Shown here: positions 1 through 64,000 of the stretch, one piece after another
Layout of the letters: every line of letters begins with the position of its first letter
How positions within the stretch are numbered: position 1 is the first letter of the stretch
Assembly (NCBI RefSeq): GCF_038025025.1
Contig: NW_027117348.1
Span: 62,001 to 126,000, forward strand
DNA: 64,000 bases
Reading direction: 5' to 3'
Origin: Phyllosticta citribraziliensis
Taxonomy: Eukaryota
Program-made: the position numbers and the translations under genes
Notes under the pieces: model-generated
The model's database searches: none
Seen by the model: the letters and a program-made list of their open reading frames with translations, nothing else
What the model was told of the DNA's origin: nothing

Positions 1-526
1 CCGCCCCTCCCCCGACTTGATACTGACTGGCATCAGCAGCGCCGAAACACTCCCCAGATTCTTTCGCCATGTCCTCCCCTGGGCCGAACTGATTGGACAC
101 AGCGCAGCCTTGCCGGCCCTAACCTTCACCAAGCCCCGCATTGCGTTCTCAATGTGAAGATTGCTCAGTGAAAAGCGCCACGAAGGCACGCCATGACAAC
201 TCCGAATCGCTGAAAGGCCAACGCGGAAGGCTTCGGGACGATAGACGCGTATGCGAGACTTTGAACGCGTTTCCCCTGGCAAAGCTGCGGCCACGTACTG
301 CGTTGCAGCCGTTTTCTCGACAGCGAAGTTGCTGAATGTGGTGATCTGCTTTCAATCAACTTCGACCGCCAGGAACCGAGAACATGGGCAAAGAACAGCA
401 TTTTTGGTCGCGACAAAACGAAGCCTTCGCGTGAAAGATGCTACAAAAGGCTGTCGTGTCGATACCTGAGGTACTCAAGACACTTGGATCCTCTTGGTCA
501 TATTGAGACTCCCAGCAGCAACGAGC

Positions 527-611
527 AACAAAGAAGCCATGAACAAACGGTCGTTTGTCTCGGCTTTCCCACCAGCATCAGCACAAACCTCGCGCCAGCG
601 GAACAAAGAAG
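527..611 (+). promoter_or_regulatory. Two AACAAAGAAG HMG-box (TR-box-like) sites upstream of the pheromone ORF
   Basis: Identical 10-mer at 527-536 and 602-611; AACAAAGAA is the reverse complement of the S. pombe Ste11 TR-box TTCTTTGTT, and MAT HMG proteins bind (A/T)CAAAG cores. Confidence 0.55.
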
Positions 612-727
612 ACGACATCTCAAAACGCACCCCAATAGCCAGAAGTCTCCTTTCACAATCTACTCGCCCGCCGGGAAATCATTTCTCGGCATTATTGACA
701 CCTGCAGACCCTCAGCGTTGCTCACGC

Positions 728-733
728 TATAAA
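728..733 (+). promoter_or_regulatory. TATA box of the pheromone precursor gene
   Basis: TATAAA 120 bp upstream of the ATG, followed by a CA-rich leader and the context TTCAAAATG. Confidence 0.6.
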
Positions 734-847
734 GCCCACCGCGTCGTCGACAGCATACGCCTTTTCCTTTCCACCAGCACACGCACGCGCACACTCTCAC
801 TATCCAAACCAACACCCACACTCGCTTCCAGCAACCAACAATTCAAA

Positions 848-907
848 ATGGGCCGCAAGTGGAACCCCATGAAGAACGACAACACCAAGTACTGCACCGT
901 CATGTAA
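848..907 (+). CDS. a-factor-like (CAAX) lipopeptide pheromone precursor, 19 aa MGRKWNPMKNDNTKYCTVM
   Basis: Tiny ORF ending Y-C-T-V-M-stop (CAAX), strong C-ending codon bias, CAAAATG context, TATA and HMG sites upstream; same architecture as ascomycete mfa-1/ppg2-type precursors. Confidence 0.85.
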   Translation: MGRKWNPMKNDNTKYCTVM

Positions 908-1299
908 AGCCGCCCTCGCGGGACGCACACGACGCACGCGGCGACTCCGACGCGGCCTAGCCATCGAATGCACACGACGGGGCCTAGGATGCGGACAAGT
1001 TCCGAGACGCAGGGACGGGCAGGAGGGGTGTCGTCCTGCGTTTTGAGGTCGCCTGCTTGGGAGATGAAGATTCGATGATTCGATAGGGGGAAGATGGGAA
1101 GGGGGCGCTGTGGGATAGGAGAGAAAATCAGAAAATGGAGCGGTGCGGCAGGTTGCTCAATCTGTTGGGCGGCCGTCGCACTTTCAAAACCCAACTGCTT
1201 TTGTGCCTTGTGCTGAGTGCTTCGCGAATGGACGGCGGCTTCAGGGCTGCTGTGGAGGATGCTGGGAATGGAGCGTACACGACTCCCTTTCCAAGACTC

Positions 1300-2900
1300 T
1301 TTAGCACTGGTGAAGACCACAGATGGTGGCTCCACAGTCACGGGCACAAAAAGTCGACTGCTGATGAGAATAGGTTGAGCACACTGGCCGATGCTACCGT
1401 ACCACGCCAAAGCCGCACTGCGCCAGCACCTGAAGCAAGACCGAGCCCTTTTGAACTCCAGGAGAAGAAAGAGCTGATAAGAATAGGTAAGGGGACAGAC
1501 CAAGCGCTCGTTATGCCGTTATCCCCTGCGGTGCTGTGCAGCTGAGGCAGTTTGCGGCGCATATCGCACACGGCGTTCCGTTGGAGCTACTCGGGCACAA
1601 CGAGGCGCATGAACAGATGAGACTTTGCCTGGAACTCGATGTCGAGGGGGTCTCAGGCATTGGTGTCTGACGGGGAAGTTTGTTGCAGCCGTGGGTTGGA
1701 CTAGAAATGCCACATATGGCCTCCTCAGAGCAACTTGAACTCGACGGGGTGCTCAAACTTGATGAGGCGCTTCGAAGCACGGCAGCCTGCGGAAGACTCA
1801 TCGTTGAGCGCGACGCGTGTAGTGACGTCTGGCTGGGGAGTCTGCTTAAGCTTTGCATTTGATGACCTGTAGAGTCGAGTGAACATGTCGATGATGAGCC
1901 GCTCGTCAAGAGCTCGTCCTCCAAGGGGTCTTGTAGATCGAGCAGTACGCGAGCCAACAATTTGAGCCTGGAAAAGGTACTTGGACGCTCCTCCCTTGGT
2001 ACCAAAACCTTTTCGAAAGCTTTTTGCCATGTTTCGTCCCTGACGTGTCCAAAGAAGTGCAGATCGTCCAGAAGCAACGGCAGATCTGGGGACATTCGAT
2101 AGTTCTTCAACCGTGAGATACAGAAGTAGAGTGAAAAGAGGACAAGGAGGGTGGCGGCCGCTGGGACAAAGAGCCATATTGAAACGAAGGCCGGCTTCGG
2201 CTTCAGGATCCTTTCCACTGGATCGCGTGACATGTTCGGTTTCTTGGGTCCAATTTGCGGCTATCTCTGGGGAGGGAAAACGATGGAGTTTTAGGGCTCC
2301 TGTTGATCGGGGTCCGGCGCCGTAGAACGAATGACAGATAGCTTGTCTCGACTTCTCGTGAATAGGAACTGGTCAACTCTGCTCGCTTGGTCGTAGACTT
2401 GGACGAGTAAGACATGGAGCGTTGAGTTGAAGAGTCGGTGCAGCGTGCGGTTGGGGGAAGGCGCCATGCGGAAGTTGAGAGGAAGCTGCCATCGGATGTT
2501 GGTGATGCATCTGGATTGGAGGTCTGAAGACAACGGCATTGGAGAAGATTCTTTGAAAGATCCAGAAACAAACCAAGGGAATGTCCCGGAGCTGTGCGTC
2601 GTGCCGGTCCTGCTACTGGGGCGCTCAGAAGACATCTGCGCAGGGACGCCGTCATGCTGCGACGCACCACAGCCTGCCAACTCGTTGTTCGCTCAATGTG
2701 TTCGAAGAATGTGCGGCCTCTGTTGCTTCGAAGCAGTGTCCCTTGTCTTGTTCCCCAACAATGGCCTTGTTCTGCCTGGAAAAACGCTTCGTTTCCACCG
2801 TCTTCGTGCCCGCGGAAAACAAAGAGCATCCTTATATGTGTTCGAGGGGCAACCAATCTTTCACACGGGTCGACTTTGTCTCGAGACAATGCATTGCTCC
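1300..2900 (-). pseudogene. Degenerate large gene, possibly DUF6604-family-like; boundaries approximate
   Basis: Protein-like segments in different frames (PDLPLL..RDETWQKAFEKVL..LLARVLLDLQDPL; CPLTYSYQLF..AWYGSIGQCAQ) recall C-terminal motifs of DUF6604 proteins; no continuous ORF. Confidence 0.25.
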
Positions 2901-4788
2901 CATTGTGCTCGGACGTCCGTTGTTCGACTGGATCCCAACAAGGAGACGCGATTCAGGGTAGCGGAATGGCGCGGCTAGAAAAACACCTGGATCTATCCGT
3001 GCAGGCCACCAACGTCTTCCATCAGCAGAGGCGAAGTTCTTTCCGTTGCAAGTCCGACTTACGAGAAGAGAACGACCCAAGTCGATGGATCATTGTCCGG
3101 CCGGCAGCGGAATGAAATGCGAGCATCGCAGTGAAGGGATCGAGGCGGCCGAGAGGAGACTCGGGTGCTTCGAATGGGACACCGCAGCTTCATGGCCTGG
3201 ATCCAGCTCCTGCAAACTGCATCAACAGCTGGGGTCGGCAAATTCATCCTTTTGATGTACTAAGCAGAGCCATGCCAACTCAGAGCAGTTGAATTCCCTG
3301 GCCGACGATTTTCTCCACCTTAGCACCGGGCAATGAAAGAACTTCCAGCAGTTGTTGACTATGATTGTGTGGGATCTGGAGCTGGAGGAGATGCGTCAAG
3401 ACTTGCTTTCAGCGTAGTGACGATGGTGGGGAGCGGCGGCTTCGGATCTTCGGATGCTTTGGCCTCATTCCCATGACTGAGGTCCTGAATCTCGTATCCA
3501 TGTCAGCTGGCCCAGAAAAACGCCGCTGATTCGAAACAAAGGGAAGCGCTTTTCCACTTCGACTACGGATGACACGTCGCCACCCCGAGGGCAGCAGGCT
3601 GACCCCATATCAGAATACCATGAACTCGTCGTGGGGGATGGGGCAGGGAAAGGAACAGCTCAAGACTTGCCCCAGTCGCAACGACAGAAAGCGAACCACC
3701 GCGTCTTCGTTTCTCAGTCTTGAATCCAGCGCGAGGCGCGCTGTCCAGCAACCTGGTATTCCTCATTCCGAACTCGATATTTGTGCTGCTGCCGGGGCTT
3801 GGGTCGAGCCGAGCATCTTCCAAAGGTGAGGCACGTCGCTGAAGACAACAAGGCAAGATGTTCGGAAGCCTGTCTGTTCGACATCCGCGTTGTTCGGTAG
3901 CTTCATCCGCGAGGGTGAAATGCTTCGTGGTATTCCAAGTCGTCGGACCAATCTTGCTTGAAGATGTTGCGCCTCTGATTCCGCAACCCGGTGCCATCTT
4001 TGTCGTGTCATTGTGAAAGATTGGAGGGTTGCTCGAGTGAAGGCGGACGTGCGGAAAAGAGTTCGATCCGAAAGCGGCCGCGACGGGGACTTATTGGGAG
4101 GGATTGGCGGGCGTGGTCTCGCTTAGACGATTTTTCTTCTGGAAATCACGTCAGCCGTATCCAACGAATCATAGAGGCACTGAAGAGCCACCAGGGATGT
4201 TCTCTTTGCATCGACTTTGGGGCGTGTGGTCGCGGAGGAAGCTCGCGCATCGAGGAAGAGCAGCAATTGCGGCAGCCGAGGCGTGGGGCTCCGGAGATAA
4301 CAGGTTGACGTCGATCTTAAAGGCAGAAGAACTGGAGCTGTTGTGGAGAGTTTGGTTGAGGGAGTAGTTGGTTGCGCGGGCAGCTCTCGATGATCGCGTG
4401 GTCATGGCAACGCGACGGGTACACGGCCAGGTCACAAGACTCCCCAAAGGCCCCTTTTTACCAGGTCACATCTAACAACGTAGCAGCGACAAGATCGGGA
4501 CTCTTTGCAGCTGGGCAAAGGAATTGGGCCGCTGCAGCGGAAAAATGACACTGCCATCATCATGGTAGTTTGGTCACGTCACTGGCGAACTCAATAGTGT
4601 ATGCAGTTAAGGGGGACACAGAATTTGGGAAACAGTATCGATTGTATCATGGCTACAAAGTCCGGAATCCATCAGACAAAAACAATTTCCTCGACGCCTT
4701 GTTCAACCCGGAGCTACAACGTCCAGTCAAGCAATACTTGGAACAAAAACGGAGCAACGAGGCAAGGCATTCCTCCAGAACTCAAGAC

Positions 4789-5334
4789 TCAAGCAGTCTT
4801 CTGACGCTTCGACGGAGACTCCTCCTCCACATCGTCAGCCTCACGCTTCTTCCCAGCCAACTGCTCGTCAGCATCGAACTCTCGAACCTCGTCCTCCTCG
4901 TTGAAACGAAGGGAGTTAGCAGCACGGCCCTCGCGCTTGGCTCTCCATCCCGGGCTCATCTTGTAGTCGAGGGCAGTCTCTTCCTCCTCGTCAGTCCAGG
5001 CGTCCTCCAGCGTCATCTGATTCAACAGACTCACCTTTGCCGACTGCCACTCCTCACGGGCCGTGCGGACGTCGTCGTAATCGACGTCGTCGCCGTCGTC
5101 ATGCTCGGTCTTCAACTCCTGCCAGCGGAAGAAGTTGTCGCGCTCCCACTCGTGGCAGCAAAGCGCGCACATGAGGGGCCGCGGGCGAGTGTCGTTGGCG
5201 ATCTCGGCGGCGATTTTTTTGGACACCCCGATTTCGTGCTCGCACCACGCCTCGATCAAGGCGTGGGTGCCAGTCTCGGGGTCGACCAGCTCGTCGAAGT
5301 TGGGAAGGTCGGCAATGGTGTGGATAAAGGCCAT
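4789..5334 (-). CDS. Hypothetical protein with CxH-x22-CxxC motif, acidic C-half and terminal basic NLS-like PSKRQK
   Basis: 181-aa ORF from MAFIHT (CAAAATG context), strong codon bias, TATAAG on the minus strand near 5485. Confidence 0.75.
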   Translation of the reverse strand: MAFIHTIADLPNFDELVDPETGTHALIEAWCEHEIGVSKKIAAEIANDTRPRPLMCALCCHEWERDNFFRWQELKTEHDDGDDVDYDDVRTAREEWQSAKVSLLNQMTLEDAWTDEEEETALDYKMSPGWRAKREGRAANSLRFNEEDEVREFDADEQLAGKKREADDVEEESPSKRQKTA

Positions 5335-5614
5335 TTTGTGGGTTTTTGGCCTTTGATCTTTGCTGGTGGGAAAGGAGCACATTGCGGGAGTGCTGGGAAA
5401 TATATACTTGACTGGTATTCTTGACAATGTCAGTGTCATGATGTTTGAGACATGGTGACTCCGCGTTGTGTGCGTACAAGACTTATATGTAGGTAAGAAG
5501 CTACTTCTTCAATGGCCGACAGCCTGTCAACATGCTCTTCCTGCTCTTCAATATCATTCTCCCGCATTTTAAATTCCTAGGGGCATTGACACGGCTGTCA
5601 AGCGTGTGGCAGGG

Positions 5615-6259
5615 CTAGACCGAAGGGCCCGCACAGGGAGAATTGGAACGAGCCGACATATCCCCAGTCTCTTCGTTCTCGTTGGAATACTCCTCAGTAG
5701 TCGGCTCATCTAAAAGAGATTGGTGTCGAGCCAGGACAATGTCGTCGTCCGCAAACACCACTTTCTTAAGTGCGGCGCCCTGAGGTCTCCGAGCCGCCAT
5801 CTTCGTCGCACGAGAGTCCTCCCAGTCGGCTCGATTGTCTTGGAGGAGCTGCAGGTTCCCGATATCCATCACCTTCTCCCTCACCTTCTCGACCAAGCTC
5901 TTGTGTAACGGTCCAACGGGGTTGCGCTCGCGGGTAATATTGCGCTGGGCCAATCTGTTCGCTGCTTGGTGGTAGCTTGCAATGAGACACTCTATGCAGT
6001 AAACTGGCGCAGCAATGTCTCCTGCCAAGATCTTGTCCTGTGTTTCCAGCGGCACAGAAATGGCATGGCCACATGTGTTGCTTGCACCTTGGACAAGCCC
6101 GTAGCTTATGTCTGGCTCAATTATTCGGTGATTGTATCGGCGCAGATAGTTGCAGAGGTGCTTGGCGCCGCGCATGTCAAACCTTTGCATTCCTGCAGAC
6201 AGCGGCGCAGGCAAAGGCGGAGGCAAAGGTGAGGATGGGATCGATGATGGTTGTGTCAT
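5615..6259 (-). CDS. Hypothetical protein with CxH-x22-CxxC motif (paralog of the neighbouring gene)
   Basis: 214-aa ATG ORF; CGHAISV..PVYCIEC has the same spacing as CEHEIGV..PLMCALC of the neighbour. Confidence 0.65.
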   Translation of the reverse strand: MTQPSSIPSSPLPPPLPAPLSAGMQRFDMRGAKHLCNYLRRYNHRIIEPDISYGLVQGASNTCGHAISVPLETQDKILAGDIAAPVYCIECLIASYHQAANRLAQRNITRERNPVGPLHKSLVEKVREKVMDIGNLQLLQDNRADWEDSRATKMAARRPQGAALKKVVFADDDIVLARHQSLLDEPTTEEYSNENEETGDMSARSNSPCAGPSV

Positions 6260-6718
6260 GGTGGGAGAAGCGGCGCAGGGGCGAGAGTCCTGTTGTAAGG
6301 AGAATGAGATCAGATCGCGTCAAATTCGTCCTGGAGTTGGTGTTCACCGCAAGTGCGCTAGGTGACGGAGGTGAGACTTTCCTGCCTTAGGGTTTAGCAA
6401 ACAGCAAAATCGTGACTGCACACGCACAAAAACTCACAAAGAGAAGCCGTAGTTCTTGGTGTAGATGAAGTGGATGAGGCTGATCCCAGCGGCAATGGAA
6501 AGCACATCGATGTCTGCGGTGGGAGCTCCGTTCGCAGCGCATTCGAAGGCAAAGTTGAGTGGCGAGCCCTGGCGTTCGACTTGGGGAAGTTTCAACTTCT
6601 GGAGGACACGGCGCGAGGTCTCATCCTGACTGCCGTTCCCCTGTATGCCCTGGTAGCCAGCAGTTCTTCAAAGGTCGACATGGAAGATGCGGGCATTGAA
6701 GGTTGTTTTTTGTAGGGG

Positions 6719-6768
6719 GTGCCCGCGGAGGTGTCGAAATGGACGTCCGGGGCACGTGACACCTGACT
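6719..6768 (+). promoter_or_regulatory. ~50-bp element with CCGCGG, GGACGTCC and GGCACGTGAC; inverted copy at 37046-37093
   Basis: Direct comparison: AGTC(A/G)GGTGTCACGTGCCC(C/T)GGACGTCCATT..CCGCGGGC is shared. Confidence 0.65.
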
Positions 6769-7509
6769 ACCTGACTGCCAAATAGGTACTCGATTCTTTA
6801 AAAATGAGTGGATCGTCACAGCCGGGATTCTGTCCCAATCTTCCTCATGTGCCAAATTTCGCTGCCGTATGGTTTCTAGAAACAAGATGCTTCTTCACAA
6901 GCACCTTCTGACAATCCAGAACTTGGCATTCGCAACGTTCAACAAGCTGCTTTTTCCACGAGCAATCCGATATGAGAAGCGGGAAACCGGTGCGCGCTTG
7001 TTTAACTTGATTGCGTGGTCAACCATGTGGAGGAGTATAAGAAGCGCGCCCTGGCTCGGTGTGCGAAGCGTCCCTCGCAGTACATACGCATGGATTCCAA
7101 CTCTCACTAAACTTGGAGAGCAAGGTATATAGATAGTGTCGAATGGAGGTAGCGAGGGTTGTGTTGAGGGCTTTTTTCCGTTCAGTTCTGGATTGGGACC
7201 TGAAGATATTGAGGATAGTCACTGCGAATTGGTAGCGTCAGCGTCTGCGTTGGCTCTTCGACGCCGGTAAATAATGGGACGAGAGGTGCGAGAGAACTCG
7301 CCTCAGGCGTTTATCTGGCCGAGCTGGTGTTAATTTCGTCTTTCGGTGTCGCATTTTGCGCCCACACTTTTCAAAACACCAACCATTGCAAGCTGCAACC
7401 CATTTCCACTCCCAATCTCGACCTTCGGAACAGCATCACCCCTCAGTTTCTTCTTCCAATCTCTTTCACGCCTCAATATATACTCTCGTCGCCCTTCCTT
7501 CATCTCGAA

Positions 7510-9063
7510 ATGGACTCCTCGACGAGCACTACCAACTTCCCCGCCTCGCCCGAAACCGCGCCCCAGGTCAGCTCTTCCGCCCGAAAGTTCCCAGGACTCA
7601 TCCTCGACATCCCCACCGAGGTTCTACGCCAAATCGCCAGCAATTTGGACTCGGAGGACTTGGTCGACCTGTCCTTGACCTGCCGAAAAGCCGCCCGGGG
7701 GGTACAAGCCGTCCTATATCAACGCCCTTCCATCGCGATTCTGGACCACCACTCGAAGCTCCGCCTTCTCGCCAGATCATGCTGTTCGCCCGGCTAAACT
7801 CTTGCCCACCTCATCCAAGAACTGCGCATCGAGTACGACCCAATGGACGACGAGATCTACCTGCCAGAGATCCCGCGGATGGCTATGATTCCCCGCTTGG
7901 GCGAATCACTCTCCGAGGCCCAGCTCAACATTCGGGAAGACGTCCTCCTGTATCAGCTGCTGTGCGTGTCCTTCAATCTACGAGTACTGCGCCTGGAGGT
8001 CTTTGGCGACATCTTGCCGGTCACGCCAGTCCCCGGCGGCTTTCAGAACTTGCGGAGCCTTTTCCTGCGACGTCTTCCCCACGGTTATGGCGAGACGGTC
8101 TCAGACAGCGTCGACAACTCCCGCAACACCTCGATGAAGGATCTCGTGTGGCTCCTTCGCTTGCCGAGGTTGAATGAAGTCACGCTCGACAACTTTGGCG
8201 CGCTTCAAGACGTGGGCTCTGTTTCGGCTGTATACCCTGGCCAGTTTACGCCCAAGACGTTCGCGCTGGTGGAAACTTCGTTCGCCGACGAGCCTTCTTA
8301 CACCATGAGGGCCGCAATCCATCTGTTTCTCCGCGCGTTCAAGTCGCTGGAATGCATGGAATGGCACCTGTCGAGACTCCACCCGCGAAAAGCTCGTACA
8401 ATCGCTTGGGTTGTTGACGGTCTCCAGCGGCACAAGGACACTCTGAAGACGCTTGTCCTGTCGGAGAACAAAGTCAGGATGGCGCCGCTTGATACGCAAG
8501 ATGTCGGCCGCCTACCGCCGGAAGAGTTCCTTGACATCAGCTTCCTTTCTTTCTCCAAGCTCGAGCATCTCTGCGTGATGGACATGGCGCTCTTGAGCAG
8601 AAACCTCTTCGATCCGCGCTCCAACGACTACTGCAGGGCATTTTCAGTATTACACAAACTACCGAACTCCCTGAAGCAGCTAGCCGTTGTCCCATTTCTC
8701 ACGCTGGGGCCCGCCATCCATATAGCCAGTATAGTTCGCTTGTGGAACGAGCTCACGAACTTTCTGCCCGCGATGCAGCCGCAAATGATCTACTGTCTCG
8801 CAATCCCGTTTCACTGTCTGGAATTTGCTGGCATCAATATCGTCACCGGAGTCCCTTTTACGGATGAACATGGCTTCAGTCGCTTCTTTGGCAGCGTTAC
8901 TTCTGGATTCGATGATGTATCGCCTCGGGAAGTGTTCCTCAATTCCCAGGCAATCATGGAGAGGTACTGCTTGTGGAACATGCGCCAGTGGAATCTGTTG
9001 GCTCGGGCCGGGAGGGAGAGGGATGGGCGGCGACGTCTGGAGGCTTTGGCCCGATCTGGATGA
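7510..9063 (+). pseudogene. F-box/LRR-like protein (family 1, copy 1) interrupted by one in-frame TAA at 7795-7797
   Basis: F-box ILDIPTEVLRQIASNLDSEDLVDLSLTCRK; ORFs 7327-7797 and 7843-9063 are in the same frame and collinear with the paralog at 9668 across the stop. Confidence 0.7.
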
Positions 9064-9667
9064 GGCAAACGATTGGGTTTCTTTGGTGAAGGGAATATGT
9101 CACATAGAAAGGAGCATACGCCGGGCTGGTGGAGGTGGGAGCCTCAGTGCTCTCGTTTTTGGCGTAGCGACGTCATTGGTGGTTAGTTAGCTGTTTTGAC
9201 ACGTCTACAAGCGCATCCTGTCCTGGATGGAATGAAACACATGGTTCCTGGCTTCTTGAAGTGCGCAATCTAGTTGCCAATAGATGTAGATGGTGTGGAT
9301 TGTCGTCGACAAAGGGGAAAGTAGTCGATTGCCTGATCGGGACTAGCTGCGCCGGGCTGCCACCATCTCTTCGTGCCGCGCAACATTTCGACTCTCCCTC
9401 TCAACCCCACCTGAACTCTTCATATAGAGTCAATGCCTCATTCTCCTCTCTCTCGTGACAATGTCGTCTTTGATCGCATCTCAAAGCTCCAGCTGACTCT
9501 GATGAACAGTGTCGTAGTGAACGCGCCGCCTTCGCCTTTGACGCGGGATTCATGTCCATTGTCCGAAAACAATGCTCCATTATCGAACGTGACGACCATG
9601 TCCTTAAAACTCTCCGAATTTCCAAAAGTTTCCATCCATCAACTCAATCCAGTATTCACAATCACCA

Positions 9668-11224
9668 ATGGCTACTGACAACCCTTTCCTCATTGCCGTC
9701 CTCGGCCTCTGGCTCTCGTCTCAAAACAACAGCCCTCTGGCGAGATTGCCGACTGAGCTGGTCGGAAAGATCGCTGCCTACCTTCCCGATAACGACCTCA
9801 CCAGGTTTGCCCTGACTTCTCGAAAGATTCATGAAGATGTCATGACCATTCTCTTCAGGAAAGTTACTGTGGACATGCACTCGATGGACCCCAAGCTCGC
9901 TCTGGTAGCCCGATCTCTTCGCGAAAATGACCATCTCCTCCCGTATCTTCACAGTTTGGATCTCCGGTACATGGTATTCCATCCCCACTTGTATAGGCCG
10001 GAAGTCGTCACCTCGATACGCGGGGTCGAGCGAAGTGGAGCGGCCTATCCGGCTGCCAAAGCTGTGCCAGAAGATAAGCTATATGGCCGGGAGGACGTAC
10101 ATTTGAGAGCGATTCTCGAGAGCTCGAGTTGCCTTCAACATCTCAAACTCGAGATCCTCGGAGATAAACTGCCACGTATGCGAGTCATAGACAGCCTTCG
10201 GAACTTGAAAACGCTCCATCTGGGTCGGTGGCCACACACATACGGCAAAGGTGTTCAAAACCATCACCTTACCCGTCTGTACAACAAGAACAGGTCTCTT
10301 CGAGAGATGGTGTGGATTTTCCAATTGCCTCGGCTGGTGCATTTGTCGCTGCACCAATTCGGTGCTATCCGCGACGTCGGTCTTATCACGTCTTCAAGAC
10401 AGCGTCGCTTCAAAATCAGAACGCTTGATTTCAAAGAGACATCCTTCGCTGGAGAGCCTGGTCTCTCTCTCCGCGATGCCTATGGGCACTTTTTCGCCGC
10501 CTTTGAGAGCCTGGAAGCCGTCGATTGGTTTCTGCAACCCCACCAGCTCCAAAAAGTAAACATCGCGGAATGGATTGTCGGAGGACTTGAAGCCCACAAG
10601 AGCACGTTGCGGCACTTGCTGCTGCGTGAAAATCACATCATGACGCATCCCTGGGGCTTCCATCAGCTCCCGCTACACGATGACGCTTTCTCGAGCCGCC
10701 AGAGAGGAATGACCTTTGCCCATTTTGCTGCTCTCAAGTCTCTGACCATTATTGGCGAGGCCTTTGCTGACAGTGACTGGGACTCTGCCAACCACAAGTT
10801 CTTCGACGACAACGAGGCCAAAAACCTGCTCTTAAAGCTGCCAAAGTCACTGAAAACGCTGAACATCGCGCAGTACGCTCTTCGCATCGGGCCCGCACTT
10901 CACTTGACAGCCACGATTGAGCTCCAAACCCCATTGCGCCAATCGCTGCTTTACCAGAGCAACCACCAGACCAGTCATCGTGACATGGGAATAAATCTCG
11001 CTCTTCTCCCCGCAAGGGGTATAGATGGTCCCCCGTTCCACGAAACGAGCAGCCACGTTCCCGACTTTGTAGACCGCGCTTTCATCGAAGAGCGGTGGGC
11101 AAGGGTTCCGACACTACGTGACAATGAGGACAGTTATCCTGGAATTTGCCGGAACTTGGTCGATCATTACGTCTTCACGCTGCTGCTGGTGCACCAGTTC
11201 AAGCAGCTTCTTGGCCAAGAATGA
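9668..11224 (+). CDS. F-box/LRR-like protein (family 1, copy 2)
   Basis: 518-aa ORF, F-box LARLPTELVGKIAAYLPDNDLTRFALTSRK; shares PHxYG, FGAxxDVG, ETSFAxEP, KLPxSLK and GPAxH with copy 1. Confidence 0.85.
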   Translation: MATDNPFLIAVLGLWLSSQNNSPLARLPTELVGKIAAYLPDNDLTRFALTSRKIHEDVMTILFRKVTVDMHSMDPKLALVARSLRENDHLLPYLHSLDLRYMVFHPHLYRPEVVTSIRGVERSGAAYPAAKAVPEDKLYGREDVHLRAILESSSCLQHLKLEILGDKLPRMRVIDSLRNLKTLHLGRWPHTYGKGVQNHHLTRLYNKNRSLREMVWIFQLPRLVHLSLHQFGAIRDVGLITSSRQRRFKIRTLDFKETSFAGEPGLSLRDAYGHFFAAFESLEAVDWFLQPHQLQKVNIAEWIVGGLEAHKSTLRHLLLRENHIMTHPWGFHQLPLHDDAFSSRQRGMTFAHFAALKSLTIIGEAFADSDWDSANHKFFDDNEAKNLLLKLPKSLKTLNIAQYALRIGPALHLTATIELQTPLRQSLLYQSNHQTSHRDMGINLALLPARGIDGPPFHETSSHVPDFVDRAFIEERWARVPTLRDNEDSYPGICRNLVDHYVFTLLLVHQFKQLLGQE

Positions 11225-13552
11225 TGAGCCCTCCGACACGCAACAGGGAGTCTTAGAGAGAAAAGACTCGGACTACGACAGTGCGCAGGAAAAAATGAAT
11301 TAGAGTGTCGTTGCCCTGATGGTAACACATAGATAGCAGGCCTACATGTAAGTACTCGTAATCTATTTCCATTAGCACCAATGAAGCAAAATCTTGTGAA
11401 AACAGACCAAAAACACCCGCCGTGCATTCCATTTGTTAACAAAAGTCCTGCAATGACCTGAATTTGTACCACCACAGTCCTGCATGCGCATGCAGCGTCG
11501 CTTCGTTGTACGCGCAAGCCCCGCCACGCGGTCTGACAGCGGGCCCGATGCCTGAGACGGCAGGTCGGTCGGCGGTCCTGCAGGGATCGCGTGCAGCCGA
11601 CACCGAACCGTATCGCGACGACGTGTCGAGGAGAATGAGACCGCGAAATGCAATGGGTGCACTGCAGAAGACAGGAAAGTAATGTGACGGAGGTGAACGG
11701 TGGGTTGTGGGAGCGGTGGGGAGACTTAGGGGCCATGCGACCGGGGAAGCCTTGATAGCGGGATTTCGATTGGCGTTCTGGGTAGATGTGAGAGACTCCA
11801 GAGCTTGTTAGTCAATGAATGGTGTGTACTTGTTGGAGAATATTGTCCGCGTCTATCTTGACATTCGTGGCGCCATGAGCAGAAGAAATCAGCGGGTTCA
11901 GCGCCGAAGCCTGCTGCGCCTTGAAGAAGGAATTCGATGTGGCCCGATGCAATTAACGCCGTGCAAACCAAATGACGCGGGAATCAGCACTCTGGTGGAA
12001 GCGTTCCGACAAAACTCCCCTGCAAGTATACATGTGTAGAGCTGCCAGGAAAGACAAAGCCACGGGGAGGAGTGCAAACGCCTCCCGCTGCATCGTCACA
12101 GAAGAGCAAAGCCTTTGTTGTTTTTGAACGAAGACTGCGGCGTCTTTAAAAACTTGTCGGGCTTCCTGTGGGTTTGGCAGGCGTGTTAGCAATTGCTGAA
12201 TCTTTCCCATCCCGCTGGTTGAGCAGTGTCACGGAAGCACCAGGGGATGTACGAAGGGCGTGCTGGCGGATTTCTACACATCAGCCGCGGCTTTGGCTCT
12301 GGGGTTGGCGCCAGTGCAGCCTAGTTTTGCGGGTGTTTCGATCGCAGCGTGCAGTCCGCTGACATGAAGGCTGTTTGGAGCAACGAGGCATCCATTCTGT
12401 CCACAACAGGCGAAGTGACAAATCGGAGAGGACGGGACACAGAAGTTTCCGGGAGCAAAGCCACAAGACCGAAAAGAGGCCAAGTACCAAGACGAGCAGC
12501 CTGAACCGATTGCCGTACATTTGCAATCTGCTCTCTTGCCTTCGCGACTGCTTTGTGCCAGCGTTTGCACGTTGCTTCAATTCTGATTGCTGGCAGTTGT
12601 GCCGTTCTTTTGTGCTTGTTTTATCCAACATGTCCTCCATGGCAATCCTTTTGAAGGATATAAAAGGTCGCTGAGAAGTCCCTGGTCTTGTGCTTCTTCA
12701 CTGCCCAGCTGCAGTCTTTCAAATGCTCCTTGGTGCTTGTTTCTCTCTCCGCATGTCAAGTCTTTGGGTGTGGCTCCAGTTTTCGTGAGTGCATACAATT
12801 TATTTAGAGTTCCAGATCTTCTTTTGGTAGCATGGCGAAGGTTGCGGAACCCAGGGGTGTTTCGAGAGGCGCCAGAAAGTTTTGTGCTAGGGGGAGGGGC
12901 GGCGGTTCTTATGTCGCGTTGCTGCTGGTCTGTAGTGACATTCTGCTGCCCGATATTGGCTTGGGTTCTGTTCCTGGCTACGGTGTTAGCTTGTTCTTTT
13001 GATGGTCTGACAGTGGGACTCCATTCTGCTGAAGTGAACCTGTCTGCCGTGCGACAACGGGGATTTTGCGCCCTGCTTTGGCGACGGTCGGCCTGAAGCT
13101 CTCAAAGTCTCTTTGCCATTGCTTGCAGCGCGTGCTTTTGCTTTGGTGTCTGAAATATGCCAACTCCCGTTGGTTCCTCCCGAGCGAGTTTCAATGCACG
13201 TGACAAGCGCGTCGCGTCCCACGGTTGGTTTGTCACGCGGATTGTCCACTCGACCTCAACAAGGGAGAATCTATCAACACGCCGCCAAGATGCACTACTA
13301 GACCCTCACGCCAGTCGCACGCTTCGCAAACGCTCTTCCGAACCTACACCGCTTTCCCCAACTACCGGTCACCTCTGAGCCTTGGAGTAGCAAGCATACC
13401 ACCTCATTTCATTTCGAGCGCGTTACTGATCAGTTGATAGTCTTCACGACCGGGATAACGCATCCAAGGACGACTGCCGACCGCTTGAAGGCGCCCACTT
13501 CATACCTCACTCTTTGTTTCCTCCAGCAACCACATCGCGTCCAGCAGCCCAA

Positions 13553-14422
13553 ATGGCGTCCAGCGACTCGCCTCTTGGCCGACAGCTCCAAGTCGACTTG
13601 CCGCCTGGAATAGAGTTGCTCAAGATATACGGCATTCCACGAATGACAGACGTGCTCGAAGTCGCGCCTGAGCTCAAGCCTGCGGACCCGGCCAAAATCA
13701 CGCACATCAAGCAACTCCTATCCCACCTGTCGCGCGAGCAGAGCCTGGCCCTCGCCGAAAAAACCTTCGACGGCTTGCATCCCGAACTTGAACAACTGCT
13801 CGACTCGCTGGATTTCGAAGCCCGCGACAGCTCGGTCTTCAGGCTGCAGAACGGACCCGCGGCTGTCGTGAAGTGCGTGCTTCTGCTCTCGCTTTACCAG
13901 GTGTCCAAGGTGCTGTGGGTCGGCCTCATGGCTGCTATCAGTCTCGAGGCGGCGGACGAGGCGGAAATCATCACGGTGTCGGAAGAGATCGAAGTTGAGC
14001 CATTTGAGGAGGTTCCAGCGCCGTCGGATCCCAGGTTCTATTGCGTTTTGTGTACGGAGCCGTTTGTGCAGGAGGACAAGGCCCTGCAGGTGGGCAGCGC
14101 TGTACAGGACGTGGACAGCGCCCCTCAGGTCATTGACGTCCTTGGACCGACCAACTCGCCTTCGCCTCCTTCCAGCCCCTCCGTCCATGAGGTCGTCAGT
14201 CCTTCGCAGAACGATGAGAGCCCTTCAACCGAAGTCGTCTCGCAGGACGCGGAAAGCGTCTCACCGGGTGCGGATCCCTCCACGGACGACTCAGCGGACT
14301 CCCCAGAACCTCCTTCGTTGAAAGTCGCGCAGACCCATTGCGACCACTTGTTCTGCATCGAATGCCTGACCTTCTGGCTCGAAGTCTCTGCCAACTGTCC
14401 TGACTGTCGCGAGCTCCTCTGA
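13553..14422 (+). CDS. C3HC4 RING finger protein (copy 1), ~95-aa S/P/D-rich insertion in RING loop 1
   Basis: CVLC..CDHLFCIEC..CPDC; GCACGTGAC at 13196-13204 upstream. Confidence 0.85.
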   Translation: MASSDSPLGRQLQVDLPPGIELLKIYGIPRMTDVLEVAPELKPADPAKITHIKQLLSHLSREQSLALAEKTFDGLHPELEQLLDSLDFEARDSSVFRLQNGPAAVVKCVLLLSLYQVSKVLWVGLMAAISLEAADEAEIITVSEEIEVEPFEEVPAPSDPRFYCVLCTEPFVQEDKALQVGSAVQDVDSAPQVIDVLGPTNSPSPPSSPSVHEVVSPSQNDESPSTEVVSQDAESVSPGADPSTDDSADSPEPPSLKVAQTHCDHLFCIECLTFWLEVSANCPDCRELL

Positions 14423-15311
14423 TGGTTCAGCGGCGGACAAACCCAGCTGACAGCGGATACGATCAATGGCTTTGTCCATCCAAGGAGACAGCCCCCAAGA
14501 TTCAAGTCGCTACGATGACCTGCTTCAATTGCTTTTCGTCAACAATTTGCTCCTGCTCCGCTTCGGCGACGACGCTTGCTTTCCTCTTTTTGAGTATCGG
14601 AATGGATTTCATGGACTACGACGCGAGGATCCAGACTGCCCATCAAAAATGTCCAGCGGTCATTTTGAGTCCTACGGTCGTGGCGTCGAAGACTTCTACC
14701 TAGCTAAAATCGAGACAAGCAATTCAAACTCTTCTCACAATAATTTTGATTTCACTGTACCACCACTTGTCCCAAGAAACATTTTTGGAGCAATATCTTG
14801 TAGCCTTGTTGCCCTTGAGAGCTCTTTTTGTATTTGTGCGTAGGCGTTGGCAGCCTGCAGCCAGGAAATTTTGGCGGTAAACGTCAAGACAACACCGCAG
14901 CAATTTGGAGGTGGATGAGAGCTTTCATACGATTTGCCGAGTATATGACTTGAAAAATGCGAGCCCCCCAAGCAGACTCTTCTGGAGGATTCATGGCCAT
15001 GTATACGTTTATAGGGGAGTGTGCCAGGGAGCTTTCAAGTCTCCAGGCAGGATGCGCTGCGTGGTGTTGGTGCCGCCGCGACTACCGCCAACAGACGCTG
15101 CAGTCTCGACGTCTCTTTGTCTCCCACAACAACACCACCTCGACGCTCCTCCGTATACGATTCTCAGATCATCGACCCTTCTATACCGCTCTCCTCTACC
15201 ACGACTCCAAAAGCATCTCGATCTCTTCCGCGTATACCTCTTCGCCTCGCTCCCTGCGCGCTTCGCTCCCACCGTGCCTCACTCCGACATCCGCCTTAGC
15301 AGCAGGTCGCG

Positions 15312-16102
15312 ATGTCTACGCACAATGTGAGATCTCCCTTTGTCCGCCTGCTTGAGCCCACCCTAACAATGCGATTGTCTTGTAGGGCGAGATGGATGAA
15401 AAGGCGGAGCTCCAGCAGGGTGGTCTCATGGGACAAAATCAAACAACCATGGCCACCCAACAAAACCACTTCAACCGCGTGCTGGAGCACGACGCCGCAG
15501 TGCAAGTGTCAGGGGACTTTGGTCTGCCCAACCTCTCGCACTACGTCCGCGTACTGCCCGACGCCGTCCCGGAGAGCCTGTCCGGCCTCATCCACGTCGA
15601 CCAGCTGGTCTCGGCCCTGTCCGAAGCGCAACGAGAGACGATCACAACAACCGATCTCAGCTTCGGCGTCTTTCTCGAAACGGAGCTCGAAGACCTGCGC
15701 CGCGGGTCGTATATCGCCAGCAACCTGCCGCTGATGCTCGCAAAGGTGCTCGTTCTCGCCAGTCTCTTCCGCCTCGCCAACACCTACAGCATCAGACACC
15801 ACGCACGGCGGATGGTCGAGCTAGCCGAGCAGGCGCAGCTCGTGACGCTGACGGAGCCGCTGGTCGTACTCCCGTACGCCGACACGGTGGTGGGAACGCT
15901 CTGCCAGGAGGGCGGCGACAGGTGCCCCGTCTGCTGGGAAAGCTACAAGCTGGCCGCCGCTGACGACGACTTTCTCGACGACATCGACTGCGAGGAGGTC
16001 CAGCTTGCGAAGACTCGTTGCAACCACGTCATGTGCATCGAGTGCATCGAGAGCTGGGCCAAGGAGTCCAGCGCTTGTCCCATCTGTCGCCAGCCTCTCT
16101 GA
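15312..16102 (+). CDS. C3HC4 RING finger protein (copy 2); intron 15327-15385
   Basis: MSTHN|GEMDEK joined in frame by a GTGAGA..CCTAAC..TAG intron; CPVC..CNHVMCIEC..CPIC. Confidence 0.85.
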
Positions 16103-16707
16103 ACGGCACGGTCTGCGGTGGTGGCTTCTCTTCAGCGACTTTTCATGGCGTTTAGCACAGTTACGAATGATATGACTTTTACACTACTGTCTTCTCCAAC
16201 AAATCATGCCCGTGATGTTGAAATTTGAGTGAAATCTTGCCAGCAGGTATCTGATGCAATCGACGAGCTCAGTCGCAAACCACCAAAAAGTGAGTAATTG
16301 GTCGCGGCCGAGGCGAATTTGCTGCAACGAAGATTGTGTCTTTGCAACTGCTGCCATGTACCTTTTTAGCATAAACCTTGTAGTGTGTACGTCGTTTCAT
16401 GTCCAGGCGTGGCGAAGACGTGCTTTGCAAAGGTGCACCGTATTCAAATTCTGATGTTGCGCAGATTTCCCAAAGCGGTAAAGCTTCAAGTCGCCGTGTT
16501 GTTGCTTTCGTCGCGCAGTTGGCGACCACAGCACCTCAACACCATCTCATTGGCAAAATCTCACCCTCCTCGAACAGAACTCGCAGCATTGCCCAATTTC
16601 TGTTCTTTCACCTTGATACAGTAAGCAGCATCAGCTCTTCGTTTCTCTCCGTTCCCGAACTTTTGCTGATATTCACTGAACAGCTCCCACGCCCATTCTC
16701 AAGCAAC

Positions 16708-17730
16708 ATGGCAACAAGCTTGGACAAAGCTTCGCAGCTCACCATGAGCATTGCCTGCTGGATCAAGCTGGGCTCTCAAGGTACCTGTCCCTCACCACGC
16801 CCATCCCAATCGCGCCCCCTTGCCGCCTCATCTCGACTCTACTAACTCAAGACAGAGGGCCTCAAACCCCAGCAATTCTGCAGCTGGGTCGAGACGATAG
16901 TGGAGGAGTGCGTCGGCCTCCAATCATGCAGTACCAGCTCCTCGACATCGAAGACCGCCGCGAACGCCGCCAGTCCCGTTGCCGTCATGGACGACTGCCA
17001 CGCCGCTGCGCCCAAGATCTACAACTTGGTCGCATGCCTGACCGACGAGAAAAGCACCAACGTCGCCGACACCGTGTCTACGCACCTGGACCGCGCCTTT
17101 GACGACCTGCGCCGTGCCTCCTGCACACTCACACAGCAGGGTCTGGAGGAGTTCCGGACGAGCAACGCCCCCCGCATGCTCTCAGGCTGCATCTTCCTCG
17201 AAATCCTATTCGAGGTGTCCCGCGTCTTTGAGGTTGGCAGGTTGGCCTGGCAGTACTTCGAGAGGGCGGCGGAGGCAGACGTCGTGTCAGGCTTGGTGGA
17301 GCTGTTGGACGTCAGGCCGTATGAGCAGCGGCTCTCCGCCACGAGGGGTCCGGGGAGCGTGGCGTGCGGTGTTTGCAAGCAGTCTGCGGAGCTGTCGATC
17401 GTCGTACGCGACGGCCAGCGCTTGATTGAGCCGCGAGCCTGGGCTGAGAACAATGACTTCGACGAGGGCCTCGCGGATTGGGATATGGTCCCGCGTGCCG
17501 GACATGGTGAGAGCGGAGGGCTTGGGGACTCCGCCATCGCGCTCAGGGGCTCCGACACGGCGAGCCTGTCCGACTCGGATGAGGACGACTTCGCCATCGT
17601 TGAACTGGGATCGGACTTCGGCGCTTTCTCTTTGGTCAAGACGCGCTGTGGGCACCTCTTTTGTGCGGAGTGCCTCGAGGCGTCGACGGAGCTGTCGGCC
17701 AGATGTCCCGTGTGTGGGAAGCTTTTGTGA
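16708..17730 (+). CDS. C3HC4 RING finger protein (copy 3); intron 16781-16855; ~90-aa acidic insertion in RING loop 1
   Basis: GTACCT..ACTAAC..CAG intron joins MATSLDK..GSQ to the long ORF in frame; CGVC..CGHLFCAEC..CPVC. Confidence 0.85.
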
Positions 17731-17879
17731 GCGATTCGGGCTGCGGAGATTGTCAGGATTGGCTTGGTAGTCAAGGTTTATACGTAGCCAAATGAAGGCA
17801 ATAACTGCACAAGTCATAGCAAGTGCAGGAATTTGTTATGAACATTAGCATCTACTTACAGCCCGGCCCCACGCCGCCT

Positions 17880-20699
17880 CTACAAATACTTCAACACAAA
17901 CGGATCCGTCGACACCGTCTCCTTGAAATCCTCCGTGACGTTCGGATTGCCATACAGCCTCGCCGCCTGCATCTGAAAATAATACCTGCCCTCCGGCGCC
18001 CACGTATCGTTCTCCAGCTGGCCCGTGAAATTGACAAAGAACGTGATGAGGCGACTAAACGACGCGTCCAGCTGTGCCGGCAACAGCGTCGTGACGTTCT
18101 TGCGCGTCTCGGCGTCGAACAGGTCGACCTGGGCGTACTTGGTGTACATGGAAAAGCGCATCTGGATCCACGGGACGCTGAGGTTGACCTGCGCCTCATC
18201 CGAGCTGTCCCGCGGCAGGCGGAACTCGTAGTCGGGCGGCAGACGCGGTAGGTAGCCGCGCTCGCGGGTCGTGTTGAAGATGGTCGTGTTGGTCGCCGAG
18301 ACGACGTAGATGCCGGGCGTGTTCACGTCGAGGACGGGCAGGTCGCGCAGGCGGCAGCCCACTTGGCCGTAGGGCAGCGTCAGGTTGTCGAAGGTGCCGT
18401 TGATGGCGATGTAGCCGCTCAGGAGGGGGCAGCGGGACTCGAAGGCCGCGAATTTGCTGATGTCTGTGTTGACGCGGATCTCTTTGCTCTCCTTAGGCTG
18501 CAGCGTGAAGGATGTCGGGTTGATGAAGACGTCGGCGTTTTCGGGAACGATGCTGTCGACGAAGTCTTGGAGCGCGAAGCCGGCGGTCAGGGGTGTCTGT
18601 TGCGGAGTTGCAAGCGGTCCTTCAAAGTAGCCTTGAAATGGTATAGGATTTGGATCTCCGTTTCCGCGGAACGAGAGTATCGTGGCTGCGCCGATGTGGG
18701 AGAGGCGGTAGTCTGATGGCTCGGTGCCGTTGTTCGTGATTGTAAATTTCAGCGTTCCGGGATTGAACTCCGTGTCGTTGAATGACAAGCCATAGCTGTC
18801 TAGAATGGTCGTCGTGTATACTGCGTGGTGAGCGTCTACGAGACCACCTCCTTGTTGCCAAACTGGCGCTAAGAAGTCGAACGGAGTTCTGCTGCCGTCG
18901 TTGAAGGGCATGGGCTTGGCTGTCGTCACGAGCCGGGAGGTCGTCTGGTAAAAGTTGAGTCCTGGCCGGGCCTCTCTGAGAAGCGCAACTACGCCGGCAA
19001 GGTAGGGCGTGGACATGGATGTCCCGCTGAGAAGTTGTAGGCCACCGTTCTTTCGTGCATAGGTAGAGAGAATATTTCGGCCTGGGGCAGACACCGTCTG
19101 CTTCAGGTCCGCAATGGCAGGGGGGCCTATTCCGCTGAAGTTTGCCATGCGACCCCCTGTGCCAGCAGGATTCAGGCTGTTGTAAATAATGGGGAACACC
19201 GTCGTGTTCATGGTAACCTGCACGCCCCCTTCTCGGACGAAGCCATCAATGAGGTCTCTCCCAGAGTCAGCGGTCGTAAAGCCTGCCCCTTCAATGCCGT
19301 CGGCAACTTCTTCGAAACGTGGAATCTCAATGTCTCCACGCAAGTCATTGTAGAAGATGACAAATCGGGCGCCAATGGCTGCAAGGTTGCCCAGTTGGTT
19401 GATAAATCGACAACCCCCACGTCTCACGAGCACCAGCCGATTCTTTAGGTCTGGCGTGGGAGTTGTGATTGGTGCACAGGCTTCGTCTTCGCGGCTGGTG
19501 TCGAGGGACAAGGGGTACAGGTCCAGCAGAGGAGGGTAGACGCTCTTTGCCGAGTTTCTCCAGTAGAATTGATTCGGAGTCGAGTCGCTTCCCGTCGTGT
19601 AAGCGGCTTCGTACACGGGAATCCTGTACCGCAAGATCTCAACTGCGCCAATGGCCGTGTTGTCTGTTCCGGAGGCTGATGCTTCGGACGTGAAGCTTCC
19701 GTTTGCACCACTGTTTCCCGCTGCGGCTGCTACAAATATCTTGCCTTCTTTGTGGATCTCTCGAGAAATTTCAGAAATGGGGTCTGTATTTGTTAGCATG
19801 TCAACACCAACGCAAGGGTCGACGTACCGTCAGTAAAGGGGCCTCCGCCTCCGAGTGAAAGATTGATGATATCGACGCTCTGGTTGTATGCCATCAGAAT
19901 CCCGCGTATCAGAGCGCTTGTCCTCGTGAGCTCGTTGCAGTCAAAGACGCGATAAATCTCCAGCTTGGCACCAGGAGCGACGCCAGTGAAGTTGATTGCC
20001 GAGTTCAGCGGATTCTCTGCGGCCACGATTCCCGCCACGTGGGTCCCATGCTCGGCGCAGTCAGAATAGGGGTCCGAATCGTTCTTCGGCATAGCCGGTG
20101 GGTAGATGTTGTCGCCAACAAAGTCGAAGCCCCCCTTGACTTTGAATCCTTCGCCAATCCCGCCTCCGAGATAGGGGTTGAAATAGTCGCATCCCGTGTC
20201 GATAATGGCGACGACCTGACCCTTTCCCGTGAAACCCTCTGCTTTTAGCTTGTCAACCCCCGTCATGCCGTCCACGTCAGGGACGACATCTTCAAGCTCG
20301 TCATTGATGTTCTTGCGCTCCACAATGTCCGCGAGCCGGTATTCTCTTTCTGGCCACACCTTTTCGACCATTCCAATAGACTCAATCATGCCCTTGTAGC
20401 CCAGATTCTTCTTGAAGCCCTTGGTGCTTTTGATCGAAACGGCCACCCCGTTGAAAACATTGCTCTTGAGATCTACCATCAAAGACGCCTCCCCCGGCAT
20501 ATCCATTCTTCTCAGCTGCGAGTTGATTTCTTCGACTGCCTGTCCCGCATTCTGATTCACAGATGAGCTCTTGCATTGGAGAATTGTTGGCTGTTCTGTA
20601 TACCTGGTCTTTCTTGAGTTTGACGATAAACTGGTCCGGCAGAATTTGCCCGAACGCAAAGCTCAAGAAGAGCAGTATTATTAGCGGAAACGCCGGCAT
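17880..20699 (-). CDS. Secreted S8 subtilisin-like serine protease with PA domain and C-terminal Fn3-like region; introns 20552-20603 and 19784-19827
   Basis: Signal peptide MPAFPLIILLFLSFAFG; catalytic motifs IIDTG, HGTHVAG, AAAGNSG, GTSMSTP; PA motif LVRRGGC; both introns restore the frame. Confidence 0.92.
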
Positions 20700-23600
20700 G
20701 GTCGCGCAGCATCAAGTCAATGGTCTGAGGCAAAGACATCCATCCCGCACGTGCAGGTCAACAGTTCAAGTACTACTCCTCATCTTCAACAGTGGCCCCG
20801 CGTTACCTTTCCATACCTAGACGGATCTGGAGGTTGACGACCAGGCTGAGCCGCCTCGGGAACGTCCCGCAAGATTAAAGTTGGCACGGCTGGGACCATC
20901 CCTACCGACACGAAATTTCCCGCGCAATGAGGGCCAACCACAATGCTGGAGTCGCCATGCACGTCTTCGTCCCTCCCATGACGAACCTTCAATCCTTGTA
21001 GACCTGTATTAAGCCAATCTTTACAAACGCTGATCAACTGGCGGATCAGCTCGACCAGGTAGTGGTTACGTCGAAGATTCCGTCGCAAGGCCTAGAAGGG
21101 GCGGGAGACGGTCTTGGACGCCGACACTACGTGTGCATCGTTCGCTTGGGCACGGATTGGACTTGATTAGTGTCGCGGGGCTAGGGATGATGCCCGTCGA
21201 GTGCAAGGGTCGTCTCCTGGATCATGCATTAGCCTTAGCCTTATGGGGAAGGAAAACAACTCGCCGTAAGGGACTCGACAGGGGCTACAAGAGGCTCGAC
21301 AGGGAGATAAATCCGGAGACAGACTATCGAACGCTTTGTTTAGATCAGTGTTGTAAAGCCAGCAAAAGGCGGCGCACTGAAACCCCGTGTTGGATCTGCT
21401 GGATCTCAGCCGCCGGTCCATTTTTAGGAGTCGCAAAAGTCTTCGCTGGATTAGCCTCTCAGACTACCCAGACGACGATGAAGTCAGAAAAACGCCCTAC
21501 GGCTTGGATGATCAGTAAAACGCTGGTGCCAAGCAGCTCCGCCCGATTCCGTCCCGCACCGCTACGCGCCCGAGCCCGGATACTCGGATCCACACCTTAA
21601 ACAAACCTCATGTCGAAAGCGGTGGCGCGGCAGCGTTGATGGGCAACTCGCCTTGGAGTGAGGCGTGGTAAGGCGGCATTCTGTCGACCGAGAGGGCTTC
21701 GTACCGGCAGAAAGCTGGTTGGGTCAATCGACGTGTCGACCCAAACATCGACCCGCCAGGTGAACATCACTTGCCTGGACCGCAGCGTTGGGCGTTGCAC
21801 AGCTCCCTTGACCTTGTCATGGTTGCACTGCGCCACCTGCAAGACTGTGGCCGCCACTGTCAGCCACTCTCCGACGGCACTTCGTGTCAAACCTTGTCCC
21901 TTCGCCGCGACCAATTTTCCCGGTCCCTCAAAGTGTCCACGAGCCCAATCAAAAACGGCATTCTCCTTGTCGGGTTCCAAGCGCGCTTCATTCCCTCACT
22001 GACAGCCCCGGTAGATGAACCTGATTACTGGGCACTCGGACTCGGCGACAATGCGATAATACGAGCCACGCCACCTCTCGTCACCAACAGCGCGGCGTCA
22101 TTCCATCAACTCAACGCCTCTCGAAGCTGGGGCCCTTCAGCAAACGCAGGGTCGCCACGAATTCCACCACTCTGACACTGGAGATCAAGAGAGCAGGCGC
22201 GATCTGGATAATCCACTTCAACGCCCAGGAAAGCGCGCAGTACCCCGATAAACGAGACTCAAGGCTGTTGATGCCAACGAGTAGGACGTCCCTGGAGCCA
22301 CTCCCAACGCCCGTGGGTGCGAGGTCACCCTCACCGGTACTGAGGCGGACGCCTTTGCTGTAGTCCAGGAGAGCGACAGTCTACCACGAAGGACGCTGCA
22401 GCGACTACGAAACTTCCTTAGAGGACCACGTCGAGGTCAACACTGGGCTTTTTCTTCGAAGCCAATACATTCCAGGGCGAGGACGATCGCTCAAATTCCG
22501 TCGACAAGGGCACCGAATCCGGAAGGACGAAAATAGGAACGCAGAATCGTCGCAGCGCGAAGAGTTTCAGAATGATTTGGACATCGCTAGTTGTAGCATT
22601 CTGGAAAACCTTGCGGCATCTCACTTGCCGTCGGCTCTGGGAATGCCAAAGATCCCGAGGCTTTTCTAGAACCACCTATATCTCATTTTGCTGGACAACC
22701 AACCGGCTGTGTCAATCTGCTGTCTTCTAACATTTCGTTTTGGCCACTATGCTCCCGCTTTCCTTGTCTGCGTTTGTGGCTGGGCTCTGCATGCCATGAA
22801 CAGAGCCTTTATCCTCTGGACGATGTCTTTGTTTCCGCTACGTCTTTTTGTGGCGGGAAATTGGTTATGGTCGTCTTTTGTTCTGGGTGGTGCTGAAAAC
22901 GCTTCTGATGCGGGACTGACGAGTGCTGCAGTCTTGTCTGCGCACAATGCATGTTGGAAGCCACTTTGTTGGCCACGGCGTAGGAAACAGCTTTTGCGGC
23001 AGGCTCTCGATCGGAGTCTCTGGACAGCATCAGCGACGCAAACGAAATTGCCAAAATTTCTGCACGCTGGACGCCAGGAGTACCTCTCCACGCTACTATG
23101 GCCATGCCATTGCCCCGAGGACGACGCGCTCGAAAAGTGCGTAGGCCGAATCACTCGTCAAAGTTCCTTTCGTCTACTGCGGAATCCCTCCCTTGTCGGA
23201 TCTTGAGAAGAATTCCCGCAACAGTCATCCGAGCTGCTTCTTCTTTCACAGTCTGTTTCGCCCTTCCGAAGCCTTTGTCGAGAGCCCGCCGCAGGTCGCG
23301 GGCGACGATCAGCAAGTTCCCTTGCCGCTCCTGAACTCGAAACGAGCACAGCGCTGACAATTGACGACCTCAGAGCGGACACAATTTCCAGCCGACTCGC
23401 ATCCAACAAGTCGTAGAGCCCGCGTCCTTCTTCCGCCAAACAAGAGCACCCAGGTGATCTGCAGAGCCGAAAGCACGGTCAACTACGCTGGAAAATCCAT
23501 CGTCTGCTTCAAAGGCACGACAGCGACGTTTCAGGAGACCATTCATTCTCCACATCCACCATATGGGGTCACGGGCCAAGGATCCATGAGGACGCTCTAA

Positions 23601-24917
23601 AATTAGAGACAAATCTGGAATCAGATCCAGCCTCAAAAGCAAAGAACACGCGGACCACAACGGGACGGACAAGTGATGTGCCGGCATTTGGAGAAGGTTC
23701 ATCGCAACAGTGGGCCAGAGTTCATTCTGCGGAGACGGTATACCGATCCATTATGACTTGCAGCTCTGGCCCGCAGTCTGCTGGAAGTCTAGACTCTGGG
23801 GTACGAGGCGGTGGGCCCCCGGGAAGCTCCGCTGGCATGTCTTCTCGCGCGCGACATGTCCGCTCTATCTGATACTTCTGCAGGACTCTACCCTCTTCAA
23901 GCAACAATGGGGTTTTTGGAAGATGCAGCTGTGCGGCGGGAGAGCCGTCAGCTCCGGTACAAACGGATCGGACGTGGCCGGCGAGGAGACTGTTTCGCTA
24001 TCAACCGCCGGGAGATCAGGCAAGGCAATGAGCTTGAGAAATTATTGAGACCTTCAGGTTCAACTGACATTATGCAGTTGCTTCGCTCCTGTCTCCGCGT
24101 ACAAAATTTGAGAATATTCGCACCTGAAAGGGGCAAAACACCACGAAACGCGCCGCCTGTTGCTCCCGACCGTGACAAAGACAAAGAGAATCGACTCCAA
24201 CTCGTCCACTGCCTCCGTAGTGTTTGCTGCCGTACTGCTTGACACTGTGCAGATCCAAGTCTAGTCATCCAGCAGGTTCCGGTATCTACAACAAAGCCGA
24301 AGAAAAGGAATCTAGCTGCCACGATTGGCAGCACCGCCCGGCGGATTCATGCGCTGGCTTTGACGTCGAATGGAGTGGCACCTACGAACACTGCTCAGAA
24401 TTGTTGAGCTACTCTGCTGATGCATGACGTCCTCAAAACCGTCATCCACTCCAAAAACGGGCGAAAGGATTCGGATTTGACAAGTTCTCCTTTCCAAGCC
24501 GGAAATGCCGACAAAGAGTTGCAATCCCACGATACTCCTTGCTGTTGTTGGCAACATCAACGTCCTCATGCATGTTGTCAAGAGCATCCAGGACCAGGAT
24601 CCTTCGTTAGTATCCGAGTTTCGGCGGCAGGGACAACAAGTGTTGATGTTACTCGTCGCATTTCCTCAGTCCACAAAGGCCGTGCGTCCGCAGCGCCGCA
24701 CCCTTTACGACTGACCGGTCGCGGGCCACAGGACCAAGCCAGACAAGAGCGTTTCCACGTCAGCAACGCTACGCCGTAGACCCTGGCGCAACGTCGAGCA
24801 TCTCTCCTCACGATGGGGCCATTTCGTCATCGCTCTGCTTAGAATAACCCGGCCGCTGGCCGCACGCTGGCCGCGAGCACGGATTCAGAGGCTTTGACAC
24901 GCCCCGCGCGGTATCTC

Positions 24918-24935
24918 GGGCGGCCCGGGCCGCCC
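24918..24935. repeat. Perfect 18-bp GC palindrome GGGCGGCCCGGGCCGCCC
   Basis: Sequence equals its own reverse complement. Confidence 0.9.
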
Positions 24936-25836
24936 TAATGGGCAAATACGACCCGCTGGTGCTGCGTTGTCACCTGTCGGCCGGCTCCTGCTGCGAAGTT
25001 GAGAGGCAAATTGGTCGCCAGAGGGCCGGTCACTGACTTCTCCTGCGCCGGAGCACGTTGTAGCTCATTGACAGCAGACAGCGCCCCTGACGCGCTACAG
25101 CTGCATGGAATTTCTGCTGACGGCTCACGGGCCAGCATGCCATCCCACCCACCTTCGACGACAGCTCGTCTGTGCGTGAGGATGATACGCCGACGAACCG
25201 CCTTGCCGCGCTGCAGCTCGGCTGATGCATCTTCCTTGCAAATCTGGCTTGCAGCACGCAAGATGGGGAGTTCGCAATGCTCTGATATGGGCGTTCAGGG
25301 GCAGACGGCTTTGCTGACTGCATGGAAGGCAAGTCCCTCGGCCTCCTTGAAAAGCAGCAAGTTGCCAGAATCGGCGTCTGGAGATTCTGGAGAACCAACA
25401 CTCAGCCCTGCCCTGCTCTGCTCGTTTTGCGGACTCGTCTTGCCGGTCCAAGCGCCGCGTCCGCGCGCTCGCTCCTTCGGCGCAGATCACCGGCTCAACG
25501 GTGAAAATTGACCATGGCAAGATGCTCGAGCTCCACCACAGGCCCTGCGTGACCGACACTTTTTTGTCGCGAGGCCCCTCTTGATGTTGCGCATCATTGT
25601 TTGCATTTCTGCCCCTCCAAGCCCACTCCCGGACGCGTCCCGAGCACAAGGTTTTCTTTGTTTCAGCCGTGTCGACGCTATTGTGCGAAGCAAATTCACA
25701 ACTGCCCGATCGCCCTTTGAACAGTCTTCTAGCGCTTTCTTTTGGTGAGTCGGTCCGGTGGCGACTATGCAAGTGCGGGGTTCTAATGCTCTCCAAATCA
25801 GCAATGCCTACGAATCAGTTTGACTTGCCGCTGAAT

Positions 25837-25911
25837 ATGGGTCGCGGCGGCTACGACACGACGGGCGTGCCCAAGACGCCTGGAAAGACTACCAACAAGG
25901 TCGAATTATGA
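25837..25911 (+). CDS. Candidate 24-aa micropeptide MGRGGYDTTGVPKTPGKTTNKVEL (35 aa if ATG 25804 is used), flanked by two canonical introns
   Basis: Introns GTGAGT..TCTAAT..CAG (25745-25801) and GTACGT..ACTGAC..CAG (25950-25996/25999); C/G-ending codon bias in the smORF. Confidence 0.45.
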   Translation: MGRGGYDTTGVPKTPGKTTNKVEL

Positions 25912-26488
25912 CCGAGAACCCTCAACATGTTCAAGTCATTCTTTACCACGTACGTCCAAAAATCCAAGCAACAAGCCATTGATACTGACGATGCAGCAGC
26001 ATATCATCAAAAAGCATCTTTCCATATATCCCAGCCTGACGAGCGCAACGAGGCATCCACGAGCCCTCCTCCATCCGACCTACGACCTACGACGACATCC
26101 GCGAACTCCGAACAACGACGAGCGACGGCCAACCTCCTTGCTGCTTTCCAGCTTTTACATCCGCGCAGGCGGAACAATTTCCTTATGAACTGTATGAATA
26201 ATGTTGTGAATGCGGAGATATCACATGCATGACGGGATCGGGACGGCGTTTGAATCTCACGGGCAAAACATAGAGGCAGGCGTTTTTGAGCTGCTTTGGC
26301 ATTGCATTGGGAAGGACTTGTTGCATAGGGCGATGTTTTGTCTGTCTTCTTTGTTTGGATTGTCTGTTTTATGTTGTGTACTATTTGTACGAGTGTCAGG
26401 GGATCTTGTCGACGCATTTTGAATTGTTCAACACAGACTTATCTCGAAGCGCATTTTCCTGGGGATTTTTGGCCAGTTCACTTGGACG

Positions 26489-26529
26489 ACTCGAACACTC
26501 GAACTCGAACTCGGACTCAAACTCGAATC
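26489..26529 (+). repeat. Degenerate (ACTCGA)n hexamer microsatellite
   Basis: actcgaacactcgaactcgaactcggactcaaactcgaatc. Confidence 0.7.
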
Positions 26530-28176
26530 AAAAAGACCGTCAAAACACCAGCGAATTCCGGCAGAATCCGCGACCGTTGAATAAGAACCAAGTCACAAGA
26601 CAGCCTCACTCCACCACCGCAGATGACAACAACATAGTAGTCACCAACACTACACGCTTACTCCCCCGTCAACCACAACCAAGTCCAAACCACGCTACCT
26701 ACTTACCCCTCACCTACCCCTCTGACGTGGTGCACCACCCCACCCTCAAATTTTCCGAAGATCGGCGCAGGGAACATGACCGAGCGCTCCAACACCTTGA
26801 GGGACCGCACCACTCGGCGCCCAGCAGCGGCCATCACGCTGCCTGCCCAGTGCCCACCGGACACACGTCCTCAGGGTCATCATGGCCCGGATCCGGCACC
26901 GATCAGAGCGGCCACGGCGTGGAGGATGTGGCTTTGCGCCGCTCGCCTGGCGCGGGCGTTGGGGGCGGAGAAGCGCTACCTACCTACCTACACGTGGACT
27001 GGTGCGCGCGTGCGCCTTGGGGCATTGCTCGCTGGGGCGGTCCGACTGGCTTCCCGGCGGCGATACGTGTCGTGGCCCCTTGATAGCCGCGGGTGGCAAA
27101 ATGCTGGTGTAGACGGGCTAGAGGGGCTGTGTCTCTCGATACTGTACGCAAACGCCGACGCGACTTCACCCGCGATCGTCGTTGAATGAATCGCAAAAGT
27201 CAGCGCTGTCCTTGATTTGAGCTTCTGTGCTGGCGCGTCGCGGCTGTCGTTGTCTACTGACGTGGAGCGAAGTCTGCGCACGTTGAGTCAGCTAGGGATA
27301 TCCACTGGTTGACAATACTGCTACGCGTCTTTGAGCTGGTTTTCTGTTCACGATCAGCAAACATTTGGACTGTAAAAGAGCATGGGACAAGTTCTCTTTG
27401 GTTGCTTCGAAGAAGGACAATGCAAAGGGAGAGATTTTCACGTCCAAAAGCCATGCCAGCATCGTGCGCATCGCGAGGTAATCTGGAAGTGAAACGGTCA
27501 TGGAGCTGTCAAGCAGCAATAAAACCACTCCATTTGATCCATTCAATAATCGAATCGTCCACGCATCAGTCGCTACTTCAGGTCCCATGCAAGAGGAGCC
27601 CAGGGGACACAACAGGGGCCAAAACACCAAGCGTTGTGCGAGATAGAGAGTTAATCAAAGCGCAGCAAAACGACGGCGATGCCGACTTATAGGTTTGTGG
27701 TCACGTCGAGGCTTCACGCTTGCATGCGGTGCGGTCCGTCCCCTGAACGCCACGAGGTCTCTGCGTCGCGCTTGCAGGGTTGGCTACGAGCTTGTTTCAA
27801 CCTCAACACCGATTCTTTTGCAGCCGCGTGCAGAGAATTGGGACAGATTTGTATTCTGGTGATGTCCGGTGCCGACTTCAGGGGGAAATCATGTCACTCT
27901 TGTCACTGTCGACGCGTTTAGTCACTTTGCAAGATCAGCCTGGGCCGCACAAACGCACGTTTTGGGGAAAGTGTATCAATTGAATGCTGTCTACTCAAGA
28001 AAACCCCGAATCTATCTCTGGGAAGGGAATGGGAACCGGTGTACTCCTGCTCGTGCTGCTCCTTTAACGCCAAGAAAACCCCGAATCCCGTGTCAATGAA
28101 AAAGGACTCCCACTCATGCAACTCCCTCAATGTAACCTCGTCAGTCGTGAGTCGTACCAGCGTTGCTGGCCTAGTT

Positions 28177-28881
28177 CTAGCTGGTCTTCATGTTCAAGCG
28201 ACGCGCCGCAGCCTCGCGGTCTTCCTGCCTGGCGCGTTCCTGCTCGGCCTTGGACTTGCCATTGCACAGCGCAGCGTGCCTGATAGCCTGGACCTCGTAC
28301 TTGAACAGCTTGGTACAGCCATTGAGGCCATCGACGTTGTTCGGGCAAGGAAACCTCTGGGTGCAGATCTTTCCATGCTTGCGCGCGACGCCGGCAGTGA
28401 AGAACAGCTGCTCGCAGCCCCTGTGAGCGTTGACGGGACAGGGGATGTTCTTGGGTCTCCGCGTCGATGGCTCAGCCATGCTGCAGTTCTCGGCGTGCGT
28501 CGTGGCGATTCTGGGGTAGAAGAACATCTTGCCGCAGCCGAGGGGGCAGGGGTGCGTGCGCGCCTTGGGAGGCATGCCGGGCTCGCTGTCGATGATGGGG
28601 TAGGCCGGGGTGGCCTCCGCGGGCGGATATGGCTGCTGGGCCATGAGCGGCGAAATGGGCTCAGGCGTGGGTTGCTTGGGCAGATATTCCGCGCCCATGA
28701 CCGGGCCGTGGTGGTTGGTGAAGGCCGGCATGGGGACGTCTTGGTACTGCATCATCTCGCTGGGAGCGACGATGAAGGGAACAACCGTCTCGTCGTAGAG
28801 CCAGGCTCCCTCGCCATTGTCAAATTCGACCCAGCGAGTCGGCCAGTCCTGAGCGGGAGGCGCAGGCGGGTCGACCTCCAT
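28177..28881 (-). CDS. Protein with three tandem C2HC-type zinc fingers and a Pro-rich N-half; start uncertain
   Basis: CPLGC..F..HAENC, CPVNAHRGC..F..HGKIC, CPNNVDGLNGC..F..HAALC; frame stays open to ~29034 without an ATG; TATA-like at ~29056. Confidence 0.75.
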   Translation of the reverse strand: MEVDPPAPPAQDWPTRWVEFDNGEGAWLYDETVVPFIVAPSEMMQYQDVPMPAFTNHHGPVMGAEYLPKQPTPEPISPLMAQQPYPPAEATPAYPIIDSEPGMPPKARTHPCPLGCGKMFFYPRIATTHAENCSMAEPSTRRPKNIPCPVNAHRGCEQLFFTAGVARKHGKICTQRFPCPNNVDGLNGCTKLFKYEVQAIRHAALCNGKSKAEQERARQEDREAAARRLNMKTS

Positions 28882-29605
28882 GGTCTCCGGCTCAGTTGGG
28901 TAGTTCCGAGCGGGTCCCACCGGGCGCAGTTCGGGGTGCTCGGTGTAGTACCACTCCCACAGGGCGGAGATCTCGACTTTGCTATTTCCAATTGCGATTC
29001 CCTTGCTCTGAATGTTTGTGGTGGCCTTTGGAAACTAATGCGGTATGCTGAAGCTCTTATACTGCCCAGTGATGTCCTGACAATGACTTTGTGAAGGTCA
29101 AGTCGGGGGCGCGGCGGGACGAGAGTTGTGGTATTGTTTGAGACGACGGCTTGCGTAGCTGGGAGGTGCTTGACTAGACTGGCCGATTGGTGGGAGGAGA
29201 GATGCGGTCGTTTTGTTTTGGAAGTCTGCAGAAATGTTCTTCAACAAGTCAGCTGAAGCTTATTTCGGACAACATCAAGAGTCTTGCTGGGGTTCATACG
29301 GTCGTTTTGAAAGGTTTTCGCGTTGTCCGCACGTTTAGTATGAGGTTCCTCTGCAGTTGCGGCAGCGGAGCAGTTGAATCAAGAGTGTGGCCGCTGCGTG
29401 ACAGTGTCGTTGTGCAGAAGAGTGGTTGCGATGGCTGGTGTTGGAAATGCATCACAGTCGAGGCGGTTGCCCAGAGATGTACCCACTCACCTGCCCAATG
29501 GTCCCAAGCTTCAGAAGGAATTAACACTTTGATTGTGTGGTAAGTCTTGCCGCTTGAATTTTGGCGCCATGACCTTGCTATCAAGTTCACCCTGCAGTCA
29601 CTTGT

Positions 29606-31121
29606 TTACCCAGTACTAGATACATTCACCTCCAGCATTCTGCCCCCACAAGTCCTGGTTTGGAAGGCTCCCTCCCCCCATCCTGGCTTCCCTATCCCAT
29701 CAAAATTCACCAAAGACTCTTCGATCTCGTCAATCGCTTCGAAATCTGCGTTGACGACAACGCAGGCTGGCTTCTCTTCCGCCCCGCCGTCGGATTCGAA
29801 GACGATCCAGGCTGCGTCTCCCTCATGGCCAGCCCAGCCTTCGTCACCAGCCGTGACAACCTTGACCTCAAGTTCCAAAACCTCATGACCGCATCCCGGC
29901 GCAGGTATTCTCTTCAAGAAGAGTTTCCCCTTGCCAGAATCGCGCCTGACCACCGCATTGAAGAAGTAGCCAACGGAAATGTCCTTGATGTTGGCAAACC
30001 TGGCAGCAATGACGGCCGCCGGACCCCAGTTGTGGCATCCCCCGATGCCCGACCAGCCGCCCCTATCTGGGACGCCCGTATCTATATCGTCTGCCTCGGG
30101 AATTGTGACTTTGTGGATGGTGGGCTGCGACTCAATCATTTCGAGTACCAGGCCCATCGGAATTCTTGGTACATGCTCGTCATCATTGCTCTCGTGGTTT
30201 GGATGGCGGATAGAGACGATGCTGAGTGTCTGGAGGGACAGGGTTGGAACTCGCACTGATTGATCATGTTAGAAATAACGTAACTTCAATGGTGAGGAGA
30301 GAACAAACAGTGAATGGTCGCACCCGCTGAAGTCAGGAAGTCGGACACAACAAGTTCCAAATGGCGCAGGCCTTGAAGTGACTTCAACATGGCCATCATA
30401 TCATATACTTCAGCCTGACTGTATAGCACAGAGGACATTCCGTAGCCCTCTCGCGTTGAAGTCGAGACGCGAGTTGCTTTTGGTGTGAGCTTCAAGAGAA
30501 AGCGAAACTCAACGCTCAGAATGAGATCCTTGAGGTAAACGAATTGAATTGCTCCGTTCTGCTGCAGGCATCCTTCCACCTTCTGGGCAAGCAGATCACC
30601 ACCGTCAATTTCGAGTCGACGCAGAGTTGCAGGCTTCAGGAGAAGTCGGGAGATTCCTTGGGCGATCTGCGCGAGCGAATCATCGGTAGAGATTGAATTG
30701 ACGTCCCAGAACTGGTGAATTGAAAGTGACCTGATGAAATGATGTCAGCCGGGTCTCTCTGAAGAACTGTCGGGGAAACTTACTGGATGTGTCTGAGGAA
30801 GTCGGGTGGCCGTTGAACAAGCGCAGTCTGCAAGCCCGGCGAATCCATCGTTGGACGATTTCGAGCCAATTGCGAGTAGTTGTGCGATTGGCCAGCAGAC
30901 ATCAAGTCGATTCTTCGGAAAAAGATTCTTTCCGCTAGCTTGCGAGCCTGCCAGCTCGCCTTCGAGAAAGCAATGAGGGCCGACATGCCGCAAGACGGGT
31001 CGTGCCTATCTGAGGTAAAGAGAAGCTGTTCCAAGACTCCTTGGATGAGTTCTTTGGGCAGTCTCATCAGCGGAAACGGCTGCAGAGTGCAGTCCTGCAT
31101 GGAGGAAGAGAGTTGGTCCAT
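29606..31121 (-). CDS. F-box array copy A (family 2), 3 exons; introns 30731-30783 and 30256-30323
   Basis: F-box PFPLMRLPKELIQGVL; exon 2 SLSIHQFW..LRRLEIDG; exon 3 PMGLVLEMIESQP..PAAVIAA; canonical splice sites keep the frame. Confidence 0.85.
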
Positions 31122-31222
31122 GTCGCTGGCGTGAGTTTGACCTTGACGAACGGGGTGGTTGAGGAGTGGTGGCAGAGGGGAGAAAGCTTGAAAGGTGCAA
31201 AGTGGTGGAGGGTTGAGATTTC

Positions 31223-31337
31223 ACAGCACCGGAGCCGACGTTGGCGAGGATACGCCCGACCGGCGCCACCCAAAACAGCCGTCACGTGCCGAGGTTGCGG
31301 CTGGGCCAACGCCAATGCCCTGAACCGCATCTCAAGC
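31223..31337. promoter_or_regulatory. Conserved upstream module of copy A (ACAGCACCGGAGCCG 31223-31237; GTCACGTGCC 31281-31290)
   Basis: Near-identical block upstream of copy B; motifs recur upstream of D, E and F. Confidence 0.7.
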
Positions 31338-31617
31338 TTCCCGGCAGCCCTTTTTGACACCCACTGCTGCATTGCCCGCGCCCGCGGTCGCGGCTTCACA
31401 GAGATCTGGTTTCTGGAGCAATGATCTCGAGTATAAGCCTCACCGGCCTGAAATTTCGAGAGTATTTATTCTCCAAGTAGACCTGGGATTTAATGGACAT
31501 GTTAATCGTCTGCAAGGACAGGATTGAAAATTATACTGTGAGCGTTGTGAAGTCAAGAAAGAAACTGTCTAGTAGATCTATATCCGCCCCTATAAATCTC
31601 GTCCCATCCTCCCACCC

Positions 31618-33086
31618 TCAAGTAGTGTACTCATCGGTGGCCCTGCAGTCCGCATTGACGGCGATGGAAGCCGCCTCGTCGTTCTCGTATACGATCCAGG
31701 CCGGAGCACCATCAGCCCCCTCGTAGACGACGTGGATGTCGTACTCCTCCGAAACCACGTTTGGATGGTCAAGGAAAACCCTCTGCAGCGTGATGGTGCT
31801 GCTATTCAGATTGCGCCACAGGGAAAACTTGCAGTACTTTCCGACGGTAATTTCCTCGACGTCAAGAAACCTGACGGCAAGGATAGCCGCAGGTAGCCAG
31901 TTCTGCCAGCCCTGGTCTTCTTGCCAGCGCTTGCGGCTTCCGTCCGCTCCCAGGAAGATGTTTCTGGCCCGAGGGATGGTGATACTGCGCGTACCGGGCT
32001 GCGAACCGATCACGTCAAGAAGGAGCCCCATCGGCAGCTTATCGTCGTATTCGTGAGGTCGTCGAAGGGTCGAGGGCATGTATTCGCGTTCTCGAGTGAA
32101 CTTCAGCGTGTCGAGGGAAAGTGCTGGGAGTTGGACTGTTGAATCATGTCAGCATCAGTCTTTTTTGAAAATGGAGAGCGACATACCATCGAAGGGACGA
32201 TCGAAGTCAGCGATGGTGAAGTCGAGATGGCGCAGTTTTCGAAGCGCCCCGCACGACTGCAGCAGCTCGTCCACTTTCTGCTTCCCGTAGTTGCGAAACT
32301 CCCTGTCGTAGCCCTCTCGCGGCATGTTGGAGAAGTGCTCGATGTTTGGAGCCAATTTGAGAAGGAAGCGGAACTCGACGCTGGCAACAAGCTCCTGCAA
32401 GTAGGGAAACCGAACGTCGGCGTCAGCCAAGAACTCTTCCATGTACTGGGCTAGGCGCTCGCTGCCATCGATTTCTAGACGGCGCAACGTTTTCGGCTTC
32501 ATCAGGAGCTGTCCAATGCTAACAGCAAATGTATACAAGATTGCGTCGTTGCCGATAGTGTCGATCTTCCAGAATTCGTGGATGGCAAGCTCCCTATTTC
32601 GGTCAGTTGGTTGAATCTGCGGGGATTCTCCTCGGAAACGTACTGAATGTGTCTGAGAAAGTCGGGCGGTGGGACCTGAAGCAGTGTTTGAAGGCGCTCT
32701 GGAGAAAAGCCTGGGTACCACTGGGCAAGACGCGCACAGTCAGGCCTCTCAATGTCCTGTACGTTCGCACTCGTCAAGAGCTGGACATCCAGGAAGACGA
32801 ACTTCTTGGCGATTTCACGAAGGTGCTTGCAGGTTTTCGAGAAAGCAACGATGTCCTCCTTGTCGACGGATCGTCTTGCCTCTCTGTCTCCTCGAACGTC
32901 CGCGAGCTCCAGACCACCAAATATACCGAAGATATTGATGTCGTTGGACGGATTTGCTGGCCCGGTATCTTGCACGAGGTGTCTGGCGACATTCTCGATG
33001 AGCTCGTTTGGCAGCTTCAGCAAAGGGAAAGGTCGCATCTGGTGGGCAGCAATCTCGAAGTCGGAAGTTTCCTGCATTTCAGGCAT
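31618..33086 (-). CDS. F-box array copy B, 3 exons; introns 32594-32643 and 32136-32186
   Basis: F-box PFPLLKLPNELIENVA; ELAIHEFW; LPAAILA; same intron positions and phases as A. Confidence 0.87.
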
Positions 33087-33261
33087 CCTGTCTCGCCAGG
33101 TTAGCTTTGTGGAAGTGCTCAGAAGTTTTCCTTGCTACTTACTTGAACGAGCAGCTATACTGACAGCAAGGTCGATGAGAGGAAAAGGGAGATTGGAAGA
33201 TGCAGGGTTGTGCAAGATCCGAGAGTGGAGTAAGTAAATTGACGGAGGGTGGAGGTATTTA

Positions 33262-33367
33262 ACAGCACCGGAGCCGGAGTTGGCGGGCGGAAGCGCACCC
33301 AAAACAGCCGTCACGTGCCGGAGTTGCGCCTGCGCCAACGTCAAGGCAGGGTATTGTATCTCACACT
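33262..33367. promoter_or_regulatory. Conserved upstream module of copy B (ACAGCACCGGAGCCG 33262-33276; GTCACGTGCC 33310-33319)
   Basis: Shares CACCCAAAACAGCCGTCACGTGCCG exactly with the copy A upstream region. Confidence 0.7.
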
Positions 33368-33869
33368 TCTCAAAGAATTTCTGTGTGGTAAATCCACTCA
33401 AGAATCGCCTGCTTCTGGTTTCGTAGGCAGATTCGACTCTCGTGACTTGGAACGCTGAAGTGTTCCTGTCGCGGCATCACTTTAAGAAAACGAGACCTCA
33501 AAATTTTGTGCTGGAAAATTGAGGATTCAAACGAAATGCGAGCTTAATTTCTCATCGGCGGAGATGCTATCTCATTCCAAACTCAGCAGGGTTCATTGAC
33601 AACCCTCGCTGCGGCAATGTCCTCCCTGCGCCTCATCCGCACACCAAGATGACCCTCCCATTGTCCATACAGATGCCCAAAAGTCTCGTATTTCCCTCCT
33701 CATCGACCTCCTGCTGCGCTTTTGTGATGGCGGGCAACCAGATCTTTTCACGGAACTCATCGGCGCCAGCTGGGTCGTTTGGCAATGGTTGATAGAGCAA
33801 CGTATGGACGAAGAAGCCGATGGAGGTCCGTCTTGGGCCTGATCTCCTTGTGCAGCGCGGATGGTCTCT

Positions 33870-34800
33870 TCACAGATTACAGGGCGTCTCGAGATTTTTG
33901 GCAGTGACTTCAGTGACCTTGTAGAGGACGCTGCGATCAATGTACCCATTCAAAGTAATGTGAACGCTGTTCGCTCGCTGCCGCTGGTTCTTGATTGCAA
34001 CGGTAACGTTAGGCGGATCCAGTTTGCATTGGCCAACAACGGGGACGACATTGCTGTCTCCTGCGAAATTGGCGTTCGTCAATGCGTCCCTGGTAATGGC
34101 GAAGCTTTCCAAGGGAAGAGAGATGTCGGCTGTGTTTTGACGTCAGATTAGAGGACTCGGGGAAGCAAACTAGCAAGACTCACTTTGGAACATGTTCTGC
34201 CCGTCGAACTCGGCGATCATGACCTCCAAGGTTCTCAGTCTGGTAAGAGACGGACAACGAGCGGGCAATTCTTCTTTGTCTTCCTGGGGGCATATAGGGA
34301 GGCCAGTGTTGTTGCCGGAGTGCGTCTTGTTTAAAAGGCGCAAGACGCCATCATCATTGATCAGGACCCTCATAGCGTCGATGGTCACATCGATATCGCC
34401 CGCGCTCGGATCGGAGCTTGTCCAGACCTGTTGTATTGCAAGGGACCTACGAGCTTGTCAGTTAACTGAATACCACCTGGATACTCGACGTACTGCGTAT
34501 GCGGAAAAGGCTTCAGAGGGAGGCTCCGAAACATCTCCTCTACGTCACGCGAGTTTGCGACCGGATCTCTTTGGACAACGCCGGCGAAGAGACGCATAAC
34601 GTTCGAGAGGACCCATGTGTATTGGTTCACAATGTGACAAGAGTGTCCTTTCCCTACGCGCATTCTCATATTCCACCGCGATGACAGCGTCTTCGAAGTC
34701 GCCCTCCGCAACCTTTTCCCCGATTCCAACAGCAGTTCGTTTGGTGGACTGAAGAGCGGGGACCGGGTGGATTCGTCGCGGACTTTTTGGTAGAGGCCAT
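33870..34800 (-). pseudogene. F-box array copy C, frameshifted and internally deleted; introns 34447-34493 and 34130-34183
   Basis: SPLFSPPNELLL then a frameshift to IGEKVAEGDFEDAV; exon 2 SLAIQQVW..LRTLEV lacks the central LRRLHIDG block; exon 3 is shortened. Confidence 0.75.
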
Positions 34801-35219
34801 CAAATGAGATGGCGGCAAAGTCTCGCCGGACAGTCGAAGATGGAGTCGCGGTGTCGTGAAGGCAGTATCGTGGGTTTTTGGTTGAGCTTTTTGAGATTGC
34901 GGTCAGCTTTCACATGTCGCAGTGTTTGGAGTGAATTCGGAGACCCAGATCATGTTGTTGTCGTTCAGGATGGCCTGTCGGCGTGCTACCGTCCGGCTGC
35001 TCGAAAAGTGGACAAGATTGAAAGCTTCGATTCGAATGGGATATGCGGGATCTGAATCAAATGTCCCAGAAAGCCGTGAAGCAGATGAACAATGAAGTTG
35101 TCAAGTCCAGCTTTGCAGAAACTGGCGTGTTGATGTCTCGGCATGCTGTCAAGAACCTGGAATGGATTGTGGAACTTTTTCTAAAGAGTCTCGTCCTCCT
35201 GCCCTGCCCCGTCTCTCCC

Positions 35220-36854
35220 TCAGCCGCCCAGCAGTGCTTTCAGGCGGGGGTTGCCCAGATTCACCTCCACAGAAGTCGGCCGTCCCTCCTCGTCGACGAT
35301 GAACGCGGTGGCCTTGGTGTCTGGCTCCCCGTGGGTGATGCTGAGAGTCAACGTGGCTCCCAGGATGTCCACGTTGCGCCTGTGCTTCATCGTCAAGATC
35401 GGCTCCTTCCAATCATCCCAGAGAGTGTGCCAGCAAGGCTCGGGGACTGGTTGCCACATCGGCCACCCGCTAGATATCGAATCATCATCCGCGATGAATC
35501 GTGGGTCACCTCGAGGGTTGTCGTCATCGTCACCTGCTGAGGAGTCGCCGCTCAGTCTGAGCACAGTCTGCTCTCCCTCCCGGCGAACGATGTCGACGAT
35601 GGAACTGCGCCCGACGAGGACTCTCTGAATCGTTGGAACCAGGGCGGCGATGATGGCGGCAGGGAGCATATCGCTGAGTCCACCCTTCCAGTCCCAAGTC
35701 CATTTGTCGTCGTCCAGAGCGTCGATCTTCTCCGGTCTTGGGATGTGAGCATCGACCAGACCCGGCTGCGAACGAATCATCCCAACGAGGAACCTCATGT
35801 TGACTCTTTTGCAGTAGATGTCTTCGTCCGCAGGCCCTTCTGCCGCTTCAGCGTGGTCCCAGTCGCCAGGAAAGTAGTGGCTCCGGAATTCCTCGTTCGA
35901 TAGGCTCAGGCTCGTGAGGGACAAGGGCGGAAGATCGACTGGTGATGGATGTTAGTCAGTGTCTTGGGAAACAAGTGTTGGGGCGACATACTGCGAAAGG
36001 GGCGGTCAAAGTTTGCAACGGTGAGTTGCAAGGTCCGTAGCTTTGGCAGCGACTGACAGAGCCGATAAAACTTTTGAATCATCGGCTCGGAGCACTGGCG
36101 CGAGATGGTTATGCATCCTGAGAACGTCTTGTTCGAAAGACGCTCGACATTGGGCGTATGCTCGAGAAGGAAGGACATCTCGATACTGATGATGAGCTCA
36201 GTCACGTCTCCCAGTGCTGCTGCTGGTTGTGCTGTCATGGATTGCTCCAGATTTTGTGCAAACTTTGCGTCGGCATCGAGGTGCAAGTGGCGGAGGGAGC
36301 TTGGTGCCTCAAGCAGTGCCTTGACGCCGTTGGTCATCCAGCTGGCGGAGCCCTGCCAAAATTGGTGAATCGCGAGTGACCTTTGGGCAACCATTAGTTG
36401 AAGTCCCCCGCGCTTTTGGATTTCAAAGGACATACCGCGTCGATTTGAAAAGCCACACCGGTGGAGCTTTGAATTCCGGCAGGACCGCTGTCGAAAATAT
36501 TCCTGGACGTCCTCCAACGACAAGAGGAGCGTTGTGCTGGAAGGCATCGCGGCTGAAGCAATATGTGCCATCGCCGTGGCCCCTTCTGAGAACGCGAACA
36601 GTCCTGAAGAGCCGCGGCTTCACAAGACGCCGAAGCTGCTTGTTGACCTGAGCGAGCGACACAAGAGCCCTGTATGGTCTGGACGATTCAGGGATGCCGT
36701 ACTCGTCATACACCGGCCTCCAGACTCCGTTCTTGATGCCATCCTCGATGTCGCATTCCACGACCTTGTCGATGACACACTTGAGAAGATGGTCGTCGAG
36801 TCTGAGAAGTGGGAAGGGGCGAGAGTCCTGGCGGGCTGGAATTTTCGCCGGCAT
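35220..36854 (-). CDS. F-box array copy D, 3 exons; introns 36381-36435 and 35938-35991
   Basis: PFPLLRLDDHLLKCVI..LAQVNKQLR; SLAIHQFW; DMLPAAIIAA; WDDWKEP. Confidence 0.87.
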
Positions 36855-37045
36855 CGTGGGAGGTAGTCGTGATGTTGTGGAAGGTACGGTACGTCTCGCT
36901 GATCGGGGAAGCTGTTTCGGGCGAGATGGTGATGGAAACCTGAATATTTAACGAGATTCGAGATTGGTGGAGTGGAAGAGCGAGGTCAAGGTCGAAGTCG
37001 TGGGGCTGCCAAGCAGCAGAGTTAGGTGCCGCCGCGTGGTGGTCA

Positions 37046-37093
37046 AGTCGGGTGTCACGTGCCCTGGACGTCCATTCGGATGCCCGCGGGCGC
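37046..37093 (-). promoter_or_regulatory. E-box-containing element upstream of copy D (GTCACGTGCC 37054-37063), homologous to 6719-6768
   Basis: Direct sequence comparison; includes the GCCCGCGGGC palindrome. Confidence 0.65.
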
Positions 37094-37110
37094 GACACCG
37101 ACGTCCGGTT

Positions 37111-37221
37111 CTCGAGCAGGTCCTGGGGATAGCCGTGGCTCCTCGCAATAGTTGCAACCCATGAAGCAACCGTGTTGGTGTCTTCCTTGTATTTGTGATA
37201 GCTGGACTTGAGGAACTTCAA
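37111..37221 (-). pseudogene. Isolated N-terminal fragment of a DUF6604-family gene
   Basis: LKSSYHKYKEDTNTVASWVATIARSHGYPQDLL matches the recalled DUF6604 start motif YxxYKxDTxxVAxWLxxxAxxxGYPxDLL; similarity then stops. Confidence 0.6.
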
Positions 37222-37497
37222 GTCGCCCAGCGAGGGAGACAAAATTTCTCGCCGCTATCCCCCATTTCTATATCACCAAGGACGGCTTTGCAGAGGCTGA
37301 TCAGCTGGCGCGCTTGTGGATTTTACTACGAATATGACCGGGTTTCCATCATGGATTAAAAGACACTGTATTCTGCAAAGAAAGACTCAGAGAACGAATT
37401 CTAAAGCCTGAAATATACTATCCAGCAAAAGAGAGATTCGAAATCGAGGACAAACAAGACCCTTCTCATGTACCTCTCCCTCTCCCTCTCCCCTGCC

Positions 37498-39036
37498 TCA
37501 GAGGTATTCGACCGCGTCGATCCGTGGGTTGTCCACGTTCACCTCGATCCTGGTCGGCCTATGGTCCTCGTCCGTGATGAACCTTGCCGGGTGCACGTCT
37601 GGGCCCTCGTGGACTACATGGAGAGGCAGCACCACTTCCTCTTCCGCCCGATTGTAGACTTTCTGCCTGTTGACGAGCGGTTCTTTCCAGTGGTCCCACT
37701 GCTCGAACCAGCTGGCCGGTCGTTCTGTTGACCAATCCGCAACTGGAACGTCGGTCAACTTGAGCACCATCTTGTTCTCGCCTCGGAGGATTTCGACCAT
37801 CGAGTCTCGCCGGATCTTGATCCTCTGGAGGTTGGGGACTTTGGCAGCTATGATGGCAGCAGGGACAATGTCGACCAAAGCGAATTGTCTGTCTGCCGGG
37901 TCGCCTTCCTCCTCCCAGGCATCGTTCGCTCCAAGCCCGAGAGTCAGGCTGCCAAGCCACGGAATTTGCAACTCGACCAAGCCTTTCTGAGAGAGGGCCA
38001 TGTTGATGATTCCACCGAGGGGCATGTGGAGCTGGTCTTCGTCGATTGTGTCGGACATGCTTCGGGGTGCCTCTCCGGTGATGGCCAAAGTCTCCAAGGA
38101 CAAGTTGGGGATTCGAAACATGGCGGGATCGTGAACTGTTGGATAGAGTCAGATGAGATCTGTGAGAGACATTTCTTGCTTTACTTACAGTCCCTCCTCC
38201 TGTACGGGTCGAAGTCCGCGACCGTGAGCTCAAGGGTCTTCAGCTTTTGGCGGTTCCGGCAGGCGTCGAGGAACTCGCGTACGTGCGACATGGGGTATAT
38301 GCGAGGATCTTGTTCAACCCCCGAGAACGCTTTGTTTGACAAGCGTTGGATGTTGGGCATATATTTCAGCAAAAAGGTCATCTCAATGCTGATGGTGACC
38401 TCGGTCAGGGTGCTGAAGTCGATCGGCGGTAGCACTTCCATCGCGTCCTCCATGTAGTTGGCGAGTTTTGTATCCCCGTCGATGTGCAGGCGCCGAAGTG
38501 ATCGCGGGGCCTGAAGCAGCTTGATGATGCCATTGGAGATCCACACGTCGCTGAGATAGCCACGGGTCCAGAACTGGTGGATTGCCAAAGAGCTATTGCT
38601 TCTCGTCAGTTCAAGCTCGCTTCTACCTGGATTCGAGGACGTACCTGGTGCCGGCAAAGAGATGAACCGGCGGGCGACAGAAGATGTTCATGACTTCCTC
38701 GGAAATCGCGTAGGGTCTGCCTTGGGCGAGGGGAGAAAACCGTTGTTGGACGTCCCGGTAGGTCCTGTCTCCTCCCTGGCGCTTGAGAAGGAAGACGGTC
38801 CTGAATATGCGACCTTTGATCAAGGATCGCAGACTCTTGTTGACCTGGGAGAGCGACATGAGTGCCCTGACTGGCAAAGGGAATGTATAGTCCGTTGCCG
38901 TGGCTTCTTCAATGTCGCATTCGACGACCTGGTCGATGACGACTTTCAGAATGACGTCGGGAAGATCCAGGAGCCTGAACGGATGCTGCTGGCGGGCTGG
39001 AACTTCCGAGATGGTGGGCGCAGAGTGAGACGACAT
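37498..39036 (-). CDS. F-box array copy E, 3 exons; introns 38593-38644 and 38136-38188
   Basis: PFRLLDLPDVILKVVI..LSQVNKSLR; SLAIHQFW; DIVPAAIIAAKVP; WDHWKEP. Confidence 0.87.
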
Positions 39037-39060
39037 GGTGTATACGGTGGGATGTCGGTA

Positions 39061-39157
39061 TGAGGGAAGCGGAGTAGAGTGGAACGATTTCGTTGTGAAG
39101 GAAGCGGAGTAGAGTTGAACGATGTCGTGATGAAGAAATCGGAGCGGAGTGGAATCG
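39061..39157. repeat. 35-bp tandem repeat x~2.7 in the 5' leader of copy E
   Basis: Units 39061-39095, 39096-39130 and 39131-39157, core GAAGCGGAGTAGAGT(G/T)GAACGAT. Confidence 0.8.
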
Positions 39158-39241
39158 CAAGGTCGAGTTCCAGGTCGGAGTGGTTGTTGATGTCGGAGCC
39201 AGTGCACGTGCCGGAGCGAGGAATCGGGCGGTGCGCCGGGC

Positions 39242-39279
39242 AGACACAATGTTAACACCAAGACACAGTGTTAACACCA
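39242..39279. repeat. 19-bp tandem duplication AGACACA(A/G)TGTTAACACCA containing the TGTTAACA palindrome
   Basis: Two units, one mismatch. Confidence 0.85.
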
Positions 39280-39759
39280 CAACAGCGCCGAAGTGTTATT
39301 CTGGTTGCGAGGCTCGCTTCCATCAAGAAGACTTCCCAATACTGCGACCGATGCTCCACAGCCAGCTCTACAGGAAGACCCTGAAGCTGAATCATCTTGC
39401 CGGAGCTTCCTACTGACGAGATGAGAAACGACACCAATTCAAATATATTCGAGGAGCTTCTCCTCCTCCTATACGTGACAAAAGGCCTGAATCGAGGGGT
39501 TCAACCTCCTTTCGGCTGTCGAATATCACTGACTAGTTGGCGTGGTTGCTTATGCAAAGAACAACATCCAAGAAGATCACGAAAGCCTTAAAGAATGGCA
39601 TTGAAAGCAAGTGTTCTGTTTTCGAAGGAGGCTAAAGACTTCATACCCCTTTCCCATTACCGCAAAGCATCCACCCATTAGGCCATCATCAGTGAAGAAA
39701 AGAAAGCAAAAGGAGCAAGCCGCCGGGGTCGTCCGAGCATCATGAAAAAAAAGAGGTCT

Positions 39760-41354
39760 CTACGGCGCTAGGTCGACCACCTCGATGAAAGGATTCAGAA
39801 TGTTGACCACGACTGTCTGTGGCACTTCCTCATCATCCTTCTCAATGTACGCAGCCGCGTCGCCCTCGACGTGATCGACGCAGAGGACGACCTCTACCGA
39901 AAAGTCCGAAACGGCCTCCTTATCGACGCGCTCGTGGTGGTGGACAAGCGGTTCCTTCCAAGCGTCCCACCGGTGAGTCCAGAGGTGGGACGTCTCATCG
40001 TGGTAGTAGCTCCAATAGCTCCTCCCGGACCGAGGCGTGTAGGCCTTGTTCCTGGTCAGTCGCAGGCGCGTCGTGCCCGAGGCCTTGCGAGTGATGTCGA
40101 CAGTGGCATGCGGTCCGACGAACACTCGCTTGATGTTGCGGACTTTGGCGGCAACGACTGCGGCCGGCAACAGATCGGTGAGCTCGTGCTCCCACTTCCA
40201 GTGGATATCGGTGTCAATGTTTCCGAGTGCGATATCTTCGGGCTCGGGGATTTGGTACTCCTCGAGCGCGGGCTGGGAGCGGGCCATTCGCAAGACCAGG
40301 CCCATGGTGACTTGCCCGTCGGCATCGACATAGAAGTCGTCGAAGCTTGGGACTGACTCTCTGATAAAGGACAGTTTCGTCAACGCCATGGGTGGAAGGA
40401 CGCCTGTTTGACCGTGTTAGTATTGGCAATTCAAAGAAGTGGGTAGAACTGCGCAACATACTTGCGGCCATGACGCTGTCTCGCCTTTCGTCGTATTGGA
40501 AGTTCCGGATCGTCAGCTCCATGGTCCGGAGCTTTGGCAGAGACGAGCACATGTCGAAAAAGTGGTTTACTTGTGCTGTCGTATACGCGCGCAACCAGTC
40601 GCTGCTTTCACCCGTCGTACGGCCCATGAGCGTCTTGTTTGATAGGCGCGTGACGTTGTGTGTATACTTCAGAATAAAGGCAAATTCGACGCTGATGATG
40701 ATCTCCTCAACGTTTGCCAGAGCTACTCTTGCCGCTGGCATGAGCTCCAACTCGTGCTCCAAGGCCGTGGCGAATGCGTGCTCACCATCAAGATGAAGCC
40801 GACGGAGCCTCTCAGGCGCTTGCATGATGGTACGTAAGCCTGTGGCAATCATGCGCAGAGCCCAAGCCTCGTCGGCGGGGAGGCAGCCATTTGCGTGCCA
40901 AAACTGGTGGAAGGCCACAGACCTGTTGCCCAAGTTAGTAAGAATCGTTTCGAATTAGGGGCGGCGGAGCCACTGACCTGGTCTTCCTCAGGTGGTGCAG
41001 ATCAGGCTGCCCGAAAAACTCCAAGATCTCCGGCGAGTCGACGGCCAGGTTGCGCTGGGCAAGCGGAACGTAATTCTCGCAGACATGCTCGAGAGGCCTG
41101 TCCATCTTCCTCATGATGCTGACCGTCCTGAAGACTGACTCGTCGCAAAGCTGTCGGAACTTGTGGTTGGTCTGGCGGAGGGGAAAGACACTCCGGTTGG
41201 ACGGCTGAGTCCTGTTGTCTCCGACGGCGTCGTCGATATCGCCTTCCTCCACGTGGCGGACGATGCGAAGGAGGAGCTCGTCGGGGAGCTTGAAAATGAC
41301 GCAAGACGCGGTTCCGTTGCGGGCCATGGTAGCAGTGGCAGAGGTAGTGGACAT
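39760..41354 (-). CDS. F-box array copy F, 3 exons; introns 40923-40977 and 40404-40461
   Basis: IFKLPDELLLRIV..LRQTNHKFR; SVAFHQFW; DLLPAAVVAAKV; WDAWKEP. Confidence 0.87.
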
Positions 41355-41562
41355 TTTGGAGCGATTGATGTCGGTATAGAGCAGATAGTGAGGGGGTTGA
41401 TGTATAGGCAGCGGAAGACGGTTGGTGGTGTATACGGAGTGATGGATGGAAAGCTGAAAGTTGATCGGGATGATGGTTTTTGAGAGGGAAAAAGTGGTTG
41501 ATAGCGAGGTTTGAAGGCGGTATATTCCTGCAAGGTTGTGGCAGAAGAAATTTTGGCAAACT

Positions 41563-41625
41563 CGGCTCCGGTGCTGTCAGTCGTGCAGTGCGATGGGCGC
41601 CCGCAAGTGCACCCTGGCACGTGAC
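41563..41625. promoter_or_regulatory. Upstream module of copy F with both motifs inverted (CGGCTCCGGTGCTGT 41563-41577; GGCACGTGAC 41616-41625)
   Basis: Exact reverse complements of the A/B motifs, in the same order relative to the gene. Confidence 0.7.
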
Positions 41626-42312
41626 GACAAAACTGCCATGCCGTGGACCGGACTGCACAATAACAGGCTGACTAACAATATACTGACCTGAGCTGAACTC
41701 AAGGTCTCTCCTATCTGGATTCCTGGAAATGGAGGTAAAGTTCAGGGAGAATTGACCCCTTTTGTATCTAAAAGAGAAGGTATACCGCCGCCTTCAAAAG
41801 CAAAGTCCATTGCTGAACCCAAAGGTTTTCATCTGCAATCATGGATTGGAAGGAAGAAGCCTAGCATCTGAAGATCCAACCAAGAGACAACCATCAACGC
41901 CTTAAACGCCATGGCGCACTCTGCTCGCACTGTGGGCAGCCTGGAATCTGGTGGCTATTGTTTGTAGACGACGCGGCGCGGGAGCTGCCGAAGCACGCGA
42001 TCATGTGTGGGAGTTTGGTCCGTTGCTGGGACAATTGAGCTGCTAAGACGGCTTGAGGACGCGGATGGATGGGTGGTGCGGCTCGAGGAGTTCGATGGTT
42101 GACCGCGTCCACGGCCGCCGCGGGTGGCTGGTCTCGTCGGGGACGGTATCATCGTTGGTGTCGGCGGGCAACTGTCGACGCTCTTGGCGTCGCGTCGCTC
42201 TGACGAGCTTCAGGAGGCTGCACATAATTAGACTGGGGGAGTCAGTATTTTAAAAGAGGAGCCAATAATCTAGCAGTCTTCTCCGACAGGAGGTGAGGTC
42301 CCGCCCGGCAAG

Positions 42313-42402
42313 TGGCTCAATGATGAGAAGGAATCCGGTGTCGTATGTTGCTACCAGAGTTGCGAACGTGGCAACATCTTGTAGCGGTTGGTAGTCCTTG
42401 AT
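42313..42402 (-). pseudogene. Captured ~90-bp fragment of a RAD3/XPD helicase gene
   Basis: IKDYQPLQDVATFATLVATYDTGFLLIIEP closely matches the recalled fungal Rad3/Rad15 segment (IEDYQPLQEVATFATLVATYEKGFLLILEP); flanks are unrelated. Confidence 0.7.
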
Positions 42403-42552
42403 ACATAGAATAAAGTCACAAAGGCCCTTCGTGAGCGACATGAAGAGTAGGGTTGAGACTGCTGAACGCTATGTACTTGGGGCTGAAAACAGTCTGCAAA
42501 TTGAATGTGCCCCCCTGAATCCCGAGTGCCGTCGAGACGTTCCGTTTTGGTA

Positions 42553-43736
42553 TCATGGAATGTCCCCTTCGTCGCGCATCTCGATCAGCTCATGGTTCAT
42601 GTTTACCACGACTGCAGTGTGCTTCCACCTCCCATCCGTGTCCATGGCCATCTCGATGAAAGCAGGGTACTGGAAGTTGCCGTAGTAATTGATGTGGAGG
42701 GGGAGCTCGGCCCAGATTTCGCGTCTCGCGGTCCAGTGCCGATTGCGAGCAACCACCGGTTCCTTCCAGCTGTCCCATTTGTGGATCCAAAGGTCGCTTC
42801 CAAAGGGCTGGTAGGGGAAGCCAGGCCGAGGTCGGGGTCTTTGGCTGCGACGTGTTTCTGGCTCCAAGTTGTCGCTCATCATCCGCAGATGCCTCATGCC
42901 CAGTCCATCATGAAGGACATCGACGGTGACATTCTTTCCCACGTGTATGCTTCGTAGATTCGGTACTTTGGCCGCAATTATTGCCGCGGGCAGCATATCC
43001 ACGATTTGGCCTGACGGCGGCCATTCGATCTCAACTTCAAACGCCCCAATCATGACCAGATCCGTCTCCGGGATTCTGAATTCACGCAAGTTTGGTTGGG
43101 AGCGGGCCATGTTCAGAAGCACACCCAGCGGAATCGGGTCTCCAAAGCCACGGTCAACCTGGTAGTCTTCGCAGCTTTGGACGACTTCCCTTGCGACGGC
43201 TAGTTTTTGCAGCCCCATGGTGGGGAGGACAGCTACTCACGTGCGTCAGCCTCAGAGTTACGAATGTCTCAGTCGTTCTGAACAACATACCTCGAGAGAA
43301 GGCGGGACCCTTGAACGAATCAATGTTCAGCTCCATCTCTATGAGCCGCGGCAAGCGAGAACAGAGCCCAAAGAACCTTGTAACTTGCTTCATCGAGTAT
43401 CTACGCAAAACATCACTGCTGGCACCTGTGGTGCGGCTCATAAGCGTGTTGTTCGATAGACGCGAGACGTTGGGCGTGTACTGCAGCATGAAGTCAAACT
43501 CAATGCTGAAAACAATCTCATCGAGGTTGGCCAGTGCTGCCCGAGCCGCCGGGGAGGATTGCAGCTCACGCCTCATGTACTGAGCGAAGTACTTCTCTCC
43601 GTCGATGTGCAGACGTCGAAGTTTCTTCGGTGCTTCAATCATCAGGCGGAGACCCTTGGCAATCATCTTCATGGCGCAGGTGTCCTCGAGACGGGTGCAG
43701 CCGAACGTGTGCCAGAATTTGTGGAAAGACAGGTTC
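42553..43736 (-). pseudogene. F-box array copy G: intact exons 2-3 (intron 43233-43290) but no F-box exon 1
   Basis: NLSFHKFW..LRRLHIDG..DMLPAAIIAAKVP..WDSWKEP; upstream of the intron-1-like stretch (43737-43782) the frame hits TGA within 7 codons; first ATG at 43672. Confidence 0.7.
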
Positions 43737-44172
43737 CTAGAGAAATTAGTTGAATTCCGTTCCTTGGACAGTCCAATCTTACGTGGTGCTTCGAGCAGTC
43801 CAAATTCACCACGAAACGCAGCCCCAGATCTTGTTCACGTGAGGAGTTTGAAGACTCCGTTTTCTCTTCGTGGCCTTGCGGGAAGTTGAACGAGTCTTCT
43901 GAAAGGATGCCGTGGTCGTATTGGTCGAGCCACTGCTGCTTCTCGTTGGGTTGGCTGGGTTCGTGATGACTTCACAGGTTGTTAAACAGGCTGCGCAGGA
44001 CTCTTGCGCTTGATCTTGGACTGACTGGATGGAGTGTTGCGCTCATCGGCTTCGCGGCCTGCAGAGACAGTCAGTGCATGGCTTTCTCTTGCTCGCACGG
44101 GTGAACTTACGAAGCTGAGCAGCATCGGGCGGGATGTTCTCCTCTGATGGATGCGTGGGCGTCTTCCAACGG

Positions 44173-44295
44173 CTACTCTTTGATGCGGGGGAACTTGGTG
44201 GCAATTGCGCCGGCTGGGAGCATGTCGACATTTCGAGTAAGCCACCTCCAGTTGTCCGTATCGTGGGGCGTTCCAAGGTAGATTCCTTCGGGCCT
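44173..44295 (-). pseudogene. Orphan exon-3 remnant of another array copy
   Basis: RPEGIYLG..DTDNWRW..VDMLPAGAIATKFPRIK aligns by eye with exon 3 of F (EPEDIALGNIDTDIHWKW..DLLPAAVVAAKVRNIK). Confidence 0.65.
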
Positions 44296-44372
44296 TGAAG
44301 TGAGAAAGGTTTCATTACTGTACCAAAAACCTCTCTGGGACTGTGAAAAAGAAAGGAGAATGTCGCCCCGTC

Positions 44373-45865
44373 TCAACTACCAAATTTTCGAATGATGGGG
44401 GAATGCAGATCCACGATGACTGCGAAGGGTCTGCCGAATTTCGTCCAGTCAATCCACACCGTTCTCTCCTCGTCGTCGCCGTAAGCAAATTCAAGGTCTA
44501 AGAAAATCTCCGACGGGACGGCGCACTGCAGCTGCGCGTAGACCAATGGCTCTTTCCAAGAGTCCCACTCGTCCTGCAAGCAAATCGGCTTCACCACCTC
44601 TAGTGGCAATTCTATCTGGTCCGCAGGCACGAAATAGGTGCTGTGCTTGAAACCAATGGTCTTCCCCTTGACCTTGACCACGTCGAATATCGAGGTGCGC
44701 CCGACGTGTATACGCTGGATCTTTGGTGCTACAACGGCGATGATGGCAGCAGGGAGTATATCACTGCGCTCGTCGACTTGTTCCACGTATTCGGCGAAAT
44801 CCATCTCGACGCGCTCAGGAAGGGGAATCCGGATCTCAACCAGGTGAGGCTGCTTCTGGATGCATCGTAAAATGTCTTCCAAGGGGACAGACTCCGACGC
44901 ATTTAGCGGCGAGTGTTCGCTTCGTACTGTATCGCTGCTGATGGTGAGGGTCTCCAGAGACATTCTTGGGAGGTGAACTGCGAACGAATTAGCGGAGACG
45001 GTCAGATACTCACGCACGACTTACATCTGGAGTGGCCTTGAAAATCGACAGCGGTGAGCTCCATGTTCTTTAGCTTGGGCAGGCTCTGACAGACGGCAAA
45101 AAATTGAGAGACCTGTTCTTCGTTGTAGAAGCGTTGCCGGTAGTTGAGTCCGCTTCCCGAGTACGGTTTGTTGGAAAGTCGCTCGACATTCGGGGTGTAC
45201 TGGAGCAAAAAGCACATCTCTAGGCTGAGAACAATCTCTTTCACGTTGGCCAGATTGACCGGCCGCCTGTTCATCTCGGACTCGAGAGATATAGCCAAGC
45301 TCCAGCCTCCGTCAATGTGCAGACACCGGAGCATGTTCGAGCTGTCCATGATCGACATCAAAGTCCTCGGAATCCAGATGAAGTCGTTTGGAGTAAACTG
45401 CCAAAACTGGTGGACGGCGAAGCACCTGTCGCAATAATCAGTGAGCTGAAGCTTTTCCAGCAAGGGTCCGTGATGAACTCACTCGAGTCTCGAAAAAAGA
45501 TGCAGAGGAGCATTTCCGAAACGCTCATGGAACGGGGCGATGTGCGGCATCGGATTTCCCTGAGAAATCCCAGAATAGAACTGGAAAAGGCCCTGGTTGC
45601 GGCCTTCGCTCTTCCTCAGAAGGCTGAGCGTCTTGAACATCCTCTCCACGCAGACAGAGCGAAGGCGCTTGTTAACCAGGGAGAGCGCCATCAAGGTCCT
45701 CTTTGGCCGTCGTCCGCGGCGCTGAATTGTGTCGTCCGTGTCGGCGTTGGCAACTTCGTCGGCTACTTTGAGCAAGATCTCGTTGGGGAGTTTGAGGATT
45801 GGGAACACCGGGTATCGCGTCGTTTTCGAGGAGAATGGCTTTTCGGAAGGAGCTTGGAACGACAT
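44373..45865 (-). CDS. F-box array copy H, 3 exons; introns 45426-45482 and 44978-45024
   Basis: FPILKLPNEILLKVA..LSLVNKRLR; CFAVHQFW; DILPAAIIA; WDSWKEP. Confidence 0.87.
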
Positions 45866-47291
45866 TGTTGCGGTAGAATTTGTCGTGAGAAGAGGGTTGC
45901 AGAGTAGAAGTTGTGTTGTGGCCGAGATGTTTTGGTCAGAGGCCAGCGTTGGACACGAGACTTGGCACTACAGGCGCACACATCTCAAAATAACACTTCG
46001 AGTGTCAATTCGACGCCTTCCGTACGTACTGCCGGTACCGATTTAGCAGCCCGGAGAGGACTGTCCACAAAATTAGTCCGGGCGCTTTTCACTGTTACGC
46101 CCTCGACATACTGGTACCCTTTCCTTGCCATCCAACCATCTCAGTCCGTTTGGCATCAATTTGGACCCCAAGATTCCGCCTTTGGTCACAGCTTGCTGAC
46201 TTCGACCTCTCAGGACTCACAAGACGCGCTCTGATCGACCTCGGCCTCCTCGCAAACCCGCGTCCGGACTTCTGTGGTATTCCATTACAAGGAGCAAAAG
46301 AAGACGTCCTAATTGAGCTGATGGATCGCAGACTTGCCCTGGTCGGGAATGATATGTGCGGTAGTGGAGGAAATATACAAACAGCATTGTAGTCGAAGGA
46401 GTCTCGCGAATTCGTCAAGTCAACGTGCGACGCAATTTTGGACAGGGGAGACACCCAAAAGCAACATTATATATGGCCAGCATGCAGTCGAAGGAATAAG
46501 AGAAGATTTCGGCCAAGCTTTTACGCGGCAAGATCTTGCAAATATACGGAAGACCGAAAATGCAATTAAAGCAAAGGTTCATGGTCTTTTCAATAAATCC
46601 ACGCCGGTCCAGCAATCTTTTTGCAGTTATCAAGAAAAACTCCTCCCACATCAAAAGAACAGCAAAGCCAAATAATCCAGGGAACATACAGCTAACGAAA
46701 CCACAGAACATCTTCAGCAACACACCAACAGCCGCTCTACACAAGCCGAGAATCCAGAGCCAAGTCTCGCCCCGCAAAGAAGTAGATTTGAGCCACTTGG
46801 AAGATTCAAAAATCGTCACGACAATACGGAATCAAGCAGCCCAGCCTTCGAAGCTTCGAAGGCTCAACTGTACTCGACTCCGTATTGTGGCAGAGGTGCC
46901 TTTTTCTTCCTCGGTCAAAAACGCCATCGCGCTCCCCAGAGAGCAGCAAACACCATTAATGAAAAAAGAAAAGAGCGCAGACAGCAATAAGGACAGCAGA
47001 CCAATTCCCAGCACGCTACACCACGCAGTTCGACCGAAACAAAACGAAGAGAAGCGGGATTAGGCGAACGACGCGAAGGTCGATGGAAAGTTGGGGTGCT
47101 GACGCCGGTCCTGATGCTTGATATGCTCGACATGCCTCGCTTTTCCTCCAGTCGAGCGCCGCATTCGCTCTCTCCCTGCCCTCCCTCCAACCCACCACCA
47201 CAACCACCACACCCCATCCCCCTCCTCATCAAAACAACACCTCCCTCCCAATCAAAAAGTCAAAACAAAGAGGCAGCAAAACAAAACAAAA

Positions 47292-47394
47292 TGCCCACTC
47301 TCGGAATCGAACCGAGGATCTTCTCATGACCGTAGGAAGTCTGCGATGCAGACGTGTATACGAGTGAGACGCTGTACCACTAAGCCAAGCGGGC
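47292..47394 (-). tRNA. tRNA-Thr(CGT) with 31-nt intron (47328-47358)
   Basis: Acceptor GCCCGCT/AGTGGGC, anticodon stem TCTCA/TGAGA, T-loop TTCGATT, downstream TTTT terminator. Confidence 0.93.
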
Positions 47395-47889
47395 TAACTG
47401 AAAATTTCGCCACTAGACAAGCTTAAGAAGATAGCGCGGCATTGTTCGCGAGAGCGGCGGTGGGAGGGGATTTCAGGGGTTTAGGGACATGGGAAGGGGG
47501 AGGAAAAAGGGAGGGTGGGTTGGATGTGGAGATGGAGGAGGTGGAGCAAGGGGCAGGTGTGTGTGGGGAAAGGGATGGAATGGAAAGGTGGCTGCGGCGG
47601 GCGGGCGTCGTACAACAGCAGACCTCGAGCAGAAGATGCGGCGTTGCAGCAACGTGCTACGGGCATCCCCACGTTGAACCACAACACCACCCACAACTGC
47701 GCCGCCAGTTCCATGCTCTTCCTCTTCTCCTCTTCTCTCCTTTGGTCGTTGAGCGCCGCAGAACCCGCCTCTCCCAATCTTCCCACACCCCAACAAAACA
47801 GCTCCCCACCAACGAACAGGGGGCCAAAAGAAGGTCGATCTCGACGAAGAAGCCAAACGCGCACGGGCGCAGCGCTGGAGCAAAAGAGC

Positions 47890-47982
47890 TGGATACTGTG
47901 GGAATTGAACCCACGACCTTTCACATACTCAACGTACGATAAATGTTGCGAAGCGAAAATCATACCCCTAGACCAAGTACCC
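47890..47982 (-). tRNA. tRNA-Ala(CGC) with ~21-nt intron
   Basis: Acceptor GGGTACT/AGTATCC with the G3:U70 Ala identity pair, stem TTCGC/GTGAA, T-loop TTCAATT, TTTT downstream. Confidence 0.93.
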
Positions 47983-48765
47983 TAACCTGATTATGTCAGA
48001 CGGCTGGCTTGCAGCAGCTATGTCTGTGTGAAGCTGGGGGTAGGAAGGGAGGGAGACGAGGAGGGGAGAGGGAGGTGGGGGGGAGGGCAAGGGGATGGAT
48101 GAGATTCTAGAATGGGGGGATTTTGCTCGGTTTGGGTGCGGTGGGGCGGCGGAATTCCGGTGGGGCGTGCGTGTGCGGAACGACGGGAATGACGGCACAA
48201 GAGAGCGGGCGGAGACGCGACTGAGGGAGGAGGGTTTCAGTATGACAGAAAGAGGTCGAAAGAGTAGAAGAAGGCTTTTGATACTTGTATCTGGGACCTG
48301 GGAGCAGAGTGTGGGACAGCGCAGCTTTGCGTGAGTGTTGTGCAAAGCGGCGACGGTTGGTTCGGCAAACGACAAGCAAGACGCGCGGGAACTGCACAAG
48401 TCAACGGGAATCAAGGACTTTGTTCTCGAAGCTTCGACGTACGGTAGGCAAAGAAGGCCATAGGGGCCCTCTGCAACGGCGGCGTGCATGGTGTAGCGGC
48501 CGGGGCCGGATGCAGGCCAGGATCCATGCAGCGCACAGGATTCCTGCCGTTGGCGGTTAGACGCCCTTGGCGACCGGGTATGCGCGTGAGGATGACGTAG
48601 AGAGAGACGACTTGGGAGCATGAGAAGGAAAAAGTTGAAAAGTGTTGGATTCGGTCGCCTGTGTTGAAGTTTGGGCATGGACGAACCCAGAGAAAGCTGC
48701 CCAATTTGCCGCCTGCGATCCCGCTCTTTGCAAGTATCTCGCAGAATGCATCGCACATGCCACGG

Positions 48766-49581
48766 CTAGTCGTCAAACGTCTTGCGCGTGCCAGCCCATG
48801 CCGGCATATCGTCCAAACGATCCCTCTGCGTGGAATGAAAGAGTCAGCAACCAAGGCAAATTTGCAACAAACAAGACCAACTTACGCCTTTCTCCGCCTT
48901 GGGCAATACGTTGGGCTTGCTCTTCATCTTGCCAAAGTTCGGGACCATCTTCAACCCACCTCCACCGCGCTCCAGCCGCTTCTCCTTCTTCTGCCTCCTC
49001 TTGACATTGTTGCGCCGATTGCGCTCCTGCTGGATGCGGCGGTCCACGGCGCGCGTCTGGTGAATGACCTGCGTCAAGCTGCGCGCGATGCGCTCAAAGT
49101 GCGCGCGTTCAGGCGCATACAGCGCCGACAGCACCGCCATGCGCTGCCGCCAAATCTTCTCGATGTGCGCCATGTCGTCCTGGAGCTTGCGGCAGACGAG
49201 CGCGATCTTGGTGCGTTGCGCGACCAGCTCGTGCGGCCGCCGGTCGTCCGACAGCTGGTCGTCCTCGAGTAGCTTTTCGAAGATCTTCTGGCGCAGTTCG
49301 CGTGGAAGGCCCTCTAGGCTGGCGGAGGTGGGAGTGGGCGGGTCGATTTGCAGCTCGCGGCGCGTCTGGTACACGTTGATGGCGGCGATGGCGTTCTTGT
49401 ACTCGTTGCGCGTGAGGAAGTCTTGGAGAAATGTTTCGCGCAGCTCGGCGCGCTGGCTTCGCGTTGCGGCCTTGAGGTCCTTGAGCTCTTTTCTGATGCG
49501 TCGTTTGTCTGCGACTTGGCCGGATCGGTCGAATGGCTGGAGGTGAAGCCGGCGGAGGCGGCGAGCGCTGGTGTTGGCCAT
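48766..49581 (-). CDS. Basic coiled-coil protein with an internal F-box-like motif; intron 48826-48885
   Basis: SLEGLPRELRQKIFEKLL..IALVCRKL; GTAAGT..GCTGAC..CAG intron adds RDRLDDMPAWAGTRKTFDD. Confidence 0.75.
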
Positions 49582-52500
49582 GCGGAGAGGATGGGAGTTG
49601 TATCTCTTGGCCAAGCGAAGAGCGATGATGGGATAATGTCGCAAGCTGTGATGGGCGGCAGGTAGCAGAGTGACGAGAGGTGCGTGGTGTTGAGAATGGT
49701 GACCCATCCAGACTGACGACGCTAGTCCGATTTGGGCACACTCATGAATGGGACAGGGACAACATCCACCGATACTCATCGACTACACATATGGCCAGAC
49801 TCACAAGCTCACAAACAACGCAGCAATTCCAGGTCCGCGTGCGAGAGAGGCTCAACAGCAAAAACTGACGCACTACTAGACCACCGCAAATTTCCTCCCC
49901 CAGACTCAGACCTCGCCGGCGCGCTTCGTTCAAACCCCACAAAACGAATGACAAGGAACGGGAAGATCTTTCAGCTTCAAATCCAGCAAAGCAAGACACA
50001 CAAACACTGCCAAGCCGACTCCAAGGACTGGAGCATCCCTGCGCAGGAGGTCTGAGAGGTCTGAGGTGAGCCCAACGAACAGCGACGGCACTCTGCTTTT
50101 TATATGCGCCAGAAGAGCGCAAGATTGCTTGCGCGACTGATTGAATGCTCAGAGCGCAAAGGATGGGATGCTGGGAATGAAGCGGCAAACAGCAAAAGCG
50201 CATCCTTTGCCAACTCGCGACTCAATTTCGATTCCCAAACCACACAACCAGGCAGCAAGTCAAGCGCAGAAAAAACAGAAGACGTTGCAATCGGCCGGCA
50301 ACTCCTGCGCCATCTCAACAGCCATCTACCATCCAGGTAGGGCCCGAAATTGGACGCCGGCCGACAATTCGCAGCTCGCAAGCGGCTAAGTGTTGAGGCT
50401 TTGTTGTACAATCATTCTTTGCAACTGCTAACCGTAGAACGAGAGTCCAAGCCCCTCAGAGCTCATCAGGCGGCGTGCGGAGGGCGTCGTAGATAGAAGA
50501 AGTTCTTCCACGGAAAGGTTGCAAAGTGGCGTAGGGGAGAACTACCAACTCACCAATCTTTGTAAGTATCCCATCCTAGTATCAGGGCTTGTAGACTTCT
50601 GACTGACGACGGCGAACAGGCCGACATCATCGCTACGGACAAGGCTCTGTCGAGAGCGGCCAGCCGATTGCCCTAGGCTTTGCGAGTTTGACGATGCGCG
50701 AGCCTCAGTGGCGGTGAGCATACGGCTTGCTGATTCACCGAGAGCAACAATGCCGCTGCAGTCTTGAAGGCGCTGGACGGGCTACTTGGAAGTGCACGTT
50801 GGTTGACTGTGGCTTTGAGAGAGGAAGCTGACGAGCCGGACGGCGTTTGTGCAGAATTTTTCTGGCATTTCGTGAGCAGTAACCGTTCGATGGAGAAGTT
50901 CAAGTGCTGCCGTGGCTGGTAGAAGGAAGAGAATATTTTGATGCGCCGGCGGTTGCTGTGGAGAAGGGGAGGCGGGTATGCTCTTGCGCCGACACAGCCC
51001 TTTTTGCTTTGATTTGTCTTTGAATCAAGGCTGCCTCCGCACTTCATGGAGTTTCTGCTGGGGAAATTTCCATCTTTTGGAGTCGTCGTCGACTCGGTCG
51101 TCTCCCTCGCCCAACTTCTTGCGTCGGACGGCCCCCTTCCACAACACCCTTCATCCAGCTTCTCCTCCTGGCTCCAGTTGGTTTGAACGAAGCGTCCCAA
51201 TTCTCAAGAGTGAGCAATTTGTGCTGACTTGCGCAGGAAACCCTCATCGACAGTCTGCTCTCAGCGATGCCTCGCGTCCGCTTCATCTGCCCTCGCATGC
51301 AAAACGCCCCCAATACTGCCTGAAATCACTTTCATTTTGCAACACCATCGCCAGAGTATCTTCCATCCAAACAGAGAAAAGAGTTTTGGACGCCCAAGGA
51401 GAGCTTCTACTCCCGAGAACGCAGCAGTGGTCCAAAACCTTCCCAACGCCGAACAGCACAACCCCATTCGCTACCAGCCAGGAGACTCGACACTCAACGC
51501 CACCTCTCCACCATCCAACCCTCTAAGTTCCCATCCGCGCGACGACGACAACCGAGCAGACACGCACCCCTGCCTCGCTTCGCTCCATCCCACCTCATCC
51601 AGCCAAAGCCCCGTGCCCACTCGGCCCGACTCGCATCGCTTGCACCCCTGGCTGCAACGCAGACCCGCACCCGACACACACGAGCAAAAAGTTTTCACTC
51701 GCAAAAGGAAATCCGCTCGAGACATCTCAAGCATGTTTTGATGCAGCTTCTGTGGATCGAACACAGTACCTCCAGATACCGCACAGTGGCTGATGCTGCG
51801 AGCCGGAGCTCGCAGATCGAAGAACTGAAGTGGGACTTCAGTCTGGCGCTCTCCCAAGTGAGCTAAAGCTGCTGTTGTTGAAAAGCGTCTGGGGACTGGG
51901 GATTATGATGAAGCTATTTGTGGGTCGGGTCTCGGTAAGGGGTCTCTGAGGGTTTCGAGGGCAGGATTAGGGACTCGGGATGGCCTGGGCGGACTCTCAT
52001 TGCCTGTCAAAGGAAGAAGGCTGGTGGCTCCCGCTGGCCAACGCTGTCTCGACCAAGAAGTGTGAACAGGGGCAAACTCGGAGACTAAGTCGCGATGGCG
52101 ATTGACAGGAGGCCGACTCTTCGGCCTTGGGGATTCCTACGCCTGTGCCAGGTACTGATGAGCAGTGGCTGTTGTTGGAAATCGGAGTTGGGCCGCCATT
52201 TGAGTGTTTTTGACTGTTGAACGAGTATGTCAAGGTGCCAGGGCAAATGGACTAGTCCGACGGGCCGCTCCAGCACAACAAGAGCAGCCATTTCCTCAGC
52301 ATTCTTTTTCGCACTTGGGGCTAAAAAGCAGCCAAGAAAAGGAAGACGCTGGTGGCCAGCAGAGAAACAGTGATCTTGAATCTTTACCGGTTACTGCTTT
52401 CAAGGAGGTCAGCGGCCAAACATTGCAGAGCGCAGTCCAGGCAAGGACCCGCGTTGTTTGGTCGACATGTCATCGAAACTGACCACACCACAGTTCTACT

Positions 52501-54744
52501 ACGCAACTCCTGCACTTGCCTGAGTCTCTCCATCCTCGCATCTCGCGCAGCCGGTTCCAACCAGCTACCTACAAGTACACTGTTCAATTTTGTTGCCCCT
52601 AAGACCCTTCTCACAGACAAAGCTGTCTCAAGTGCAGCTCGGGCAGGTCACCGGCGAAGTCAAGGGGTCTTGGATACTTTGCAAGACGCTTGGGATCCAG
52701 GACACACCGATTCTCCAACTTCAACTTCCAAAACTCCGCAATACTCTTCCGTTCTTCAGACATGCAAATTCTTCCCCGCTTTGTCGGACTTGTAGCACAA
52801 GAGTCGATTTCTATGCGCGTTGACTTCAACACCAATGATGGAGCGAACAAACGCATCGACAGTTCTCCCGGCGACTGCACACTAAATCGAGTAAGGAGGC
52901 AACACCGAGAAGATACTGCAACGAAGTGGTAAGTTGAGTCAGATTCTTCATCCGCCGTATGATCGCGGGCAAGACGAATTCAGACCTTTGCAGGAGAGTG
53001 AAGAGTGTCCACCCTCTGCATCCCTTCCCCTGCCCCTGATGCGAAACCGAAAAAGCGTTGCCGCTGACCATTTTCAACGACAATCACCCAGTCTCAAAAC
53101 CCCCAAGCCACCGACGAAAGGCTTCCGCTTTGGGTGCAACACGGGACAGGGACAATCAGGCACACTTCTGCCTTGGCAGCAAACGTGTACGAACTGGGCG
53201 ACAAGCACAGCGAAGAAATCAAAAACGATTCACCCACGCCGCAAAACAGGGACGACAGCAGCGAATAGGAAGCTCTGCAGTACGCCAGACGAGATTTGCA
53301 CAGCAAAGCGCCGCAAGCCGGCCAATCAGGTCGGCTGCTGGAAATATGCGTCGCAGACAGACGCGTCAGGCGCGCACAGTCTAAATTGACGACTAGCAGA
53401 GGCAGCCGCCAAGCTCGCGAGATGAAGGTTTGCAAAACTGTTGAACGCAGCGAGAGATGATGTTTGGAGTTGAGGCGCGCGCCGTGCGGTCAGGTCAAGC
53501 GGTGGTCTTGTCGCCCTGCCGCATCGGGACTCTGGGGTGCCCGAATGGGAAACGAGGACAGCGAGGCCGGGGCGGCGGTGGGAAGAGGTATCCTTGTTGC
53601 TTTTGACGGGGAAGACAGGGAACTGATTGGCTGCCGTGGTCAGAAATTCGACGTGCACACTGCGTTGCGCGTTGAGATCCTGCATGTCGCGTGCTGCAGA
53701 GCCGGCGTCCTGCGATCGAAGAAAACGCCAGAATCATGTGCACTTTCGTCTTTTCGAACTGCCGTTGCACATGCCAACGACGATACCCAAGTGCCCCGCT
53801 GGAATGCATACGAAGCCCGCCCCAAAGATTGAATCGCCATAGCAATACGATGATGCCGAGTGCGGAGACGAGGAACGGCGGATATGCTTTGATGGAGATG
53901 AAGTTGGGCTTCCATCTAGAAAATGAAGAGACACGCTGGACGGGAGGAAGCGCTAGCGAGAAAACATTTGCAACGGCCCGCGCAGATTCGCTGGCACCAG
54001 GCGAGATTTATTCGGCCACGACGGACATCCACAACCATGAGTCGGCATGCCCCAGGAACGCAACATGCTGGTTGGAGCAGATGAGCCAAGAGGTGTGGTA
54101 TAGAGAGGACTGGGTGGAGGTGAGGAGAGACTTGTGGGAGAAAGGGGAACCCTGTCTATCTCATCTCCCGACCAAACACATGCCGGAAGACAATTTCTTG
54201 CAACACCAGCTGCTCTGTCATTTACTGCTGTCGAGAGCAGACAATGAATTCACTGACGGTGAGGAAAGAGTCGAAGAATCGTCGTCCACGACCTAACGCA
54301 GTCCTGAACACCTCCGCGTACCGCGACCGATCAGATGTTCTCGAATCAACGGCCGAGGCAGCGATGCTGGGGGTACTTCTCCGCACTGATACATCCAAAA
54401 CATCCGTCCCTGGCTAGGCCAACAAGCACCAGACCATGCCTGATCAGGAACGCGCCCTGCGGAGCACCCGCAAACTTCTCCAGATTCCAACGGCTTGGCG
54501 CTAACGGCGAGGGCGTCTCCTCTCGTCGTCGGCATCATGTGCTGGCATCGTGGATGGCGAGTGAGTAATGAGAGGACGATCAACGCGTCCACGCAACTTG
54601 CCGGGCGACTGTCCCCTGCATCGTTGTTGTGCTCGCTTGCTGCCCGCTTCTCTCCGTTTGATATATCAGTGGCGCTCGCACTCTTCTTCATGCTGCAGGA
54701 ATCTTCAGAGCCGGCACTCGATACACCCCTGGTCCCAAGTCACA

Positions 54745-55714
54745 ATGCGCTTCTCCGTCATTCTCCCCTTTACCCTCTTGGGTAGCATGGTCCTGGGTGC
54801 GGCACTCCCCACCAAAAAGGAAGACGAGGGCGAGCCCGTGCCTGTCGGCCCCGACGCCATTTCGCAGGCGCTCGATGCGATTACCGACAGGATCAAGTCG
54901 CTGAACGAGACGGTGTCGACGTTTGAGGGCGGCGACATCAAGGGCGTGTTTGAGCTTTTGGAAATTAAGTCCAAGACGGACCAGGTCAACGACGCGATCA
55001 ACAACAGCTCGGCCGTTGTTAACAAGACGGGCAAGCTGGACGTTGCGGCTTCGTACGGCCCCTTTCTGACCACGGCGTTGAACATGACTGACAGGACGTA
55101 GGACCACCGTTGGTACCAAGATTCTCGGCCTGCAGCCCGACATTTTCAGCCTGCTGGACAATGTCAAGAGCAAGAAGCCCGAGGCCGAAAAGGCCGGCTT
55201 TGGTCTCCTCGACGTCGTGACGCTGCTGCGCGGCGAACTGACCAAGACCAAGGAAATCACACGCCAGCTGGGATCCGCCGTGCGTACTCCCTTTCCCTCC
55301 TACCCACCATCCACTAACACCATCCAGTTCACGGCCTCGCTCGACGTCGCCCTCGCACCGCAGGCCGGTCCCGTCAACCAAGGCATCCAGGACCGCTTCA
55401 CCAGCACCATCGACGTGTATCAAGGCGAATTCGGGCTGATCCAGCTGCCGGAGAAGATTGTCGACATCCTCGGCGCCTTCCTGCGCATCATCGGCCCGCA
55501 GATGGCCATGAACGGCCAAGGCGACGAGATGCGCGAGATGGTTAACAAGTACGGCGGCAAGGGTGGCGGTGGCGGCGGCGGCGGCGGCGACGACAACAGC
55601 AGCAGCAGCGACACCAAAGGCGACGCGCCCGTCAGCGAGTCGGGCATGATGGGCGGTGGCATGATGGGCCGGATGATGTCCCGCTATCGCAGCTTCATGG
55701 AGGACGGCTACTAA
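54745..55714 (+). CDS. Secreted HsbA / cell-wall mannoprotein-like protein; introns 55053-55101 and 55280-55327
   Basis: Signal peptide MRFSVILPFTLLGSMVLGA; amphipathic helical HsbA-like pattern (ISQALDAI..LNETVSTF..LLDNVKSKK); Gly/Met-rich tail. Confidence 0.8.
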
Positions 55715-57794
55715 TGTTGCATGTTTGGCGGGCTGTTTTTGATGAATGAAGAGACGAAGTATATATCTCTGGACCTTCTCGTCTGTCCTTTTGCGGTCCC
55801 GCTGCCACTACACACGCATCGCATCAGTCGGGATGGGACGCGCCTGTTGTTTATACCCCGAGAGGCTGGTTATGCTCAAGACCCTGTACAGAGCCGACGC
55901 GGTGTAATGTAGCTGTATCTAATTGCGCGGTTGTTCAATGCACAAATGCAGGTGGCAGTATCGCAGGCCGTTGTCTCGCCAGAATTGGTCGTGTTTTTGC
56001 GCTGTGAGATGTTAGTGATGAAGAACCTTCCAACCCCTCAAACCGCCCTGGTGATTGATGTGCCATGACCTCATCCCGCACAACACCGCAAACCTATTCT
56101 CCCTCCAGTCTGTGCCTCTCTCCCCGCTTCTCCACGCACCAAGCTTTCGCTCAACGCCAATCGCACTCAAGGCGCCCGTCGATCAGTCGTCACGTCACGG
56201 CCACGCCGGATCAGCCCAACCGACCCAGCGCGGGGTACATTTCCACACTCCACTATACATCACAGTACGTCCCCGCCGACGATGACGACGCTGCTGTCCC
56301 GTGGATGAGGAAGTCCACAAGTACCCCGCAAACGCACGCGGACGGCGGGTGGGATACCCCTGTCGCAGTCGGTTCGGTTGGGCCGGTGGATGGCGGGACG
56401 AGTGACAAACGGCGGGGCCAGGGCGCTCTGGGCTGGACCCTTGCGCTCGTTGGGCGGATGCTCTGCGTGGTGTTGTTCTGCTGCTGTCAGATGGACTGTT
56501 GTTGCTGTCAGGCAACGATTCGTCAGTCAGTCCGTCAGGCACCGGCTCGGCTGCACGGTGCTGGGCGGCGCCACCTGGTTCGAGAAACGATGGCGGCCCG
56601 AACACTGCGGTTGTTTGTTTGTCTTTTCTTTCCCGCTGTTGGTCGGACCCGACCGACCGAATCACTGTCTCCGTCTCCGCGGACCGATCGGCGAAGAGCT
56701 GGGGCACGGGACAGCGTGGAGAACTGCAGAAGAAATGGAAGAGTCAGAGCGGGAGAAAACGGGTCGTGAGGGGATGGCTTGACAGGGGAAGAGGGTTCCT
56801 GCATAGACGACAAACGCCTCGTTGTTCTGATTCGCTGGTACTGTTCGACACCACACCACTGCAGCGTCAACCAGCAACGACGAGAAGGAAAAGAAGAGAT
56901 TTGGCGCCGAGTCGAGCTAGAGCAAGAGAAAGTGCAAGAGACGGCGAAAACGAGATCTCGCACGGCCTTCGCCAATCTCAACACCACGCAGAGACGAGCC
57001 GAGATCTGGGACAAAAGCTTTGACGACCTGATCGAGCTTGCTTTCGTTCTTCTCTCCCCTTGTCAGTTCTATACGGATCGGCCTTCAAGAGACACGGCAT
57101 AATGGAGTTGGCGCGTTTGTTTACACCAGAGCAGTCCAGTTCGCCTACTCCATCTCCCTCCTTTTCGCAATTCCATCTTCGCGTTCACTTCATTATTGCG
57201 GTTCCAATCCTCCTCTCATCCAGAATCTCATCACTCACAATCCGCCAATCAAACGCGAAAAATCCGTCGCACAGTCCCGCCGGCAGCTCGTCGTCGCCAT
57301 GTCCTGCCCGACGCTCAGCCCTACGCTGCCGGCGTGTCGAGCCGCAGCAGCAGCAGGGCCAGCAGTCGGTCCGCCCGCCAGCACTCTCGGTGCACCCGGC
57401 GAGAACCTGAATCCCCGGCAATGACCGAAGCACTCCGAACGGCAGAACAACGCTTTCTCAACGTGTGATGAGACTTGCAAGGAGCGGTCGGTATGTCAGT
57501 GTGGCTTATGCGCGGCGCCGAATGCGAAAAGTCGGAAAAGGAAGAGAAATGGACGGGGCTGGGCTGAAGAGAAGAGGCCGAGGAAGAGATGAGGCTGAGT
57601 GAAGAAGGGAAGGGTAGGGCAAGGTGATGTGGTACAGGCATGCGGGCAACTGACAGCGAGACGGGCGACGGCGGGTGGTACTTGAACGCGACGACGGCAG
57701 CACCTCATTATCCCGCAGCCCCTCGACAAACAACAACACCTCTACCTCACCACCACACCTCGCCTACACCTCCACCTCACCTCACAACACCACA

Positions 57795-58035
57795 ATGGTA
57801 CGCCCATCCCCTCCCGTCTCCCCAGTCACTCTCTAACACCACACGCACCCAGGGAAACTTCTGCGCCTACCTCGTCGCCCTCTTCCTGCCGCCGCTCCCC
57901 GTCTTCTCGCGGCGCGGCTGCGGCGCCGACCTGCTGATCAGCATCGCGCTGACGATTCTGGGGTGGCTGCCCGGCGTCATCCACGCGTGCTACATCATCC
58001 ATCAGGGGAAGGAGGTGGTGGTGACGGCGGCATGA
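57795..58035 (+). CDS. PMP3-family proteolipid membrane potential modulator (copy 1); intron 57798-57852 directly after the ATG
   Basis: LFLPPLPVF..GCGADLLISIALTILGWLPGVIHA. Confidence 0.88.
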
Positions 58036-58114
58036 TGATGGGATGAATAAGGGGGAGGGAGAATGGGGAGAAGGGGGGCATACCCGTAGAGCGCTGTAAT
58101 GGAGAACCTACTGC

Positions 58115-58145
58115 AAACGAGAAACGAGAAACGAGAAACGAAAAA
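58115..58145 (+). repeat. (AAACGAG)n heptamer repeat
   Basis: About four tandem units. Confidence 0.75.
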
Positions 58146-58484
58146 CACTAAACAATGACGTCACAGCCCTTAGGCGTGGCGCAGCGGCAAGTGATGGCGA
58201 TGGATGGATTGGGACTGCGCCACAAGGGGTCGCGCGTCAGTCGGACCGCAGCTAAAAGATGACGTCGCCGAGCAAACGCGACCGATGGATGCGAGGCGCC
58301 CGGGGTGAGGTAGAGAGTGGTATATAGGCAGCGTAGGGCCCCGAAGATCTGCGGCCTGTATACAAAGTAACAATATACCCAAACACTCTGTCGACATACA
58401 TACGCGATACACATCGCGGCCGCATAGCGATACAGTCAACACTACGACCGACCGAGCATACAAGCAACACCAGCGCCACAAACC

Positions 58485-58758
58485 ATGGGAAACAAACCGC
58501 CCTCGTCCACCGTACGCCGCCTGCCCCTACCCCTGCCCCCTGCCACACCCCTACCCCCTTATTATCCACCCAACTAACACACAACAGTCAGACATCTGCC
58601 TCTACTTCCTCGCGCTCTTCCTGCCGCCGCTCAGCGTCTTCTTCAAGCGCGGCTGCGGCGCCGACTTCTGCATCAACGTCGCGCTGACGATTCTGGGATG
58701 GCTGCCGGGCGTCATTCACGCGTGGTGGATTGTAAGTAGGTTTGAGAGGCCGGCATAA
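58485..58758 (+). CDS. PMP3-family proteolipid (copy 2); intron 58512-58587
   Basis: SDICLYFLALFLPPLSVFFKRGCGADFCINVALTILGWLPGVIHAWWIV. Confidence 0.9.
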
Positions 58759-58954
58759 GCATGAGGGAAGGGAAAGATGGGGAAGGGAGGGACATAATTT
58801 TTGGTGGTGTATTGATGACTGATGATGGTATCTGGGCTTTTGGTTGCGCTTAATGATAATGGAATAATGAGATGGGGTGGGAGCCAGTCCCACGTATTCC
58901 TCGCTCGCTCGTCTCGTTCGCCGACTCGTGTCCGCTCGCCTGAACTGCAGCACA

Positions 58955-59947
58955 TCACCACTCCTTCAGCTTCTCGTCCTTGAAGTACCGCCCCTGGGCA
59001 ACCTCCGCACCGCCCAGCTCGCGCGCATCCGCCAGCGCCAGCCACACGGGCGTGCGCGCGCCCTCGTCCGGCGTCCGCGTGCCGTTGTGCTTGGTCATGT
59101 CCGTGTCGACGTAGCCGGGACAGCAGCTCACGACGAGCGGCGCGCCGTCGCCGTCGCGGTGCTGGTTCGCCAGCGCCAGGCCCAGCGCGCGCGTCGCGCC
59201 GATGACGCCCGCCTTGCTGACCATGTACGCGGAGCTGGGGAAGCCGAGCGCCGCGTGCGTCGACATGCGCACGCCCTCCTCGAACGCGTGCATGATGACG
59301 GTCGTGTCGGCGGCGGCCGTCGCGGGCGTGTCTTCGCGGGCGCCCGCCTCGGCGGCCTCGCGGAACCGCCGCTGCAGCGGCGCCGAGTAGCGGTCCAGCG
59401 CGCCCATCATCGACGCGAGGTTGATGACGCGCGAGGACGGCGCGGGCTTGACCATGGACAGCAGCGACAGCGTCAAGTCCAATGTGCCCTCGTAGTTGAC
59501 GGCCAGGGTGGCGCGCACGACGCGCTCATCGAACCCGTCCAGCGCCACGCCCGCGTTGTTGACCAGCACGTCCAGGCCGCGGTCGCCGTGGCGGCTGCGC
59601 AGCGTGCTGGCGAAGCGCTGGATGCTGCTGCGGTCGGAAATGTCAAGCGGGTGGTAGGTGATGTCGACGGGCCCGCCGCCCGAGGCCGACAGCACGTTGG
59701 AGCGGATCAGCAGCGGGTCGGTCAGCAGCGACGACAGCGCCGCCTCGCCGCGCGTCTTGTCGCGGGCCGTCACGTAGATGAGGAGCGGGCCGGTGTTGAG
59801 CGGCGACGAGGGATAGGTGAGGGCGAGGTTGCGGACTGGCCGGGGGCTGTCAGCAGAGAACAGAGGCAGTGAGGAGGCGGACGCACCAATGGCCAGGCCA
59901 ATGCCCTTGTTTGCGCCCGTAACGGCGGCCACGCGCGCATACGGCAT
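58955..59947 (-). CDS. Short-chain dehydrogenase / carbonyl reductase; intron 59836-59886
   Basis: TGANKGIG, LDVLVNNAG, YMVSKAG, CCPGYVDTDM. Confidence 0.93.
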   Translation of the reverse strand: MPYARVAAVTGANKGIGLAIGASASSLPLFSADSPRPVRNLALTYPSSPLNTGPLLIYVTARDKTRGEAALSSLLTDPLLIRSNVLSASGGGPVDITYHPLDISDRSSIQRFASTLRSRHGDRGLDVLVNNAGVALDGFDERVVRATLAVNYEGTLDLTLSLLSMVKPAPSSRVINLASMMGALDRYSAPLQRRFREAAEAGAREDTPATAAADTTVIMHAFEEGVRMSTHAALGFPSSAYMVSKAGVIGATRALGLALANQHRDGDGAPLVVSCCPGYVDTDMTKHNGTRTPDEGARTPVWLALADARELGGAEVAQGRYFKDEKLKEW

Positions 59948-60438
59948 GATGGCGATGGGGACGATGGTGGTGAGGTGTTTGGTGGAGGTGTTGTTGTTTG
60001 TTTCCGTCGCCGGAGATGCCGGACGGGAGGGAGCTGGAGCTTGGGTGGTGACGTCAGGCTTGTCCCTCGTATTCCGGTTCCAGCCGCTTTGATTGGACCC
60101 TCATGCATGAACATCGGACATGAAAGAGCTTGGGAACATGGATACACGCAGACCAAGACCTACCTTGTTCATTACAGATCGACGATGGGAGGACGGGGCG
60201 TTATCAAGCATCAGTCCATCTCGGCCACCATACTTACCACCACCGCTATCCCACACCGCAGACAATTCCCATGTGGATGGCGGATGGAGGGATGCTCCTG
60301 AGCGACAACAAAGGCTGCCGGTAGAGACGCGGGCTGATCAGGGGATTGACTCCTATAGTACCCAGATGGCAAGCCGAGCTGCGGGTCATTCAAACAACGC
60401 TCGCTCCTTGATTCTTTCTTTTACACAGCGAAATCAGA

Positions 60439-63400
60439 CTACACCTCCGCCCCCTTGACATCCCGGAACGCAGGCCTCTCGCGCCAACTCCCCCTGACCA
60501 CGTCGTCGCCGATGTCAATACCCCAGCGCAACCCTCCCTGCGCGCCTGCAAGCGGGCGATCCCACTCCTCCACTTCTCCTTCCCCTTCCCCTTCTGCCGC
60601 TGCATCACTGCCATCACTGCCCCCATCCTTCTTCTCTACAACAGGCCACCACCCCAGGCCCGCCCGTCCCCTTGCCAAATCCCCTATACTCCCAAGGCCA
60701 ACCCCCTCCGCCCCCCTCAAGCCCCTCACAAACCGACTCCCCGCCAGCAGACTCGCCGTTGCAGCCACACACCCCGGATCCTTGGGCAAAATGGCGTCAC
60801 TGGGGTAGAACAGCGCGACGCAAACGAAACAAAGCAGCATGAGCGCGAGGAGGGTTTCCAGCGCGATGGTCGAGGCGAGGGATTGGTGGATGCGGGGTTG
60901 GGGGGATGTGAGAGTTGCGGGGAGGGGCGTCGTCGAAGAAGAGGACGAGTTAGGAGAGGAGGAGGAGGAGGGAGAGGCAGAAGCGGCGCGCGCCCACGGC
61001 CGCAGCAGCGTGAGCATGTTCGTCGCGTAGCTCTCATACACCTCTTCCGCGGCGCGCAGCATAAATGCGTCCTGCAGCAGCCTCGTCAGATCGCCTCCGC
61101 CACCATCCGTATCATCATTCTCCGCATAGCTTGCCAGCAGCTCAAAGAAACTCGTACTACTCCCCCGCGTCGGCCACAGCGTCGGCGCGTCCAGCAGCCC
61201 CGGCGTGTCGGTGCTGACGTCGTACTGGTTGAAGTGATCCGTCGCTTTCGTCTTGGCGAGGGGCGCGAGCCAGTACGGCGGGTTGTCGATTTGCTGCGTT
61301 GTGCGGAGGCTGGCGCGGTCGTAGCGGATGGGGTTCCACGACTGTGATGATGCTGTTGAGTTCCCCCCTGAGGTGGACGACCGCCGCGAGTACGTCGCGT
61401 CGACGCGGACGACGCTAAAATTGCTGTAGCACACGGCGGCGCGGATCGTCGGCAGCGACGAGACGTTAAACATGGCGGCCTCGACAGGCACCGTCGTGTT
61501 GCCAAAGTCCGACACGTTGGCGACGTAGCCCTGCGCCGGGCCCAGATCGCCCAGGATGACTTGGTACCCCATGTCGTAGCGCAGGAAGGTCGAGCCCTGG
61601 TAGCGGTTGTGGCGGCCGTCGCAGGACGACTCGGACTGGAAGCGCGATGTGAAGGAGATGTAGCCCGTGCCGGAGTCGGTCATGTTCATGGTCGCGTTGC
61701 AGGCGGCCGTCGCGCAGTGCCCGTAGAAGGTAAAGTAGGGCGAGCCGTCGGAGCAGTTTTGGCGGTAGGCCGACACGCCCACGTCGGCCGACTTGCACGT
61801 CACATCAACAGCAATGGCGGGGACATTGACGGTGACTTCGGCGGCCGCGGAGAGGTCGGAGTCGACGCTGACGCTCGTCAGATTGCTGAAGACGAGGTTG
61901 TCGAGGATGCCGGCCTGCACGGGGATGTTGAAGTCGGGGTACATGGTCCACTCGGTAAACTGCGAGGCCGTCTGGATATTGGCCTGCAGGTCCATGGACA
62001 GATTAGCGGCCATGCGGTCGTAGACGCTGTACGACTGCGCGGCCGTGTCGACGGCCAGCCCAAACGTGTCTTGGACGTGGTCGACAAAGGTCATGTCGAC
62101 CAGCGCGTCGATGCTCTGGCTGCGCTGCACCAGCGCCACGCCGTACAGGCCGGCGGCGACAATCTTGATGGCCGGGATGAACAGAATGACAAACGACGAC
62201 GCCGCCACCGTCAGCCCGAGCCGGTTCTTGACGGCGCGGAACGGCGCCAGGACGCTCGGCGCGCTGCTTAGGGAGGACAGTAGCGGCTGCTTCTTGCCCG
62301 AATACCCGTTCCAGAGGTTCTTGTACGGCGCCATGACACGCACCGCGGCATCGAGCCCGGAAGACGCATAGCCCAAGACGAGAAAGACGACCGTGGGCAC
62401 GAACGCAAAGGCGTCGGACGCGGCGGCCGTGTCGGCGCAAATGCCATCATGTACTTGCGACAAGGCCATGAGAGCAGCGAGGGCCGCCATGACGGCCAGG
62501 GTAGCTGCAATGACGCCCCACTTGGCCCAGAACTGAAGGGCAAGCGGGCGGAAGCCGTCGTGGGAGTAGACGCCGGGCGACTGCGAGGGCACGGCGTTGA
62601 CGGGCTGGTCCTCCTGCTTGGCCGCTTGCAGCATGACGCCGCCGTTGGGGCTGGGCTGCAGACTCCAAATCTTGGACGCGAGCCCGTGCCGCATGTGGCT
62701 CTCGGACGACACGGCCTCGCGGGCAAAGAGTCGCTCGACGGCCTCGGGGGACGACGCCAGCACGACTGCTTGGGCGGCGATGGAGCCGGGGTCCTCGCGG
62801 AGGATCGTCTTGGGGCGGAAGAGGGTGCTCTGCAAGACGCACGCAACGGCAATAGCCAGCAGGAAGGCCTGCAACGCGCGCAGCGATATCTGTCTCAGAA
62901 ACAACTTGGGCCCGTCGGTGCGAATCTTGCCCTCGACGGGGCCTGTCGTATTGGCACGAGCGAGAGAATTGGTGATTTGCGCCATGATGGCGTTAGCCTG
63001 CTGCTCGACAGCACCAGTCAGCCTTTCAGGGTCGCTGAGGAACGATTCAATGTTCAAAGCGACCTCGTTGTCGGTGATGGACGACGTAAAGGGGTCGAGT
63101 TTGTAGTTGGACAAAAAGTAGCTTGCCGCTTCGGTGATGACGCTGAGATTGGCCTGCGGCTCGACGTTGTAAGTGAAGCCGACGTCGTTGAGCGCAAAGA
63201 CCTTTTGGCTGCGGCCGTCCAGGGGGTTGTTGAGATAAATGTACTGCGCAGCCATCGACGTCTGAATGTCGACTGGAGAGGGCGACGCGCCGAGCGTGTA
63301 GTCGAGCACCTCGCCCGTGGACTGATTGACGCGGACCGTCGCGTCTTGGATGGTGAATGAAGACGAGCACATGGCGCTCACCATGGTCGTGTTGAAGGTG

Positions 63401-64000
63401 GTGTCGGAGTCGTCTGCCTGGGTGATGTTTGTTCTCCGGGCGAGGGTCGACACGAGCCGCAGATCCGATTCGTCGTCGCCACAGGCCGTGACGTTGAGCC
63501 ACCCGAGCACAACATCATTGCCATCGGAGCCGGTCGAATACTCCATGACCGTGTCTCGACTGCAATTCAGCTCTGGCTGCTCGCTCGTCTTGGCTGTGAA
63601 GAGCAGCATGTAGGAATTTTCCGGGTCCTCGCCAACAGTCATGTCAATAGGATGGCAACTCCAATTCGGAAAAATGGCCTTGGTTGGCGCCTCCATGGTC
63701 CCATTCTCGGGCATTTGCGACGTATTGGTAAACGACTCGAACACATAGCTGTCCAGCGTCCAAGCCGCAGCCTGGCCATTGGGCAGCTCCTCGGCAACCA
63801 CCGCAGCATACGGCTGCTGGCCTTGAGACGTGTAGGGAATGGCAAGAGAATGATTCGCCGTCTCCAACGCCTCTTCAAACCTAAAGGTGGTGGCCTTGTC
63901 GAAGGTGGCAGGCTGGGTGCTGCTCGCAAACAGATTGACATAGGTGAGCGAGTTGGCCACGGCGACGAGCGCGCCGCAGACGAAGCCAACGACGAGCCCG
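60439..64000 (-). CDS. Large multi-pass membrane protein, DUF3433-like; 5' end beyond the window
   Basis: >1170-aa ORF with repeated TM blocks and twice-repeated LxxDPG(S/C)(I/V)A motifs. Confidence 0.75.
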   Translation of the reverse strand, partial: GLVVGFVCGALVAVANSLTYVNLFASSTQPATFDKATTFRFEEALETANHSLAIPYTSQGQQPYAAVVAEELPNGQAAAWTLDSYVFESFTNTSQMPENGTMEAPTKAIFPNWSCHPIDMTVGEDPENSYMLLFTAKTSEQPELNCSRDTVMEYSTGSDGNDVVLGWLNVTACGDDESDLRLVSTLARRTNITQADDSDTTFNTTMVSAMCSSSFTIQDATVRVNQSTGEVLDYTLGASPSPVDIQTSMAAQYIYLNNPLDGRSQKVFALNDVGFTYNVEPQANLSVITEAASYFLSNYKLDPFTSSITDNEVALNIESFLSDPERLTGAVEQQANAIMAQITNSLARANTTGPVEGKIRTDGPKLFLRQISLRALQAFLLAIAVACVLQSTLFRPKTILREDPGSIAAQAVVLASSPEAVERLFAREAVSSESHMRHGLASKIWSLQPSPNGGVMLQAAKQEDQPVNAVPSQSPGVYSHDGFRPLALQFWAKWGVIAATLAVMAALAALMALSQVHDGICADTAAASDAFAFVPTVVFLVLGYASSGLDAAVRVMAPYKNLWNGYSGKKQPLLSSLSSAPSVLAPFRAVKNRLGLTVAASSFVILFIPAIKIVAAGLYGVALVQRSQSIDALVDMTFVDHVQDTFGLAVDTAAQSYSVYDRMAANLSMDLQANIQTASQFTEWTMYPDFNIPVQAGILDNLVFSNLTSVSVDSDLSAAAEVTVNVPAIAVDVTCKSADVGVSAYRQNCSDGSPYFTFYGHCATAACNATMNMTDSGTGYISFTSRFQSESSCDGRHNRYQGSTFLRYDMGYQVILGDLGPAQGYVANVSDFGNTTVPVEAAMFNVSSLPTIRAAVCYSNFSVVRVDATYSRRSSTSGGNSTASSQSWNPIRYDRASLRTTQQIDNPPYWLAPLAKTKATDHFNQYDVSTDTPGLLDAPTLWPTRGSSTSFFELLASYAENDDTDGGGGDLTRLLQDAFMLRAAEEVYESYATNMLTLLRPWARAASASPSSSSSPNSSSSSTTPLPATLTSPQPRIHQSLASTIALETLLALMLLCFVCVALFYPSDAILPKDPGCVAATASLLAGSRFVRGLRGAEGVGLGSIGDLARGRAGLGWWPVVEKKDGGSDGSDAAAEGEGEGEVEEWDRPLAGAQGGLRWGIDIGDDVVRGSWRERPAFRDVKGAEV

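What the first reader, a model, noticed from the sequence alone, without database searches (positions are those of the whole stretch)
848..907. Unannotated 19-aa CAAX pheromone precursor gene
Seen: MGRKWNPMKNDNTKYCTVM-stop with TATAAA at 728, a CA-rich leader and CAAAATG context; it appears only as the tail of a longer ORF-track call. Established: ascomycete a-factor-like pheromones are tiny, end in a farnesylated CAAX (often YCxxM), diverge rapidly and are routinely missed by annotation. Inference: this is the species' lipopeptide mating pheromone.
Basis: partly seen in the sequence, partly recalled or inferred. Interest (0 to 1): 0.75.

Follow-up and report, generated by a model that had tools for sequence, protein, structure and literature searches.

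The report
Duplicated third pheromone-like lipopeptide gene
A Phyllosticta fungus carries two copies of a tiny gene for a 19-residue peptide ending in a lipid-attachment signal, apart from its two expected mating-pheromone genes, and the promoters suggest it is likely switched on in the mating type not expected to make a lipid-tailed pheromone.

Summary
The 19-aa ORF is real. A second copy on contig C12 encodes the same peptide (59 of 60 bases identical, one silent change) while the flanks have diverged except TATA, start context and promoter boxes. The genome is a MAT1-1 Phyllosticta, most likely P. citribraziliensis, with Ram1, Rce1, Ste24, Ste14, Ste6 and Ste3. It is probably not 'the' a-type pheromone: a triple-CAAX precursor sits at the cyanase locus where Sordariomycetes keep theirs (the scan noted that gene before, e1-7588003), and an alpha-factor gene is present too. 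Promoters split in two groups. The MAT1-1-1-type core TATTGA occurs 2 and 3 times before the two copies and 3 times each before STE3 and ppg1, but not before STE2, the triple-CAAX gene or STE6 (2 or more in 1 of 188 background regions). Best reading: a third, MAT1-1-activated farnesylated peptide, likely acting on the cell's own Ste3. Expression, prenylation, export and conservation in relatives are untested, and the window's copy has only one site fitting the published consensus. No homologue was found elsewhere.

The parts
848..907 (+). 19-aa CAAX small ORF (ends CTVM-stop); copy 1 of 2. Copy 2 is at G000:C12:427270-427211(-)
840..850 (+). Start context (T)CAAAATG, shared with the C12 copy
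726..733 (+). GCTATAAA TATA box, 120 nt before the ATG (112 nt in the C12 copy)
500..507 (+). MAT1-1-1-type box, ATATTGAG (1 mismatch to the published motif); the C12 copy has a TATTGAG at the same distance (-347)
   Evidence: motif from PMC8022922
631..640 (-). MAT1-1-1-like box GGCTATTGGG (lacks the ATTGA core); aligns with an exact CTATTGAG in the C12 promoter
692..699 (+). TTATTGAC, the one site in this promoter that fits the EMSA consensus (T/C)(T/C)ATTGA(G/T/C)
527..535 (+). AACAAAGAA, Ste11/PaHMG5-type HMG box, site 1
   Evidence: motif from PMC3730723
602..610 (+). AACAAAGAA, Ste11/PaHMG5-type HMG box, site 2
612..619 (+). ACGACATC block shared by both promoters; role unknown
994..1003 (+). 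GACAAGTTCC block shared by both 3' flanks; weak (the 3' alignment score was reached by 16 of 300 shuffles)

Best explanation
Two dispersed genes encode the same 19-aa CAAX peptide, which is predicted to be farnesylated, likely made in MAT1-1 cells under MAT1-1-1 alongside alpha-factor and Ste3, and likely acts as a self-signal on that cell's own lipopeptide receptor Ste3. Shown: ORF, duplication, codon bias, promoter boxes, processing genes, and separate alpha-type and a-type pheromone genes. Inferred from established CAAX biochemistry: Ram1 farnesylates Cys16, Rce1 or Ste24 removes TVM, Ste14 methylates. Inferred from promoter motifs only: MAT1-1-specific transcription (about 0.55-0.6). Weakest step: the target. 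Ste3 is the only known lipopeptide receptor here and shares the promoter signature, so an autocrine agonist or antagonist that tunes the response to the partner's C16-encoded pheromone is my choice; export would rely on basal Ste6 or on the cytoplasm shared after fusion.
For: Duplication with ORF-limited identity and a homologous promoter. TATTGA in 600 bp upstream: C11 copy 2, C12 copy 3, STE3 3, ppg1 3; STE2, C16 precursor, STE6, RAM1, STE14 0; background 2 or more in 1 of 188 and 3 or more in 0 of 188. The motif is the bound core of A. fumigatus MAT1-1-1 at ppgA and preA (PMC8022922). Semi-blind check: of 4 YTATTGAG pairs picked and fetched, the tightest proved to lie upstream of ppg1. Converse signature RACAAT: STE2 4, C16 precursor 5, STE3 0, ppg1 1, the two copies 1 and 2, background mean 0.66. 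Two RACAAAGAA boxes in the C11 promoter (any such box in 2 of 188 background regions; also one each before STE3 and MAT1-1-1). Ram1, Ste14 (86), Ste24 (114), Rce1 (115), Ste6 (98), Ste3 (18) present. The peptide ends Y-C-T-V-M, like the YCVVM and CTVM ends of Sordariomycete a-factors.
Against: By the strict published motif the window's copy is weak: YTATTGAK 0 sites, EMSA consensus 1 site (32 of 188 background regions have at least one); only the C12 copy has 2. Six motif variants were tried and seven; TATTGA is the variant that separates best. The background is upstream of long ORFs, not verified promoters. RACAAT was read off STE2 and C16 after seeing them and is a recalled HMG consensus, not a tested MAT1-2-1 site. 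STE6, RAM1 and STE14 promoters have no TATTGA, so export from MAT1-1 cells is unexplained. KEX2 has no box near its start. The peptide is far more hydrophilic (GRAVY -2.05 for residues 2-16) than the C16 unit (+0.41), so a shared receptor is not obvious. The textbook rule is that MAT1-1 cells make only alpha-factor (PMC6562746). No homologue outside this genome.
Confidence: 0.4

Rival explanations
1. The pair are extra a-type pheromone genes, expressed in MAT1-2 cells and read by Ste3 on the partner, beside the C16 precursor. The TATTGA boxes would be incidental or repressive.
For: Single-unit Y-C-a-a-M form like Neurospora mfa-1. Two identical dispersed copies recall Cryphonectria Mf2/1 and Mf2/2, and multi-copy a-factors in Huntiella (PMC10182648). 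It passes the Srikant filters: CAAX, Asn 5-20 residues before the Cys, multicopy. Ste11-type boxes in C11.
Against: The canonical locus is already filled. The copies lack the RACAAT cluster of STE2 and C16, and those a-side genes carry no TATTGA. The peptide sequence is unlike the C16 units.
Confidence: 0.22
2. MAT1-1-activated but not secreted: a membrane-anchored intracellular micropeptide (basic stretch plus farnesyl) that acts inside the cell, for example as a competing substrate for Ram1, Ste14 or Ste6 that damps a-type pheromone output after fusion.
For: Same promoter evidence. Net charge about +2.5 and strongly hydrophilic. STE6 has no TATTGA box.
Against: The whole 19-mer is identical in both copies, more than a decoy CAAX would need, though codon bias or gene conversion could explain that.
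Confidence: 0.17
3. A second MAT1-1-to-MAT1-2 pheromone: a lipidated ligand for Ste2 or another GPCR on the partner, in parallel with alpha-factor.
For: Promoter grouping with ppg1. The N-terminal GRKW resembles GRIW and GFKW just before two ppg1 repeats, a four-residue likeness that was not tested.
Against: An intact-looking ppg1 with three FCxxPGQPC repeats already fills this role. I know of no lipidated Ste2 ligand (recalled).
Confidence: 0.1
4. A small farnesylated peptide unrelated to mating, or a non-functional duplicated ORF.
For: Genomes hold many short CAAX ORFs (100-700 per yeast genome after filters). This genome has other small CAAX genes, the Cys-rich family. No expression data.
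Against: Identity confined to the ORF and start context, one silent change, 15 of 15 C/G-ending codons, conserved TATA, and two kinds of mating-type HMG boxes.
Confidence: 0.11

Closest known systems
Sordariomycete single-unit a-type pheromone precursors (N. crassa mfa-1, S. macrospora ppg2, F. graminearum ppg2, M. grisea MF1-1)
   Same: About 20 aa, no signal peptide, terminal Y-C-a-a-M or CTVM, Asn residues upstream of the Cys.
   Different: No S/T-rich N-terminus; not beside cyanate lyase; basic and hydrophilic; promoter has MAT1-1-1-type rather than STE2-like boxes.
Cryphonectria parasitica Mf2/1 and Mf2/2
   Same: Two identical copies of a short a-type gene (PMC10182648).
   Different: Those are listed as the MAT1-2 pheromone; here a separate canonical precursor exists on C16.
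h-type and multi-repeat precursors (T. reesei HPP1, Verticillium, Huntiella), matched in this genome by the C16 triple-CAAX gene
   Same: CAAX lipopeptide class in the same genome.
   Different: The finding is single-unit, on other contigs, with an unrelated sequence and the opposite promoter signature.
Leotiomycete 'putative a-factor' (B. cinerea BCIN_13g03330 family; Wilson et al. 2023, PMC10569646)
   Same: Small ORF ending CTVM or CVVM.
   Different: That family is 45-64 aa, S/T-rich and Cys-rich. Its two members in this genome are on C8. The finding is not a member.
A. fumigatus ppgB (Krappmann et al. 2025)
   Same: An a-factor-like peptide reported outside Sordariomycetes (seen only as a citation in PMC11787670).
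   Different: The paper is not held; sequence, locus and regulation could not be compared.

Membership tests
Ascomycete a-type pheromone precursor | Short ORF, no signal peptide, terminal CAAX | tested here: met
   19 aa, CTVM-stop, hydrophilic throughout
Ascomycete a-type pheromone precursor | Asn cleavage site 5-20 residues before the Cys; multicopy (Srikant filter) | tested here: met
   Asn6-Pro7 leaves a 10-mer; two copies
Ascomycete a-type pheromone precursor | Processing, export and receptor genes in the genome | tested here: met
   Ram1, Ste14, Ste24, Rce1, Ste6, Ste3; Axl1/Ste23 not searched
Ascomycete a-type pheromone precursor | Located near cyanate lyase (usual in Sordariomycetes, not universal) | tested here: not met
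   Cyanase is on C16 with a different CAAX precursor; the copies are on C11 and C12
Ascomycete a-type pheromone precursor | Expressed in MAT1-2 under MAT1-2-1 | tested here: inconclusive
   Only promoter motifs could be read; they point to MAT1-1
Ascomycete a-type pheromone precursor | Farnesylated, secreted, activates Ste3 | not testable with these tools
   needs experiment
Ascomycete a-type pheromone precursor | Conserved at a syntenic site in close relatives | not testable with these tools
   No eukaryote relatives are held for this genome
MAT1-1-1 target genes (ppgA/preA type) | (T/C)(T/C)ATTGA(G/T/C) sites in the promoter | tested here: inconclusive
   C12 copy 2 sites (2 or more in 1 of 188 background regions); window copy 1 site (1 or more in 32 of 188); STE3 3, ppg1 2
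MAT1-1-1 target genes (ppgA/preA type) | Binding by MAT1-1-1 and loss of expression in a mutant | not testable with these tools
   needs EMSA, ChIP or RNA-seq
Leotiomycete putative a-factor family (Wilson 2023) | 45-64 aa, S/T-rich N-terminus, Cys-rich core | tested here: not met
h-type / multi-repeat precursor | Repeated units with internal CAAX-like motifs | tested here: not met
   single unit
alpha-type precursor (ppg1) | Signal peptide, KR-flanked CxxxGQxC repeats | tested here: not met
   Absent here; present at G000:C2:1078339(-)

The most novel reading that the evidence does not exclude
Phyllosticta has a three-signal mating system: besides alpha-factor (MAT1-1) and a multi-repeat a-type lipopeptide (MAT1-2), MAT1-1 cells make their own farnesylated peptide from two MAT1-1-1-controlled genes. 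This breaks the ascomycete rule that only MAT1-2 cells make lipopeptide signals.
Probability: 0.4. Interest if true: 0.85.

Novelty: new variant of a known kind. Interest (0 to 1): 0.63.

Why it matters
I found no report of an a-type pheromone gene in Dothideomycetes or of pheromone genes in Phyllosticta (paper searches; subscription papers such as Krappmann 2025 were not readable). This genome shows that 'small CAAX ORF' is not enough to name the a-factor: it holds three unrelated kinds (C16 triple repeat, two Cys-rich genes, this pair). Promoter boxes sort them in a testable way. If the pair is MAT1-1-specific, it is a lipopeptide signal from the cell type thought to make none, which bears on autocrine pheromone signalling and on recognition after cell fusion. 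One RNA-seq comparison of the two mating types would decide the main point.

Tried and rejected
122-aa frame from ATG 539: starts before the TATA box, not shared by C12, no Pfam hit, not in the protein collection. Third YCxxM hit on C13: only MYCTIM, downstream of a LIM-type gene, chance. All 61 hits of a C-[TAVIM]-[VILM]-M-stop/Trp pattern were read; no further paralogue, but the pattern misses other CAAX ends, such as the C16 CSVM. 11 hits of an MG[RK]KW-type start pattern: only the two copies. The idea that the pair replaces alpha-factor was dropped when ppg1 was found; earlier W-anchored patterns missed it. The isocitrate-dehydrogenase synteny lead (recalled) was not followed up. Homologue searches: none in proteins of 30-66 aa; one hit among 1.84 billion representatives, a repeat artefact; one metagenome match in an unrelated AT-rich context without CAAX. 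These libraries start at about 30 aa, so the blanks are weak. Sequencing runs: no RNA holder listed. No Rfam match in 1-5000. A plasmid search and a motif-only paper search were uninformative. Of 50 loci around GGCTATTGRG sites or YTATTGAG pairs, 11 had two boxes; apart from ppg1 none showed a pheromone-like ORF; 14 of the 62 GGCTATTGRG sites were not fetched. MAT1-2-1: no HMG hit at the APN2/MAT locus among 8 HMG matches, so the isolate is read as MAT1-1.

Full report
Observation. The ORF, TATA box, leader and start context are as described. One CAAX-ended short ORF in 64 kb is not unusual (2 strict cases among 27 Cxxx-stop ends). What makes it real is a second copy on contig C12. The 60 coding bases differ at one synonymous site, all 15 degenerate codons end in C or G, and the flanks are near random except for the start context, GCTATAAA and a few promoter blocks; the 400-bp upstream alignment beats 300 of 300 shuffles, the downstream one does not stand out (16 of 300 reach it). 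The 122-aa frame that hides the gene starts upstream of the TATA box and is not shared. No third copy was found.

Organism. STE2 matches a P. citribraziliensis protein (98.1% over 371 aa, with the mismatches in the tail where my splice guess differs) against about 93% for P. citricarpa and P. citriasiana. MAT1-1-1 lies beside APN2 and no MAT1-2-1 was seen, so I read it as a MAT1-1 isolate of a heterothallic species. That P. citribraziliensis is an endophyte is recalled. Ram1, Ste14, Ste24, Rce1, a Ste6 orthologue (relatives are named a-pheromone efflux pump), Ste3 and Ste2 are present.

Other pheromone-like genes. An earlier scan note (e1-7568065) pointed to the PLD/cyanase site. Schmoll et al. 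2010 (PMC3068285, passages) place the a-type gene near cyanate lyase in Neurospora, Magnaporthe, Fusarium, Chaetomium and Podospora. In this genome that site holds a 68-aa triple-CAAX precursor, also noted before as e1-7588003. An alpha-type precursor lies on C2. Two Cys-rich CAAX ORFs on C8 belong to the family of Wilson et al. 2023 (PMC10569646; passages, section 21, first part of section 27, S2 and S10 Files and part 1 of S3 Table read), who found no mating-type-dependent expression for it. So both expected pheromone slots are filled by other genes, and the finding is a third kind.

Promoters. The blocks shared by the two copies include the reverse complement of CTATTGAG, the MAT1-1-1 site of P. 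chrysogenum and A. fumigatus (PMC8022922; passages and section 18). YTATTGAG occurs 541 times in 31.35 Mb. In 600 bp upstream, the core TATTGA occurs 2 times (window copy), 3 (C12 copy), 3 (STE3) and 3 (ppg1), and 0 times before STE2, the C16 precursor, STE6, RAM1 and STE14; 1 of 188 background regions has two and none has three. RACAAT shows the opposite pattern: 4 before STE2, 5 before C16, 0 before STE3, 1 before ppg1, 1 and 2 before the copies, background mean 0.66. The window copy also has two RACAAAGAA boxes, the site bound by the Ste11 orthologue PaHMG5 in Podospora (PMC3730723, passages), against 2 of 188 background regions with one. As a partial blind test, the tightest of four YTATTGAG pairs I picked from the genome listing turned out to lie upstream of ppg1.

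Limits of the promoter argument. Several motif variants were tried. With the EMSA consensus the window copy has one site, as 32 of 188 background regions do, and with YTATTGAK none; the case rests more on the C12 copy and on the aligned position of the boxes. The background regions are upstream of long ORFs, not mapped promoters. RACAAT was chosen after seeing STE2 and C16. STE6, RAM1, STE14 and KEX2 lack the box, so export from MAT1-1 cells is not explained. Nothing here measures expression.

Mechanism. From established CAAX chemistry, CTVM would be farnesylated, trimmed and methylated. An Asn-Pro site would leave a 10-mer by the rule of Srikant et al. (bioRxiv 10.1101/2021.09.28.462209, passages), or the 15-mer may stay whole. 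The product is basic and hydrophilic. The promoter signature places it with ppg1 and STE3. The rule reviewed in PMC6562746 (passages) is that MAT1-1 cells make alpha-factor only. I commit to a MAT1-1-made lipopeptide acting on the cell's own Ste3 (0.40), ahead of an extra MAT1-2 a-factor (0.22), an intracellular anchored peptide (0.17), a second signal to the partner (0.10) and a non-mating or non-functional ORF (0.11). MAT1-1-biased expression as such I put at about 0.55-0.6; the choice of receptor is the least supported step.

Comparison and novelty. It looks like a single-unit Sordariomycete a-factor and, in its two identical copies, like Cryphonectria Mf2/1 and Mf2/2 (PMC10182648, passages). 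It fails the usual locus feature and its regulation points the other way, so I do not file it as the a-factor. Paper searches (listings, plus passages of PMC11787670 and PMC13037118) gave no a-type pheromone for Dothideomycetes and no MAT1-1-specific CAAX peptide; the A. fumigatus ppgB paper was not readable, and bioRxiv supplements are closed. The scan has noted multi-CAAX Dothideomycete precursors in other genomes but nothing like this sequence. Protein and metagenome searches found no homologue, which is weak evidence for a 19-aa peptide. Verdict: real gene pair, new variant of a known kind, interest 0.63; 0.85 if MAT1-1-specific expression is shown.

Noticed in passing
G000:C16:311516-311722(+), L091:5517-5723: 68-aa precursor with three DMYGC-ending units and terminal CSVM, just after PLD and about 5.5 kb from cyanase; five RACAAT boxes upstream. 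Best candidate for the canonical a-type pheromone; already noted as e1-7588003.
   Followed up: partly
G000:C2:1078339(-), L212/L256: alpha-factor precursor ppg1 with a hydrophobic N-terminus, one apparent intron and three FCxxPGQPC repeats; three TATTGA sites just before its TATA box and two YTATTGAG sites about 620-670 nt upstream.
   Followed up: yes
G000:C8:~420070(-) (L035) and C8:587555(+) (L069): Two Cys-rich CAAX small ORFs (45 and 48 aa) of the family Wilson et al. 2023 proposed as Leotiomycete a-factor. Their promoters have 1 and 0 TATTGA and no RACAAT, which does not support a mating-type role.
   Followed up: partly
G000:C6:1443300-1450800: MAT1-1-1 next to APN2; one RACAAAGAA box in its promoter; no HMG-box MAT gene in the 20 kb read.
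   Followed up: partly
window 7500-44000: Cluster of fast-evolving F-box-like and RING-finger genes and a series of related hypothetical genes on the minus strand, near the start of contig C11. The window's copy sits in this variable region; the C12 copy sits among core genes (PIG-P, SNF2 helicase, RRM protein, Na/H exchanger), so C12 may be the older site (inference).
   Followed up: no
G000:C17:~224030-224250(+), L211 and C6:1140417, L196: Paired TATTGA boxes upstream of a 418-aa ORF on C17 and near an ORF end on C6; possible further MAT1-1-1 targets.
   Followed up: no
window 17880-20662(-): Subtilase (S8) gene with PA and Fn3-like domains.
   Followed up: no

Follow-up and report, generated by a model that had tools for sequence, protein, structure and literature searches.

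A Syntenic Tandem Array of Predicted F-Box/LRR Genes in the Fungal Genus Phyllosticta

Introduction

What do the genes of a tandem array of highly divergent, F-box-like sequences encode in Phyllosticta, a genus that includes endophytes of citrus as well as the agent of citrus black spot, and what has driven the copies apart? Expansions of ubiquitin-ligase receptors within single lineages have been studied in depth in plants and nematodes. The array described here lies in a 64-kb window (the whole stretch of P. citribraziliensis DNA that was analyzed), and we consider it probable that it represents a Phyllosticta-restricted FBXL-type F-box/LRR family, its members most likely being interchangeable substrate receptors of SCF ubiquitin ligases.

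In the mechanism that we propose, exon 1 would encode a divergent F-box, with a variable acidic insert between helices H1 and H2, and then a poorly ordered linker; exon 2 would supply five irregular RNI-like LRR units that form the conserved core; and exon 3 would add three LRR units and then a beta-rich cap (~100 aa), together the end of the protein that changes fast and the likeliest site of target choice. The duplications would be older than the divergence of the citrus Phyllosticta species and, in part, older than the separation from P. capitalensis. Copies would since have stayed open at one syntenic site, their proteins changing several-fold faster than a neighboring gene, and occasional copies would have decayed (copy C and an exon-3 scrap) or lost the F-box (copy G). 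We infer both the Skp1/SCF function and the role of exon 3 as a specificity module.

Array Organization and Gene Models

The array spans 16 kb (29,606-45,865), with all eight loci on one strand, the minus strand. A splice-site scan followed by in-frame assembly yields six intact three-exon genes (copies A, B, D, E, F, and H; 455-508 aa); the remaining loci are copy G, which lacks exon 1, and copy C, which is decayed, plus one extra exon-3 scrap. A tblastn search with the six models found no further copies outside 29609-45886 within the window. In all six intact copies, intron 1 is in phase 2, directly before (S/E/C)(L/V/F)(A/S)(I/F/V)H(Q/E)FW, and intron 2 is in phase 1, shortly 5′ of (L/V/I)P..(S/A/G)L..L; the introns are 47-58 nt long, with GT..AG ends and CTRAY branch sites. 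A preliminary description of this DNA had reported a 16-kb same-strand array of eight copies with fixed intron phases (2, then 1), and the models bear this out, with the refinement that only six copies are intact. Every motif that it quoted is present (LRRLHIDG, PNVERLSNK, LPKLRTLEL, LPAAIIAAKVP, WDxWKEP, and VxVN), and WDxWKEP is confined to copies D-H, as stated there. It had also called for spliced models as a check; those now built for B, D, E, and F equal or nearly equal deposited proteins.

Copy A (29606..31121, 469 aa) starts with an ATG at 31121 and runs to a last codon ending at 29609, followed by the stop; its exons lie at 31121-30784, 30730-30309, and 30255-29609 plus stop, separated by introns at 30783-30731 and 30308-30256. 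The deposited protein P0013 corresponds to residues 92-435 of copy A at 100% identity and is fused to a downstream gene. Copy B (31618..33086, or 33086..31621 without the stop; 455 aa) has introns at 32643-32594 and 32186-32136, and its model is identical to deposited P0014 (100%).

Copy C (about 33870..34909) is a decayed remnant in which both introns (34493-34447 and 34183-34130) are retained. Its exon 2 encodes ~95 aa, against 129-153 in other copies, its exon 3 is truncated, and the remnant of its F-box has no preceding start codon; splicing yields no ORF longer than 232 aa, and tblastn detects the copy at 34203-34418 only.

Copy D (35220..36854, or 36854..35223 without the stop; 508 aa), with introns at 36435-36381 and 35991-35939, is identical to deposited P0012 (100%). 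Copy E (37498..39036, or 39036..37501 without the stop; 477 aa), with introns at 38644-38593 and 38188-38136, is identical to deposited P0001 (100%) and is the copy that was modeled with AlphaFold. Copy F (39760..41354, or 41354..39763 without the stop; 494 aa) has introns at 40974-40923 (donor GTCAGT) and 40461-40404, and is 99.8% identical to deposited P0011 (493 aa).

Copy G (42553..43736) has neither exon 1 nor an F-box, and consists of exon 2 (about 43736-43291), intron 2 (about 43290-43233), and exon 3 (about 43232-42556 plus stop), with both exons in open frames (43735..43292 and 43230..42556). Its orthologs P0015 and P0025 possess an N-terminal exon; a search of the spacer at 43742-44372 with exon 1 of P0015 gave no match at E ≤ 10. 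Between H and G lies the isolated exon-3-like scrap (44179..44361, containing DMLPAGAIATKFPRIKE), which matches residues 316-372 of copy F (E = 4e-4). Copy H (44373..45865, or 45865..44376 without the stop; 462 aa) has introns at 45482-45426 and 45024-44978, and is 99.8% identical to residues 1-461 of deposited P0010 (946 aa), a fusion of H and G. Faulty deposited gene models were thus flagged in three places: the H+G fusion, the joining of A to a downstream gene, and fused multi-copy models in P. citrichinensis. No tRNA genes were found in the window. By eye the N-termini of the copies are without a signal-peptide-like hydrophobic start, and a role as secreted effectors or host mimics is retained only as part of the E3-ligase island proposal below.

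Promoters

The promoters of several copies contain a 10-nt motif, GGCACGTGAC, which is retained even where they are otherwise not alignable. On the minus strand it is found at 31281..31290 (160-169 nt upstream of the ATG of A), 33310..33319 (224-233 nt upstream of B), and 37054..37063 (200-209 nt upstream of D), and it recurs in reverse orientation, on the plus strand, at 41616..41625 (262-271 nt upstream of F). In copy E only the 8-mer GGCACGTG is present (39205..39212, minus strand, 169-176 nt upstream), and the promoter of H is without the motif. The sites of A and B lie inside a block conserved between the two promoters, and A and B have the motif in common by descent. The window contains six exact CACGTGAC sites, and four of them lie 160-271 nt ahead of the start codons of A, B, D, and F; the count itself is not significant (5 of 100 whole-window shuffles reach six sites), nor is that of GGCACGTG (8 of 100 reach six). 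With the CACGTGAC E-box shared by four or five promoters, the copies may be under common transcriptional control.

Divergence and Age of the Copies

Pairwise identity among the copies is 18-54%. The subgroups proposed earlier, A/B, D/E, and F/G, are recovered in the tree with support of 100/100 (P. capitalensis rows falling inside the A/B clade), 85/79, and 99/97, respectively, and copies E, A, and G each cluster with orthologs from other species at 99-100% support. Copy E is 69-71% identical to its P. citrichinensis ortholog and copy A 70-74%, as compared with 92% for the neighboring subtilase; with this one gene as the rate control, the array proteins appear to diverge faster. Identities in exons 1, 2, and 3 are 68, 89, and 55% for E and 76, 85, and 73-74% for A; exon 3 thus varies most (55-74%, versus 85-89% for exon 2, across species), in agreement with the earlier proposal of it as the variable module. 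The added divergence of exon 3 extends into well-modeled blocks.

Among 14 paralog exon comparisons by the Nei-Gojobori method, pS is saturated (0.59-0.76) and dS is undefined in two, values that are uninformative on selection; pN (0.31-0.51) is below pS in all 14, and dN is lowest in exon 2. The duplications are old, because synonymous sites of the paralogs are saturated and copy-by-copy orthologs exist in other species. The same two observations contradict the recent, frequent duplication implied by the "fast birth-and-death" of the preliminary description; the fast component is amino-acid change together with sporadic loss, and not the birth of copies. RIP was considered as a cause of divergence and rejected, the two indices of the array (TpA/ApT 0.46, (CpA+TpG)/(ApC+GpT) 1.23) being equal to those of both flanks (0.50-0.52 and 1.23-1.25); GC is 54%.

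High amino-acid divergence, together with one decayed and one truncated copy, is also compatible with relaxed constraint: the family could be a redundant, largely dispensable set of orphans drifting toward pseudogenes, with the divergence of exon 3 reflecting weak constraint and not target diversification. The decay of C, the missing exon 1 of G, and the scrap at 44179-44361 fit this explanation, as do the low identity of orthologs (53-71%), a Pfam signal limited to a weak F-box, and the deposited P. citrichinensis models, in which, between E and A, B is absent and D is reduced to a remnant of exon 1. We nevertheless regard it as rather unlikely: six ORFs of 455-508 aa have stayed open with intact splice sites despite saturated synonymous sites, pN is below pS throughout, exon 2 is 85-89% identical across species, and the 10-nt promoter motif has been kept. 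Run X2 points the same way; among the structural differences listed, most are in copy C and between genes, the indels and replaced segments affecting C, spacers, an intron, and promoters, with none listed in exons of intact copies.

Genus-Restricted Range and Neighborhood

A search of 1.84e9 protein representatives with an exon-3 profile gave 19 matches at E ≤ 0.001, 16 of which are family members (6 from the window itself and 10 from other Phyllosticta species); the other three are multi-repeat LRR proteins outside Phyllosticta. By this measure the sequence range of the family is restricted to the genus. In at least three other Phyllosticta species, too, the array adjoins this subtilase gene, and the site appears from these comparisons to be syntenic across species: the subtilase orthologs of P. 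citrichinensis, P. citricarpa, and P. capitalensis (92, 83, and 79% identical, respectively) lie on contigs equal in length to those that carry the family members of these species. The flank of the array within the window contains a pair of F-box genes of a second family (32% mutual identity) and three RING paralogs (26-48%).

A tandem, genus-restricted family whose distal LRRs and cap change fastest, even in well-folded blocks, and whose neighbors include other fast-diverging E3 genes could be a non-self or conflict repertoire, in which adaptively diversifying receptors mark proteins of mycoviruses, incompatible nuclei, or selfish elements for degradation, or act as antidotes. An analogy may be drawn with the nematode and plant F-box expansions (PMC8120010, PMC3719486). 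This explanation seems unlikely to us, given that the paralogs are old and have stable orthologs in place of quick turnover, and that a Pfam scan of the window found no HET, NLR, or toxin-like partner. Runs X1, X3, and X4 contain near-identical pieces, and therefore no within-species hypervariability is visible in them.

A broader proposal takes in the whole window, with its eight F-box/LRR loci, two F-box genes of the second family, and three RING genes, several of them behind CACGTGAC sites, as a co-regulated, genus-specific "E3-ligase island" in which the distal LRRs and cap would form an adaptive repertoire for recognition inside the cell against non-self, selfish, or host-plant proteins; the sources of the non-self or selfish proteins may be mycoviruses, incompatible nuclei, and drive elements. 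We think it a little less likely still; if it is true, the locus would parallel, in a fungus, the immune-like F-box expansions of nematodes and plants.

Predicted Structure

By sequence the F-box is weak. At the N-terminus, five of six exon-1 pieces match the Pfam F-box or F-box-like families (PF00646/PF12937; E = 1.7e-4 to 0.055); exon 1 of copy B alone reaches the curated F-box cut-off (21.8 versus 20.5 bits), and exon 1 of A has no match. PF12937 is matched by 5 of the 20 rows of family alignment A2 at E ≤ 0.01, and hhalign aligns residues 20-83 of the family with the F-box of a neighboring bona fide F-box gene (E = 0.005, probability only 7%). The H1-H2 loop holds a variable acidic insert of 17 residues (hhalign) or longer, which could impair Skp1 binding.

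The full-length AlphaFold model of copy E has a pTM of 0.70, with 111 of 477 residues at pLDDT < 50, structure models here being built on shallow alignments (20 and 17 rows). It contains a three-helix F-box fold (helices 27-47, 58-63, and 67-77), followed directly by an LRR solenoid, as in FBXL proteins: eight strand-helix units at residues 132-373, irregular in that strand-to-strand spacing is 19-50 residues, and then a five-stranded sheet at 377-465. The preliminary description had left exon 3 as an unassigned domain. That no longer holds for its first half, which in the predicted model forms three further LRR units, LPAAIIAAKVP being the helix of the last; it does hold for the final ~100 aa, a predicted beta-rich cap with a W..WD.WKEP helix. 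When the exon-3 model was compared with 48,161 PDB representative chains by VIA-align, none reached Z ≥ 5; the best rows (Z 4.2), kinase-like alpha/beta folds, were dismissed as meaningless here.

Foldseek matches of the E model include, among the best, D3-ASK1 (E = 3.9e-5), COI1, Skp2, FBXL2, and FBXL3, with FBXL17 and TIR1 lower down (17 matches at E ≤ 0.001); TM-scores against solved FBXL proteins are only 0.2-0.35. The top VIA-align match is Skp2 (1fqv_A; Z 10.3, 260 aligned, rmsd 6.5); for repeat proteins such a Z is no more than moderate, and RanGAP and ribonuclease inhibitor come nearly equal (Z 9.5 and 9.1). The Skp2 alignment spans residues 17-414, so that the F-box helices are included, and the alignments to Skp2, FBXL2, and FBXL17 begin at residues 17-20. 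Pfam LRR families have no match to exon 2 or exon 3. A PDB search with the A2 profile returned a single LRR receptor kinase at chance level (E = 0.04). Pfam DUF6546 (PF20183) was followed as a lead and abandoned; none of 17 family members matches it, even at E ≤ 10, with HMMER filters discarding most matches above about 0.1. A DUF6546 cluster is the third-nearest ESM Atlas neighbor of residues 340-477 (0.91, 132 shared features), a score within the chance range.

Judged from the models, the fold class is that of an F-box/LRR receptor. The earlier description of very divergent F-box genes with LRR-like strands in a tandem array is supported, and the array is lineage-restricted. That the family consists instead of LRR scaffold proteins no longer acting through SCF, with the F-box-like helices as a structural relic, is very improbable: the sub-threshold F-box scores of five of six copies, the acidic insert, the persistence of G as an open frame without an F-box exon, and the closeness of RanGAP and ribonuclease inhibitor to Skp2 would fit, but both deep clades retain the LP(D/N)E(L/I)L helix and, downstream of it, the ..S.VNK.LR..(I/V)F.TV helices, and of the structural matches that extend to the N-terminus the top ones are F-box proteins complexed with Skp1.

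Comparison with Known Systems

In the literature titles and abstracts searched, no expansion of ubiquitin-ligase receptors is described for Phyllosticta, and broader searches gave no fungal F-box array among the matches listed. The locus is a compact and tractable case, with eight loci at one syntenic site, a conserved core, a fast end, and a cap without a known fold. Should the copies turn out to be adaptive receptors, they would point to a level of intracellular recognition that has gone unrecognized in filamentous fungi; otherwise they would illustrate cleanly how orphan paralogs can persist for long while drifting fast.

The nearest neighbors of copy E by ESM Atlas features are clusters of fungal "F-box domain-containing protein" sequences from Ascomycota and Basidiomycota (cosine 0.96, TM about 0.45-0.52), similar in predicted structure over about residues 16-460; this is a likeness in features and predicted fold, which need not mean kinship, and no sequence homology to exon 3 was detected in these clusters.

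FBXL-type receptors (Skp2, FBXL2/3/17, and yeast Dia2; COI1, TIR1, and D3/MAX2 in plants) likewise have an N-terminal three-helix F-box followed by an RNI-like solenoid, an arrangement that is predicted for the array proteins; they are of comparable size (450-500 aa in the array family), and they top the Foldseek and VIA-align results. Unlike them, the array family has no sequence-level LRR or FBXL match, its F-box is broken by a variable acidic insert, its LRR units are irregular, and its proteins, found in one fungal genus only, end in a predicted five-stranded cap with no PDB match.

Lineage-specific F-box expansions are also known from nematodes and plants. In contrast to those expansions, the array has only about eight copies, old duplications, and one-to-one orthologs, and its predicted recognition end is an LRR plus cap in place of FTH, FBA, or kelch domains. 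In other respects these expansions, S-locus clusters included, resemble the array: they too consist of substrate-receptor paralogs that are tandem and confined to one lineage, with a conserved F-box end, a variable recognition end, and pseudogenes.

Organization of the Array

Homologous open reading frame (ORF) fragments lie in a row on the minus strand between positions 29,606 and 45,967, and a scan for fungal-type introns (GT..CTRAY..YAG, 40–160 nt) found two short introns per unit. Splicing yields six uninterrupted three-exon genes, all on the minus strand: copies A (31121..29609, 469 aa), B (33086..31621, 455 aa), D (36854..35223, 508 aa), E (39036..37501, 477 aa), F (41354..39763, 494 aa), and H (45865..44376, 462 aa). 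Intron 1 is in phase 2 in all six intact copies, immediately 5′ of ..(A/S)(I/F/V)H(Q/E)FW, and intron 2 is in phase 1 in all six, shortly upstream of (L/V/I)P..(S/A/G)L..L. In copy G, exon 2, intron 2, and exon 3 are retained with open frames, and exon 1 is missing; when the first 128 residues of the orthologous deposited Phyllosticta protein P0015 were searched against the spacer (637 nt), nothing matched at E ≤ 10. Copy C keeps both introns, with a shortened exon 2 (about 95 aa, versus 129–153 aa), an F-box remnant lacking a preceding start codon, and a truncated exon 3. An exon-3-like scrap of 180 nt (44179–44361, minus strand) was matched by tblastn, and the same program, run with the six models, found no further copies in the window outside 29609–45886. 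The spliced models with their fixed intron phases, together with G, C, and the scrap, confirm the preliminary description of an eight-unit F-box array, its subgroups and motifs included.

The array proteins are already present in databases as hypothetical or F-box proteins. A search with exon 3 of E recovered an NCBI entry from Phyllosticta citribraziliensis, 477 aa long, whose sequence matches the E model at 100%; the D and B models likewise equal the deposited proteins P0012 and P0014 (both 100%), and the F model is 99.8% identical to P0011. Two deposited models appear wrong: P0010 (946 aa) joins H to G through a splice that bypasses the stop of H, and P0013 begins within A and runs into an unrelated downstream ORF (28180–29034), a fusion with part of copy A that is probably an error. 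This ORF (minus strand, directly 3′ of A) carries three C2HC zinc finger-like repeats (PCP..GC...F.......H...C) but has no above-cut-off match in Pfam (DUF7128 came at E 0.006). Deposited models from sister species also merge several array copies or remnants (P0002, P0003, and P0018 from P. citrichinensis; P0007 and P0008 from P. paracitricarpa/citricarpa; P0028 from P. capitalensis). In P0002, for instance, orthologues of E and A are run together with remnants of C and of D exon 1. The sister-species arrays hold decayed copies too, and their annotation is in need of repair.

Predicted Fold

Pfam F-box matches to the exon-1 pieces are weak, being found in five of six (E 1.7e-4 to 0.055) with only B above the curated cut-off and no match for exon 1 of copy A; the exon-2 and exon-3 pieces (n = 14) had no Pfam match below E 0.1. 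Profile–profile comparison aligns family residues 20–83 to the F-box of a neighboring, clearly scoring F-box gene (9608–11224) at E 0.005 and a probability of only 7%, placing a 17-residue acidic insert between F-box helices 1 and 2. An AlphaFold model of E (pTM 0.70, mean pLDDT 70.7), for which the family alignment had 20 rows, has N-terminal helices, a disordered linker (residues 77–111), eight strand-helix units (132–373), and a five-stranded sheet (377–465) with an inserted, poorly modelled helix carrying W..WD.WKEP.

When this model was compared with the PDB by Foldseek, the top rows included F-box/LRR receptors complexed with Skp1/ASK1 (D3 at E 3.9e-5, COI1, Skp2, FBXL2, and FBXL3, with FBXL17 and TIR1 further down); NLR-type LRRs score well too, from rank 3 onward. 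The top VIA-align match was Skp2 (1fqv_A; Z 10.3, rmsd 6.5, 260 aligned, model 17..414), and the runners-up RanGAP (Z 9.5) and ribonuclease inhibitor (Z 9.1) are close. Nearest neighbors by language-model features and predicted structure (ESM Atlas) are fungal F-box clusters, a lead but no evidence of kinship. We read the array proteins as FBXL-type in architecture, a reading tempered by scores (Z about 10, TM 0.2–0.35) that are modest for repeat proteins. An unlikely rival reading, that these are LRR scaffolds uncoupled from SCF, would fit the weak F-box matches and the RanGAP and ribonuclease inhibitor scores, and less so the Skp1-complexed receptors in the top rows and the first place of Skp2.

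Five LRR strands of the E model are encoded by exon 2 and three by exon 3; LPAAIIAAKVP forms the helix of the last LRR unit, and its strand, ..(L/I)(Q/K)R(I/V).(V/I), comes next. On the model, half of exon 3, which had been put forward as an unassigned domain, is therefore LRR. When exon 3 was modelled separately (pTM 0.77, pLDDT 77.3) and aligned by VIA-align to 48,161 PDB representatives, no chain reached Z ≥ 5 (best 4.2); the predicted terminal beta cap, of about 100 aa, is therefore without a recognized structural relative by that search. DUF6546, an ESM Atlas lead for residues 340–477, was rejected, with a score in the chance range and hmmscan hits in 0 of 17 members.

Range, Age, and Synteny

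An exon-3 profile (seven sequences) searched against 1.84 billion representative proteins returned 19 matches at the threshold of E ≤ 0.001, 14 at ≤ 1e-10, and 10 at ≤ 1e-30. Six of the 19 are the window's own proteins; another ten belong to the family and come from P. citricarpa, P. paracitricarpa, P. citriasiana, P. citrichinensis, and P. capitalensis (one of the ten is an assembly fragment whose cluster includes a P. capitalensis protein). The other three are long proteins matched over 6–16 short stretches each, which are generic LRR repeats; they gave no blastp match to the window models. At the level of these sequence searches, the family is limited to one genus, Phyllosticta.

Twenty-two rows went into a maximum-likelihood tree, among them the six models, G, and fused deposited models after trimming to single copies. 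The tree omits P0002, P0007, P0009, P0020, P0024, and P0027, which are fused, fragmentary, or redundant. There are two deep clades, both at 100/100: A and B with four P. capitalensis rows, and D–H with the remainder. E groups with P. citrichinensis, P. paracitricarpa, and P. citriasiana (100/99), A with P. citrichinensis (100/100), and G with P. citricarpa and P. citriasiana (100/99), with F sister to the G group (99/97). Between paralogs, synonymous change has reached saturation (pS 0.59–0.76), which, with the copy-by-copy orthologues, argues that the duplications are old and the copies inherited side by side; the fast birth of copies that had been proposed does not fit these values.

A neighboring subtilase gene (17880–20662, minus strand; Peptidase_S8, PA, and fn3_5 domains), represented in the comparison by 17880–19829, is 92% identical in P. 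citrichinensis, 83% in P. citricarpa, and 79% in P. capitalensis. Its counterparts there sit on contigs equal in size to those of family members (3,899,589; 1,087,661; 667,634), which supports conserved array–subtilase synteny in the three species. Subtilase homologues in other Botryosphaeriales are 33–42% identical.

Rate and Constraint

Identity to P. citrichinensis orthologues is 69–71% for E and 70–74% for A, versus 92% for the subtilase, so the family changes several-fold faster than this single control gene; E is 53% identical to its P. paracitricarpa counterpart. By exon (1/2/3), identity to P. citrichinensis is 68/89/55% for E and 76/85/73–74% for A. Within E it falls from 0.89 across the LRRs of exon 2 to 0.58 across those of exon 3 and 0.36 across the cap; the cap value is an underestimate because the deposited orthologue ends at residue 443. 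Exon-3 blocks with pLDDT 82–95 are only 30–70% identical, versus 70–100% for exon-2 blocks of like confidence; on the model, the excess change in exon 3 extends beyond disordered loops. A repertoire diversifying adaptively against non-self or in genetic conflict, the idea of the preliminary description, is an unlikely alternative that could account for such change, and has to be set beside the age of the duplications. Constraint on the copies is nevertheless visible: pN is lower than pS in all 14 exon comparisons, and six long ORFs and their splice sites have outlasted saturation, a poor match for the remaining rival, a dispensable orphan family under drift.

A further sign of constraint comes from X2, a relative that is about 87–96% identical across the pieces listed and covers all 30 bins; among the differences listed, indels and replaced segments fall in C, spacers, an intron, and promoters. 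RIP was rejected as a source of divergence, as its indices in the array are those of the flanks.

Neighboring Genes and Promoter Motifs

A second F-box family, unrelated to the array family, forms a tandem pair (7219–9063 and 9608–11224, both plus strand) with 32% identity between members over about 340–400 aa; the F-box is the only part in common with the array family. The first ORF piece of the pair matches PF12937 at 30.0 bits (cut-off 24.3), and the 538-aa ORF matches at 24.1 bits. Three plus-strand genes (13430–14422, 15386–16102, and 16846–17730) each encode a C-terminal RING-H2 finger (Pfam zf-RING_2, E 9e-8 to 6e-6; mutual identity 26–48%). The window is unusually rich in E3-ligase genes of the RING and F-box types. 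Elsewhere, ORF 54565–55101 (plus strand) carries an HsbA (hydrophobic surface binding protein A) domain (E 1.6e-8).

The window has exactly five occurrences of the 10-nt motif GGCACGTGAC; four are in the promoters of A, B, D, and F, 160–271 nt before the start codon (in gene sense at A, B, and D; inverted at F). The E promoter has the 8-mer GGCACGTG at −169, and the motif is absent from the H promoter. CACGTG-type E-boxes are bound by bHLH factors, e.g., Cbf1 and Pho4. The 8-nt E-box CACGTGAC has six exact sites in the window, all between ORFs; by a rough estimate, four of the six fall within about 1.8 kb of array promoters that are otherwise no longer alignable. The two outside the array lie upstream of F-box gene 7219–9063 (6753–6760, plus strand) and of the first RING gene (13197–13204, plus strand), each in the orientation of its gene. 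The argument is positional, since the whole-window count of CACGTGAC is without significance (5 of 100 shuffles reach six sites) and the A and B promoters share a conserved block by descent.

Interpretation

The best-supported reading is that the array encodes a genus-specific set of putative FBXL-type SCF substrate receptors. The proteins combine a conserved LRR core with a distal end, LRRs plus cap, that changes fast and probably determines which targets are chosen; the copies arose by old duplications, have been retained at one syntenic site, and are probably co-regulated. No paper on these proteins was found among the titles and abstracts listed for Phyllosticta F-box proteins, and broader searches gave none on fungal arrays among the entries listed.

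Lineage-specific tandem expansions of F-box receptors are known from plants and nematodes, and it is this mode of expansion that the Phyllosticta array shares with them. It differs in being a fungal family found in a single genus, with an F-box broken by an insert and a C-terminal cap for which no match was found, and, set amid other diverging E3 genes, it is a new variant.

Follow-up and report, generated by a model that had tools for sequence, protein, structure and literature searches.

Putative cis-regulatory elements conserved in the promoters of a diverged F-box gene array of Phyllosticta citribraziliensis, with both elements reverse-complemented in place in one copy

Closest described systems

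Paralogues retain part of the parental promoter, and enhancer-type sites tolerate a flip. Sites of the Cbf1 type prefer a T flanking the core (TCACGTG). CACGTG is the core of the Cbf1 bHLH site (excerpts of PMC3737730), and zinc-cluster sites are built from CGG triplets in inverted, direct or everted order, including overlapping CCGG (excerpts of PMC10954478).

The promoters described here belong to a head-to-tail array of F-box genes in the window, meaning the whole 64-kb stretch of DNA analysed (contig NW_027117348.1, positions 62,001 to 126,000 of the forward strand). Their E-box resembles the sites of the yeast Met4-Met28-Cbf1 regulon in its CACGTG core, in GTCAC on one half and in its 5' intergenic place. 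Further conserved bases flank it in copies A and B, akin to the composite site with the RYAAT recruitment motif of yeast as outlined in part of PMC3737730, although in the array the extra bases differ from RYAAT, being GGCTGTTTTG or, in the D type, GGACGTCC. Unlike the yeast Cbf1 site, the array E-box has a GG flank on the other half, and whereas the Cbf1 regulon targets sulphur metabolism, the array E-box adjoins F-box genes. Five copies (A, B, D, E and F) have the palindromic core upstream. A T precedes it on one half-site at four of them and at two sites outside the array (6751 and 13196), the exception being E, which reads GCACGTGC.

The second element is a 15-mer containing CGG-CT-CCG and CGG-CTC-CGG, with copy B reading CCGGCTCCGG. 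The layouts within CGGCTCCGG are zinc-cluster-like when set against the arrangements in part of PMC10954478, namely CGG-N2-CCG inverted, CGG-N3-CGG direct and an overlapping CCGG. However, the conserved tail TGCTGT falls outside any zinc-cluster CGG rule, and the 15 to 23 kept positions are long for one zinc-cluster dimer. Assignment to the bHLH and Zn2Cys6 families would reflect resemblance to published consensus forms (as excerpted from PMC3737730 and PMC10954478). No bHLH or zinc-cluster domain was found among 35 window ORFs scanned with Pfam, and a cluster-specific regulator adjoining the array was rejected on this basis. We know of no described zinc-cluster factor with this exact CGG-rich word. 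Among the matches listed by a full-text literature search with a 9-mer, uses were of primer or linker type by title (animal, human, viral), and a search combining Phyllosticta and F-box gave nothing on the array family, judged by title or abstract. Compared with the usual retention of promoter parts in tandem paralogues, the present case is extreme against its coding divergence, and one element type also stands at non-homologous genes.

The F-box array and its upstream elements

Pfam matched an F-box in all four N-terminal ORFs tested from the array (Table 1), and copy F is 100% identical to NCBI protein J3D65DRAFT_670612 of Phyllosticta citribraziliensis. The tree splits (A,B) from (D,E,F,G,H) with 100% support. 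Protein identity between the paralogues is 24–45% over the M and C domains, branch lengths are about 0.6–1.4, and identity at fourfold sites is 0.16–0.50 against 0.28 expected at random. By these measures the paralogues are old, strongly diverged and saturated at fourfold sites.

Table 1. Array genes, upstream elements and related sites in the 64-kb window (offsets in nt from the ATG of the downstream gene)
Feature	Position	Strand	Remarks
E-box block as in D, outside the array	6712..6768	+	29/31 nt, E 4e-7
GCACGTGAC preceded by T (= TGCACGTGAC)	13196..13204	+	Upstream of RING-finger ORF
Eight F-box paralogues, head-to-tail array	29606..45865	-	ORFs, Pfam, tblastn map, tree
ATGs of array copies	A 31121, B 33086, D 36854, E 39036, F 41354, H 45865	-
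Copy A proximal island, 29 nt	31218..31246	-	26/29 with B, E 0.002
CGGCTCCGGTGCTGT in copy A	31223-31237	-	-102 to -116
Copy A distal island, 45 nt	31267..31311	-	41/45 with B, E 1e-10; GGCACGTGAC at 31281-31290, -160 to -169, then GGCTGTTTTG
Third shared word TCGACCTTG in copy B	33167..33175	-	Between proximal element and ATG
Copy B proximal island	33257..33285	-	15-mer 33262-33276, -176 to -190
Copy B distal island	33296..33340	-	E-box 33310-33319, -224 to -233
Copy C, pseudogene	about 33600-34900
Copy D E-box block	37046..37102	-	GGCACGTGAC 37054-37063, -200 to -209
Copy E: GGCACGTGCA, 3 nt, GGCTCCG	39194..39212	-	-158 to -176
Copy F proximal element	41557..41577	+	Reverse-complemented relative to gene; 15-mer 41563-41577, -209 to -223
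Copy F E-box GGCACGTGACG	41616..41626	+	Opposite to gene; -262 to -272
Copy G	42553 to at least 43741		5' part decayed
Copy H diverged proximal element CTCCGGGCTGCTAAAT	46041..46056	-	A/B orientation; -176 to -191

An earlier note on this DNA had proposed that the array genes share a two-motif module. Its strings were all recovered where it had placed them: in A and B, both on the minus strand, with the 15-mer proximal and GGCACGTGAC distal; the GGCACGTGAC of D (37054) and the CGGAGCC-agt-GCACGTGCC of E (39194–39212) are also present. The complete module is confined to A, B and F and is absent as a whole from the other five of the eight copies. Where complete, its E-box lies upstream and is separated from the 15-mer by 43 nt in A, 33 nt in B and 38 nt in F. 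That the elements track the ATG of the downstream gene is supported by their distance from it of 100–270 nt, as against 330–930 nt from the stop of the upstream gene. Copies C and G have neither element in promoter position, D is without the 15-mer and H without an E-box. The CACGAG of H, described as a variant, and the CACATG of C, described as a decayed motif, are at chance level, with 29 and 22 occurrences in the window, respectively.

The 15-mer ACAGCACCGGAGCCG has three matches in the window when up to two mismatches are allowed, all of them exact (31223 and 33262 on the plus strand, 41563 on the minus strand), against 0.15 expected; none of 100 shuffles reached this count. The proximal element of F agrees with that of A over 16 exact nt, and at 19 of 21 positions over 21 nt. 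The proximal variant reported in H (TTTAGCAGCCCGGAG) proved genuine and stronger than the note could know, as B's 17-mer, allowing up to two edits, matched A, B and H alone in the window (null mean 0.10 per window). GGCTCCG in E equals half of the proximal element in A/B orientation and, like GACCTTG, is not significant after correction. The third shared word TCGACCTTG, found also in D (36987–36995) and E (39158–39166), is likewise not significant after correction for the words tested. As A, B, F and H straddle the deepest split of the tree, the proximal element would be ancestral to the array.

For the distal element, the 10-mer GTCACGTGCC is exact at five window sites (31281, 33310 and 37054 on the plus strand, 41616 and 6751 on the minus strand). 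The 9-mer GCACGTGAC has six matches against 0.79 expected, a number attained in 1 of 100 shuffles. The distal islands of A and B have a 25-nt exact word in common, and the GGCACGTGAC of D adjoins the palindrome GGACGTCC. CACGTG occurs 14 times in the whole window against 20.3 expected, so the plain core is not enriched. In an unbiased word count GGCACGTG was the top 8-mer, present in five of seven upstream regions (p 2.2e-6 among 2523 words), a count that took in the CACGTG of copy G (43836). This site was rejected as a promoter element because its frame runs on from the decayed first exon, and it probably lies inside that exon. With copy G set aside, arithmetic on the word count leaves the plain 6-mer short of significance once corrected. 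The upstream regions share descent, and these counts therefore measure conservation and not independent enrichment.

The E-box also occurs outside the array. The block around the E-box of D and its copy at 6712 form the longest inverted pair in the window (57 nt, 75%) and lie 30 kb apart. The outer block has a minus-strand ORF (ATG 6259) on one side and, on the other, a plus-strand F-box gene whose ATG (7510) is 742–798 nt downstream; the protein of this gene shows no similarity to the array proteins outside the F-box (best E 0.07). The site at 13196 precedes the first ATG (13553) of the RING-finger ORF by 349–357 nt, and its orientation towards the gene matches that in A, B and D. Scanning metagenomes with the composite A/B pattern gave two loci, on bacterial-type contigs of 66–67% G+C and one of them inside a reading frame, which are taken as chance matches.

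Conservation against the coding background

The claim that the motifs are better conserved than the coding DNA was borne out for A, B and F by comparison with the best coding windows. The A–B islands are identical at 41/45 (91%) and 26/29 (90%) positions, against 33/45 and 21/29 in the best A–B coding windows. The inverted element of F is identical at 15/15 positions, against 12/15 (A–F) and 11/15 (B–F) in the best 15-nt coding windows, and inverted exact words between the 1.5-kb coding regions reach at most 11 nt, compared with 15–16 nt for the F element. Promoter alignment of A with B scored 108 against a null maximum of 27, and the inverted alignments A–F and B–F scored 34 each against 24 and 28 (100 shuffles). 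D–E (29 against 24) and E–H inverted (25 against 24) were barely over the null maximum, and none of the other ten pairs exceeded 100 shuffles.

The A–B islands are separated by a diverged, indel-bearing spacer, which points to a footprint pattern and not to a single conversion tract. That the elements have been kept well past the neutral expectation is supported by these sequence comparisons. Coding or upstream ORF function of the islands was rejected, as a 10-nt A–B indel shifts the frame and the F copy is inverted. CpA/TpG is the target dinucleotide of repeat-induced point mutation; both words contain it and the G+C of the array is the same as that of its surroundings, so that escape from this process was also rejected.

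Inversion in copy F

The motifs of F had been described as reverse-complemented with their order unchanged. This holds for both words, and the flip of the 15-mer with order kept excludes a coding or RNA-level role. The E-box flip is weak, the site being near-palindromic: reverse-complementing its 11-mer changes only three positions, so three substitutions are enough, making it far weaker evidence than the 15-mer flip. A single inversion of the whole module was rejected, since it would reverse the order, which in F is unchanged.

The inversion had also been used as an argument for selection. Most of the weight falls instead on conservation against a saturated background; the flip alone is no proof, because template switching yields short in-place inversions without selection (PMC5453318, in part). 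As in the four-point template-switch model given in excerpts of that paper, F has a fragment of ~16–23 nt reverse-complemented with its neighbours in place. The model was shown between close genomes with a known ancestor, whereas switch points are invisible in these saturated paralogues, and such an origin in F would need two separate flips. The spacer between the elements of F resembles that of B in the same orientation, but its collinearity is marginal (15/19, p 0.013 uncorrected, one of four tests). Short inverted repeats flank the E-box, of 7 nt and conserved in A and B and of 10 nt (90%) in F, at a frequency within chance (estimated 0.3–0.7 expected per 150 nt).

Proposed explanation and alternatives

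It is held with moderate confidence that the array promoters contain at least two short putative cis-regulatory elements under purifying selection, in surroundings that have drifted to randomness. One would be an asymmetric E-box (GGCACGTGAC), which A, B, D and F carry 160–272 nt upstream of the ATG and E carries as the variant GGCACGTGCA; a bHLH dimer would most likely bind there. The other would be the CGG-triplet-rich CGGCTCCGGTGCTGT, 33–43 nt to the gene side of the E-box in A, B and F, diverged in H and reduced to half in E, where a zinc-cluster-type factor, or two factors side by side, would most likely bind. The two elements would act at the DNA level and independently of orientation, because the elements of F are flipped with order and spacing kept. 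At least one further ubiquitin-ligase-type gene of the window, and perhaps a second, may also use this form of E-box. Beyond the observed presence, non-random conservation, position relative to the ATGs and flip of the elements, we infer protein binding, these factor families and joint regulation of the array genes.

An extension that we consider unlikely is a lineage-specific two-element code marking Phyllosticta ubiquitin-ligase adaptor genes, in which elements are flipped singly while order and 33–43-nt spacing are kept. Its members would be the F-box array, a second F-box family and the RING gene, with template-switch micro-inversion as the likely source of variants for selection. If true, it would represent a natural experiment on a promoter grammar that ignores orientation yet keeps order.

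The alternative that survives best, although doubtful, is that the identical words are young patches copied between promoters by gene conversion or template switching, the flips in F being neutral micro-inversions. All three promoters carry the 15-mer exactly, without a degenerate position, and 15 invariant positions in three lineages exceed the typical need of a single factor, which could reflect recent copying instead. Template switching makes in-place inversions and flips spacers between inverted repeats (parts of PMC5453318, PMC8604942 and PMC8755829). Such repeats border the E-box in A, B and F, and the B-like spacer of F is what an in-place flip predicts, at a p value that precedes correction for four tests. 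However, conversion requires flanking homology and the flanks are saturated, the repeats are by estimate no commoner than chance, and two flips in one promoter, each framing exactly one island, are unlikely without selection on the islands. The diverged versions in H and E suggest old descent with decay rather than recent copying, and survival of the words would be unexplained even if the flips arose in this way.

It is distinctly improbable that the elements are functional DNA other than activator sites for shared induction, such as sites of a chromatin-opening factor, a boundary between tandem genes or repressor sites. The CreA/Mig1 consensus is SYGGRG, which the reverse-strand CCGGAG fits, although the match is low in information. 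In a head-to-tail array each promoter is a boundary to the upstream gene, the E-box also adjoins unrelated genes, and Cbf1-type bHLH proteins are general nucleosome-displacing factors (bioRxiv 10.1101/2022.03.17.484790, in part). Against this, the long E-box flanks (45 nt in A/B, 31–57 nt in D and the 6712 block) exceed a generic CACGTG, and the proximal element is absent elsewhere in the 64 kb.

Chance likeness of GC-rich words in GC-rich upstream DNA, which holds for the CACGAG of H and the CACATG of C and is favoured by the corrected results for GACCTTG and GGCTCCG and by the two G+C-rich metagenome matches, has very little probability as a general account, and for A, B, F and D it was ruled out by the 15-mer shuffles, the limit on inverted words in coding regions and the blastn E values (1e-10 for A–B, 4e-7 for D and 6738).

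Significance

The preferred reading of conserved putative regulatory elements amounts to a phylogenetic footprint that is well supported, ordinary in kind and not a new type of system, and this footprint is useful for promoter annotation and for reporter or DAP-seq design. Should the elements prove to be genuine factor sites, they would provide a clean natural case of site-by-site inversion within a promoter. They would also give a handle on when fast-evolving, otherwise unannotated F-box adaptors switch on in a citrus-associated fungus.

Array genes and their neighbourhood

The window is ascomycete DNA and carries eight F-box paralogues, copies A to H, arranged head to tail. The N-terminal ORFs of all four copies tested (B, E, F and H) match Pfam F-box models, and the six middle and C-terminal ORFs of the array gave nothing significant against Pfam. 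Gene F encodes a product that matches a Phyllosticta citribraziliensis protein at NCBI with 100% identity. The closest protein found for it in another species, from P. citricarpa, is 41% identical, and when this protein was compared with the window by tblastn, the stretches aligned to F and G were 32–57% identical. Among the copies, the middle and C-terminal domains share 24–45% identity, and in the tree the split between (A,B) and (D,E,F,G,H) has 100% support, with G sister to F. One copy, C, is a pseudogene. Copy G apparently no longer has a clean F-box exon, and its 5′ region is a mosaic of decayed pieces; this decayed part includes a piece of another copy's C-terminal domain. Because the array is accompanied by a second F-box family and RING-finger ORFs, a large share of the window's left and middle parts codes for ubiquitin-ligase-type proteins.

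Two upstream elements and their inversion in copy F

Two short elements lie upstream of A, B and F, a CGG-rich 15-mer near the gene and a more distal E-box with a CACGTG core. Every string reported in the earlier note was recovered at its coordinates. Allowing up to two mismatches, the 15-mer has three matches in 64 kb, each exact, against 0.15 expected, and none of 100 shuffles reached three. The inversion in place proposed for F also holds, as both words are reverse-complemented with their order retained. A single inversion of the whole module is ruled out, since the order would then be reversed. The two flips are unequally informative. For the 15-mer the flip is real, because only 2 of 15 positions agree with its own reverse complement. 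The E-box 11-mer, with three differing positions, is nearly identical to its reverse complement. In A, B and F the word GGCWGTTTTG adjoins the E-box in one and the same orientation; it lies gene-proximal to the E-box in A and B and gene-distal to it in F. The promoter of F has therefore been rebuilt or has undergone more than two small rearrangements.

Positions of array genes, upstream elements and associated features in the window
Feature	Position	Strand	Description
Array, copies A–H	29606–45865	minus	eight paralogues
15-mer, A	31223	+	gene direction: GGCACGTGAC, 43 nt, CGGCTCCGGTGCTGT, 102 nt, ATG
15-mer, B	33262	+	gene direction: GGCACGTGAC, 33 nt, CGGCTCCGGTGCTGT, 176 nt, ATG
15-mer, F	41563	-	gene direction: GTCACGTGCC, 38 nt, ACAGCACCGGAGCCG, 209 nt, ATG
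E-box, exact GTCACGTGCC	31281, 33310, 37054	+	A, B, D
E-box, exact GTCACGTGCC	41616, 6751	-	F; outside the array
Inverted repeat around E-box, A	31239–31245/31305–31311		7 nt, CGTTGGC/GCCAACG, one arm per island
Counterpart in B	33279–33285/33333–33339		moved by one base
Copy of D's E-box block	6738–6768	plus	29/31 identical; extended, 6712–6768
Palindrome GGACGTCC	37066–37073, 6743–6750		D block and its copy; perfect, ACGT core, 3 nt from E-box
14-mer TTGCCAAAATTTCT	23048–23061		exact; also directly after F's flipped 15-mer (blastn E 0.098)
Tandem units, E	39051–39155		three of 35 nt, 77–86% identical to reference unit, directly upstream of ATG (39036)
Interrupted frames	43738–44100		stops in the frames
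Fragment between H stop and G	44179–44361		resembles family's C-terminal domain (tblastn E 3.5e-4)
Second F-box family	7510–11224	plus	two paralogous genes, other family than array (ATGs 7510, 9668)
RING-finger ORFs	13553–17730		three (13553, 15392, 16987)

Conservation against a saturated background

Neutral sites among the array copies are saturated: where two copies encode the same amino acid by fourfold codons, the third positions agree in 16–50% of cases depending on the pair, and composition alone predicts 28%. Six 400-nt upstream regions were aligned locally, each pair against 100 shuffles. A-B scored 108 (null maximum 27), and A-F and B-F, in inverted orientation, both scored 34 (null maxima 24 and 28), all clearly above shuffles. 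D-E (29 vs. 24) and inverted E-H (25 vs. 24) were barely above them, and the remaining ten pairs of these regions did not exceed their 100 shuffles. Two islands are shared by A and B, one with the E-box (41/45 identical) and one with the 15-mer (26/29), separated by an indel-bearing spacer. The best A-B coding windows reach 33/45 and 21/29, the best 15-nt coding windows 12/15 (A-F) and 11/15 (B-F), and inverted exact words between the 1.5-kb coding regions are 11 nt at most. Because the A-B islands and the exact 15-mer of F exceed these coding values, the earlier note was right for A, B and F that the motifs are kept better than coding DNA. The paralogous promoters carry a confirmed phylogenetic footprint that is statistically solid, and one of its elements is genuinely flipped in place.

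Words of 6 to 8 nt were also tallied in seven 400-nt upstream regions, with 400-nt chunks of the window, array included, as background. In these regions, which are related by descent, the top 6-mer was CACGTG (6/7 regions, p 2.9e-6, 1342 words tested) and the top 8-mer GGCACGTG (5/7, p 2.2e-6, 2523 words tested). The CACGTG of G, counted among the six, probably lies within the decayed exon, and by arithmetic estimate the 6-mer would fail correction if G were left out. The bare CACGTG shows no enrichment across the window (14 vs. 20.3 expected). The 9-mer GCACGTGAC is enriched there (6 vs. 0.79 expected), with one of 100 shuffles reaching six.

Weaker copies and sites outside the array

In copy E, a 3-nt gap separates GGCACGTGCA from the GGCTCCG that follows it; this word is one half of the proximal element and has the orientation seen in A and B. 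In H, TTTAGCAGCCCGGAG proved a real relative of this element: B's 17-mer, allowed up to two edits, has no match in the window beyond those in A, B and H, against a null mean of 0.10. Copy D thus carries the E-box alone and H the proximal element alone. CACGAG in H and CACATG in C, previously read as a variant and a decayed motif, are at chance level with 29 and 22 copies in the window. The proximal element probably predates diversification of the array, because A and B vs. F and H span the deepest split of the tree. Copies B, D and E have a third word in common, TCGACCTTG, which lies on the ATG side of the proximal element and is not significant once corrected. The tandem units of E sit between this word and the ATG and represent a local duplication of 5′-leader or core-promoter DNA.

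D's E-box block is repeated outside the array (blastn E 4e-7), and the extended match of 57 nt at 75% identity is the longest inverted pair of the window. On one side of the repeat is an ORF on the minus strand, on the other a plus-strand F-box gene (ATG 7510), which has no significant similarity to the array proteins and represents another family. TGCACGTGAC lies 349–357 nt upstream of the first ATG of a RING-finger ORF, oriented relative to the gene as in A, B and D. With the array sites, the repeated block and this RING site, all six GCACGTGAC sites of the window lie 5′ to F-box or RING genes. The palindrome GGACGTCC is a possible second site within the D-type block; the shared 14-mer TTGCCAAAATTTCT is probably due to chance.

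Origin of the inversion and proposed function

Replication template switching may well have produced the F flips. Without selection, it can invert a short stretch in place, or a spacer that is bounded by short inverted repeats (PMC5453318; PMC8604942; PMC8755829). Inverted repeats of 7–10 nt bracket the E-box in A, B and F at about chance frequency, that of F being a different repeat at the equivalent position (10 nt, 90%), and each by itself is within chance. Read in the same direction, the spacers of F and B also resemble each other (15/19; p 0.013 in one of four tests). However, template switching leaves the survival of the words against a saturated background unexplained. Recent patch copying between promoters could account for their exactness, but the flanking homology that it requires is missing. 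The elements may instead have a generic role at chromatin or as boundaries. For A, B, F and D, resemblance by chance is excluded.

The elements lie 100–270 nt from the downstream ATG and 330–930 nt from the stop of the upstream gene, and they track the former, not the latter. A coding role was rejected, as an indel puts A and B out of frame with each other and the element in F is inverted. Since inversion is tolerated, the elements would be read as double-stranded DNA. The E-box shares its CACGTG core with bHLH sites such as that of Cbf1, and in yeast added flanking bases can turn a bHLH site into a composite site, according to PMC3737730. Zinc-cluster sites are characterised, in PMC10954478, by inverted, direct or everted CGG triplets and overlapping CCGG; the 15-mer includes CGG-N2-CCG, CGG-N3-CGG and CCGG. 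Both likenesses are resemblances of sequence. No bHLH or zinc-cluster regulator gene was found among 35 ORFs of the window scanned with Pfam, and a metagenome scan with the composite A/B pattern gave only two matches, bacterial-type and taken as chance. Because the elements track the ATG, are non-coding, tolerate inversion and take the forms of bHLH and zinc-cluster sites, we lean slightly towards two candidate factor-binding elements kept by purifying selection. Through these two elements, the array genes might be jointly induced.
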